This document shows, piece by piece, positions 1 to 64,000 of a DNA stretch of 64,000 bases. The notes under the pieces are model-generated. The model ran no database searches and was not told the DNA's origin. It saw only the letters and a list, made by a program, of their open reading frames with translations. Location of the stretch: the NCBI RefSeq assembly GCF_003334255.1, contig NZ_QOWU01000003.1, one strand, 5' to 3'. The stretch comes from Escherichia coli (lineage in GTDB: Bacteria; Pseudomonadota; Gammaproteobacteria; Enterobacterales; Enterobacteriaceae). How positions within the stretch are numbered: the stretch's first letter is position 1; each line of letters starts with the position of its first letter. A program made the position numbers and the translations under genes.

Positions 1-91
1 GCGGTGATGGGGCGTTTATTCGTGACGAGGCTAACATTACGCTGGTTGCCGATTCCCCACTGCGCGCTTTGCTGATAGATTTGCCTGTCTA
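1..91 (+). CDS. yhaK: 3' end of pirin-like protein gene (partial, 5' end outside window)
   Basis: Frame starting at nt 3 reads ...SPLRALLIDLPV then TAG at 89-91; position immediately upstream of yhaL matches K-12 synteny. Only 29 codons visible. Confidence 0.45.
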
Positions 92-114
92 GTTGTTTTT
101 ACAGGGAGATGATG

Positions 115-279
115 ATGAGTAAAAAATTGGCCAAAAAGCGCCAGCCGGTGAAGCCCGTGGTGGCGAAAGAACCTGCTCGCACCGCCAAAAATTTTGGCTA
201 TGAAGAGATGTTGAGCGAGCTGGAAGCTATCGTCGCGGATGCTGAAACGCGTTTAGCCGAGGATGAAGCTACCGCGTAA
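115..279 (+). CDS. yhaL: small conserved protein YhaL (54 aa)
   Basis: ATG at 115 (two further in-frame ATGs at 109 and 112), reads MSKKLAKKRQPVKPVVAKEPARTAKNFGYEEMLSELEAIVADAETRLAEDEATA, TAA at 277-279. Not in the supplied ORF track (short). Synteny next to yhaM/cyuA. Confidence 0.6.
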   Translation: MSKKLAKKRQPVKPVVAKEPARTAKNFGYEEMLSELEAIVADAETRLAEDEATA

Positions 280-285
280 AGACAG

Positions 286-402
286 GTTGCCGGATGCGGC
301 GAAAACGCCTTATCCGGCCTACAAAATCCAACAACATTAACGAATTAAACAACCCGTAGGCCGGACAAGATGCGCCAGCATCGCATCCGGCACGATCCCC
401 AA
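286..402. repeat. REP (repetitive extragenic palindromic) elements, two units
   Basis: gccggatgcggcg...cgccttatccggcctac and gtaggccggacaag...gcatccggcacg; typical REP consensus in convergent intergenic space between yhaL and cyuA. Confidence 0.6.
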
Positions 403-412
403 AACCTGGCGT

Positions 413-1723
413 TTATCTGGCCTTGCTCGCCATAATCTCGATAATCTGCCGATCCGTTTGCTGCATCGAATGGCTTGCTAACGCACACAGGTTGGCAATC
501 GACTGCTCAACATCATGCGCCACAATCCCTTCATTGCCGGTCACGGCGGTATCATCCAGCGCCATTAACACCGCTTTCCACGCAGCCGAAGCACTGGTCG
601 AAACCTTCATCGCGCAGCTGTTCGACGCACCATCGCAAATCATGCCGCTGACATCGCCGATCATACTGCTGATCGCCATCGAGATGGTTTCATAACGCCC
701 ATCCACCAGCCATGCCATCCCGGCGGCGGCCCCCATTGCTGCGGTCGTTGCGGCACACAGCGCAGACAAACGCGGTAACTGGTTATGGATGTAAATTGCG
801 CTCAAATGCGAAAGCATCAGCGCACGCGCCAGCCGTTCATCATCCGCTCCGAAGTGTTCTGCTACCACCACCACAGGCATTGTTGCGGTAATCCCCTGGT
901 TACCCGAGCCGGAGTTACTCATAGCCGGAAGCGTAGCGCCGCCCATACGCGCATCGGATGCCGCGCTGGTACGAATCACAATGGATGAAGAGAGATCTTT
1001 CGCCAGCAAACCGCGCTCGCACTGTTTTTCCAGCGTCGCGCCAATATGCAGCCCCCACTTACCGCTCAAACCTTCCTGCGATAACGCACAATTTAGCTTC
1101 GCGGAATCGAGAATAAAGCGGATCGCCGCAAACGGGACTTCATTGACGAACTTCAGGATCTCAGCCAGCGTCGTTCTGGAAAGCACCGTCAGCGGAGACT
1201 CTTGCTCGCCCTCTGCCACACACGCCTGCTGGGTAAACACCACACCATCGTGCGTCTCGATATGCACAATGTTGGTATGCCCGCCGACGATGGTGACACA
1301 CGCCCACTTCTCACCGTTCCAGACTTTGGCGCGTGAGAAGAGGATTTCATCGCAAGGTTCCTGGATCTTAACGGAGACTTTCCCCGCCGCCAGCAGTGCT
1401 TTGGCATCGGCAATTGCCTGCGCTGTTGCGTCTTTCAGCACTTCCAGCCCGGCGTTGGCATTTCCACCTAACGCCCCCAGCGCCGCCGCAATCGGCAGCC
1501 CCACCATTCCCGTGCCGGGAACGGTGACGCCCAGACCGTTCTTCATCAGATTTGGCGAAACCCAGGCTTCTACACGTTCAACCGGACCTTCCAGTTCTGC
1601 CGCAGCAACCGCCGCCGCCAGCGCCAGTGAAATCGGTTCAGTACATCCCAGCGCCGGTTTTACTTCCTCCTGAACGGCGAGGATGTAACGCTGCCATAAC
1701 GGATTTAAAGTCGAATCAAACAT
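413..1723 (-). CDS. cyuA: L-cysteine desulfidase CyuA (YhaM), serine dehydratase-like family, 436 aa
   Basis: Supplied ORF translation [38 protein letters not shown]...; length and synteny with yhaO match K-12 yhaM. Confidence 0.9.
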
Positions 1724-1750
1724 ATTAAAAACCTTAAAATTTCAGGTAAA

Positions 1751-3082
1751 TCAAGAAAATGCCAGGAACGGAGAAACACACAGCAACAAACCAGTGACGA
1801 TAATCAGGTACAGAGACATCCCTTTGTATTTGTGCAATGCTGGTACTTTGTAAACCAGCCACGCCGGGATCAGGCACCCTACCATGCCGAAAATCGGGCT
1901 ACAGATAGAGGTGAAGCTCAACACCGGTGCGTTCAGTACGATGGCGCTCCAGGCCAGCAAAATGGCGAAAATCATGATGCCGCGCTGAACGAGATTTTCG
2001 TTAATCTTCTCGGCAGGCATCTTGCGACGCAGGATGTTCATTACGATCCCTTGCGTTGCTTCGCGAAAGCCTAAATAGACGCCAAAGAATGCAGTCATGA
2101 CAGCAAAGATATTGAGAATGACGCTGACCACTTTCACCCACGCTGCGCCGTCACCGCTAATAAACTGTGCGGCAATCGCCAGCGCGGAAATATTCTGCTC
2201 ATAGGCTTTTACCGCTTCGTCATGTCCCATCGCCAGCGTGAACGACACGGCGTAGAAAAAGACGGTGACAAACAAAATGCCAAACGCGATATTCATTGCC
2301 CGCAATGCTTTATGCCGCGCCACTTCAATTGATTTTTCCCGCGAGCGATAAGAGATCACCATCGGACTTAACGTCTGGATAAACAGAATCGACGTCAGGG
2401 TAAACGGCAGCGTAATAATGGCGTTTTTCACCAGCAGCCCCAGCGGCGGTAGCGAACCGACGTTATACAGATGCCACATTCCCACCATCGACACGCCCAG
2501 CGCCGCGACCACCAGCAGCTTGGTCAGCACCATGCCGGTCGAAATTTTGAATAACAATTTCTCGCCGCGTGAGGAGATCGCCACCAGAATGCAAATCAGT
2601 ACCAGACCATAAAAGGGACTGTCTGACAGCAACCCTTCCGTCACGCCGAAGGTATGCAGGTAGGAAGCACTATCGTTGGTGATGGCGGTGGAATAGACGA
2701 ACATCCAAATCACCAGCATTACGAAATAGAGCGCACCTAACAGGATGCCCCAGTTTTTACCTAAATAACCGCTAATGACGCTCGGGTAATCTTTACATTC
2801 TGGTGATTCTGCCAGCGTATTAATAAACAATCGCTGAAACAGATACATTGCCGGGTAACCAATCACCGATGAGAGCAAAAATACCCACAATCCCATCAAA
2901 CCGACCTGCACCGGGAGAAAAACAATCCCCGCGCCAATCGCCATCCCGATACTCATAATCACCCAGCCGGTGTCAGTACTGTCGAATTTGATCGCTTCTC
3001 GCCACTCGCTCTCACTCATTCCAGCACGACCCGCCGGGGTCGAAGCGTCTGCAATGACGCCTTTATTCGATGCAATTTCCAT
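1751..3082 (-). CDS. cyuP: cysteine/serine transporter CyuP (YhaO), HAAAP family permease, 443 aa
   Basis: ORF translation is a polytopic membrane protein with the conserved GAGIVFLP motif of the TdcC/SdaC family; operon partner of cyuA. Confidence 0.9.
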   Translation of the reverse strand: MEIASNKGVIADASTPAGRAGMSESEWREAIKFDSTDTGWVIMSIGMAIGAGIVFLPVQVGLMGLWVFLLSSVIGYPAMYLFQRLFINTLAESPECKDYPSVISGYLGKNWGILLGALYFVMLVIWMFVYSTAITNDSASYLHTFGVTEGLLSDSPFYGLVLICILVAISSRGEKLLFKISTGMVLTKLLVVAALGVSMVGMWHLYNVGSLPPLGLLVKNAIITLPFTLTSILFIQTLSPMVISYRSREKSIEVARHKALRAMNIAFGILFVTVFFYAVSFTLAMGHDEAVKAYEQNISALAIAAQFISGDGAAWVKVVSVILNIFAVMTAFFGVYLGFREATQGIVMNILRRKMPAEKINENLVQRGIMIFAILLAWSAIVLNAPVLSFTSICSPIFGMVGCLIPAWLVYKVPALHKYKGMSLYLIIVTGLLLCVSPFLAFS

Positions 3083-3306
3083 AATTTCTCGCTCAATATT
3101 TTGTAGGGCTTATTATTTTTTTCCGAGCCGCATCAAGGCGATATGCGGTCTACGTTTTTGCAGGCGAGTTATTAGAATAAAGAAATGATACGCGCGAGGT
3201 CAGAGAAAATCTTCACAATCAAGACTTTGAAATAACGGAGATGGATAAGAATTTTCTACTAAATTAATCGCAGGAGAATATTCATTCTCTATTTGCGGCA
3301 GATCAC

Positions 3307-3332
3307 AAAAAAAAGGTGCACATTTGTGCACC
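3307..3332 (-). terminator. rho-independent terminator downstream of tdcG
   Basis: Minus strand reads ggtgcacaaatgtgcacc (8-bp arm inverted repeat) followed by a T-run (plus strand A-run 3307-3314). A second small hairpin gctgaca-gcaa-tgtcagc lies at about 3344-3361 next to the tdcG stop. Confidence 0.55.
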
Positions 3333-3356
3333 CAAGGATGAAAGCTGACAGCAATG

Positions 3357-4721
3357 TCAGCCGCAGACCACTTTAATGGCCAGTCCTCCGCGTGATGTTT
3401 CGCGGTATTTATCGTTCATATCTTTGCCGGTTTCATACATCGTCTCGATCACTTTATCGAGTGAAACACGCGGTGCCGAGGTGCGGCGCATCGCCATCCG
3501 CGCGGCGTTTACTGCTTTCACGGCATTAATGGCATTACGTTCAATGCACGGGATTTGTACCTGTCCGGCAACCGGATCGCAGGTCAGCCCAAGGTTATGC
3601 TCCATCGCGATTTCCGCCGCATTGCATACCTGCGCCGGACTGCCGCCCAGTAGTTCAGTTAACCCTGCCGCCGCCATTGAACAGGCCACGCCAATCTCCC
3701 CCTGACAGCCGACTTCCGCGCCAGAGATGGAGGCGTTCATTTTATACAGCGCGCCAATAGCCCCCGCGGCCAGAAAATAGCGGGCAATTGACCGCTCGTT
3801 TACCGGACGACGGAACTTATCGTAATAAGCCAGTACTGCCGGAATAATGCCGCACGCACCGTTAGTCGGTGCCGTTACCACGCGCCCGCCAGCTGCGTTT
3901 TCTTCACTAACCGCCAGCGCGTACATGTTGATCCAGTCGATGACATTCATCGGATCGTTAGAGATGTTATCGCTGGAAACCAGCTGACGACGCAGCGCTA
4001 CGGCACGGCGCGGCACATTGAGCGGACCAGGCAGCACGCCTTCAGTGTTCATCCCACGTTCAATACCGTCATGCATCACTTGCCAGATACGGGCAAAACC
4101 GGCGTCAATTTCCGCTTTGCTGCGCAGCGCTAGCTCGTTGTGCATCATCAGACCAGATATAGACAGGCCGTTGTAATCACACATTTTCAGCAGTTCACCT
4201 GCTGAGTGGAAATCGTAAGGTACGGACGTTTCGACATCGTGCGACAGGCCGAAGTGTTCTTCTTCGACAATAAACCCGCCGCCGACAGAGTAATAGGTTT
4301 TACTTAATAGCTCTTCCTGTCCCTTCCAGGCAGTGATCCGCATTCCGTTCTCATGGCGAGGCAACATTTCGGGATGGAAGATAATGTTCTTTGCTACAGG
4401 AAAATCAACAATATGCGCACCAGATGCCACTGGCAGCCGCCCGCTGCGCGTTACTAACTCTATAAATGCAGGGATCTCATCAATGACAACATCCTGCGGA
4501 CTGTTTCCTGCCAGTCCCATGATGATGGCGACATCCGTGGCATGGCCTTTGCCCGTCAGTGACAACGACCCGTACAGATCGACCACAATATGGCTCGTCG
4601 CGGTTAATAAGCCGCTACTTTCCAGCCGATCAATAAAACTTTTTCCGGCATTCATTGGCCCCACGGTATGCGAACTGGAGGGACCAATCCCAATTTTGAA
4701 AATATCGAATGCACTAATCAT
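3357..4721 (-). CDS. tdcG: L-serine dehydratase TdcG, 454 aa
   Basis: ORF contains [23 protein letters not shown]..., the Fe-S L-serine dehydratase signature; ATG (cat on plus) at 4719-4721 gives 454 aa; the track ORF begins 2 codons upstream at a GTG. Confidence 0.9.
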
Positions 4722-4792
4722 ATCCACACCCTCGGATTGCCGTTCAGTGAAGTGGAGCGGAACGACCTTACGACCGTCCCGCTCACGAGGCT

Positions 4793-5182
4793 TTACGCAC
4801 TACGTACTGCGATGGCTTCAATTTCCAGCTTCACATCTTTCGGCAAACGCGCGACCTGCACACAGCTCCGGGTCGGATAGGTCGCCTGATGCTCATCGAA
4901 GAACTGCTTATAGACTTCGTTGATGGTGGCAAAATCATTCAGATCGGTGATAAACACGGTCATCTTGATGATATCGCCCACGCTCAGCCCGGCAGCAACC
5001 ACGATCGCTTTGACGTTTTCGAGGCTTAAACGCGCCTGATCTTGCACATCAGCCGGGATCTCACCGGTCTGTGGGCAAACCGGTATTTGCCCGGAGGTGA
5101 AGACCATGCTGCCTAAATCAACGCCCTGAACATAAGGGCCGATTGCGCCTGGGGCACGTTGCGTTTCGATAATCTTTTTCAT
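4793..5182 (-). CDS. tdcF: RidA-family enamine/imine deaminase TdcF, 129 aa
   Basis: MKKIIETQRAPGAIGPY... (YjgF/RidA fold); ATG at 5180-5182 preceded by GGAGGA RBS; the longer track ORF (150 aa) is an upstream extension overlapping tdcE. Confidence 0.88.
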   Translation of the reverse strand: MKKIIETQRAPGAIGPYVQGVDLGSMVFTSGQIPVCPQTGEIPADVQDQARLSLENVKAIVVAAGLSVGDIIKMTVFITDLNDFATINEVYKQFFDEHQATYPTRSCVQVARLPKDVKLEIEAIAVRSA

Positions 5183-5195
5183 ACATCCTCCGGCG

Positions 5196-7490
5196 TCAGA
5201 GCGCCTGGGTAAAGGTACGTGAAATAACATCCTGTTGCTGTTCACGGGTCAGTGCGTTGAAGCGCACGGCGTAGCCAGAGACACGGATTGTCAGGTTAGG
5301 ATATTTTTCCGGGTGCTCGATGGCATCCAGCAGCATTTCCCGATTCATTACGTTGACGTTGAGGTGTTGACCGCCTTCGACATCCGCTTCGTGGTGGAAA
5401 TACCCATCCAGCAGGCCGACAAGGTTGGTTTTACGTACTGGATCTTCTTTGCCCAGCGCCGCAGGAACGATTGAGAAGGTGTACGAGATCCCATCTTTGG
5501 CGTAGGTGAACGGCAGTTTCGCCACCGACGTCAATGAGGCCACGGCACCTTTGCGGTCACGACCATGCATCGGGTTAGCGCCCGGCGCGAACGGTGTTCC
5601 GGCGCGACGACCGTCCGGCGTATTACCGGTTTTCTGGCCGTACACCACGTTAGAAGTGATAGTCAGAATCGACTGGGTAGGGACGGCGTTGCGATAGGTT
5701 GGCAGCGCTTTAATTTTCTTCATAAAGCGTTCAACCAGGTCGCAGGCAATGCTGTCTACGCGCTCGTCGTTGTTGCCGTACTGCGGATATTCACCGTCGA
5801 TTTCAAAGTCCACCGCCAGGCCGTTTTCGTCACGGATTGGTTTCACGCGGGCATATTTGATGGCAGACAGGGAGTCCGTCGCCACCGACAGGCCCGCGAT
5901 GCCGCATGCCATAGTGCGATAGACATCACGATCGTGCAGCGCCATCAGCGAAGCTTCGTAGCTGTACTTGTCGTGCATGTAGTGAATGATATTCAGCGCG
6001 CTGATGTACTGCACCGCCAGCCAGTCCATGAAGTGATCGAGGCTGTCCATCACTTTGTCGTAATCCAGCACGTCGTCCATCAGCGGTGCTGTTTTCGGCC
6101 CGACCTGAATCTTCAGCTTCTCGTCCACCCCGCCGTTAATTGCGTAGAGCAGCGTTTTCGCCAGGTTAGCGCGTGCACCAAAGAACTGCATTTGCTTACC
6201 AATCACCATTGGGCTGACGCAGCAGGCAATCGCGTAATCGTCGCTGTTGAAGTCAGTACGCATCAGATCGTCATTTTCATACTGCAAGGAAGAGGTGACG
6301 ATCGACACCTGCGCGGCATATTTTTTGAAGGCAATCGGTAATTCCTCCGACCAAAGAATGGTCAGGTTAGGTTCCGGTGCCGGCCCCATAGTGTGCAGGG
6401 TGTGCAAATAGCGGAAGGAGTTTTTGGTCACCAGCGTACGACCGTCCAGCCCCATCCCGCCGATCACTTCCGTCGCCCAGATTGGGTCGCCGGAGAACAG
6501 CGAATCAAATTCCGGTGTACGCAGGAAGCGTACCATACGGATCTTCATGATGAAGTGATCGATCAGTTCCTGTGCCTGCTGCTCATTGAGTACGCCAGCT
6601 TTAAAGTCGCGCTCAATGTAGATATCGAGGAACGATGCCGTGCGGCCCAGCGACATCGCGCCGCCATTTTGCGATTTCACTGCCGCCAGATAAGCGAAGT
6701 AGAGCCACTGCACCGCTTCCTGCGCATTCTGCGCCGGGCGAGAGATATCAAAGCCATATTTCGCCGCCATTTCCTGAATCTGCAACAGCGCATGACGATG
6801 CTCTGCCAGCTCCTCACGCAGACGGATGGTGGCTTCCAGATCCTCGCCTTTTTCCAGACGAGACTGGAGATCGGCAAATTGCAGTTCGCGTTCACGTACC
6901 AGATAACTGATGCCATACAGCGCTACGCGGCGATAGTCACCGATAATGCGCCCACGGCCATAGCCATCTGGTAAACCGGTCAGCACGCCAGATTTACGGC
7001 AGCGCAGCATATCCGGTGAGTAAACATCAAATACGCCCTGGTTATGGGTTTTACGCAGATCGGTAAACAGATATTCAAATTCACTGTCCATTTCTCGGCC
7101 ATAGGCGTGGAATGAACTTTTAATCATATTAATGCCACCGAACGGGTGTAGCGCACGTTTCAACGGCGCATCCGTTTGCAGGCCAACAATTTTTTCCAGC
7201 GGCTGGTTAATATATCCCGCATCATGAGCGGTAATTGTGGTGGCAATATTGGTATCGAAATCAACCGGCGCGTGGGTTGCATTTTCGATACGGATGCCTT
7301 CCATTACTTTTTCCCACAATTCCGTGGTGGCAGGCGTCGCTTCGGCGAGGAAAGATTCATCGCCTTCATACGGTGTATAGTTATGTTGAATAAAATCGCG
7401 GACATTAATTTCGTTTTTCCAGTCCGTACCTTTAAAGCCAAGCCATGCGTCGGCGTACAGCTTATCGCTGGTATCAATATCTACCTTCAT
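5196..7490 (-). CDS. tdcE: 2-ketobutyrate/pyruvate formate-lyase TdcE (glycyl radical enzyme), 764 aa
   Basis: PFL-family translation with C-terminal glycyl radical motif RVSGYAVRF; length and synteny match tdcE. Confidence 0.93.
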
Positions 7491-7523
7491 GAAAAATAAT
7501 CTCTCTACAATACTTCAACTAAA

Positions 7524-8732
7524 TTATGCAAATTCTGCGGGCGCGTTAACTTTGCCTAAATGAATGGCATCCAAAGCAATCATTTTTTCTTCGTTAGTCG
7601 GAATAACGGCACAAATGACACGCGCATTTTCACTGGAAACAATTCGCTCACCACAGGAGTTAGAGCGATTATTCATTTCTGTATCAATCTCTAAGCCTAA
7701 TACAGCCAAATGTTCCATGACCAGACGACGAATTAAGCTTGAATTCTCTCCTATTCCGCCGGTGAATATAATTCCATCCAGGCGACGTAATGAAGCTGCG
7801 TGTCCGGCAATATGACGGGCAATTCGGTGAACAAAGGTTTTAATTGCCAGTTGCGCGCGTTCGTGACCTTCATGCCAGGCTTTTTCCAGAACACGTAAAT
7901 CCGAAGAAAGACCGGAAATACCTAATAATCCCGACTCTTTATTCACTACGCGTTCCAGGTCACCCAGGCTCTGGTTGGTTTGGCTGGCGACCCAGGACAT
8001 CGCACCAAAGTCGACATCGCCACTGCGGGTACCCATCATCAAGCCTTCCAGCGGCGTCATTCCCATTGAGGTATCAACACTCTGACCGTTGCGAACCGCG
8101 CAGATTGACGCGCCATTGCCAAGATGCGCCACAACCAGGCCGGAGTCATCTTCCGCCAGATTCAGCAGCGAATGTGCGCGCTGGGAAACATAGCGGTGCG
8201 ACGTGCCGTGGAAACCATAACGGCGTACACCTAACTCTTCATAATATTTCCACGGCAGGCCGTATAAATAAGCTTCCGGAGCCATCGTCTGGTGGAAACT
8301 GGTATCAAATACCGCCACCTGAGTTACGCCCGGAAATAATTGCTGCGCCGATTCAATACCACTTAAATTGGCGTAATTATGCAGGGGTGCCAGTGGAGAA
8401 ACGCGACGGATATTATCAATGACTTCATCGGTAATAATGGCGGACTCGGTAAAAATACTGCCGCCGTGAGCGATGCGGTGGCCAATTAAGGCCACACTGT
8501 CATTTAAATTCCGTTTTTCCAGTTCAAATGCAATTGCCTTCAATGCACCTTCGTAGCTGTGGTGAGCCAGCGGTGCTGGCTCTCCCCCATTTACGGATAA
8601 GAATGCATTTTCCGAGTTAATACCGTCGGCAATACCTGACATTAATACTTCACAGTCGCTGGCATCGAGCACGGAAAACTTAATCGAAGACGAACCACAG
8701 TTAATAACCAAAACAACCGGAAATTCATTCAT
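7524..8732 (-). CDS. tdcD: propionate/acetate kinase TdcD, 402 aa
   Basis: [23 protein letters not shown]... acetate kinase family; ATG at 8730-8732; the track ORF starts 4 codons upstream. Confidence 0.9.
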
Positions 8733-8757
8733 CTCTTTTCTCATCCTGAGTTACGGA

Positions 8758-10092
<1,335 letters not shown>

Positions 10093-10110
10093 CTATCCTC
10101 AACGAATTAA

Positions 10111-11100
10111 TTAAGCGTCAACGAAACCGGTGATTTGAGAGACGCGAGAAAGATCGATATTGCCGCCGGAAATAATACTGACGGTTTTTCTGTTTTGAAT
10201 ATATTGGTCTAATTTACCGCTTAATAATGCAGCACATGCCAGAGCGCCTGCGCCTTCGGTGACGACTTTATTGCGCTGAATTAAGGCAATCATACTGTTT
10301 CTGATTTCGTCTTCGCTGACCAGCACGATGTCATCGACTAATTCACGAACGATTTCGTAAGTTAAATTACCCGGGCGGGAGACATCACAACCATCCGCCA
10401 GGGTGCCGGTAGTTCGGTGCGTGGTTATTTCTCCGGAGTGGAAAGAAGCCGCCATGCCGTGAACGTTTTCAGACTGTACGCCAATAACACGAATGGTCGG
10501 GTTAATAGATTTAATTGCCACCGCAATACCAGCAATTAAACCGCCACCACCAATTGGCACAATCACGTTATCGACATCATAGAGATCTTCCATAATTTCC
10601 AGACCAATCGTTCCCTGGCCAGCAATCACTTTCGGATCATCGTAAGGTGGGATAAAAATACGGCCTTCCATTTCGACAATTTCGCTCACTTTAGCGATAG
10701 TGTCGTTGAAGTTATCACCATGCAGAACGACTTCTGCGGAGTAGTCGCACGTTGCCGCTACTTTGGATTTTGGCGCACCTTTTGGCATCACCACTTTACC
10801 GTCGATACCCAGCATCGCGCAGGAGAGGGAAACCCCTTGCGCATGGTTGCCCGCAGAACAGGCCACCACGCCTTTGCGTTTTTCCGCATCGGTCAGTGAA
10901 CTTAATTTATTAAATGCGCCACGAATTTTAAATGAACCCGTACGCTGCATATTTTCAAACTTCAGGAATATTTCACCTTTGCAACGTTCACTAAAATAGT
11001 TGGAGCGAGGCATGCCTGTTTTATAAATTCGCCCAGCCAGTCGTTGTTTCGCTTCAATAATGTCATCAATAGCAACCGGCAGATCGTATGTAATATGCAT
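10111..11100 (-). CDS. tdcB: catabolic threonine dehydratase TdcB (PLP-dependent), 329 aa
   Basis: [62 protein letters not shown]... with PLP lysine motif SFKIRG. Confidence 0.93.
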
Positions 11101-11198
11101 TATAAAACCTCTTCGCCTGAATTAAATATGTAGGTAACCGTAACCGACACCTGCAAGACAGACAGGTGGATTATTTATGTTTAAATAAAAACAAATAA

Positions 11199-12137
11199 CT
11201 AACCAACTTCTATTAATTGCCTTCGTCTACACCCATTATAAGATGAATACTCTTTGGCTAATTCCACCAAAACCGATGCTGCTTTTTTAATACGATAATT
11301 TTTCGACCATACCGCGGCATATTGTGCCACAGGTAATGTTTCTTCAACCGGAATAGTAATAAATTGATTAGAACCAAAAGGTGACGTCATATCACAAGGA
11401 ATTACAGTTAAGAAATCAGCATTGAGAACAAGATTATAAATTGTCACGACTGAGTCGGTTTTAACGATGTTTTCAATACTGATGCCATTTCTTTGTAACG
11501 TAGTAAGCAGTTCGCTGTAGTACCCCATATTAGTTTGTGGCAACACCCACTGTTCGTTCTTCAACGACTCCAGCGTGGTGGTGCCGGTGCATGTTCGGGA
11601 CTTACTGGCTACCAGCACAAACTCGGACTCGAACAGCGGCTCAACATGTAAATCCTGAAGCTTCATTTCTGCACTTAACGTACCAATCGCAAAATCCAGT
11701 CGACCGTCGCGGATTGCCGGTAAGAACGAAGACAGTTGCGCTTCATACATAGAAACCTGCGCTTTCGGGAACACCTCTTTGAACTTGTTGATCATCCCTG
11801 ACATAAAAGTAAAACCAATCAATGAAGGAAAACCAAATGAGACTTCCACCACCGCCTCAGAAGACATACCGCTTATCTCATTAACCATATTTTTCATTTC
11901 ACGGGTAATGGATTCGGAACGGGAGAGTAACAATTGACCGGCAGGTGTTAATGTTACACCGGTATTTTTCCGCACCACTAATTCCACACCAAAATAATCT
12001 TCAATATCGTTAATGATTTTACTGACGGCCGGTTGAGTTAACCCTAATTCTTTTGCAGCCGAGCCGATAGAACCACTTCTAATGACTTCCTGAAAGACTA
12101 CCAGGTGCTGCGTTTTCGGAAGAAGAATAGTGCTCAT
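11199..12137 (-). CDS. tdcA: LysR-type transcriptional activator TdcA, 312 aa
   Basis: N-terminal HTH ...GSIGSAAKELGLTQPAVSKIINDIE... typical of LTTRs; first gene of the tdc operon. Confidence 0.92.
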   Translation of the reverse strand: MSTILLPKTQHLVVFQEVIRSGSIGSAAKELGLTQPAVSKIINDIEDYFGVELVVRKNTGVTLTPAGQLLLSRSESITREMKNMVNEISGMSSEAVVEVSFGFPSLIGFTFMSGMINKFKEVFPKAQVSMYEAQLSSFLPAIRDGRLDFAIGTLSAEMKLQDLHVEPLFESEFVLVASKSRTCTGTTTLESLKNEQWVLPQTNMGYYSELLTTLQRNGISIENIVKTDSVVTIYNLVLNADFLTVIPCDMTSPFGSNQFITIPVEETLPVAQYAAVWSKNYRIKKAASVLVELAKEYSSYNGCRRRQLIEVG

Positions 12138-12200
12138 AACGACCTACGTTAATTACCTCATTGACGGCATGAAGTGTATCAAAATGAAATGAACAGGATA

Positions 12201-12216
12201 TGTGCGACCACTCACA
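12201..12216. promoter_or_regulatory. candidate CRP binding site in the tdc promoter region
   Basis: TGTGCgaccacTCACA matches CRP consensus TGTGA-N6-TCACA at 9 of 10 half-site positions; lies about 65-80 bp upstream of the tdcA start in an AT-rich region. The tdc operon is known to be CRP-dependent. Confidence 0.55.
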
Positions 12217-12451
12217 AATTAACTTTCAATACTTTCCAGAGTATCGTTATTACAATTAAATACCTTTAAATATCAACAAGTTAAAGTATAAAAATCAGCA
12301 TAAACCCTGATTTTTGTCAAAAAAAATGACGGGGATAACCATATTTTATGGCGATAACATCATTCGTTATGTGGTTAATACAAAAAAGGGGCTGAGACCA
12401 TATTTCAAGCAATTACCGGATAATTACCAGGCAAAATTTGAGTTAAATTTA

Positions 12452-12670
12452 ATGAGCAAGTTCTCAAATTTTATTATAAATAAACCATTTTCAGTGATAA
12501 ATAATGCGGCATGTCACATTTTTTCACGCTATTTGTTGGAGAACAAACATTTATTTTATCAATATTTTAAAATTTCGAATACATGTATTGATCATCTCGA
12601 ACAATTGATTAACGTCAACTTTTTCTCTTCTGACAGGACGTCATTTTGTGAATGCAATCGTTTTCCATAA
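12452..12670 (+). CDS. tdcR: small regulator TdcR, 72 aa
   Basis: ATG at 12452 gives MSKFSNFIINKPFSVINNAACHIFSRYLLENKHLFYQYFKISNTCIDHLEQLINVNFFSSDRTSFCECNRFP; divergent from tdcA. The track ORF (118 aa from 12314) is a possible longer form. Confidence 0.7.
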   Translation: MSKFSNFIINKPFSVINNAACHIFSRYLLENKHLFYQYFKISNTCIDHLEQLINVNFFSSDRTSFCECNRFP

Positions 12671-12925
12671 ATTCTTCTCCCCTCATAGGCGACGAATAGC
12701 ATTTTGTGTTGAGGATCACAAAACGAATAATTGCTGATCGCCGCGATAAGGTCAGACAAAGACAACAAGGGAAATTTTCACAGAGCTTTTGATCGGCGTA
12801 GGCCACAGAATGTTGCTTCGTTTACTGTAACGCCGGGTAAATGAGCGTTTTTTGATAGTGCGAAAGAACCCTGCGAGGAAAATAAGCATCTATTATTGTT
12901 TGTCATGATGACAAGGCAGGCATCA

Positions 12926-23872: not shown

Positions 23873-25153
23873 GTGAAACATCTGACAGAAATGGTGAGAC
23901 AGCACAAAGCGGGCAAAACAAATGGAATTTATGCCGTTTGTTCCGCACATCCGCTGGTGCTGGAGGCTGCAATCCGCTACGCCAGTGCAAACCAAACGCC
24001 GTTACTGATTGAAGCAACCTCCAATCAGGTAGACCAGTTCGGCGGTTATACCGGAATGACGCCCGCCGATTTTCGCGGCTTTGTTTGTCAGCTCGCCGAC
24101 TCGTTGAATTTCCCGCAGGATGCGTTGATTCTGGGTGGTGACCATCTGGGGCCAAACCGCTGGCAAAACCTGCCGGCCGCTCAGGCAATGGCCAATGCCG
24201 ATGATTTGATTAAAAGCTACGTTGCGGCAGGATTCAAAAAAATCCACCTTGATTGCAGCATGTCCTGTCAGGACGATCCGATTCCCTTAACTGATGACAT
24301 CGTGGCTGAACGCGCCGCCCGTCTGGCGAAAGTGGCGGAAGAAACCTGTCTTGAACACTTTGGCGAAGCCGATCTGGAGTATGTCATTGGTACCGAAGTG
24401 CCGGTACCTGGCGGCGCGCATGAAACCTTAAGCGAGCTGGCGGTCACCACGCCGGATGCCGCCCGCGCCACGCTGGAAGCCCATCGTCACGCCTTTGAAA
24501 AGCAAGGTTTGAATGCCATCTGGCCACGCATCATTGCCCTGGTGGTTCAACCCGGCGTCGAATTCGATCACACCAACGTTATTGATTATCAGCCCGCCAA
24601 AGCGAGCGCCTTAAGCCAGATGGTCGAAAACTACGAAACGCTGATTTTCGAAGCGCACTCTACCGATTATCAAACGCCGCAATCGCTGCGCCAGCTGGTG
24701 ATTGACCACTTTGCCATTCTGAAAGTTGGCCCAGCGCTGACCTTCGCCCTGCGTGAAGCTCTGTTCTCTCTGGCGGCGATTGAAGAAGAACTGGTGCCAG
24801 CGAAAGCCTGTTCTGGTCTGCGTCAGGTGCTGGAAGACGTGATGCTCGACCGCCCGGAATACTGGCAAAGCCACTACCACGGTGACGGCAACGCGCGTCG
24901 TCTGGCGCGTGGTTATAGCTACTCGGATCGCGTGCGCTATTACTGGCCGGACAGCCAGATTGATGACGCTTTCGCTCATCTGGTACGTAATCTGGCGGAT
25001 TCACCAATTCCGCTGCCGCTGATCAGCCAGTATCTGCCGCTGCAGTACGTGAAAGTTCGCTCCGGCGAGCTGCAGCCAACGCCACGGGAACTCATTATCA
25101 ACCATATTCAGGACATCCTGGCGCAGTACCACACAGCCTGTGAAGGCCAATAA
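23873..25153 (+). CDS. kbaZ: tagatose-bisphosphate aldolase non-catalytic subunit KbaZ (AgaZ), 426 aa
   Basis: GTG start at 23873 preceded by GGAGAGG; translation [37 protein letters not shown]... (GatZ/KbaZ family). Confidence 0.92.
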
Positions 25154-25175
25154 GCAAAACAAAGAGGAACACGCT

Positions 25176-25649
25176 ATGCCAAATATTGTTTTAAGCCGGA
25201 TTGATGAACGCTTGATTCACGGTCAGGTCGGCGTTCAATGGGTCGGATTTGCGGGGGCAAATCTGGTGCTGGTAGCCAACGATGAGGTTGCCGAAGATCC
25301 GGTACAACAAAACCTGATGGAAATGGTACTGGCAGAAGGGATCGCCGTACGTTTCTGGACGCTGCAAAAAGTTATCGACAACATTCATCGCGCCGCCGAT
25401 CGACAGAAAATCCTGCTGGTTTGTAAAACACCCGCCGATTTCCTGACGCTGGTGAAAGGTGGCGTTCCGGTGAATCGCATTAACGTTGGCAATATGCACT
25501 ACGCCAATGGCAAACAACAAATCGCCAAAACGGTTTCTGTGGATGCGGGCGATATCGCAGCATTTAACGACCTGAAAACCGCTGGGGTGGAATGCTTCGT
25601 TCAGGGCGTCCCGACAGAGCCTGCTGTGGACCTCTTTAAATTACTTTGA
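25176..25649 (+). CDS. agaV: PTS N-acetylgalactosamine-specific EIIB component AgaV, 157 aa
   Basis: MPNIVLSRIDERLIHGQVGVQWVGFAG... (mannose-family IIB with active-site His); ATG at 25176 after AAGAGGA RBS. Confidence 0.9.
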   Translation: MPNIVLSRIDERLIHGQVGVQWVGFAGANLVLVANDEVAEDPVQQNLMEMVLAEGIAVRFWTLQKVIDNIHRAADRQKILLVCKTPADFLTLVKGGVPVNRINVGNMHYANGKQQIAKTVSVDAGDIAAFNDLKTAGVECFVQGVPTEPAVDLFKLL

Positions 25650-25659
25650 GGGATTCATC

Positions 25660-26439
25660 ATGGAAATCAGCCTGTTGCAGGCATTTGCGTTGGGCATTAT
25701 CGCCTTTATCGCTGGCCTGGATATGTTTAACGGCCTAACCCATATGCACCGCCCGGTGGTCCTCGGCCCGTTGGTCGGGCTGGTACTTGGCGATCTGCAT
25801 ACCGGAATTTTAACCGGCGGTACGCTGGAACTGGTGTGGATGGGGCTGGCCCCGCTGGCGGGCGCACAGCCGCCTAACGTGATTATCGGTACTATCGTCG
25901 GCACGGCGTTTGCCATTACTACTGGCGTGAAACCCGATGTCGCAGTAGGTGTCGCCGTACCTTTCGCTGTCGCAGTACAGATGGGGATTACCTTCCTGTT
26001 CTCGGTGATGTCCGGCGTGATGTCTCGCTGCGACCGGATGGCGGAGAACGCCGATACTCGCGGCATTGAACGCGTGAACTATCTGGCACTGCTGGCACTC
26101 GGCATTTTCTATTTTCTCTGCGCTTTCCTGCCTATCTACTTCGGCGCGGAACATGCAAAAACCATCATTGATGTCCTGCCGCAACGATTAATCGACGGCC
26201 TCGGCGTCGCGGGCGGCATCATGCCAGCAATCGGTTTTGCCGTGCTGCTGAAAATCATGATGAAAAACGTCTACATCCCCTACTTCATCCTGGGCTTTGT
26301 TGCCGCCGCCTGGCTCAAGTTACCAGTGCTGGCTATTGCTGCCGCTGCGCTGGCGATGGCGCTGATCGACTTGCTGCGTAAATCTCCTGAACCGACTCAA
26401 CCTGCGGCACAGAAAGAGGAATTTGAAGATGGCATCTAA
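25660..26439 (+). CDS. agaW: PTS N-acetylgalactosamine-specific EIIC component AgaW, full length (259 aa)
   Basis: Mannose-family IIC membrane protein; full length here, whereas the K-12 MG1655 allele is truncated by a deletion (established knowledge). Confidence 0.88.
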   Translation: MEISLLQAFALGIIAFIAGLDMFNGLTHMHRPVVLGPLVGLVLGDLHTGILTGGTLELVWMGLAPLAGAQPPNVIIGTIVGTAFAITTGVKPDVAVGVAVPFAVAVQMGITFLFSVMSGVMSRCDRMAENADTRGIERVNYLALLALGIFYFLCAFLPIYFGAEHAKTIIDVLPQRLIDGLGVAGGIMPAIGFAVLLKIMMKNVYIPYFILGFVAAAWLKLPVLAIAAAALAMALIDLLRKSPEPTQPAAQKEEFEDGI

Positions 26440-27307
26440 TCAAACCACCCTGCCGAACGTCAGTGAAAACGAAGAAACATTGCTGACTGGCGTCAATGAA
26501 AACGTGTATGAAGATCAGAGCATTGGCGCGGAGCTGACGAAAAAAGATATCAACCGCGTCGCCTGGCGTTCCATGCTGTTACAAGCGTCTTTTAACTACG
26601 AACGTATGCAGGCTTCTGGCTGGTTGTACGGTCTGCTGCCTGCTCTGAAAAAGATCCACACTAATAAACGCGACCTGGCGCGCGCCATGAAGGGGCATAT
26701 GGGTTTCTTCAATACCCATCCGTTTCTGGTGACGTTTGTTATCGGCATTATCCTTGCGATGGAGCGTTCTAAGCAGGACGTTAACAGTATTCAGAGCACC
26801 AAAATTGCCGTCGGTGCGCCGCTTGGCGGGATTGGCGATGCAATGTTCTGGCTAACGCTACTGCCGATTTGTGGCGGGATTGGAGCCAGTCTGGCATTGC
26901 AAGGCTCCATTCTTGGCGCAGTCGTCTTTATTGTGCTGTTCAACGTGGTACACCTGGGGCTGCGTTTTGGTCTGGCGCATTATGCTTACCGCATGGGCGT
27001 GGCGGCGATTCCACTGATTAAAGCGAATACCAAAAAAGTCGGCCATGCTGCGTCTATCGTTGGGATGACGGTAATCGGTGCGCTGGTGGCAACCTATGTT
27101 CGTTTAAGCACCACGCTGGAAATCACGGCGGGCGACGCAGTGGTTAAGTTACAGGCTGATGTTATCGACAAACTGATGCCGGCCTTCTTACCGTTGGTCT
27201 ACACCCTGACCATGTTTTGGTTGGTACGCCGCGGCTGGAGTCCGCTGCGTCTGATTGCAGTTACCGTGGTTCTCGGCATCGTCGGTAAATTCTGCCATTT
27301 CCTTTAA
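26429..27307 (+). CDS. agaE: PTS N-acetylgalactosamine-specific EIID component AgaE, 292 aa
   Basis: ATG at 26429 (MASNQTTLPNVSENEETLL...) 9 nt after AAGAGGA; mannose-family IID; overlaps the agaW stop. Absent from K-12 MG1655. Confidence 0.88.
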   Translation: MASNQTTLPNVSENEETLLTGVNENVYEDQSIGAELTKKDINRVAWRSMLLQASFNYERMQASGWLYGLLPALKKIHTNKRDLARAMKGHMGFFNTHPFLVTFVIGIILAMERSKQDVNSIQSTKIAVGAPLGGIGDAMFWLTLLPICGGIGASLALQGSILGAVVFIVLFNVVHLGLRFGLAHYAYRMGVAAIPLIKANTKKVGHAASIVGMTVIGALVATYVRLSTTLEITAGDAVVKLQADVIDKLMPAFLPLVYTLTMFWLVRRGWSPLRLIAVTVVLGIVGKFCHFL

Positions 27308-27324
27308 ATACAATGAGGTATTAG

Positions 27325-27759
27325 ATGTTAAGTATTATTTTGACAGGGCATGGCGGGTTTGCCAGCGGCATGGAAAAAGCAATGAAGCAAATTCTCGGTG
27401 AGCAATCGCAGTTTATCGCCATCGATTTTCCGGAAACCTCAAGCACCGCGCTGCTTACATCGCAGCTTGAAGAGGCCATCGCCCAACTGGATTGTGAAGA
27501 CGGCATTGTTTTTCTGACGGATTTGCTGGGCGGCACGCCGTTTCGCGTAGCTTCAACGCTGGCGATGCAAAAACCGGGCTGTGAAGTGATCACCGGCACC
27601 AATTTGCAACTGCTACTGGAGATGGTGCTGGAGCGCGAAGGGTTAAGCGGTGAAGAATTCCGTGTACAGGCGCTGGAGTGTGGACACCGAGGGCTGACCA
27701 GTCTGGTGGACGAGTTAGGCCGCTGCCATGAAGAATGTCCGGTCGAGGAAGGAATATGA
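27325..27759 (+). CDS. agaF: PTS N-acetylgalactosamine/galactosamine EIIA component AgaF, 144 aa
   Basis: MLSIILTGHGGFASGMEKAMKQILGEQSQFIAIDFPE... (mannose-family IIA with active-site His in the TGHGGFA context). Confidence 0.88.
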   Translation: MLSIILTGHGGFASGMEKAMKQILGEQSQFIAIDFPETSSTALLTSQLEEAIAQLDCEDGIVFLTDLLGGTPFRVASTLAMQKPGCEVITGTNLQLLLEMVLEREGLSGEEFRVQALECGHRGLTSLVDELGRCHEECPVEEGI

Positions 27760-28889
27760 CACACGTTCTGCGCGCCAGAAGGCTGCTGACTGAAGAGGGA
27801 TGGCTCGATGACCATCAGTTGCGTATTGCTGACGGTGTCATCGCAGCAATCGAACCGATTCCAGCGGGCGTGACTGAACGCGATGCGGAACTGCTCTGCC
27901 CTGCTTACATCGACACCCATGTACACGGTGGTGCGGGCGTTGATGTAATGGATGACGCGCCGGATGTACTCGACAAGCTGGCAATGCACAAGGCACGCGA
28001 AGGTGTCGGCAGTTGGTTACCGACCACCGTAACCACGCCGCTTAATACCATTCATGCGGCGCTGAAACGTATTGCTCAACGTTGCCAACGCGGCGGACCT
28101 GGTGCGCAAGTGCTGGGGAGTTATCTCGAAGGACCGTACTTCACGCCGCAGAATAAAGGCGCGCATCCGCCGGAGTTGTTTCGCGAGCTTGAAATTGCCG
28201 AGCTGGATCAGTTGATTGCCGTTTCTCAGCACACCTTACGTGTGGTAGCGCTGGCACCGGAAAAAGAAGGGGCATTGCAGGCCATCCGCCATCTTAAACA
28301 GCAAAACGTAAGGGTGATGCTGGGGCATAGCGCGGCGACCTGGCAACAAACCCGCGCCGCATTTGATGCTGGTGCCGACGGCCTGGTGCATTGCTATAAC
28401 GGGATGACAGGTTTACATCACCGCGAACCGGGAATGGTTGGCGCGGGATTAACGGACAAGCGCGCCTGGCTGGAACTGATAGCCGATGGTCATCATGTGC
28501 ATCCGGCGGCAATGTCGCTGTGTTGTTGCTGTGCGAAAGAGAGAATCGTACTGATCACCGACGCGATGCAGGCAGCTGGGATGCCGGATGGTCGCTATAC
28601 GTTATGTGGTGAAGAAGTGCAGATGCACGGTGGCGTTGTCCGTACCGCGTCTGGTGGGCTGGCGGGCAGTACGCTGTCTGTTGATGCGGCAGTGCGCAAT
28701 ATGGTCGAGTTGACGGGCGTAACGCCTGCGGAAGCCATCCATATGGCGTCACTGCATCCGGCGCGAATGCTGGGTGTTGATGGTGTTCTGGGATCGCTTA
28801 AACCGGGCAAACGCGCCAGCGTCGTTGCGCTGGATAGCGGGCTACATGTGCAACAAATCTGGATTCAGGGTCAATTAGCTTCGTTTTGA
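27756..28889 (+). CDS. agaA: N-acetylgalactosamine-6-phosphate deacetylase AgaA, full length (377 aa)
   Basis: MTHVLRARRLLTEEGWLDDHQLRIADGVIAAIEP... with NagA-type metal ligands (HVHGG); ATG overlaps the agaF stop (ATGA). Full length here; K-12 MG1655 carries a 5'-truncated allele. Confidence 0.88.
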   Translation: MTHVLRARRLLTEEGWLDDHQLRIADGVIAAIEPIPAGVTERDAELLCPAYIDTHVHGGAGVDVMDDAPDVLDKLAMHKAREGVGSWLPTTVTTPLNTIHAALKRIAQRCQRGGPGAQVLGSYLEGPYFTPQNKGAHPPELFRELEIAELDQLIAVSQHTLRVVALAPEKEGALQAIRHLKQQNVRVMLGHSAATWQQTRAAFDAGADGLVHCYNGMTGLHHREPGMVGAGLTDKRAWLELIADGHHVHPAAMSLCCCCAKERIVLITDAMQAAGMPDGRYTLCGEEVQMHGGVVRTASGGLAGSTLSVDAAVRNMVELTGVTPAEAIHMASLHPARMLGVDGVLGSLKPGKRASVVALDSGLHVQQIWIQGQLASF

Positions 28890-28957
28890 TAGTTTGCTCC
28901 TTTATTGGGCCTTCACTTCCCCCGTAAGGCCTTTCTTTTTCTTTCGTTTTGATCTGT

Positions 28958-29048
28958 GCAGCGGTGTCGGATGCGACGCTAACGCGTCTTATCCGACCTA
29001 CAGTTGGTGACCGCAAGGCCGGATAAAGCGTTTGCGCCGCATCCAGCA
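28958..29048. repeat. REP elements between agaA and agaS
   Basis: gcagcggtgtcggatgcgacgctaacgcgtcttatccgacctac ... ggccggataaagcgtttgcgccgcatccagcaa. Confidence 0.6.
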
Positions 29049-29059
29049 ATCCCTTTTGC

Positions 29060-29239
29060 TTCCTTTATCTTTTCTTTCAACGATCACAAATTTCGTTTTA
29101 TTTCTTTTTTCTCCATTGAACTTTCAGTTTCTTTTCTATAGATTTTAATCAACGAAAGACATCACCAAGTGAAATGAAACGAAAGGCAAGTGAAAGCGAC
29201 AACGCCCGACGTCAAGTTCATCAGACTAAGGATTGAGTT
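29060..29239. promoter_or_regulatory. agaS promoter region with AgaR operator-like repeats
   Basis: Repeated motifs aaatttcgttttatttctttttt, cagtttcttttctatag, aatgaaacgaaaggcaagtgaaag; same CTTTCGTTT family as in the kbaZ promoter. Confidence 0.6.
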
Positions 29240-30394
29240 ATGCCAGAAAATTACACCCCTGCTGCCGCCGCAACCGGTACATGGACTGAAGAAGAGATCC
29301 GCCATCAGCCTCGCGCATGGATCCGTTCACTCACCAACATCGACGCGCTACGTTCCGCGCTCAATAACTTCCTTGAACCGTTACTGCGCAAAGAGAATCT
29401 GCGGATCATCCTGACCGGAGCCGGAACGTCGGCATTTATCGGTGACATCATCGCGCCGTGGCTCGCCAGCCATACCGGTAAAAACTTCAGCGCCGTACCG
29501 ACCACCGATCTGGTCACCAATCCGATGGACTACCTGAACCCAGCTCATCCGCTGCTGTTGATCTCCTTCGGTCGATCCGGCAACAGCCCGGAAAGCGTCG
29601 CAGCCGTGGAACTGGCAAATCAATTTGTACCGGAATGCTATCACCTGCCGATCACCTGCAACGAAGCGGGCGCTCTTTACCAAAACGCGATCAACAGCGA
29701 TAACGCGTTTGCCCTGCTGATGCCCGCAGAAACGCACGATCGCGGCTTTGCGATGACCAGCAGCATTACCACCATGATGGCCAGCTGCCTCGCGGTTTTC
29801 GCACCTGAGACGATCAACAGCCAAACCTTCCGCGACGTGGCGGATCGTTGCCAGGCGATCCTGACCTCACTGGGCGATTTCAGCGAAGGTGTGTTTGGTT
29901 ACGCACCGTGGAAACGGATCGTTTATCTCGGTAGCGGTGGCTTACAGGGCGCAGCACGCGAGTCGGCGCTGAAAGTGCTGGAACTGACGGCGGGTAAACT
30001 GGCGGCCTTTTATGATTCTCCAACCGGATTCCGTCATGGACCAAAATCGCTGGTCGATGACGAAACGCTGGTGGTGGTATTTGTCTCCAGCCACCCTTAC
30101 ACCCGTCAGTATGATCTTGATCTGCTGGCTGAACTTCGCCGTGACAACCAGGCAATGCGTGTAATCGCCATCGCCGCGGAAAGCAGCGACATCGTCGCTG
30201 CCGGTCCACATATCATCCTGCCACCGTCACGTCACTTTATCGACGTTGAGCAGGCATTTTGCTTCCTGATGTACGCCCAGACGTTTGCACTGATGCAGTC
30301 GCTGCACATGGGCAATACGCCGGATACCCCATCAGCCAGTGGCACCGTTAACCGCGTGGTGCAAGGCGTAATCATTCATCCGTGGCAGGCATAA
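29240..30394 (+). CDS. agaS: SIS-domain galactosamine-6-phosphate deaminase/isomerase AgaS, 384 aa
   Basis: Two SIS domains (…LTGAGTSAF… and …LGSGGLQGAARESALK…); translation MPENYTPAAAATGTWTEEEIRHQPRAW... Confidence 0.92.
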   Translation: MPENYTPAAAATGTWTEEEIRHQPRAWIRSLTNIDALRSALNNFLEPLLRKENLRIILTGAGTSAFIGDIIAPWLASHTGKNFSAVPTTDLVTNPMDYLNPAHPLLLISFGRSGNSPESVAAVELANQFVPECYHLPITCNEAGALYQNAINSDNAFALLMPAETHDRGFAMTSSITTMMASCLAVFAPETINSQTFRDVADRCQAILTSLGDFSEGVFGYAPWKRIVYLGSGGLQGAARESALKVLELTAGKLAAFYDSPTGFRHGPKSLVDDETLVVVFVSSHPYTRQYDLDLLAELRRDNQAMRVIAIAAESSDIVAAGPHIILPPSRHFIDVEQAFCFLMYAQTFALMQSLHMGNTPDTPSASGTVNRVVQGVIIHPWQA

Positions 30395-31267
<873 letters not shown>

Positions 31268-31433
31268 TCATTAGTTTTTTATGATTTATCCCAATGTACT
31301 TCCCGATTAATATCGGGGAGTGCCTTAATGGAAAAGGAGATAACTAAACCTTAATAAATACATCACTACAATATCGCAACAATAATATATTTAAAAAAAT
31401 TATATTATTCAACTTTATGGTGAGGATTACACA

Positions 31434-31910
31434 ATGACCAGTCCAAATATTCTCTTAACCCGTATTGATAACCGTCTGGTTCACGGTCAGGTTGGCGTGA
31501 CCTGGACATCCACCATCGGTGCAAATCTGCTGGTAGTCGTGGATGATGTTGTCGCTAACGATGATATTCAACAGAAATTAATGGGTATTACCGCGGAAAC
31601 CTACGGCTTTGGCATTCGTTTCTTTACTATCGAAAAAACCATTAACGTCATCGGCAAAGCTGCACCACATCAGAAGATCTTCCTGATTTGCCGTACGCCA
31701 CAAACGGTACGTAAATTGGTAGAAGGTGGTATTGACCTGAAAGATGTCAACGTCGGCAATATGCATTTCTCGGAAGGGAAAAAGCAAATCAGCAGTAAAG
31801 TTTATGTCGATGACCAGGATCTCACGGACTTACGTTTTATTAAACAACGTGGCGTGAATGTTTTCATTCAGGACGTCCCTGGCGATCAAAAAGAACAAAT
31901 CCCTGACTAA
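31434..31910 (+). CDS. agaB: PTS galactosamine-specific EIIB component AgaB, 158 aa
   Basis: MTSPNILLTRIDNRLVHGQVGVTWTSTIGANLLVVVDD...; paralog of agaV. Confidence 0.92.
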   Translation: MTSPNILLTRIDNRLVHGQVGVTWTSTIGANLLVVVDDVVANDDIQQKLMGITAETYGFGIRFFTIEKTINVIGKAAPHQKIFLICRTPQTVRKLVEGGIDLKDVNVGNMHFSEGKKQISSKVYVDDQDLTDLRFIKQRGVNVFIQDVPGDQKEQIPD

Positions 31911-31948
31911 ATCTAAAATCGCCTTAATATTGGTTTGAGGTAATAAAA

Positions 31949-32752
31949 ATGCATGAAATAACCCTACTTCAGGGATTATCCCTGGCGGCGTTAGTTTTTG
32001 TTCTGGGGATTGATTTTTGGCTGGAAGCCTTATTTTTATTCCGCCCGATAATCGTTTGTACCCTAACTGGCGCTATTCTCGGTGATATTCAGACTGGCTT
32101 AATTACCGGTGGTCTGACAGAGTTGGCTTTCGCCGGATTAACCCCTGCAGGTGGTGTTCAGCCGCCCAACCCGATTATGGCGGGTCTGATGACCACCGTC
32201 ATTGCATGGTCTACGGGCGTTGATGCCAAAACAGCAATTGGTCTTGGCCTGCCGTTTAGTTTGTTAATGCAGTACGTCATTCTGTTCTTCTATTCCGCTT
32301 TCTCATTATTTATGACCAAAGCCGATAAATGCGCGAAAGAGGCGGATACGGCAGCGTTTTCCCGGCTTAACTGGACAACGATGCTCATCGTCGCTTCAGC
32401 GTATGCGGTGATTGCTTTCCTCTGTACTTACCTGGCACAGGGGGCGATGCAGGCGCTGGTGAAAGCGATGCCCGCCTAGCTGACCCACGGCTTTGAAGTG
32501 GCTGGCGGTATTCTGCCTGCCGTTGGTTTTGGCTTGCTGCTGCGCGTAATGTTCAAAGCGCAATATATCCCTTACCTGATCGCCGGTTTCCTGTTTGTTT
32601 GCTACATCCAGGTCAGCAACCTGTTGCCGGTTGCCGTACTGGGCGCAGGCTTTGCGGTGTATGAGTTTTTCAATGCGAAATCCCGGCAGCAAGCGCAACC
32701 GCAGCCCGTTGCCAGTAAAAATGAAGAAGAGGACTACAGCAATGGGATCTGA
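31949..32752 (+). pseudogene. agaC: PTS galactosamine-specific EIIC component AgaC interrupted by an in-frame TAG at 32477-32479
   Basis: Track ORFs 31949-32479 (176 aa, ends ...LVKAMPA*) and 32498-32752 (84 aa) are in the same frame and together form a 267-codon mannose-family IIC. The stop lies in ...ALVKAMPA-TAG-LTHGFEVAGGILPAVGFGLLL..., where homologous IIC proteins have Trp (TGG). Could be a real nonsense allele or a sequence error. Confidence 0.75.
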
Positions 32753-33533
32753 AATCAGTAAAAAAGATATCACCCGTCTGGGCTTTCGTTCGTCGCTGCT
32801 GCAAGCGAGCTTTAACTACGAAAGGATGCAGGCGGGCGGTTTTACCTGGGCGATGTTGCCGATCCTGAAAAAGATTTATAAGGACGACAAACCGGGCTTA
32901 AGCGCGGCGATGAAAGATAACCTCGAATTTATTAATACCCACCCGAATCTGGTCGGATTCCTGATGGGGTTATTAATTTCGATGGAAGAAAAAGGAGAAA
33001 ACCGCGACACCATTAAAGGCCTCAAAGTGGCACTGTTTGGCCCAATCGCCGGGATTGGCGATGCGATTTTCTGGTTTACTTTGTTGCCGATTATGGCGGG
33101 AATTTGCTCATCATTTGCCAGCCAGGGAAACCTGCTGGGGCCGATTCTATTTTTCGCCGTTTACCTGCTTATCTTTTTCCTGCGCGTCGGCTGGACCCAC
33201 GTCGGTTATTCAGTCGGCGTGAAGGCGATCGATAAAGTGCGAGAGAACTCGCAGATGATTGCCCGTTCGGCAACCATCCTCGGGATCACGGTAATCGGCG
33301 GGCTGATCGCTTCGTATGTGCATATTAACGTGGTGACATCGTTTGCCATCGACAATACCCACAGCGTTGCGCTGCAGCAGGATTTCTTCGATAAAGTCTT
33401 CCCGAACATTTTACCGATGGCCTACACCCTGCTGATGTATTACTTCCTGCGGGTGAAAAAAGCGCATCCGGTGCTGTTAATCGGCGTGACTTTTGTGCTC
33501 TCTATTGTTTGTTCCGCATTCGGCATTTTGTAA
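32742..33533 (+). CDS. agaD: PTS galactosamine-specific EIID component AgaD, 263 aa
   Basis: ATG at 32742 (MGSEISKKDITRLGFRSSLLQASFNYERMQAGG...) overlapping the agaC stop; the track ORF has a 49-codon upstream extension. Confidence 0.9.
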   Translation: MGSEISKKDITRLGFRSSLLQASFNYERMQAGGFTWAMLPILKKIYKDDKPGLSAAMKDNLEFINTHPNLVGFLMGLLISMEEKGENRDTIKGLKVALFGPIAGIGDAIFWFTLLPIMAGICSSFASQGNLLGPILFFAVYLLIFFLRVGWTHVGYSVGVKAIDKVRENSQMIARSATILGITVIGGLIASYVHINVVTSFAIDNTHSVALQQDFFDKVFPNILPMAYTLLMYYFLRVKKAHPVLLIGVTFVLSIVCSAFGIL

Positions 33534-34289
33534 ATGGAACGAGGCACTGCGTCTGGTGGTGCCTCTTTACTTAAGGAATTTCATCCTGTGCAAACCCTTC
33601 AGCAAGTTGAAAACTATACGGCGTTAAGTGAACGTGCCAGCGAATATTTATTGGCCGTGATCCGTAGCAAACCGAATGCCGTGATTTGCCTGGCGACCGG
33701 AGCCACGCCATTACTGACGTATCATTATCTGGTAGAAAAAATCCACCAGCAGCAGGTTGATGTCAGCCAGCTCACCTTCGTGAAGCTCGACGAATGGGTG
33801 GATCTGCCATTAACGATGCCAGGCACCTGCGAAACTTTCCTGCAACAGCATATCGTGCAGCCGCTGGGGCTACGTGAAGACCAGCTCATCAGCTTTCGCT
33901 CCGAAGAGATAAATGAGACAGAGTGCGAACGGGTAACGAACCTGATTGCGCGCAAAGGCGGTCTGGATTTATGCGTTCTCGGATTGGGGAAAAACGGTCA
34001 TCTTGGGCTGAACGAACCGGGAGAAAGCCTGCAACCGGCCTGCCATATCAGTCAACTTGATGCCAGAACACAGCAACATGAGATGTTAAAAACCGCGGGT
34101 CGCCCCGTGACTCGTGGGATCACCTTAGGCCTGAAGGATATTCTCAATGCCCGCGAAGTTTTGTTACTGGTGACTGGCGAAGGAAAGCAGGATGCGACAG
34201 ATCGTTTTCTCACGGCTAAAGTCTCTACCGCTATCCCGGCTTCATTTTTATGGCTGCACAGTAACTTTATTTGTTTAATTAACACCTAA
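33534..34289 (+). CDS. agaI: NagB-like galactosamine-6-phosphate deaminase/isomerase AgaI, 251 aa
   Basis: Glucosamine-6-phosphate deaminase family translation; last gene of the aga cluster. Confidence 0.88.
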   Translation: MERGTASGGASLLKEFHPVQTLQQVENYTALSERASEYLLAVIRSKPNAVICLATGATPLLTYHYLVEKIHQQQVDVSQLTFVKLDEWVDLPLTMPGTCETFLQQHIVQPLGLREDQLISFRSEEINETECERVTNLIARKGGLDLCVLGLGKNGHLGLNEPGESLQPACHISQLDARTQQHEMLKTAGRPVTRGITLGLKDILNAREVLLLVTGEGKQDATDRFLTAKVSTAIPASFLWLHSNFICLINT

Positions 34290-34368
34290 CCAGATGAAAA
34301 ATTTGCTCAAAATGTTTAAATTAACTTATGTAACAGTCACGCATTATATTAAATAACATTTGACTGGG

Positions 34369-34639
34369 TTGAACATAACGCCGATAGCAAAAGGAGTTAT
34401 GTTCAACAATTTAATTTTAGATATACATATAACTTGTTCTATTAATAAATCACCTCGTATTCTGACTCGCCCCCTGGCGCAGCAAAGTCAGGCATTTATA
34501 CTCTTTTGAATACATAGAAAATTGATATCAATATAATGAAAATATCAAATATTTGCATATAAATATAATCTTAAAGCTCAGTCTATTTAATGTTCAATGA
34601 AATATTTCTGCCTGTATAATCTTTAAAGATGTTGAACAT
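34369..34639. promoter_or_regulatory. AT-rich yraH upstream region with four copies of the 8-mer TTGAACAT / ATGTTCAA
   Basis: TTGAACAT at 34369-34376 and 34632-34639; reverse complement ATGTTCAA at 34399-34406 and 34590-34597. The first pair forms a perfect 11-bp inverted repeat ttgaacataac / gttatgttcaa separated by 16 bp. Confidence 0.4.
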
Positions 34640-34689
34640 ATATTCACATTAAATATGATTATGTACTTGTTACAAGGATAAGGTTATAT

Positions 34690-35274
34690 ATGAATAAAGT
34701 TACAAAAACAGCTATTGCGGGCTTACTTGCGCTTTTCGCAGGTAATGCCGCTGCAACCGATGGTGAAATAGTTTTTGATGGCGAGATTTTAAAATCCGCT
34801 TGTGAAATCAATGACTCTGATAAGAAAATTGAAGTTGCTCTTGGTCACTATAATGCCGAACAGTTTCGTAATATTGGCGAGCGTAGCCCAAAAATTCCAT
34901 TCACTATTCCTTTAGTTAACTGCCCAATGACTGGGTGGGAGCACGATAACGGCAACGTTGAAGCGTCTTTCCGTCTATGGCTGGAAACGCGAGATAATGG
35001 CACCGTCCCTAACTTCCCTAATCTGGCAAAAGTAGGCTCTTTTGCTGGCATAGCGGCAACAGGTGTGGGTATCCGTATTGACGATGCGGAAAGCGGAAAC
35101 ATTATGCCACTGAATGCTATGGGCAATGATAACACGGTTTATCAGATCCCGGCGGAATCCAATGGTATTGTCAATGTTGACCTCATCGCTTACTACGTAT
35201 CAACCGTAGTTCCATCAGAAATCACCCCAGGGGAAGCAGACGCTATCGTTAACGTAACGCTGGATTACCGTTAA
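34690..35274 (+). CDS. yraH: fimbrial major subunit-like protein YraH, 194 aa
   Basis: Signal peptide MNKVTKTAIAGLLALFAGNAAA followed by a fimbrial subunit domain with C-terminal donor-strand-like ...IVNVTLDYR. Confidence 0.9.
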   Translation: MNKVTKTAIAGLLALFAGNAAATDGEIVFDGEILKSACEINDSDKKIEVALGHYNAEQFRNIGERSPKIPFTIPLVNCPMTGWEHDNGNVEASFRLWLETRDNGTVPNFPNLAKVGSFAGIAATGVGIRIDDAESGNIMPLNAMGNDNTVYQIPAESNGIVNVDLIAYYVSTVVPSEITPGEADAIVNVTLDYR

Positions 35275-35353
35275 TACGTTAGGGCGTTATCTGACCTGTC
35301 AGATAACGCCCTTTTCCTTCCTCTTTCTCGTTGTATCAGGTTGAAAAATAACT

Positions 35354-36049
35354 ATGTCAAAACGAACATTCGCGGTGATATTAACCTTGTTGTGTAGCTT
35401 CTGTATTGGCCAGGCGCTTGCAGGAGGAATCGTTTTACAGCGAACGCGAGTGATCTATGATGCCAGCCGCAAAGAGGCTGCGTTACCTGTCGCAAACAAA
35501 GGCGCAGAAACGCCTTATTTACTGCAATCATGGGTAGATAATATAGATGGTAAAAGCCGTGCCCCATTTATTATAACCCCACCGCTATTTCGTCTTGAGG
35601 CTGGCGATGACTCATCACTGCGAATTATTAAAACAGCTGATAACCTGCCTGAAAATAAAGAGTCGCTGTTCTACATTAATGTTCGTGCCATTCCAGCAAA
35701 GAAAAAATCAGATGATGTTAATGCTAACGAGTTGACGCTGGTATTTAAAACACGGATCAAAATGTTTTATCGCCCCGCACACCTGAAGGGACGGGTAAAC
35801 GATGCGTGGAAATCACTGGAATTTAAACGTAGTGACCATTCACTCAATATATATAACCCAACTGAATATTACGTCGTATTTGCCGGACTGGCAGTCGATA
35901 AAACCGATCTCACAAGCAAAATTGAATATATCGCGCCCGGAGAACATAAACAGTTACCACTTCCTGCATCTGGCGGAAAGAACGTGAAATGGGCTGCGAT
36001 CAATGATTATGGCGGCAGTTCCGGGACAGAAACTCGTCCACTGCAATAA
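35354..36049 (+). CDS. yraI: periplasmic fimbrial chaperone YraI (PapD-like), 231 aa
   Basis: Signal peptide plus PapD N-domain signature (...[19 protein letters not shown]...). Confidence 0.9.
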
Positions 36050-36077
36050 AAAATATAAAAACACAGGTCATCAGGGA

Positions 36078-38594
36078 ATGCCACAACGACACCACCAGGG
36101 ACATAAACGCACACCGAAACAGTTGGCGCTCATCATCAAACGTTGTTTGCCGATGGTGCTCACTGGCAGCGGCATGCTTTGCACTACCGCTAACGCCGAA
36201 GAGTATTATTTCGACCCCATTATGCTGGAAACCACAAAAAGTGGTATGCAAACAACCGATCTGTCGCGTTTTTCAAAAAAATATGCACAACTACCAGGAA
36301 CTTATCAGGTTGATATCTGGCTGAATAAAAAGAAGGTTTCACAGAAAAAAATTACATTTACCGCCAATGCAGAGCAACTTCTGCAGCCACAGTTTACGGT
36401 AGAACAACTACGTGAGCTGGGTATTAAGGTGGATGAAATCCCGGCGCTGGCTGAAAAAGATGACGATAGCGTGATCAACTCGCTTGAACAAATCATTCCC
36501 GGTACAGCTGCTGAATTTGATTTCAATCATCAGCAACTTAATTTGAGCATTCCCCAAATTGCACTGTACCGTGATGCAAGAGGTTACGTCTCCCCTTCTC
36601 GTTGGGACGATGGTATACCAACGCTGTTTACCAACTACTCGTTTACAGGTTCTGATAACCGTTACCGCCAGGGCAATCGTAGCCAACGACAGTACCTGAA
36701 TATGCAAAATGGTGCTAATTTTGGCCCCTGGCGATTACGCAACTATTCCACATGGACACGCAACGATCAGACATCAAGCTGGAATACCATCAGTAGTTAT
36801 TTACAACGTGATATCAAGGCGTTGAAGTCTCAGTTGCTTCTGGGAGAAAGCGCCACCAGCGGCAGTATTTTTTCCAGCTACACCTTTACTGGCGTGCAAC
36901 TCGCTTCCGACGATAATATGTTGCCAAACAGCCAGCGCGGATTTGCCCCAACGGTACGCGGTATCGCAAACAGTAGTGCAATCGTGACTATCAGGCAAAA
37001 TGGTTATGTGATCTATCAAAGCAACGTGTCAGCGGGTGCCTTTGAAATTAACGATCTCTACCCCTCTTCCAACAGCGGCGATTTAGAAGTCACGATTGAA
37101 GAAAGTGACGGTACACAACGTCGCTTTATCCAGCCTTATTCTTCATTACCCATGATGCAGCGACCTGGGCATCTAAAGTATAGCGCGACCGCTGGACGCT
37201 ATCGCGCTGATGCAAACAGTGATAGCAAGGAACCCGAATTTGCTGAAGCCACGGCAATATATGGTTTGAATAATACTTTTACGCTGTATGGCGGCCTGCT
37301 CGGTTCTGAAGATTATTATGCGCTGGGGATCGGTATCGGCGGCACACTTGGCGCACTGGGCGCGTTGTCGATGGATATCAACAGAGCTGACACCCAATTC
37401 GATAACCAGCACTCTTTTCATGGCTATCAATGGCGTACGCAGTACATCAAAGATATCCCGGAAACCAACACCAATATCGCTGTCAGCTACTATCGCTATA
37501 CCAACGATGGCTATTTTAGTTTTAATGAAGCCAATACCCGCAATTGGGACTATAACAGTCGCCAAAAAAGTGAAATTCAATTCAACATCAGCCAGACAAT
37601 ATTTGATGGGGTAAGTCTGTATGCCTCCGGTTCGCAGCAAGACTATTGGGGCAATAACGATAAAAACAGGAATATCTCTGTTGGGGTTTCCGGCCAGCAA
37701 TGGGGAGTTGGTTACAGCCTGAATTATCAATACAGCCGCTACACTGATCAAAATAATGACCGCGCACTCTCTTTGAATCTCAGTATTCCGTTAGAACGCT
37801 GGTTACCGCGTAGCCGGGTTTCCTATCAGATGACCAGCCAGAAAGATCGCCCAACCCAACATGAAATGCGTCTTGATGGCTCACTGCTGGATGATGGTCG
37901 CCTGAGCTATAGCCTGGAACAAAGTCTGGATGACGATAACAACCATAACAGTAGCCTGAACGCCAGTTACCGTTCACCTTATGGCACCTTCAGTGCCGGA
38001 TACAGCTACGGTAATGACAGCAGCCAATACAATTACGGCGTTACCGGCGGCGTGGTTATCCATCCTCATGGCGTGACGCTCTCGCAATATCTGGGCAACG
38101 CTTTTGCGCTTATCGATGCTAACGGAGCATCTGGCGTGAGGATACAAAACTATCCGGGGATTGCTACCGATCCTTTTGGCTATGCAGTGGTTCCTTATCT
38201 CACAACTTATCAGGAAAACCGTCTCTCGGTAGATACTACGCAGCTGCCCGATAACGTCGATCTTGAACAAACAACACAGTTTGTGGTGCCCAACAGAGGT
38301 GCAATGGTAGCGGCGCGTTTCAACGCCAATATCGGTTATCGCGTACTTGTTACAGTCAGCGATCGCAACGGTAAACCGTTGCCCTTTGGCGCTCTTGCCA
38401 GCAACGATGATACGGGGCAACAAAGTATCGTCGATGAGGGCGGCATACTATATCTCTCTGGGATATCGAGTAAATCACAAAGCTGGACTGTACGCTGGGG
38501 AAATCAGGCAGATCAACAATGTCAGTTTGCTTTCAGTACACCGGATTCAGAACCTACAACCTCTGTATTACAAGGCACAGCGCAGTGCCATTAA
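36078..38594 (+). CDS. yraJ: fimbrial outer-membrane usher YraJ, 838 aa
   Basis: Usher family (FimD/PapC-like); ATG at 36078 (MPQRHHQGHKRTPKQLALIIKRCLPMVLTGSGMLCTTANA...); the track ORF has a 25-codon upstream extension overlapping yraI. Confidence 0.9.
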   Translation: MPQRHHQGHKRTPKQLALIIKRCLPMVLTGSGMLCTTANAEEYYFDPIMLETTKSGMQTTDLSRFSKKYAQLPGTYQVDIWLNKKKVSQKKITFTANAEQLLQPQFTVEQLRELGIKVDEIPALAEKDDDSVINSLEQIIPGTAAEFDFNHQQLNLSIPQIALYRDARGYVSPSRWDDGIPTLFTNYSFTGSDNRYRQGNRSQRQYLNMQNGANFGPWRLRNYSTWTRNDQTSSWNTISSYLQRDIKALKSQLLLGESATSGSIFSSYTFTGVQLASDDNMLPNSQRGFAPTVRGIANSSAIVTIRQNGYVIYQSNVSAGAFEINDLYPSSNSGDLEVTIEESDGTQRRFIQPYSSLPMMQRPGHLKYSATAGRYRADANSDSKEPEFAEATAIYGLNNTFTLYGGLLGSEDYYALGIGIGGTLGALGALSMDINRADTQFDNQHSFHGYQWRTQYIKDIPETNTNIAVSYYRYTNDGYFSFNEANTRNWDYNSRQKSEIQFNISQTIFDGVSLYASGSQQDYWGNNDKNRNISVGVSGQQWGVGYSLNYQYSRYTDQNNDRALSLNLSIPLERWLPRSRVSYQMTSQKDRPTQHEMRLDGSLLDDGRLSYSLEQSLDDDNNHNSSLNASYRSPYGTFSAGYSYGNDSSQYNYGVTGGVVIHPHGVTLSQYLGNAFALIDANGASGVRIQNYPGIATDPFGYAVVPYLTTYQENRLSVDTTQLPDNVDLEQTTQFVVPNRGAMVAARFNANIGYRVLVTVSDRNGKPLPFGALASNDDTGQQSIVDEGGILYLSGISSKSQSWTVRWGNQADQQCQFAFSTPDSEPTTSVLQGTAQCH

Positions 38595-38604
38595 GGATAA
38601 AAAA

Positions 38605-39696
38605 ATGAAAAGAGCGCCTCTTATAACAGGTCTTTTGTTGATATCCACATCCTGCACTTATGCCTCCTCAGGAGGGTGTGGAGCCGACAGCACTAGCGGT
38701 GCGACAAATTACAGCAGTGTGGTTGATGATGTTACGGTGAACCAGACAGATAACGTGACAGGACGGGAGTTTACCTCTGCAACGCTAAGTAGCACTAACT
38801 GGCAATACGCCTGTTCCTGCTCTGCGGGTAAGGCAGTTAAACTTGTCTATATGGTCAGCCCCGTACTTACCACCACTGGACATCAGACAGGATATTACAA
38901 ACTCAATGACAGCCTGGATATTAAAACCACATTACAGGCAAACGACATTCCAGGACTCACAACCGACCAGGTTGTCTCTGTTAACACCCGATTCACACAG
39001 ATAAAAAACAACACGGTATATTCTGCTGCAACCCAAACGGGTGTTTGCCAGGGTGATACGTCTCGTTATGGACCCGTTAATATTGGTGCGAACACCACCT
39101 TTACCCTGTATGTCACCAAGCCATTTCTCGGCTCGATGACCATTCCGAAAACGGATATTGCCGTCATTAAAGGCGCGTGGGTCGATGGAATGGGAAGCCC
39201 GTCTACAGGTGACTTCCATGATTTAGTCAAGTTATCGATTCAGGGAAATCTCACCGCCCCACAGTCGTGCAAAATTAATCAGGGCGATGTTATTAAGGTT
39301 AATTTTGGATTCATCAATGGTCAGAAGTTTACCACCCGCAATGCCATGCCAGACGGTTTTACTCCAGTAGACTTTGATATCACTTATGACTGTGGTGATA
39401 CTTCAAAGATTAAAAACTCGTTGCAAATGCGCATCGACGGTACAACTGGGGTAGTAGACCAGTACAACCTGGTCGCCAGGCGAAGAAGTTCAGACAATGT
39501 GCCCGATGTCGGTATTCGTATTGAAAATCTCGGCGGCGGAGTTGCAAATATTCCTTTTCAGAACGGTATCCTTCCCGTTGATCCTTCCGGGCATGGCACC
39601 GTCAATATGCGCGCCTGGCCAGTTAATCTGGTCGGTGGTGAGCTGGAAACAGGAAAATTTCAGGGCACAGCCACCATTACCGTCATCGTGCGGTAA
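38605..39696 (+). CDS. yraK: fimbrial adhesin-like protein YraK, 363 aa
   Basis: ATG at 38605 ([24 protein letters not shown]...) with signal peptide; large tip-adhesin-like subunit; the track ORF has an upstream extension inside yraJ. Confidence 0.88.
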
Positions 39697-40600
39697 AAGA
39701 AGACGTTGCGTTTTGATTAACGCAACGCTTCGGCACTGTTACCCCTGCTGCTCCAGCGCATAACTTATACAGCGCATTTTTCTTCACGCCGTGAATTTCT
39801 GCGGCCAGCGCCGCCGCTTTTTTCAGCGGCAGTTCTGCCTGTAGCAGCGCCAGCGTGCGCAGGGCATCGGCGGGTAAGTCTTCTTCCTGTGCTTTATGAC
39901 CTTCGACAATCAGCACCATTTCGCCTTTGCGACGGTTTTCATCTTCCTTTACCCACGCCAGCAGCTCGCCAACGGGCGCGCCGTGAATGGTTTCCCAGGT
40001 TTTGGTCAGCTCACGCGCCAGAACCACGTAGCGGGATTCGCCTAATACCGCAACGATATCTTCCAGGCTATCTAACAGACGGTGGGTAGATTCATAAAAA
40101 ATCAGCGTGCGCGGCTCCGCTTCAATGGCTTTTAGCGCATCACGGCGGCCTTTTGATTTGGCAGGTAAAAAGCCTTCGTAACAGAAACGGTCAGAGGGTA
40201 AACCCGCTGCGCTTAACGCAGTGATAGCAGCACACGGCCCGGGTAGCGGCACCACGCGGATCCCCGCTTCACGGCAGGTACGCACCAGATGGTAGCCAGG
40301 ATCGTTAATTAGCGGCGTTCCGGCATCGGAAACCAGCGCAATGTTTTGCCCCTCTTGCAGCTTCGCCAGCAGCGTTTCAGCTTTTTGTTGTTCGTTATGG
40401 TCGTGCAGCGCAAACAACCGGGCATTAATCCCAAAATGTTGCAGCAATAAACCGGTGTGACGAGTATCCTCGGCGGCAATCAGATCAACGGCCTGTAATA
40501 CCTCTAACGCACGCTGGGTGATATCCGCCAGATTGCCGATTGGCGTCGGTACAATGTAAAGCTGGCCCTGAGAATTATCCGCCGATTGGTGTTGTTTCAT
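39683..40600 (-). CDS. rsmI: 16S rRNA (cytidine1402-2'-O)-methyltransferase RsmI (YraL); here 305 codons with an apparently frameshifted C-terminus
   Basis: N-terminal 279 aa read as RsmI ([35 protein letters not shown]...). After ...KKNALYK the frame reads [26 protein letters not shown] and overlaps the yraK 3' end by 14 nt; the +1 frame instead reads YALEQQG-stop (TAA at 39739-39741), giving 286 aa. Confidence 0.85.
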
Positions 40601-40664
40601 TGTGTCGTCCGTATTGCCGATTTAATATTGAGCATTGCGTAAAAAAAATATCACTGGATACATT

Positions 40665-42701
40665 ATGGTACCCTCAACATTTTCTCGTTTGAAAGCCGCG
40701 CGTTGTCTGCCTGTTGTTCTGGCAGCCCTGATTTTCGCCGGTTGTGGCACCCATACTCCCGATCAGTCCACTGCTTATATGCAGGGCACGGCGCAGGCTG
40801 ATTCTGCCTTTTATCTTCAGCAGATGCAGCAAAGCTCTGATGATACCAGGATCAACTGGCAATTACTCGCCATTCGTGCACTGGTGAAAGAAGGTAAAAC
40901 CGGGCAGGCGGTTGAGTTGTTTAACCAACTACCGCAAGAACTGAACGATGCTCAGCGTCGCGAGAAAACACTGCTGGCGGTAGAGATTAAACTGGCGCAG
41001 AAAGATTTTGCTGGCGCGCAAAACTTGCTGGCGAAAATCACACCTGCCGATTTAGAACAAAACCAGCAAGCGCGTTACTGGCAGGCAAAAATCGATGCCA
41101 GCCAGGGGCGTCCTTCCATTGATTTACTGCGCGCGTTAATTGCTCAGGAACCGCTGCTTGGCGCGAAAGAAAAACAGCAGAATATTGATGCCACCTGGCA
41201 GGCGCTCTCCTCCATGACTCAGGAACAGGCGAATACGCTGGTGATCAACGCCGACGAAAATATTCTGCAAGGCTGGCTGGATCTGCAGCGCGTCTGGTTT
41301 GATAACCGTAACGATCCCGACATGATGAAAGCCGGGATCGCCGACTGGCAGAAACGTTATCCGAACAATCCGGGCGCGAAAATGCTGCCAACGCAGTTGG
41401 TTAACGTAAAAGCGTTTAAACCAGCCTCGACCAACAAAATCGCCCTGCTGTTGCCACTGAATGGCCAGGCAGCGGTATTTGGTCGCACTATTCAGCAAGG
41501 CTTTGAAGCGGCGAAAAATATCGGCACTCAGCCAGTGGCAGCTCAGGTAGCTGCCGCACCTGCCGCAGACGTAGCTGAACAACCTCAGCCGCAAACCGTG
41601 GATGGCGTTGCCAGCCCGGCACAAGCCTCGGTTAGCGATCTGACCGGTGAACAGCCTGCAGCCCAGCCGGTGCCTGTAAGCGCCCCGGCGACAAGCACCG
41701 CAGCGGTAAGCGCACCCGCAAATCCATCCGCAGAGCTGAAAATCTACGATACCTCATCACAACCACTTAGCCAGATCTTAAGCCAGGTTCAGCAGGATGG
41801 CGCGAGTATTGTGGTCGGTCCGTTGCTGAAAAATAACGTTGAAGAGTTGCTGAAGAGCAACACTCCGCTGAACGTACTGGCACTGAACCAGCCGGAGAAT
41901 ATCGAAAATCGCGTCAATATTTGTTACTTCGCGCTTTCACCGGAAGACGAAGCGCGCGATGCAGCGCGTCATATTCGTGACCAGGGTAAACAAGCGCCGC
42001 TGGTGCTGATCCCACGCAGTTCATTGGGCGATCGCGTAGCCAATGCGTTTGCGCAAGAGTGGCAGAAACTGGGCGGCGGCACCGTTCTGCAACAAAAATT
42101 TGGTTCCACCAGCGAATTACGCGCGGGTGTTAACGGCGGTTCTGGTATTGCTTTAACGGGTAGCCCGATTACTCTCAGAGCGACAACCGACTCCGGCATG
42201 ACGACCAACAATCCAACGCTGCAAACCACGCCAACCGATGACCAGTTCACCAATAATGGCGGTCGTGTCGATGCGGTGTACATTGTGGCAACGCCGGGTG
42301 AAATCGCTTTTATCAAACCGATGATCGCCATGCGTAACGGTAGCCAGAGCGGTGCAACGCTGTACGCCAGCTCCCGCAGTGCGCAAGGGACCGCTGGCCC
42401 GGATTTCCGACTGGAGATGGAAGGCTTGCAGTACAGCGAAATCCCGATGCTGGCAGGCGGTAATCTACCGTTAATGCAGCAGGCACTCAGCGCGGTGAAT
42501 AACGATTATTCACTGGCTCGCATGTATGCGATGGGCGTCGATGCCTGGTCGCTGGCAAATCATTTCTCACAAATGCGCCAGGTTCAGGGTTTTGAAATCA
42601 ACGGTAATACCGGAAGCCTGACGGCTAACCCGGATTGCGTGATTAACAGGAACTTATCATGGCTACAGTACCAACAAGGTCAGGTAGTCCCCGTCAGTTA
42701 A
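40665..42701 (+). CDS. lpoA: penicillin-binding protein 1A activator lipoprotein LpoA (YraM), 678 aa
   Basis: ATG at 40665 ([27 protein letters not shown]: lipobox LIFAGC); TPR N-domain plus periplasmic-binding-like C-domain separated by an Ala/Pro/Gln-rich linker. Confidence 0.9.
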
Positions 42702-43054
42702 CCACCAAACAGACCGGCGATGCGTGGGAAGCACAAGCGCGTCGCTGGCTGGAAGGCAAAGGACTGCGGTTTATCGCCGCTAACGTGAACGAGCGTGGCG
42801 GCGAGATCGATCTGATAATGCGTGAAGGCCGGACCACCATTTTTGTCGAGGTACGCTATCGCCGCTCTGCGCTTTATGGCGGCGCGGCAGCCAGTGTGAC
42901 CCGCAGCAAACAACACAAATTATTACAGACTGCCCGCTTGTGGCTCGCGCGTCATAATGGGAGTTTTGATACTGTGGATTGCCGGTTCGATGTGGTAGCC
43001 TTCACCGGGAATGAGGTTGAGTGGATTAAGGATGCCTTTAATGACCACTCATAA
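42659..43054 (+). CDS. yraN: UPF0102 family protein YraN, 131 aa
   Basis: Translation [43 protein letters not shown]...; start overlaps the lpoA 3' end by 43 nt. Confidence 0.88.
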
Positions 43055-43073
43055 TTAAGGTTTAAGGATTAGC

Positions 43074-43664
43074 GTGCAAGAAAGAATTAAAGCTTGCTTC
43101 ACTGAAAGCATTCAAACTCAAATTGCGGCGGCAGAGGCGCTTCCGGATGCCATCTCCCGTGCAGCCATGACGCTGGTTCAGTCTCTGCTCAATGGCAACA
43201 AAATCCTCTGTTGTGGTAATGGAACTTCCGCTGCCAATGCACAGCATTTTGCTGCCAGCATGATCAACCGTTTCGAAACGGAGCGGCCCAGCTTACCTGC
43301 CATTGCACTAAATACTGATAATGTTGTCTTAACGGCGATTGCCAACGATCGCTTACATGATGAAGTGTATGCAAAACAGGTGCGGGCGCTGGGTCATGCG
43401 GGAGATGTATTGTTAGCCATTTCCACCCGTGGCAACAGCCGCGATATTGTTAAAGCAGTTGAAGCCGCCGTTACGCGTGATATGACCATTGTGGCATTGA
43501 CCGGCTATGACGGCGGCGAACTTGCAGGTTTGTTAGGGCCACAGGATGTGGAGATCCGCATTCCTTCGCATCGTAGTGCTCGCATTCAGGAAATGCATAT
43601 GCTGACGGTAAATTGCCTGTGCGATCTGATCGATAACACGCTTTTCCCTCACCAGGATGATTAA
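43074..43664 (+). CDS. diaA: DnaA initiator-associating protein DiaA (SIS domain), 196 aa
   Basis: GTG start at 43074; [59 protein letters not shown]... (GmhA-like SIS fold). Confidence 0.9.
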
Positions 43665-43673
43665 GGAGAATAC

Positions 43674-44249
43674 ATGAAGGCATTATCGCCAATCGCAGTC
43701 CTTATTTCCGCGCTGCTGTTGCAAGGTTGTGTTGCCGCTGCCGTAGTGGGTACCGCTGCTGTGGGTACCAAAGCCGCAACTGACCCACGCAGTGTCGGCA
43801 CCCAGGTGGACGATGGTACCCTGGAAGTGCGCGTGAACAGCGCATTGTCGAAAGACGAACAGATTAAGAAAGAAGCGCGCATTAATGTAACGGCCTATCA
43901 GGGCAAAGTGCTGCTGGTTGGGCAGTCACCAAATGCTGAACTTTCGGCTCGCGCCAAACAGATTGCTATGGGCGTAGACGGTGCCAACGAAGTGTATAAC
44001 GAGATTCGTCAGGGCCAGCCGATTGGTCTGGGCGAAGCATCTAACGATACGTGGATCACCACCAAAGTGCGTTCGCAGCTCTTAACCAGCGACCTGGTGA
44101 AATCGTCCAACGTGAAAGTGACCACCGAAAACGGTGAAGTGTTCCTGATGGGGCTGGTGACTGAACGTGAAGCGAAAGCGGCGGCAGATATTGCCAGCCG
44201 GGTGAGCGGCGTGAAGCGGGTAACTACGGCGTTTACGTTTATTAAATAG
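43674..44249 (+). CDS. dolP: outer-membrane lipoprotein DolP (YraP), dual BON domain, 191 aa
   Basis: Lipobox LLLQGC in MKALSPIAVLISALLLQGCVAAA...; two BON domains. Confidence 0.9.
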   Translation: MKALSPIAVLISALLLQGCVAAAVVGTAAVGTKAATDPRSVGTQVDDGTLEVRVNSALSKDEQIKKEARINVTAYQGKVLLVGQSPNAELSARAKQIAMGVDGANEVYNEIRQGQPIGLGEASNDTWITTKVRSQLLTSDLVKSSNVKVTTENGEVFLMGLVTEREAKAAADIASRVSGVKRVTTAFTFIK

Positions 44250-44350
44250 CAGCCCCTTGTAATGCCTGATGCGACGCTTGCCGCGTCTTATCAGGCCTAC
44301 AACGATACAAACCGTAGGTCAGATAAGGCGTTTACGCCGCATCCGACATG
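44250..44350. repeat. REP elements
   Basis: gcctgatgcgacgcttgccgcgtcttatcaggcctac ... gtaggtcagataaggcgtttacgccgcatccgaca. Confidence 0.6.
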
Positions 44351-44362
44351 TTTTCCCTCAAA

Positions 44363-45403
44363 TCAGAACAACAGCGCCAGCCCGCCGACAATCACACCAG
44401 ACACTGCCACCATCGCCCCTGTCAGCCATAAGGCTTTCGCCGGGAACGCTTTGCGCAGCATAATCAGTGACGGCAAACTCACTGCCGGGAGCGTCATCAA
44501 CAATGCCAGCGCCGGAGCGGTTCCCATACCTGCCAGCATCATCGTTTGTACAATCGGAATTTCTGCTGCCGTGGGAATGACAAACAAGCATCCTGCTACC
44601 GCCATCGCCACCACCCACATCAGGCTGTTATCGACAGCACCATCGGCATGGGGGAATAACCAGACGCGAGCGGCACCCAACACCAGTACTGCAAGGATGT
44701 AAACCGGGATCGTACTCCAGAAAAGCGTCCATAGCGCCCTGCCCCAGCGGCTAAAAAACCCGCCCTGTGCTTCCGGTATGTCAATTTCGACCGGTGCCTG
44801 CGTTTGCGGTGTTTCACGCACCCATTTTTGCACCAGCGTCGCAATCAGCAACACCATCACCAGCCCGGCCACCAGACGAATCGCCGCAAAACCCCAGCCG
44901 AGGACAAAGCCCATAAACACCAGCGTCGCCGGGTTTAACACCGGATTGCCCATCCAGAATGCCAGCGCACCGCCCATCGACACCTGTTGGCGACGCATTC
45001 CCGCCGCGACCGGAGCCGCACAGCAGGTACACATCATGCCCGGCAACGAAAACAGCGTTCCCAGCAGCGTGCCGCGAAAGCGCGATTGCCCAAGCGTACG
45101 CAACAACCAGTCACGCGGGATCAGCACCTGAATCAACGAACCGAGGATCACCCCCAGCACCGCCGCTTTCCATACCGCGAGGAAATAGATCATCGCGTAA
45201 TCCAACGCCGCCTGCCATGGGTTAGCATCCGCCTGCGCAAGGATAGATTTACCGATACTGTGGGTTTCGGCAGCAGTAAACGCTTTGCCGTAGTAAGGTT
45301 CCCATTTCACATACCAGAGACCGGCAATGACAACGAGAAAGAAAAGCGCGGGTTTCCACCACTGAATGGGCGTTGCCGCCTGAGATGAAGACTGACCAGT
45401 CAT
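44363..45403 (-). CDS. yraQ: predicted permease YraQ, 346 aa
   Basis: Polytopic membrane ORF MTGQSSSQAATPIQWWKPALFFLVVIAGLWYVKWEPYYGK... (permease-like); synteny. Confidence 0.85.
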   Translation of the reverse strand: MTGQSSSQAATPIQWWKPALFFLVVIAGLWYVKWEPYYGKAFTAAETHSIGKSILAQADANPWQAALDYAMIYFLAVWKAAVLGVILGSLIQVLIPRDWLLRTLGQSRFRGTLLGTLFSLPGMMCTCCAAPVAAGMRRQQVSMGGALAFWMGNPVLNPATLVFMGFVLGWGFAAIRLVAGLVMVLLIATLVQKWVRETPQTQAPVEIDIPEAQGGFFSRWGRALWTLFWSTIPVYILAVLVLGAARVWLFPHADGAVDNSLMWVVAMAVAGCLFVIPTAAEIPIVQTMMLAGMGTAPALALLMTLPAVSLPSLIMLRKAFPAKALWLTGAMVAVSGVIVGGLALLF

Positions 45404-45475
45404 AGCATTCCCCAGGAATAAGTTATGATAATTGAGCGCGTGAATATTACGCTCACTATCAATTCTTGGGAATAA

Positions 45476-46736
<1,261 letters not shown>

Positions 46737-46757
<21 letters not shown>

Positions 46758-47180
46758 GTCGCGTAGCCAAATCATTTTTTTACCAAAGCCCAGCGTGTTG
46801 TCGGTGAATTTGATTTCATCGAGCCGGATTTCCCACACCGGGGCCGACAGCATTCTGGCAACCGGAAAGCGACGATTGTACGCCTTGCGCGCGAGGTCGC
46901 TTTCCTCACCTTCCAGCCTGCGGATCTCACCTTTAAACTGCACACCGCGAATTAACGCTACCGTTTTCGGCTGACCGTTTACCGTTCCGGCAACCGCAGC
47001 CTGCGGCCCACTCATCTGCGCGTGGCGCGTTTTTTCTTCCGTCAAAATGTAGAAGGCGACTTTCTGCGCATCAAAAAGATAAAAGGCATTAGCGCACCAG
47101 AGTTCCCCTTCCTGCTGCACACACCAAGTGACAACATGTTGTTTTGCCAGCCAACGGCTGATGGCGATGAGTGTTTCCAT
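46737..47180 (-). CDS. yhbP: UPF0306 protein YhbP (pyridoxamine-phosphate-oxidase-like fold), 147 aa
   Basis: Translation [56 protein letters not shown]...; 3' end overlaps the yhbO 3' end by 21 nt (convergent). Confidence 0.85.
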
Positions 47181-47230
47181 TGCTGTTCTCTTTTATACTG
47201 TGGGCCTGACCTTAACATGCGACGCAGACG

Positions 47231-64000: not shown

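Follow-up and report, generated by a model that had tools for sequence, protein, structure and literature searches.

Identity and organization of the locus

The DNA analyzed here, referred to as the window, is a stretch of 64,000 nucleotides from Escherichia coli. Two genes for the uptake and breakdown of cysteine lie in its first 5000 positions, with yhaL as the neighbor on the cyuA side and tdcG on the cyuP side, the same neighbors as in K-12:

281–422, minus strand: palindromic REP/BIME-type elements separating yhaL from the 3′ end of cyuA
413–1723, minus strand: cyuA (yhaM), open reading frame of 436 aa; L-cysteine desulfidase, a [4Fe-4S] enzyme; 100% identical to K-12 cyuA
1724–1750, minus strand: cyuP–cyuA spacer of 27 nt with an AAGG Shine-Dalgarno-like sequence, found by sequence inspection
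1751–3082, minus strand: cyuP (yhaO), open reading frame of 443 aa; L-cysteine importer; 100% identical to K-12 cyuP

Sequence comparison of window positions 1–5000 with E. coli K-12 MG1655 gave 100% DNA identity, and at least 80% of this segment is present as a single piece in 5355 of 5426 complete E. coli genomes. RefSeq names cyuA “cysteine desulfidase / L-cysteine desulfidase” and cyuP “amino acid permease / L-cysteine importer”. The operon thus carries the same DNA as K-12 cyuPA, without difference in the two genes, the spacer or the neighbors yhaL and tdcG; the rest of the window has one fewer copy of a 113-bp repeat at rnpB than MG1655, and its agaW–agaA segment is intact. Loddeke 2017 reportedly deals with E. 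coli K-12 cyuPA (yhaOM; b3110-b4470). The cyuPA genes are already known and published for exactly this sequence, and no new knowledge is added at the gene level. For substrate, activity and the dependence on CyuR and Crp we rely on published studies of the same genes. The present analysis itself shows the identity, the domains, the ligand and catalytic residues, the terminator, the gene order and the conserved upstream blocks.

An earlier note on this DNA had read the two genes as an operon arrangement for cysteine import and desulfidation, which is borne out by the K-12 identity, the annotation and the gene order. We found cyuP followed by cyuA on the same strand in 39 loci, ranging from Enterobacterales to Negativicutes and Desulfarculales, with a gap of 13–100 nt in nearly all of them and of 366–405 nt in three. 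A terminator scan of the cyuP–cyuA spacer detected no terminator-like site. The cdsAB operon of Yersinia ruckeri (Mendez 2011) has in common with cyuPA a permease gene followed by a desulfidase gene, cysteine uptake and cotranscription. The Yersinia locus in our scan shows the same permease–desulfidase order with a gap of 76 nt; it has no adjacent tdcG, and its leader contains ACCTGC and lacks ATCGC. The REP/BIME region gave sub-threshold matches to the REP-derived Rfam family naRNA4 at 281–319 and 359–422, a fold of −63.9 kcal/mol (z = −6.1) and terminator-like sites at 366–350. These elements are likely the 3′ boundary or a stabilizer of the cyuPA transcript.

CyuA carries the residues of a cysteine desulfidase

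Residues 91–428 of CyuA match the serine dehydratase alpha-chain-like domain of Pfam (SDH_alpha, PF03313; E = 1.4e-58) and the cluster cysteines are present, in agreement with the earlier description as a serine-dehydratase-like Fe-S enzyme. No NCBIfam model matched CyuA, and tblastn of CyuA against the tdcG of the window gave no match at E ≤ 0.01. CyuA resembles the serine dehydratases TdcG and SdaA in its SDH_alpha domain and in the chemistry of a cluster held by three Cys. Unlike the [4Fe-4S] L-serine dehydratases, CyuA acts on another substrate and eliminates H2S, not H2O. Published work on the E. coli protein of the same sequence (PMC9040844) describes the conversion of cysteine to pyruvate, NH4+ and H2S as well as the oxygen-labile cluster.

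Crystal structures of Methanococcus CyuA from 2025 define the [4Fe-4S] ligands and the catalytic residues. In a PDB search, CyuA matched the MmCyuA structures 9he0 and 9fsl with E = 2e-28. Compared with the proteins of Methanococcus maripaludis and Methanocaldococcus jannaschii (PDB 9fsl, 9fyi, 9he0, 9he2; MJ1025), the strong alignment covers the C-terminal cluster-binding part (242–434), whereas the central part aligned poorly and the N-terminal CTE motif weakly (i-Evalue 0.011). C323, C363 and C370 align to the cluster ligands Cys287, Cys329 and Cys336, C27/E29 to the catalytic pair Cys23/Glu25 (N-terminal Cys-x-Glu), and R259, N275 and K373 to Arg223, Asn239 and Lys339 of the anion site. 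The E. coli and methanococcal enzymes thus agree in their three cluster ligands, in the catalytic pair and in the Arg, Asn and Lys of the active site.

We counted the conservation of these residues among 136 CyuA family representatives with 33–66% identity. The three cluster ligands, R259 and K373 are invariant (136/136 each), C27 is present in 133 and N275 in 131, and position 29 carries E in 128 cases and D in five. The alignment that the earlier note had proposed as a check thus left the identification unrefuted, with the conserved Cys ligands in place. Judging from these alignments, CyuA retains every [4Fe-4S] ligand and catalytic residue defined in MmCyuA. The fourth, non-conserved ligand of MmCyuA, Cys289, corresponds to Ala325 in E. 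coli, a position at which 58 of the representatives have C, 44 have A and 18 have V.

CyuP is related to serine/threonine transporters

CyuP had been assigned to the HAAAP family of permeases, and the profile matches agree with this. It matches TIGR00814 (“stp”) over profile positions 1–397 of 397 with E = 2.5e-151, and the TdcC model NF010152 with E = 6.9e-28. The TIGR00814 score of 504.3 bits is lower than the curated cut-off of 525.8; the result is clear homology without strict membership by the NCBI rule. Among the TdcC/SdaC serine–threonine transporters, CyuP is homologous to TdcC, the copy in the window having 25.7% identity (436 aa, E = 2.5e-20). Permeases of the STP subfamily of HAAAP have about 11 transmembrane segments and ~400–450 aa. 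A crude Kyte-Doolittle scan of the 443 aa of CyuP resulted in 14 overlapping peaks, which correspond to ~10–11 separate hydrophobic segments. Comparison with the aromatic branch (Mtr/TyrP/TnaB) gave only E = 0.12 for Pfam Trp_Tyr_perm (PF03222) and no tblastn match to the mtr of the window at E ≤ 0.01, so that it is the transporter classification, and not these searches, that relates CyuP to this branch. On these matches, CyuP appears to be an HAAAP permease (TC 2.A.42) of the serine/threonine-transporter (STP) subfamily type, homologous to TdcC.

That the closest curated family of CyuP is a serine/threonine transporter fits a proposal from EHEC, in which the locus serves primarily D-serine uptake and sensing, with YhaO as the transporter, YhaM as a D-serine dehydratase-like enzyme and YhaJ as the LysR regulator. 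Connolly et al. [quoted passage not shown] In the same study, however, YhaM was non-functional as a D-serine dehydratase, and CyuA has the full cysteine-desulfidase active site. [quoted passage not shown] We consider it very unlikely that D-serine is the primary substrate and retain cysteine import and desulfidation as the function of the locus.

The tdcG terminator

By transcription, cyuPA lies downstream of tdcABCDEFG; its earlier placement directly upstream of the tdc operon holds solely in plus-strand coordinates. The gene tdcG ends at 3357, and the region between tdcG and cyuP (3083–3356) is 274 bp long, as stated before. Two hairpins are located at its tdcG-proximal end:

3344–3361, minus strand: first hairpin, GCTGACA/TGTCAGC, overlapping the tdcG stop codon (3359–3357); from fold and sequence
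3306–3333, minus strand: intrinsic terminator of tdcG and the tdc operon, 8-bp stem GGGTGCAC/GTGCACCT with five G-C pairs, then T8; from terminator scan and fold

Jointly the two hairpins fold with −25.5 kcal/mol (z = −4.5), and none of 200 shuffled sequences was as stable. The second one (3333–3314) has a 4-nt loop, lies 24 nt past the tdcG stop codon and is directly followed on its 3′ side by T8. It is a canonical Rho-independent terminator. Relatives retain the hairpin and the T-run, while the stem sequence varies. The end coordinate 3332 of the earlier note falls inside this hairpin, and the functional unit extends to ~3356.

Conserved elements upstream of cyuP

We compared the region upstream of cyuP with that of 36 other Enterobacterales loci, giving a footprint of 37 sequences; an alignment of 12 sequences was used for the AT-rich boxes. 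The conserved promoter-like blocks are consistent with the earlier expectation that the spacer holds the cyuP promoter:

3292–3307, minus strand: TGTGATCTGCCGCAAA, CRP-like site; TGTGA-N6-TCAAA in Salmonella and Citrobacter
3244–3290, minus strand: AT-rich boxes AGAGAATGAATATTCTC (3290–3274) and TAGAAAATTCTTATC (3258–3244); AGAGAA and AGAAAAT..TTCTTA blocks of the 12-sequence alignment
3202–3218, minus strand: TTGTGAAGATTTTCTCT, most conserved upstream box in the phylogenetic footprint, overlapping the −35 position
3185–3190, minus strand: TATCAT (TATGAT in most relatives), candidate −10 hexamer by conservation
3092–3098, minus strand: GAGCGAG, 5′ of the cyuP ATG; AGCG fully or almost fully conserved across 26 Enterobacterales sequences

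The candidate −10 hexamer is separated by a fixed gap of 11 nt from a TTTTCTC box (TTTCTC-N12-TATGAT) in ~28 of the 37 sequences. TATCAT is most likely the −10 of the cyuP promoter, with a putative transcription start near 3178 (about 3,258,106 in NC_000913.3). No usable −35 hexamer was present in the spacer 16–18 bp from the candidate −10, which suggests an activator-dependent promoter. A sigma-70 consensus scan of the spacer found no promoter, as expected if the promoter depends on an activator. GAGCGAG is, from its position, likely the ribosome-binding region of cyuP. Other readings of the region were tried and rejected. For class II CRP geometry, the centre of the TGTGA-N6-TCTCT box is 18.5 bp from the first base of TATCAT, compared with the 29.5 bp required. 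For sigma-54 and for the alternative −10 hexamers TCTAAT and TATTCT, the spacing to the conserved box varies among Citrobacter species.

The negative sigma-70 scan, and the position of cyuPA on the same strand 274 bp after tdcG, could also mean that the two genes lack a separate promoter and are expressed as the distal part of the tdc operon, by read-through from tdcG. The strong intrinsic terminator after tdcG (8-bp stem, five G-C pairs, T8) argues against this. In addition, the TTTCTC-N12-TATGAT module and the leader are retained in Enterobacter, Proteus and Edwardsiella, in which cyuPA is not preceded by tdcG, and cysteine induces cyuPA while tdc is unaffected, the tdc and cyu promoters being discrete (PMC9040844). 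Read-through as the source of cyuPA transcripts is thus extremely improbable. A separate cysteine- and CyuR-dependent promoter of cyuPA has been published on the basis of SELEX, ChIP-exo and lacZ fusions, and cysteine induces cyuPA 80–100-fold (PMC5423876).

CyuR binds upstream of cyuPA in published SELEX and ChIP-exo experiments. We searched for the published CyuR motif GAAwAAATTGTxGxxATTTsyCC and found no match in the window at up to three mismatches; in the spacer, using the letter code of the paper, the best match had eight mismatches, which 260 of 500 shuffles equalled and which is therefore at chance level. This 23-bp motif was derived from the promoter of cyuR itself with cysteine-free protein, so that the missing match is no argument against control by CyuR. 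The TTGTGAAGATTTTCTCT box (3202–3218) and the motif have only the core ATTGT-N4-ATTT in common; we regard the box as a candidate activator (CyuR) site. The AT-rich boxes at 3244–3290 are a weak lead to Lrp/AsnC-type sites: the best match of the Lrp consensus YAGHAWATTWTDCTR to the spacer had three mismatches, which is chance level in AT-rich DNA and therefore makes this assignment weak.

The dependence of cyuPA on both CyuR and Crp is published (PMC9040844). The CRP-like site TGTGATCTGCCGCAAA was detected in the window and in 17 of the 36 other loci, with window-like spacing in 12 sequences, and lies ~99–111 nt upstream of the TTTCTC box. We take it as a candidate CRP site. The earlier note had stated that the cognate regulator is not in the window, and tblastn with K-12 CyuR agreed (best E = 3.5). 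Beyond the cognate regulator of the earlier note, Crp, YhaJ and the sRNA FnrS have been implicated in the control of cyuPA as well. What the analysis adds, on a small scale, is a map of the 274-bp control region with its conserved elements (candidate −10, activator box, CRP-like site, leader hairpin and two invariant pentamers), which could guide promoter mapping of cyuPA.

Proposed function of cyuPA

The K-12 DNA identity, RefSeq names, domains, active-site residues, gene order, terminator and published work identify the locus as cyuPA. We are all but certain that it is the E. coli cyuPA (yhaOM) operon for cysteine import and desulfidation, with its own activator-dependent promoter, control by CyuR and Crp, and modulation by YhaJ and FnrS; no result spoke against the identification. 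In the proposed mechanism, L-cysteine enters the cell through CyuP, a permease of the serine/threonine-transporter type with high flux. In the oxygen-labile CyuA, the thiol of the substrate is bound to the free iron of the cluster held by C323, C363 and C370, and the catalytic pair C27/E29 eliminates H2S to leave pyruvate and ammonium, with pyruvate entering ordinary fermentation. Both genes would be co-transcribed from a promoter in the 274-bp spacer, past the tdcG terminator. CyuR, an Lrp/AsnC-family protein whose gene lies elsewhere, would activate this promoter in its cysteine-bound form; the promoter would also require Crp and be modulated by YhaJ and FnrS. Within this scheme we infer the exact −10 (TATCAT, 3190–3185), the transcription start and the assignment of boxes to proteins.

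The same biochemistry could serve the detoxification of excess cysteine (the “DecR” view) and not the fermentation of a nutrient. Shimada 2016 and Nonaka & Takumi 2017 found yhaM as a cysteine-resistance gene, with cysteine-shock induction in less than 5 min, 80–100-fold, and better cysteine production upon yhaM deletion. However, an importer within the operon is poorly suited to protection, and tdc fermentation genes adjoin cyuPA in the Escherichia–Salmonella–Citrobacter clade. The operon requires Crp and is lowered by glucose, CyuPA allows cells to grow anaerobically with cysteine as the only source of C or N, and the enzyme is dead in air, yet the operon is induced there (PMC9040844). Detoxification as the main purpose therefore seems rather unlikely to us, and nutrient fermentation is preferred. 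The label anaerobic in the earlier note fits the enzyme but not the induction, as cysteine induces the E. coli operon regardless of oxygen (PMC9040844). The operon is the main route of E. coli from cysteine to H2S in the gut, and published work links it to antibiotic tolerance, azo-dye and drug reduction, EHEC virulence signaling and industrial cysteine yields.

Conserved motifs in the cyuP leader

Two further conserved elements lie between the candidate −10 and the cyuP ribosome-binding region:

3161–3165, minus strand: CCTGC (often CACCTGC) in the presumed leader; invariant in 26 sequences
3128–3148, minus strand: leader hairpin CCGCAU/AUGCGG, fold of −10.7 kcal/mol, whose loop holds the invariant AUCGC (3142–3138)

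ATCGC is invariant in 26 Enterobacterales sequences, and a hairpin encloses AUCGC in 26/26 species, with stem sequences that differ by genus. The leader pair 44–62 is CG in nine, UA in eight and UG in seven sequences, a covariation score that was reached by 0/500 shuffles. RNAalifold on a MAFFT alignment detected no covariation and gave just four pairs, all invariant, between UCGC and GCGA. (CA)CCUGC lies ~20 nt upstream of AUCGC. CCTGC also occurs in Proteus, Edwardsiella and Yersinia and is absent upstream of cyuP outside Enterobacterales; Photorhabdus and Xenorhabdus are without the leader motifs. An Rfam scan assigned the leader to no family.

Both motifs are complementary to conserved parts of FnrS: AUCGC to the loop of stem-loop 1 (AAGCGAU) and (CA)CCUGC to the 5′ end (GCAGGUG). 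In addition, the defect of an fnr mutant in sulfide production is complemented by fnrS (Pieper 2023). The cyuP 5′ leader might thus be a direct, positively acting target of this anaerobic sRNA, a possibility that we put forward tentatively and consider doubtful. As AUCGC can pair with GCGA of the cyuP ribosome-binding region too, FnrS might activate translation through a kissing-loop or an anti-antisense mechanism. Against it, the complementarity is short (5–8 nt), and the invariant columns carry no covariation. The sites in FnrS and in the leader are in parallel order, so that one continuous duplex is impossible. It is equally possible that the motifs are bound by proteins. RNAduplex of full-length FnrS with the leader was uninformative, with an energy no better than that of shuffles. 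If true, targeting by FnrS would make production of the oxygen-labile CyuA depend on anaerobic conditions, a coupling that transcription by itself does not provide in E. coli. The occurrence of FnrS-complementary pentamers together with a conserved hairpin in the cyuP leader may be a new observation.

The cyuPA operon and its surroundings

The cyuPA genes of the window are a full match to the published E. coli operon and are already known. The interpretation offered in the earlier note is supported, with corrections. Its positions for cyuP and cyuA are exact, as judged from the ORF list, the RefSeq names and 100% identity of window positions 1–5000 to E. coli K-12 MG1655 (window position x corresponds to 3,254,928 + x in NC_000913.3). 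At least 80% of these 5000 bases are present in one place in 5355 of 5426 complete E. coli genomes. The right end of its range 413–3332, however, is arbitrary and falls inside the tdcG terminator stem. Its placing of cyuPA directly upstream of tdc holds only in plus-strand coordinates; by direction of transcription the operon lies downstream of tdcABCDEFG, as stated by Zhou and Imlay (PMC9040844).

281–422: REP/BIME-type palindromes 3′ of cyuA, between yhaL and cyuA (sub-threshold Rfam naRNA4 matches)
413–1723, minus strand: cyuA, 436 aa (ORF list; RefSeq cysteine desulfidase / L-cysteine desulfidase)
1751–3082, minus strand: cyuP, 443 aa (ORF list; RefSeq amino acid permease / L-cysteine importer)
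End at 3357, minus strand, as cyuPA: tdcG (ORF list)

The neighbours of the pair are yhaK and yhaL at one end and tdcG-tdcF-tdcE and further genes at the other. The 27-nt gap between cyuP and cyuA carries an AAGG ribosome-binding sequence, and a terminator scan found no terminator-like site in it. On the 3′ side of cyuA the palindromes form a very stable fold (−63.9 kcal/mol, z = −6.1), beyond which lies the convergent yhaL; one palindrome copy overlaps the final codons of cyuA. The best matches include several E. coli isolates with an IS element (IS1, IS903B, IS30) inside the 5-kb stretch. In E. coli EC24, cyuP is broken by IS1 into two pseudogene fragments (2483–3180 of that locus is cyuP interior), and cyuA is intact. 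Published views on the physiological purpose of cyuPA differ (fermentation, detoxification or D-serine sensing), whereas its mechanism is not disputed.

CyuA carries the active site of the desulfidase family

CyuA contains a serine-dehydratase alpha-chain domain (Pfam, E = 1.4e-58), and its only solved relatives are L-cysteine desulfidase entries (9fsl, 9fyi, 9he0, 9he2; E about 1e-28). No model of NCBIfam release 20 matches it at E ≤ 0.001, though PGAP names the protein cysteine desulfidase. In the Methanococcus maripaludis enzyme (MmCyuA), activity depends critically on Cys23 and Glu25, the site is lined by Arg223, Asn239 and Lys339, and Cys289 is a non-conserved, possible fourth ligand that is dispensable (PMC12647591). 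Residues were mapped by HMMER alignment, with an offset applied because PDB chain numbers equal the published numbers +2. Of 1.84 billion cluster representatives searched, 3870 matched at E ≤ 0.001, and E. coli CyuA was aligned with 135 full-length representatives 33–66% identical to it (n = 136).

Residues of E. coli CyuA, their MmCyuA equivalents and their occurrence in the alignment
C27 / E29: Cys23 / Glu25; C27 in 133 of 136, position 29 E in 128 and D in 5
R259: Arg223; 136 of 136
N275: Asn239
C323: Cys287; 136 of 136
A325: Cys289; C in 58, A in 44, V in 18
C363: Cys329; 136 of 136
C370: Cys336; 136 of 136
K373: Lys339; 136 of 136

The earlier note had made its reading depend on conserved cysteine ligands, and C323, C363 and C370 are invariant. 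The variability of position 325 is as predicted from the description of MmCyuA Cys289, and the remaining five cysteines of E. coli CyuA are not conserved. In its sequence, E. coli CyuA shows every feature by which the CyuA desulfidase family is defined.

CyuP and related loci in other genomes

CyuP matches the whole TIGR00814 profile, the serine/threonine transporter subfamily of the HAAAP family (NCBIfam, E = 2.5e-151), with a score of 504 bits, slightly below the curated cut-off of 525.8. It also matches the TdcC equivalog (NCBIfam, E = 6.9e-28) and the TdcC of the window itself (25.7% identity over 436 residues, E = 2.5e-20), and the Pfam model of the aromatic branch gave no significant match (E = 0.12). 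Taken as a statement of homology to the hydroxy-amino-acid branch, the label HAAAP-family permease is therefore correct.

Conservation is far higher in CyuP than in CyuA: two distant genomes encode a CyuA 59–66% identical to the E. coli protein and a CyuP with far fewer substitutions. In one of these (L005) cyuPA adjoins ubiU-ubiV-ubiT-yhbS-yhbQ, genes that E. coli has about 40 kb from cyuPA, also within the window. A species-level genome collection was scanned with a degenerate DNA pattern built on the invariant N-terminal motif of CyuP. The scan gave 120 loci, 117 of which encode a CyuP relative; in these loci CyuP is 87–92% identical where CyuA is 66–77%. The same-strand order cyuP-cyuA occurs in 39 loci, with a gap of 13–100 nt in nearly all and 366–405 nt in three, and ranges over Enterobacteriaceae, Proteus, Edwardsiella, Yersinia, Rodentibacter, Chromobacterium, Megasphaera, Pelosinus, Pectinatus and a Desulfarculales MAG. 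In 12 loci (Aeromonas, some Shewanella) the two genes diverge, and in 8 cyuA precedes cyuP on the same strand. In Photorhabdus, Xenorhabdus, Providencia and Morganella the locus stretch examined contains cyuP but no cyuA. tdcG stands directly upstream of cyuP in 15 loci, which belong without exception to Escherichia, Salmonella, Citrobacter, Pseudocitrobacter, Kluyvera and a single Enterobacter. Therefore the cyuP-cyuA pair is an old two-gene module, and its attachment to tdc is a trait of one enterobacterial clade.

The control region upstream of cyuP

Sequences upstream of cyuP were aligned first for 12 close sequences and then for 37 from Enterobacterales (the window and 36 loci). Both alignments show discrete conserved blocks, of which the terminator comes first in transcription order.

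3361–3344, minus strand: hairpin 1, GCTGACA/TGTCAGC, overlapping the tdcG stop codon
3333–3314, minus strand: hairpin 2, GGGTGCAC/GTGCACCT, followed by T8
3307–3292, minus strand: CRP-like site TGTGATCTGCCGCAAA; TGTGA-N6-TCAAA in Salmonella and Citrobacter
3290–3274, minus strand: conserved AT-rich box AGAGAATGAATATTCTC
3258–3244, minus strand: conserved AT-rich box TAGAAAATTCTTATC
3218–3202, minus strand: box TTGTGAAGATTTTCTCT, the best conserved upstream block
3190–3185, minus strand: TATCAT, at a fixed 11-nt gap after the TTTTCTC box; TATGAT in most relatives
3165–3161, minus strand: invariant CCTGC in the leader
3148–3128, minus strand: leader hairpin with invariant ATCGC in its loop
Directly before the cyuP ATG, minus strand: A-rich tract, then CCCTACA, then GAGCGAG

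The tdcG terminator hairpins expected in this spacer are present. The two fold jointly at −25.5 kcal/mol (z = −4.5), and hairpin 2 with its T8 is a textbook intrinsic terminator. A simple sigma-70 scan found no promoter in the spacer. About 28 of the 37 sequences, those of Proteus and Edwardsiella among them, have TATCAT/TATGAT at the fixed gap. We propose that this hexamer would be the −10 element of an activator-dependent promoter, because there is no usable −35 at 16–18 bp from it; the box overlapping the −35 (3218–3202) is predicted to be the most likely activator site. The CRP-like site is shared by the window and 17 of the 36 loci, with about 12 nt of variation in its distance to the TTTCTC box.

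The published 23-bp motif of the Lrp/AsnC-family regulator CyuR (DecR) was derived from the cyuR promoter with cysteine-free protein. It has no better-than-chance match upstream of cyuPA (3083–3356), a validated CyuR target. The sole shared part is the core ATTGT-N4-ATTT (3219–3207), inside the most conserved box; these 9 bases are expected about once per window by chance. CyuR binds upstream of yhaO (cyuP) in SELEX and ChIP-exo, and EHEC YhaJ binds a probe of about 300 bp there (PMC4699771). Cysteine induces cyuPA more than 50-fold via CyuR, transcription in E. coli depends, directly or indirectly, on Crp and is independent of oxygen, and the tdc and cyu promoters are discrete (PMC9040844). 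These published facts fit the anatomy of the control region, which does not prove them. As the earlier note had it, the cognate regulator is absent from the window (CyuR tblastn, best E = 3.5); K-12 cyuR (decR, b0447) lies at 468 kb, and yhaJ about 0.7 kb past the left end of the window.

A leader hairpin and its possible pairing with FnrS

A leader hairpin around the invariant AUCGC is found in each of 26 aligned Enterobacterales species (mean z of the local fold −1.9), with stems that differ by genus (CCGCAU/AUGCGG, GUACUGC/GCAGUAC, CGUUGC/GCAACG, GCCGCG/CGCGGU). In a fixed-register alignment 64.8% of cells pair, compared with 56% in shuffles, and the covariation score was reached by none of 500 shuffles; one base pair is CG in 9, UA in 8 and UG in 7 sequences. 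Controls slid by −3 and +2 did not score much lower than the true register, because the Enterobacter group has a shifted 3′ arm. Rfam has no family for this leader (3128–3165).

The leader CCUGC (CACCUGC in many species) is complementary to the 5′ end GCAGGUG of the anaerobic small RNA FnrS, and AUCGC to GCGAU in the conserved loop AAGCGAUG of FnrS stem-loop 1. Both complements occur together in 0.5% of shuffled FnrS sequences, and the trio of leader motifs is confined to Enterobacterales. Pieper et al. 2023 report that fnrS restores sulfide production in an fnr mutant and that a positive role of FnrS in cyuP regulation has been proposed. Given these reports and the complementarity, direct activation of cyuP by putative anti-antisense or kissing-loop pairing with FnrS is conceivable, yet we regard it as rather unlikely: the stretches that could pair are short and the sites lie in parallel order, the invariant columns yield no covariation, and the transcription start is a predicted one. 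In an alternative fold by RNAalifold, the leader UCGC pairs with GCGA of the cyuP ribosome-binding region.

Other features of the window

About 2.3 kb of the window (26036–28330) is missing from K-12 MG1655, at the site of the truncated PTS IIC and N-acetylglucosamine-6-phosphate deacetylase pseudogenes of K-12 (agaW′..agaA′); therefore the window appears to carry an intact aga segment. Outside this segment it is 99.9–99.98% identical to K-12. A 113-bp tandem repeat at the 3′ end of rnpB (repeat 14918–15197; rnpB 15175–15551, minus strand) is present in 2.5 copies. The MG1655 assembly used for comparison has one unit more, which shows that the window is not MG1655. An Rfam gathering scan found the sRNA SraG (58492–58663, plus strand) and the S15 leader (58893–59007, minus strand) near rpsO-pnp, as expected for that part of the E. 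coli chromosome.

Follow-up and report, generated by a model that had tools for sequence, protein, structure and literature searches.

A complete agaW-agaE-agaF-agaA segment in an Escherichia coli aga cluster otherwise nearly identical to that of K-12 MG1655

N-acetylgalactosamine (GalNAc) is a mucin sugar, and the ability to use it is a trait relevant to gut colonisation. The laboratory strain K-12 carries a 2.3-kb deletion in its aga cluster and is Aga- Gam- (PMC3668189). The locus discussed here lies in a 64,000-nucleotide stretch of Escherichia coli DNA (the window) whose aga flanks are almost those of K-12, and it raises the question of whether the genes lost from K-12 are complete here, how they came to be so, and what growth on GalNAc and on galactosamine would be expected as a result. 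The answer belongs to known biology: the window carries a normal, complete E. coli gene block, a correct but ordinary finding, the genes, the pathway and the K-12 deletion having been described since 2000.

The gene content of the region was established by transfer of the RefSeq annotation of strain G1/2 (99.99% identity to the window for the transfer, and 100% over 25000-30000), and the coordinates of agaW, agaE, agaF and agaA are those of the RefSeq/PGAP gene calls in that strain. Thirteen genes stand between yhaV and yraH in the order agaR / kbaZ-agaVWEFA / agaS-kbaY-agaBCDI (Table 1), the same order as in ATCC 8739 and in Sakai. ORFs of reference length are found for 12 of the 13 aga/kba genes, agaC being the exception.

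Table 1. Coordinates of the aga cluster, and of features of the K-12 deletion, in the window
Feature	Position	Strand	Remarks
agaR, cluster repressor	22815..23624	-	intact
kbaZ	23873..25153	+	with agaV, first genes of the agaWEFA operon; intact
agaV (IIB)	25176..25649	+	same operon as kbaZ and agaWEFA; intact
agaW, GalNAc PTS subunit IIC	25660..26439	+	259 aa, ATG/TAA, no internal stop
Left direct-repeat copy CGCTGCGACC	26026..26035	+	the two blast blocks overlap by these 10 bases; copy kept by K-12
Stretch absent from K-12 MG1655	26036..28340		2305 bp; by blastn, K-12 locus versus window
agaE, GalNAc PTS subunit IID	26429..27307	+	292 aa, ATG/TAA, intact
agaF, PTS subunit IIA	27325..27759	+	144 aa, ATG/TGA, intact
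agaA, GalNAc-6-phosphate deacetylase (PGAP name nagA)	27756..28889	+	377 aa, ATG/TGA, intact
Right direct-repeat copy CGCGGCGACC	28331..28340	+	9/10 identical to the left copy
agaS	29240..30394	+	intact
kbaY	30407..31267	+	intact
Galactosamine branch agaB, agaC, agaD, agaI	31434..34289	+	all intact but agaC
agaC, galactosamine PTS subunit IIC, pseudogene	31949..32752	+	amber, codon 177

The original prediction held that the four central genes are all full length, with good ribosome-binding sites and overlapping start/stop junctions, and each part of this description is borne out. The ORFs are uninterrupted; Shine-Dalgarno-like motifs precede all four starts (GAGGGA, AAGAGGA, TGAGGT and GAGGAAGGA); the end of agaW and the start of agaE overlap by 11 nt; and an ATGA at 27756-27759 is common to the agaF stop and the agaA start. 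Curated models are matched end to end, at 410.5 bits for AgaW (NCBIfam NF040757, an equivalog model; cut-off 300, model positions 1-249/249), 617.6 bits for AgaE (NF040760; cut-off 500, 1-292/292), 219 bits for AgaF (NF040761; cut-off 130, 1-144/144) and 290 bits for AgaA (the nagA equivalog TIGR00221; cut-off 225.65). Since each protein exceeds its curated cut-off over its full length, the four ORFs are real genes and not chance ORFs. Antisense ORFs over the segment, such as those on the minus strand at 27321-27989 and 25641-26066, were taken as shadows of the coding strand.

Comparison with solved structures places the transport subunits among the mannose-family PTS proteins. Against ManXYZ (6K1H), AgaW and AgaE align over approximately their whole length, AgaW through residues 1-244 with ManY and AgaE through residues 34-291 with residues 11-280 of the 283 of ManZ. 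AgaF aligns to the IIA-Man domain, with its His9 opposite the position-10 histidine of the IIA-Man chain (1PDO/1VSQ), the established phosphorylation site of IIA-Man. The ManXYZ and Aga proteins are paralogues with different sugar specificity, and they differ in construction: ManX fuses IIA and IIB, whereas the Aga system has the separate polypeptides AgaF and AgaV. The AgaF IIA is common to the GalNAc and galactosamine systems. AgaA can be aligned from end to end with solved NagA structures and keeps the HxH, LEGP, GHS, HxxN and TDA motifs; the stretches that align with the same motifs in the B. subtilis and human NagA structures read DTHVHGG, LEGPY, GHS, HCYNGM, HHREPG and TDAM, and the motif residues are assumed to have their established metal-binding role.

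How the locus stands to that of K-12 follows from direct alignment. According to the original prediction, MG1655 should have truncated agaW and agaA and lack agaE and agaF; its annotation agrees, with agaW and agaA as pseudogenes and agaE and agaF absent. By blastn, positions 1-4077 of the K-12 locus fall on window positions 21959-26035, and positions 4068-11001 on 28331-35264. Both K-12 flanks are present in the window (99.93-99.94% identical), separated at the junction by 2305 bp that K-12 is without, so the locus is indeed not of the MG1655 type, and the K-12 deletion that fuses the 5' part of agaW to the 3' part of agaA is not found in the window. The stretch that K-12 lacks takes in agaE and agaF entirely, with the 3' two thirds of agaW on one side and the 5' half of agaA on the other, and its endpoints are two copies of CGC[T/G]GCGACC. 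Outside the deletion, the window is collinear with MG1655 and ~99.95% identical to it, with 7 differences over about 11 kb of flanking sequence; the DNA of agaR, agaV, agaS, kbaY, agaB, agaD and agaI is identical in the two, as is the agaS promoter region, while agaC is intact in K-12 and carries an amber codon in the window. With flanks so close to those of K-12, the window gives a clean view of the K-12 locus before the deletion, and of the 10-bp repeat at which the 2305 bp were lost.

The segment is very probably the ancestral, complete agaW-agaE-agaF-agaA, in a strain that is near-identical to K-12 here and never had the K-12 deletion. The near-identity of the flanks to K-12, and the general knowledge that E. 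coli strains often exchange DNA by homologous recombination, might instead suggest that the segment was regained from another E. coli by a deleted, K-12-like background, but we find this hardly credible: 4931 of the 5426 complete E. coli genomes (~91%) carry the intact segment, the K-12 junction was seen in only 370, and the seven full-length junction matches listed are all K-12, other laboratory strains or genomes of K-12-like size. Further, the K-12 junction lies on a short direct repeat, as a deletion would leave; the segment has the GC content of its flanks, with no composition shift; and many other strains, isolated from diverse hosts, carry the 5-kb stretch at 100% identity. Parsimony strongly favours a single loss in K-12. 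A foreign origin of the segment was likewise rejected, both composition and population counts speaking against it. Intact agaWEFA is the norm in E. coli, and because it is the norm, a locus that is not K-12-like is expected and not notable.

The segment can be set within the established pathway for GalNAc. Phosphate moves from AgaF (IIA) to AgaV (IIB), and AgaW and AgaE (IIC and IID) import GalNAc as GalNAc-6-P; this is converted to GalN-6-P by AgaA, or by NagA in its place, and AgaS deaminates and isomerises GalN-6-P to tagatose-6-P, which is phosphorylated and then cleaved by KbaY/KbaZ. In the absence of inducer, AgaR keeps the cluster repressed. The sequence of the window is compatible with this pathway, and the strain would be predicted to grow on GalNAc and not on galactosamine. 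Other genes required for GalNAc use (ptsHI, pfkA and nagA) map outside the window.

Expectations for the GalNAc branch can be drawn from two reference strains with experimental GalNAc growth, ATCC 8739 / E. coli C and O157:H7 Sakai. For the aga/gam (aga/kba) cluster of the former, PMC3668189 and PMC9628945 both cite Brinkkötter et al. 2000; E. coli C carries the full set of 13 genes and is Aga+ Gam+ (PMC3668189), and ATCC 8739 with agaWEFA deleted is Aga- (PMC9628945). The undeleted E. coli C / ATCC 8739 cluster has the same genes as the window in the same order, orientation and lengths, at 97.5-100% nucleotide identity per gene, although part of the agaA-agaS spacer differs. The original prediction had allowed for internal lesions missed at first sight; base-by-base alignment of the 13 aga genes against K-12, ATCC 8739 and Sakai brought no hidden lesion to light in agaW, agaE, agaF or agaA, neither indels nor stops. 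Relative to ATCC 8739 and Sakai, the four proteins have 0-4 conservative substitutions each. AgaF is identical in all three strains; AgaE is that of Sakai, with 1 substitution against ATCC 8739; AgaW has the single substitution T149I against both; and AgaA has 4 substitutions against each, V37A and A94T among them. The AgaW change was considered as a private lesion and rejected, an exact 63-mer with the I149 allele being found in 637 genomes from many hosts.

These missense changes, with one regulatory difference, bear on the reading that the four genes are intact and the GalNAc branch is nonetheless silent or defective, leaving the strain Aga-. The agaR-kbaZ regulatory spacer carries an A->G change at 23810, 63 bp ahead of the kbaZ start; it is private to the window among the five sequences compared, the G being absent from K-12, ATCC 8739, Sakai and G1/2. 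It is also known that one missense change can abolish GalNAc use, as AgaF G91S does in spinach-outbreak O157:H7 (PMC3668189). The AgaF of the window keeps Gly91 and is the protein of Aga+ strains, however, and what has been said of AgaE and of the widespread I149 allele also argues against a defect. AgaA and NagA replace each other, AgaA being dispensable if NagA is present (PMC3668189), and the AgaR protein is the same in the window, K-12, ATCC 8739 and Sakai. A simple promoter scan placed no plus-strand promoter hexamer over 23810, which is weak evidence in the same direction. An Aga- strain is improbable on this balance, and with a working GalNAc branch as the preferred reading, the strain is to be scored as carrying the standard wild-type branch; metabolic models based on K-12 would wrongly call it GalNAc-negative.

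For galactosamine, the agaC lesion on which the original prediction had based an expected impairment is real. A G->A change at 32478 turns TGG into TAG at 32477-32479 (W177*, codon 177 of 267), removing 91/267 residues of a polytopic membrane subunit, and PGAP annotates the agaC of G1/2 with an "internal stop". The strain is predicted to be galactosamine-negative because the stop at this codon truncates AgaC, which is the IIC of AgaBCD, the transporter specific for galactosamine; in E. coli C, which is Gam+, agaC has no stop. The O157:H7 strains EDL933 and Sakai offer a close precedent, combining intact agaVWEFA, agaS and kbaYZ with an agaC nonsense mutation; the amber explains their Gam- phenotype while Aga+ is kept (PMC3668189), the same combination as that predicted here. 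The two agaC lesions differ, with Q8* in O157:H7 and W177* in the window, so the stop in the window was rejected as a copy of the O157:H7 mutation; agaI, which has Q72* in O157:H7, is intact in the window. As an exact 63-mer, W177* occurs in 5/5255 genomes and Q8* in 297; the genomes with W177* are G1/2, G6/7, G8, Z1323HEC0300 and JNEC-KY173.

The IIC is the only component missing, AgaB, AgaD, AgaF, AgaS and KbaY/Z being intact, and galactosamine might conceivably still be used if the TAG were read through or suppressed, or if AgaVWE or some other transporter took the sugar up. We judge this highly improbable: O157:H7, with AgaVWEF intact and an agaC amber, is Gam- and becomes Gam+ when supplied with agaBCD on a plasmid (PMC3668189), and the part of AgaC that is lost is large. 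Loss of galactosamine uptake in the window strain, with GalNAc uptake kept, is the reading we favour.

The amber itself offers an angle that is only mildly new and falls outside the agaWEFA coordinates. The TGG->TAG change at 32478 lies in a Dcm site (CCTGG) and is exactly the change that deamination of 5-methylcytosine on the opposite strand would be expected to leave. The O157:H7 agaC and agaI ambers were checked in the same way, and neither falls in a Dcm site. W177* is also found on another agaC haplotype, clearly divergent from that of the window; the amber has arisen at least twice. Taken with the other agaC amber, that of O157:H7, these observations could mean that natural E. coli repeatedly lose galactosamine uptake and keep the GalNAc branch, whether through a mutational hotspot alone or through relaxed or negative selection on AgaBCD; we hold this as a speculation that is rather unlikely to prove right. 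As for structured RNAs, no Rfam families were found in the aga region, and elsewhere in the window RNase P RNA, SraG, the S15 leader and naRNA4 are present.

The window carries agaW, agaE, agaF and agaA intact (25660-28889) at a locus where agaE and agaF are missing from the annotation of K-12 MG1655 and both agaW and agaA are marked as pseudogenes. Alignment places K-12 3277000-3281076 on window 21959-26035 (99.93% identity) and K-12 3281067-3288000 on window 28331-35264 (99.94%), leaving 26036-28340, or 2305 bp, absent from K-12. Both claims of the original prediction about K-12, that its truncation of agaW and agaA came with removal of agaE and agaF and that the present locus is not of the MG1655 type, are borne out by this annotation and gap. 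The two K-12 blocks overlap by 10 bases because a short direct repeat lies at the deletion endpoints (CGCTGCGACC at 26026-26035, CGCGGCGACC at 28331-28340). A repeat at both endpoints is the signature of deletion between short repeats, from which we infer that the segment was probably lost by K-12, not gained by the window strain. GC content is the same in the segment as in its flanks (0.53-0.56). Earlier publications describe both the 2.3-kb deletion of K-12 and the aga/gam cluster as found in E. coli C and O157:H7 (PMC3668189, PMC9628945); the segment agrees throughout with that published cluster and is already known, ordinary biology.

Collinearity with K-12 MG1655 3254929-3316735 extends over the entire window at ~99.95% identity, which makes the strain, in this region, a very close natural relative of K-12; what the window shows is the K-12 aga locus before its deletion. 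Only two other length differences from K-12 were seen, a 113-bp repeat copy and one 1-base gap in 35164-64000. The repeat is a tandem array beside rnpB (14918-15197), with 2.5 copies in the window and one more in MG1655, which is 113 bp longer there. Rfam matches lie at the expected K-12 positions, with none inside the aga region of the 64,000-nt window.

Among complete E. coli genomes the K-12 state is the exception. The 5-kb query 25000-30000 is covered to at least 80% in 4932 of 5426 genomes, and a 63-mer from within the K-12 deletion is found in 4931 of the 5426, as against 370 genomes with a full match to a K-12 junction 70-mer; in this species, then, an intact segment is the norm. Five of the seven full-length junction matches listed bear K-12 or laboratory names (MG1655, K-12, ER1709, HB101, gb37), and the remaining two are a 4.64-Mb record and TSW4848-W1 (4.46 Mb, source note City Park Lake). 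A 4.83-Mb record labelled DH5alpha (NZ_CM135829.1) contains internal agaW sequence missing from K-12 derivatives, and its label looks doubtful.

Several RefSeq genomes are 100% identical to the window over 25000-30000, among them strain G1/2 from human faeces, which differs at only three positions over 17000-38000. The gene map carries the RefSeq annotation of G1/2 over to the window, with a direct check of every frame.

Features of the window, with NCBIfam assignments of the four proteins (scores and curated cut-offs in bits)
Feature	Position	Strand	Family	Score	Cut-off
agaR	22815-23624	-
kbaZ	23873-25153	+
agaV	25176-25649	+
agaW	25660-26439	+	NF040757	410.5	300
agaE	26429-27307	+	NF040760	617.6	500
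agaF	27325-27759	+	NF040761	219	130
agaA	27756-28889	+	TIGR00221 nagA	290	225.65
agaS	29240-30394	+
kbaY	30407-31267	+
agaB	31434-31910	+
agaC	31949-32752	+
agaD	32742-33533	+
agaI	33534-34289	+
RNase P RNA, SraG, S15 leader, naRNA4 (Rfam)	15175-15551, 58492-58663, 58893-59007, 60520-60590

The four genes prove to be exactly as first described from the sequence: each begins with ATG, ends with TAA or TGA, has no internal stop and is preceded by a Shine-Dalgarno-like motif; agaW and agaE overlap by 11 nt, and agaF and agaA share the ATGA at 27756-27759. All four products exceed their curated NCBIfam cut-offs across the whole length. AgaW and AgaE match ManY and ManZ of the mannose permease structure 6K1H near full length; AgaF aligns with IIA-Man, its His9 falling on the histidine of the N-terminal "G-T-H-G" position; AgaA can be aligned over its entire length with NagA enzymes of solved structure, and its HxH, LEGP, GHS, HxxN and TDA motifs are conserved. 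The roles of His9 and of these motif residues we take to be those established for the families. RefSeq/PGAP names agaA nagA (N-acetylglucosamine-6-phosphate deacetylase); the genuine nagA is at another chromosomal position, and automatic annotation therefore yields two "nagA" genes per genome.

Every gene was compared with its counterpart in ATCC 8739, the sequenced E. coli C and Aga+ (GalNAc-utilizing) reference, for which agaWEFA deletion gives an Aga- phenotype (PMC9628945), and in O157:H7 Sakai, of the Aga+ Gam- group (Gam, growth on galactosamine; PMC3668189). No indels were found against either strain, all lengths being equal, and no overlooked lesion in agaW, agaE, agaF or agaA emerged. 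AgaF shows no difference from either reference protein; its residue 91 is Gly, the position at which a change to Ser makes spinach-outbreak O157:H7 Aga- (PMC3668189). AgaE is identical to that of Sakai; AgaW differs from the references only by T149I, an allele present in 637 genomes; AgaA has four conservative substitutions and is dispensable if NagA is present (PMC3668189). The other pathway genes (agaR, kbaZ, agaV, agaS, kbaY) are likewise intact, and K-12 has an identical agaS promoter region. The regulatory spacer between agaR and kbaZ contains a private A-to-G change (23810, 63 bp before the start of kbaZ) that K-12, ATCC 8739, Sakai and G1/2 do not share. The agaA-agaS spacer has a palindromic REP-like stretch (~28990-29070) common to K-12 and Sakai, whereas ATCC 8739 has different sequence in its place.

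The agaC lesion mentioned in the original prediction is real: a single base differs from K-12, G to A at 32478, converting Trp177 (TGG) to an amber codon (TAG). AgaBCD is the galactosamine-specific transporter, and an agaC amber accounts for the Gam- phenotype of O157:H7, with GalNAc use retained (PMC3668189). This precedent gives good grounds for the predicted phenotype, GalNAc-positive and galactosamine-negative. The earlier observation is confirmed and its interpretation supported. The combination of intact agaVWEFA with nonsense agaC is already known; the O157:H7 allele is Q8* (297 complete genomes), and W177* is rarer (5 of 5255). Unlike Sakai and EDL933, the record "O157:H7 strain TR01" (NZ_CP033605.1) has agaC and agaI intact; either its lineage is atypical or the O157:H7 label does not stand for the classical EHEC clone.

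W177* lies within a Dcm site (wild type CCTGG, 32475-32479, codon 177). Deamination of 5-methylcytosine on the complementary strand is the classical mechanism of amber hotspots, and the G-to-A change is, as judged from its sequence context, the one expected from such an event on the opposite strand. Three of the five carriers (G1/2, G6/7, G8) show no difference from the window across 25000-30000. In the other two, Z1323HEC0300 and JNEC-KY173 (W177* within 16001-16063 of the two loci), agaC has 16 further differences and yraHIJK is absent next to aga, in contrast to the window, where this fimbrial operon is present from 34690; in both, agaI is followed directly by rsmI (~17855-17905 of these loci). 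Since W177* also occurs on this divergent agaC haplotype lacking yraHIJK, it probably arose at least twice, and repeated origin fits a mutational hotspot.

Follow-up and report, generated by a model that had tools for sequence, protein, structure and literature searches.

An amber codon in place of Trp177 in agaC of an Escherichia coli strain closely related to Symbioflor 2 components

The DNA analyzed here, a stretch of 64,000 nucleotides from Escherichia coli (hereafter the window), contains an agaC gene that is interrupted by an in-frame TAG at positions 32477-32479. With a probability of about 0.88, agaC of this strain is a recent pseudogene that arose through a genuine, inherited nonsense mutation of TGG (Trp177) to TAG. 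From the state of the remaining aga genes, the expected phenotype is galactosamine-negative (Gam-negative) and N-acetylgalactosamine-positive (Aga-positive). The W177 amber makes agaC an ordinary pseudogene, which RefSeq already flags and whose truncated product has been deposited under many accessions.

The agaC locus and the surrounding cluster

The agaC frame extends from the ATG at 31949 to the TGA at 32750-32752, and the sequence around the interruption (32465-32491) reads GCG ATG CCC GCC TAG CTG ACC CAC GGC. Alignment with agaC of K-12 MG1655 gave one difference in 804 bases (803/804 identical), a G to A change at gene position 530 that converts TGG (Trp177) to TAG; the mutated base is window position 32478. 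A preliminary description of this DNA had ascribed the amber to a single G-to-A change, which this alignment bears out. The features of the cluster are listed below; for the genes from agaR to kbaY they are based on the ORF list and the RefSeq annotation of relatives.

22815-23624, minus strand: agaR, full length
23873-25153: kbaZ, full length
25176-25649: agaV, full length
25660-26439: agaW, full length
26429-27307: agaE, full length
27325-27759: agaF, full length
27756-28889: agaA, full length
29240-30394: agaS, full length
30407-31267: kbaY, full length
31434-31910, plus strand: agaB, galactosamine PTS IIB, intact (NF007288, 281.6 bits, cut-off 180)
31949-32479, plus strand: 5' part of agaC, codons 1-176 and the premature TAG; 176-residue N-terminal IIC fragment (NF007289)
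32477-32479, plus strand: premature amber TAG in place of TGG (Trp177), the sole difference from agaC of K-12 MG1655
32480-32752, plus strand: 3' remainder of agaC, codons 178-267 and the normal TGA (NF007289 match)
32498-32752, plus strand: 84-codon ORF from an in-frame GTG (codon 184), a separate gene according to gene callers
32742-33533, plus strand: agaD, galactosamine PTS IID, intact (NF007359, 456.9 bits, cut-off 400)
33534-34289, plus strand: agaI, intact, annotated as galactosamine-6-phosphate isomerase (profile search and RefSeq annotation)

In a profile search the 5' half of agaC matched positions 1-173 of 241 of the NCBIfam equivalog NF007289 with 287.3 bits, and the 3' half matched positions 175-241 of 241 with 103.7 bits; either half alone falls below the cut-off of 300 bits. 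NF007289 represents the PTS galactosamine transporter subunit IIC, a mannose-family IIC (Pfam PF03609). The two halves, together with the shared frame, confirmed the earlier proposal that the ORFs at 31949-32479 and 32498-32752 form a single 267-codon IIC. The match to the equivalog was full length, and the gene lies between agaB and agaD, followed by agaI, as expected of agaC; the uninterrupted frame of about 267 codons was not found, as a TAG occupies codon 177. Sequence and context identify the locus as agaC, and with its open frame broken it was classified as an agaC pseudogene. Translation from the agaC start would no longer reach codons 178-267, and this 3' remainder carries no further mutations and encodes three hydrophobic stretches.

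The preliminary description had stated that all other aga genes are full length. Their ORFs were indeed complete, and none of them is flagged in the RefSeq annotation of the sister strains G1/2, G6/7 and G8. The agaW-agaA deletion of K-12 is absent from the window. The ATG of agaD overlaps the end of agaC, and agaD has its own Shine-Dalgarno sequence, AAGAGGA. A private A-to-G SNP was observed at window position 23810 in the agaR-kbaZ intergenic region, the divergent aga promoter region, where K-12 and the G strains differ from the window.

It had also been proposed that homologous IIC proteins carry Trp at the position of the stop. This held for the AgaC alleles examined and failed for the family as a whole: the residue aligned to AgaC Trp177 is Arg in AgaW of the same window and Val in ManY (6K1H, the solved mannose transporter), so that the Trp is confined to AgaC orthologues.

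Carriers of the codon 177 stop

An identical agaC sequence, including the TAG, was present in the complete genomes of strains G1/2 (NZ_CP060083.1), G6/7 (NZ_CP060061.1) and G8 (NZ_CP060057.1), in all of which RefSeq labels the whole 804-base agaC as 'pseudo' with an 'internal stop'. The same TAG was found in the 2015 Illumina drafts JPMZ01 (G6/7) and JPKL01 (G8). The accessions of these drafts are given in PMC4358396, according to which the six-component probiotic Symbioflor 2 includes G1/2, G6/7 and G8. All three are faecal isolates from Germany. The window has the same agaC sequence as these RefSeq pseudogenes. Over 40.8 kb, an identical set of 7 SNPs and one 1-base indel separates it from each of the three complete genomes; comparison with the 2015 G6/7 draft over 20.5 kb returned 3 of those SNPs and the indel. 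At some of the private SNP positions K-12 agrees with the window, and at others with the G strains. That the window derives from G1/2, G6/7 or G8 itself was rejected on the basis of the shared 7 SNPs and 1 indel, and the window represents a sister strain. As it differs from every G assembly by the same few private SNPs, the stop is older than the split of this strain from the clone. The agaC stop is vertically inherited in a small lineage to which the window strain, G1/2, G6/7 and G8 belong.

A sequencing or assembly error, in which the true codon is TGG and agaC is intact, would typically appear as a single-base difference like the one seen here, and the window does contain a private 1-base insertion elsewhere, at 39762. 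Against an error stand the identical TAG in five assemblies of three sister strains, deposited separately and produced by different technologies five years apart, and the record of the exact 176-residue product on 273 contigs, which render this explanation vanishingly unlikely. The insertion at 39762 is an extra A near the 3' end of rsmI (minus strand; ORF 39683-40600) relative to K-12 and all G-strain assemblies. The resulting frameshift at residue 280 exchanges the last 7 residues and extends the protein by 19, to 305 residues instead of 286; the insertion could be either genuine or an error of the source assembly.

A 61-mer centered on the TAG matched exactly in 5 of the 5255 complete E. 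coli genomes that hold the region, and the other 5250 differ from it by a base. The five carriers were G1/2, G6/7, G8, Z1323HEC0300 (Korea) and JNEC-KY173 (Japan). In the last two, agaC has 16 further differences, the yraHIJK operon is missing and divergence across the region is ∼3%; the same stop therefore arose on an unrelated background. Z1323HEC0300 and JNEC-KY173 share an identical stretch of 1330 bases around the stop, within a surrounding region that is 0.8% divergent between them. Across public data, codon 177 was found as TAG on at least five haplotype groups and as TGA on one.

The exact 176-residue AgaC product was recorded on 273 contigs with the K-12-type allele and on 667 contigs with a V18F allele, counts that are inflated by clonal sampling (23 of the 24 V18F contigs that were read have one context). 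No other truncated AgaC is as common in public data; other genuine mid-gene truncations occur on 17-119 contigs. A 163-residue form (308 contigs) is mostly an artefact of contigs ending inside the gene, and many KbaY fragments in the protein counts are labelled 'partial'. The use of exact-product contig counts as a mutation spectrum was tried and found only partly usable owing to contig ends, partial labels and clonal sampling.

The preliminary description had named orthologous agaC genes that also stop at this position as an observation that would refute its reading. The same stop does occur in other lineages, but it is not the normal end of the gene: the absence of the TAG 61-mer from 5250 of the 5255 genomes and the TGG of K-12 MG1655, the one that was checked directly, indicate recurrent loss of function. 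Judged by title and abstract, none of the publications returned by a literature search for agaC and agaD in E. coli concerns the Trp177 amber.

Read-through, re-initiation and predicted transport

The amber could be bypassed in two ways, both of which would leave the strain with a usable transporter. In one, the codon would be read by a suppressor tRNA or by near-cognate decoding, and the strain would stay galactosamine-positive. Amber suppressors do occur in E. coli, the part of agaC downstream of the stop is free of further damage, and UAG is comparatively leaky when a C follows, so that trace read-through may occur. The survey for suppressors covered the supE and supF loci. The supE allele (glnV with a mutated anticodon) had 155 exact matches, and all 60 records among the matches listed look like laboratory K-12 derivatives (C600, DH5alpha, DH1, J53). 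An exact-match query for the supF allele (tyrT/tyrV with a CTA anticodon) returned none of the 5426 complete genomes. No tRNA genes were found within the window. In G1/2, the closest complete genome, the metT-glnX tRNA operon was located by synteny, and ARAGORN reported the wild-type CTG anticodon for glnV as well as glnX. Thus no CUA-anticodon tRNA was found in the window, at glnV and glnX of G1/2, or by the supF query. A recent mutation equally predicts the lack of further decay downstream of the stop, and the amber allele of O157:H7 agaC is phenotypically null (PMC3668189). Read-through was accordingly considered highly unlikely, and the caveat of the preliminary description, that an amber suppressor might rescue AgaBCD, could largely be set aside.

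The other way would be a functional split gene, in which the 176-residue N-terminal fragment and an 84-residue C-terminal fragment, made by re-initiation at the GTG at 32498, together constitute a working IIC. This GTG is 19 bases downstream of the stop, and the 84-codon ORF appears in the output of gene callers. However, no Shine-Dalgarno sequence was found upstream of the GTG, and residues 177-183 would be missing from the pair. The arrangement is also rare (the 5 of 5255 complete genomes given above) and came about repeatedly by point mutation instead of being conserved, and the stops of other lineages fall at many other codons, which is the pattern of gene loss. A working split gene was regarded as extremely unlikely, slightly more so than read-through.

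With agaC as a pseudogene, translation would end after residue 176 and the last 91 residues (177-267) would be lost. Their counterpart in ManY of the mannose transporter structures (6K1H, 7DYR) is the final third of that protein, a region that contains the conserved G-x-x-V/I-A-G-G stretch; the loss would comprise the three hydrophobic segments together with the conserved motif GxxVAGGI(L/M)P. From the sequence, the truncated fragment should be incapable of forming a working IIC, and the AgaBCD/AgaF galactosamine permease would neither assemble nor transport. The cell would be galactosamine-negative and would keep growth on N-acetylgalactosamine via AgaVWE/AgaF and the intact catabolic genes. 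The preliminary description had likewise expected AgaBCD to be truncated and the GalNAc transporter to be unaffected, and the gene content agrees with this expectation: agaC carries the TAG, while agaVWE and agaF, which encodes the shared IIA, are untouched, with AgaF carrying Gly91 versus Ser in spinach-outbreak isolates.

The stop leaves 262 untranslated bases ahead of agaD, and as regards Rho-dependent polarity only a modest C-over-G stretch is located at ∼32540-32640. Polarity on agaD and agaI is possible, without further consequence for the phenotype, because without AgaC there is no use for AgaD, and agaI is not required. In E. coli, agaBCD serve galactosamine uptake, and agaI is dispensable for the use of both Aga and Gam (PMC3668189).

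The closest known counterpart is found in E. coli O157:H7 strains EDL933 and Sakai, where a CAG to TAG change at codon 8 of agaC is the stated cause of a Gam-negative phenotype; these strains are Aga-positive, and plasmid-borne agaBCD from E. coli C turns EDL933 Gam-positive (PMC3668189). The two ambers affect the same gene, each is a single transition to an amber codon in an otherwise usable aga/gam cluster, and the same phenotype is expected. They differ in position (codon 177 versus codon 8), in the residue replaced (Trp versus Gln) and in background (K-12-like versus O157:H7). A second amber, in agaI, is present in O157:H7, whereas agaI of the window is intact. Codon 8 of the window agaC is CAG (Gln), and the gene thus does not carry the O157-type allele. 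The W177 allele needs no new mechanism; it works like the O157:H7 agaC amber and is a different allele. For its carriers, among them three of the six Symbioflor 2 components, it predicts that free galactosamine is not used and that use of N-acetylgalactosamine is kept, a minor matter for gut metabolism.

Mutational route and loss of agaC in other lineages

The mutated base lies in a former Dcm site, which was identified by reading the sequence:

32475-32479, no strand assigned: former Dcm site, CCTGG changed to CCTAG (minus strand CTAGG, of the form CTWGG)

K-12 and other wild-type alleles read GCC TGG here, which gives an ancestral CCWGG at the mutated position, and base 32478 pairs with the inner, Dcm-methylated cytosine of the minus-strand CCAGG. 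The G to A change at the fourth base of CCTGG is a C to T change at the inner cytosine of the complementary CCAGG. In the proposed route, deamination of the 5-methylcytosine opposite the G of the wild-type GCC TGG would create a T:G mismatch, which, if missed by very-short-patch repair, would be fixed as CTAGG/CCTAG. T:G mismatches in CTWGG/CCWGG that result from C(5me)CWGG deamination are targeted by Vsr (PMC2715241). Full-length dcm and vsr are present in G1/2, the closest complete genome (the locus lies outside the window), and in 5359-5368 of the 5426 complete E. coli genomes (about 99%).

Deamination at Dcm sites is a classical source of amber mutations, the textbook examples being CAG to TAG changes in CCAGG of lacI. 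The agaC W177 change is the mirror image of these, TGG to TAG in CCTGG, and resembles the Dcm-site ambers countered by Vsr in its CCTGG pentamer, in a change opposite the inner cytosine and in its CTAGG product. The wild-type agaC contains four CCWGG sites, and two of the eight possible 5-methylcytosine deaminations give a stop, W177 and Q221; the Q221 stop is genuine, with TAG on six haplotypes. In total, 85 single-base changes in agaC create a stop, of which 20 are transitions, at 16 codons. Trp246 of kbaY (31142-31144, GCC TGG, also a Dcm site) is TAG on eight haplotype groups in public assemblies and is intact in the window. Among Trp codons of agaC outside Dcm sites, Trp87 was found as TAG or TGA on seven haplotype groups and Trp142 as TAG on two. 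The ratio of TAG to TGA was 13:1 at Dcm and 7:2 at non-Dcm Trp codons, which is not a significant difference (Fisher p = 0.54). An excess of recurrence over non-Dcm sites could not be demonstrated for agaC W177, and since nonsense mutations at non-Dcm agaC codons also recur, the hot-spot reading was kept as an inference. The Dcm route fits the chemistry and the sequence context, and the recurrence data fall short of proof; an origin of the W177 amber by Dcm 5-methylcytosine deamination was given about even odds.

Other inactivations of agaC are common. The O157-type Gln8 amber (codon 8, equivalent to window 31970) was present in 297 of the 5426 complete genomes versus 5 for the W177 allele, and its 256-residue product, made from a downstream start, occurs on at least 1000 contigs. 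Strain TR01 (NZ_CP033605.1), which is labelled O157:H7, has an intact agaC. An IS1 with an identical junction after about base 99 of agaC was found in 262 of the 5426 complete genomes, including many clinical isolates; an example is strain M217 (NZ_AP019189.1), where the insertion is equivalent to about window 32047. About 150 genomes had no agaC match, and recurrent agaC stops occur at codons 87, 142, 177 and 221. In AP025180.1 (1404-2446), which has the Trp142 stop in agaC, a truncated yhaV is followed by an IS1 immediately upstream of agaB, and most of the aga cluster (agaR to kbaY) appears to be deleted. Like the agaW-agaA deletion of K-12 and the IS1 in agaC, the W177 allele is a case of a natural lineage losing part of its amino-sugar uptake. 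The K-12 deletion (2.3 kb) and the IS1 insertion (0.8 kb) are structural changes, whereas the window allele is a point mutation, and GalNAc uptake, eliminated by the K-12 deletion, is intact in the window.

This pattern suggests that selection to keep galactosamine uptake is weak or intermittent. Loss of agaC might instead be adaptive and repeatedly selected in the gut, either because a phage or bacteriocin exploits AgaCD or because uptake is costly. The many independent inactivations (the IS1 insertion, the Gln8 amber and the stops at four codons) are in line with such selection, as is the scarcity of truncations in the neighboring kbaY, which is needed for both sugars: mid-gene truncations of kbaY were seen on 6, 0 and 16 contigs versus 17-273 for agaC, counts that are uncorrected for sampling. 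Microcin E492 uses the related ManYZ complex as its receptor, and lambda requires this complex for DNA entry (PMC8021565). On the other side, given that sequenced E. coli number in the hundreds of thousands, each transition nonsense mutation in a dispensable gene is expected repeatedly, neither phylogeny nor clonal sampling is corrected for in the contig counts, AgaCD is not known to be used by any agent, and agaC is intact in most genomes. Adaptive loss was therefore judged unlikely. The more specific proposal, that agaC is a preferred target of selected loss, with AgaCD, like ManYZ, serving as an entry point for phage or bacteriocin and the Dcm codons 177 and 221 supplying the ambers, is more doubtful still and seems improbable; if it were true, the W177 stop would be a visible outcome of an arms race and not of neutral decay.

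One or the other of two inactivating agaC alleles is present in at least 10% of complete E. coli genomes, alongside many rarer inactivating alleles. The W177 allele shows that ambers in aga genes represent a recurrent natural polymorphism, which should not be mistaken for sequencing errors or recoding. The wide pattern of agaC loss may merit a population-genetic study, while the W177 allele itself matters little beyond bookkeeping. Elsewhere in the window, tandem units of ∼113 bases adjoin the RNase P RNA gene (∼14918-15197, yhaC to rnpB), where secondary BLAST hits gave self-matches of 167 bases with 94.6% identity at an offset of 113.

Follow-up and report, generated by a model that had tools for sequence, protein, structure and literature searches.

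In Escherichia coli, the 2'-O-methyl group of 16S rRNA residue C1402 (Cm1402) is added by the methyltransferase encoded by the gene rsmI. As annotated in K-12 AB1157, O157:H7 NE122 and strain G1/2, the reference gene is 861 nt long and specifies a protein of 286 residues (WP_000809262.1), a length that an initial sequence-only reading of the locus discussed here had stated correctly. A recent preprint, which combines cryo-EM of RsmI on the 30S subunit with mutagenesis and cites PDB entry 9PZG, describes the last 42 residues of the protein as three helices, the third of which, CTD-alpha3 (residues 274-286), is employed by the auxiliary protomer to bind helix h23b of 16S rRNA, through contacts that involve K274, N275, Y278 and Q285 (10.1101/2025.08.28.672957). 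Deletion of CTD-alpha3, or of the whole C-terminal domain (CTD), nearly eliminates methylation activity; replacing one CTD contact residue at a time has a smaller effect, a loss of about 20-40%, with Y278A lowering activity by about 40% (10.1101/2025.08.28.672957). Loss of the entire gene is itself well tolerated, with rsmI deletion increasing doubling time by only 12% at 37 °C and making UGA read-through and +1 frameshifting each about 1.3 times as frequent (PMC2831307).

The allele described here lies within a window of 64,000 nt, the whole stretch of DNA that was analyzed (E. coli contig NZ_QOWU01000003.1, assembly GCF_003334255.1). In the list of open reading frames it occupies positions 39683-40600 of the minus strand, with 305 codons followed by a TGA stop at 39683-39685. 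Alignment of its translation to K-12 RsmI reveals that residues 1-279 are those of the canonical protein, without a single difference, and that beyond this point a frameshift exchanges YALEQQG, the final 7 residues, for 26 unrelated residues, encoded by out-of-frame codons at 39686-39763 (minus strand), which yields a product of 305 rather than 286 amino acids. The sequence-only reading had described this pattern of 279 RsmI residues followed by a changed tail, and had ascribed it to a single base inserted around 39761-39763. Alignment of the region to reference rsmI genes of K-12, O157 and APEC strains, together with base-by-base comparison with three close genomes, bears this out, placing one extra base in the window at 39762-39763 of the minus-strand gene, where it corresponds to one of two A's on the plus strand. 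On the coding strand, AAG-T-TATGCG stands where the references have AAG-TATGCG, a single T thus becoming TT directly after the codon for K279 (AAG, plus-strand 39764-39766). The canonical TAA stop (39739-39741, minus strand), homologous to the annotated end of the coding sequence in K-12, O157 and G1/2, is now out of frame; the alternative frame does translate as YALEQQG followed by this stop, and the distance to it from the start of the gene is 862 nt, as had been counted, versus 861 nt in the references. The difference is a deterministic one with respect to reference sequences and not a statistical pattern, and a chance expectation is not applicable to it.

The stop codon of rsmI is thereby shifted 56 nt downstream, beyond the terminator hairpin of the gene and into the convergent fimbrial gene yraK (38605-39696, plus strand, as given by the annotation of identical sequence in G1/2, E2 and K-12 and by the list of open reading frames). 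The two genes overlap by 14 nt (39683-39696), as earlier proposed, between the end of yraK at 39696 and the new stop, and the coding sequence of yraK is itself unaltered in the window. An open reading frame of 88 codons at 39497-39763 of the plus strand, on the opposite strand to rsmI and extending across the 3' end of yraK and the rsmI tail, seems to result from the overlap and not to be a gene in its own right. A terminator scan places the putative intrinsic terminator of rsmI at 39693-39728 (minus strand), where a strong hairpin with a 10-bp stem (39728-39703) is followed by the tail CTTCTTTTAC (39702-39693), and the 91-nt minus-strand RNA of positions 39670-39760 folds with -34.6 kcal/mol (z = -2.8). 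In the wild type, the rsmI stop lies 10 nt ahead of the terminator stem, whereas the variant frame runs through the hairpin and the T-tract and stops 7 nt past the latter, within yraK. A translating ribosome keeps terminator hairpins from forming. Since both hairpin and T-tract are now translated, ribosomes that cross this region could weaken the termination of rsmI transcripts, and some antisense transcription could then read through into yraK and the yra fimbrial operon.

The identity of the product is documented by several comparisons. Its scores exceed the cut-offs of both NCBIfam equivalog models, with 615.4 bits for NF011570/PRK14994 (cut-off 502) and 385 bits for TIGR00096 (cut-off 167.9). 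The catalytic and SAM-binding body of the class III (tetrapyrrole-methylase) fold is intact, the Pfam TP_methylase domain covering residues 14-213 (E = 1.3e-33) and residues 12-258 being 100% identical to PDB 5HW4, with 9PZG also among the structure matches. The gene is located between yraK and lpoA, as in K-12, O157 and G1/2. What the variant does not possess is the complete three-helix C-terminal domain, CTD-alpha3 (274-286) included, given that residues 280-286 are replaced: the Pfam model RsmI_C matches the wild type over all model positions (1-46) with 64.7 bits, but the variant only at residues 240-280, over model positions 1-41 of 46, with 58.7 bits. Since the gene is unchanged and only the allele differs, such a departure concerns function and leaves identity unaffected, and on sequence grounds the variant is RsmI, encoded at the usual locus and naturally frameshifted at its C-terminus.

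The explanation that we favor, and which we consider highly probable, is that of a genuine, rare, lineage-specific +1 frameshift allele in which a T was duplicated after codon 279. The frameshift spares the catalytic body and the initial half of CTD-alpha3, rewrites the second half of the helix and adds 19 residues. The 305-aa enzyme would still be produced, probably as a hypomorph; the auxiliary protomer would dock less firmly on h23b, leading to less Cm1402, and the allele could persist since E. coli pays little even for losing rsmI altogether. We thus infer a partly impaired enzyme, a prediction that rests on the nature of the residues lost and gained. The frameshift breaks CTD-alpha3 after K279, so that the contact residues K274, N275 and Y278 are retained, while the fourth, Q285, is lost together with the conserved A281 and L282; from residue 280 onwards the variant reads L-C-A-G-A-A-G, placing glycines at 283 and 286, followed by 19 more residues. 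To gauge conservation, 1.84 billion representative proteins were searched and 133 diverse homologues from the result were aligned. Y278, present in 131 of them, is the most conserved of the h23b contact residues; A281 is found in 86/133 and L282 in 93/133, with other hydrophobic residues in most of the remainder, and 132 of the homologues have at least 5 residues past the K279 column (median 10). The conservation of A281 and L282 and the near-universal presence of residues after K279 indicate that the rewritten stretch belongs to the conserved portion of the helix, as opposed to a tail that could be spared. In an AlphaFold2 model of the 305-aa variant, generated with an 80-sequence alignment, the mean pLDDT is 91.4, the helix is kept over residues 274-284, and residues 285-305 are modelled as coil, block means of pLDDT being 68 (281-290), 50 (291-300) and 58 (301-305); the 19 added residues are probably disordered. 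The model was given little weight with regard to stability, as alignment-driven predictions tend to keep the helix of a family regardless of local substitutions.

A different view of the same real allele would hold that the last 7 residues are dispensable and the new tail inert and floppy, so that Cm1402 is normal and the change functionally neutral, which we find doubtful while according it substantial weight. With three of the four h23b contacts surviving (K274, N275 and Y278), with leucine at position 280 being the commonest residue there among the 133 homologues, and with the helix still modelled by AlphaFold2 over 274-284, the 305-aa protein could have near full activity, all the more so as it still passes the NCBIfam equivalog cut-off and as the substitution of individual CTD contact residues is only partly detrimental (about 20-40%; 10.1101/2025.08.28.672957). 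Neutrality is nevertheless difficult to reconcile with the conservation of the two hydrophobic residues that have been lost, with the observation that essentially no natural RsmI among the 133 homologues terminates near residue 279, with the glycines introduced at 283 and 286 and the disappearance of the contact made by Q285, and with the fact that 19 extra residues begin beside the surface that contacts rRNA.

More far-reaching would be the existence of a natural clone in which a half-destroyed docking helix leaves ribosomes largely without Cm1402, with antisense read-through into the cryptic yra operon in addition; we judge this combination unlikely. If true, its 30S subunits would largely lack their only 2'-O-methyl group, which would slightly alter decoding fidelity and possibly fitness in the presence of aminoglycosides, and the clone would provide a natural test of the recently proposed mechanism of recognition between CTD-alpha3 and h23b. 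The allele could also be effectively null, either by behaving as a deletion of alpha3 or by being destabilized through its tail, in which case the clone would be devoid of C1402 2'-O-methylation. This appears improbable to us: the near-zero activity that follows deletion of CTD-alpha3 or of the CTD (10.1101/2025.08.28.672957) and the conversion of the conserved second half of the helix into a Gly/Ala-rich sequence speak in its favor, and a null allele could persist, given that loss of rsmI is well tolerated (PMC2831307), but half of the helix and three of four contact residues remain, the AlphaFold2 model retains the three-helix domain, and degradation driven by the tail is unsupported. The persistence of the allele is compatible with any of an impaired, a near-neutral and a near-null enzyme.

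All of these readings presuppose that the inserted base is real, a choice that the sequence-only reading had left between a sequencing indel and a true allele and that is settled here in favor of the latter. If the source record contained a sequencing or assembly error, the true gene would be the canonical 286-aa rsmI, and it is true that a single-base indel unique with respect to thousands of complete genomes has the typical look of an assembly error, and that all carriers found so far are draft contigs. To evaluate the rarity of the insertion, a 301-nt query spanning it was compared with 5,426 complete E. coli genomes, and 5,415 of them gave a match. Not one of the 5,415 is identical (100%) to the query across the insertion site, the best matches displaying 99.7% identity with one gap (300 bases in the record versus 301 in the query). 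This absence indicates that the inserted base is not a recurrent platform artefact, as a systematic error of the platform would be expected in unrelated E. coli assemblies too. The exact 305-aa protein, on the other hand, is present in public collections (CUJ87562.1, CAM2929053.1 and UPI0006C22B4F). Its gene is carried by the NCBI draft contig CYUC01000004.1 (GCA_001299315.1) as well as by Logan contigs of the runs ERR271233, ERR14335419, SRR8529169 and ERR1948968, of which the ERR271233 contig is common to 16 samples. Over stretches of 2.2-20.9 kb, every carrier contig agrees with the window at 100% identity, the inserted base included. Independent assemblies of raw reads from several differently prefixed runs thus contain the same base, which in effect supplies the read support that had been suggested as a check.

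The remainder of the window leads to the same conclusion. Base-by-base comparison with G1/2, E2 and K-12 AB1157 identifies the rsmI insertion as the only window-side indel in 64 kb, the remaining window-side differences amounting to a handful of substitutions, while the other differences in length fall on the side of the strains compared: garP of E2 is frameshifted in a poly-T run, and K-12 has the aga deletion as well as an extra 113-bp repeat unit. In view of this lack of any other window-side indel, the assembly is not indel-prone; furthermore, the insertion site contains no homopolymer run, a single T simply becoming TT. An error in the source record is accordingly a scarcely credible explanation. 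The insertion is a real allele, rare, and confined to one clone or tight lineage, a restriction that stems from the identity of all carriers over 5-21 kb; mainstream references do not have the extension, which belongs to this one rare clone only. The carriers may go back to a single strain that was sequenced several times, and not to a lineage in circulation, and a literature search for their run and assembly accessions returned nothing useful on strain or metadata. Three further candidates were rejected: a generally indel-rich assembly, by 64 kb without a second window-side indel; an origin in K-12 or in an old K-12 sequence error, by the full aga cluster (26036-28330) and scattered SNPs relative to K-12; and programmed +1 frameshifting that would restore the canonical tail, by the fact that the insertion is not conserved and that the site, read directly as CUG UAU AAG UUA UGC, holds neither a stop nor a known shift-prone motif and would not count as a site of the prfB type.

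The genomic background of the allele reads as that of a K-12-like strain that is not K-12. The complete genomes nearest to the window, G1/2 and E2 among them, belong to strains of commensal and environmental origin. The segment at 26036-28330, which comprises the 3' part of agaW, agaE, agaF and the 5' part of agaA/nagA, is absent from K-12 AB1157, where its loss is the well-known aga deletion of K-12, which removes part of the cluster; its presence signifies that the window is not derived from K-12, despite approximately 99.97% identity elsewhere. The strain thus has the full aga cluster, but agaC, which encodes the IIC component of the galactosamine PTS (31949-32752), is broken by an in-frame TAG at codon 177 (32477-32479), the result of a TGG to TAG change through an A at 32478, where K-12 and strain E2 have G; the same TAG is found in G1/2, whose annotation labels the gene a pseudogene containing an internal stop. 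Between yhaC and rnpB, positions 14918-15197 hold a 113-bp tandem repeat of 2.5 copies with 94% matches, each unit of which contains the GC-rich hairpin AAACCCGCCGAAGCGGGTTT; K-12 AB1157 has one additional unit relative to the window, and copy number thus varies among close strains. The complete E2 genome has an extra T in a poly-T run of garP, whose counterpart in the window lies around 19838, and the gene is annotated as a pseudogene due to the resulting frameshift, an indel in a homopolymer that contrasts with the non-homopolymer insertion in rsmI.

Frameshift alleles of non-essential genes are commonplace, and the one in rsmI, a gene of this kind, is nothing out of the ordinary among natural mutations. 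The deposited entries of the exact 305-aa sequence already bear the name RsmI, given by their sources. In terms of annotation and quality control, its product should be treated as that of a true frameshift allele, neither repaired as an error nor called a new long isoform. It is also a modest experiment of nature concerning the C-terminal RsmI helix, recently shown to be essential for 30S recognition, with biological stakes that are modest given the mild phenotypes that follow even the complete loss of rsmI (PMC2831307).

Three described forms of the enzyme allow the variant to be placed. With canonical E. coli RsmI (YraL; WP_000809262.1; PDB 5HW4, 9PZG) it shares the start, residues 1-279, the TP_methylase domain, the first 41 of 46 RsmI_C positions, and a locus flanked by the yra fimbrial operon on one side and lpoA on the other; it differs from it in the absence of YALEQQG, and with it of A281, L282 and Q285, in its 26 new residues, and in a stop located 56 nt downstream. 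The engineered RsmI-deltaCTD-alpha3 and RsmI-deltaCTD proteins (bioRxiv 10.1101/2025.08.28.672957) are affected in the same element, the C-terminal helix that docks on h23b; these truncations, which lack either the entire helix or the final 50 residues, have almost no activity left, whereas the natural allele retains residues 274-279, with K274, N275 and Y278, and gains a tail. Finally, the RsmI alleles of 287 residues found in E. coli strains without the yra operon (e.g. WP_021512477.1) likewise represent natural variation at the extreme C-terminus, but there a different downstream sequence adds a single residue (…EQQGE) and, unlike in the variant, both the reading frame and the entire alpha3 helix are preserved.
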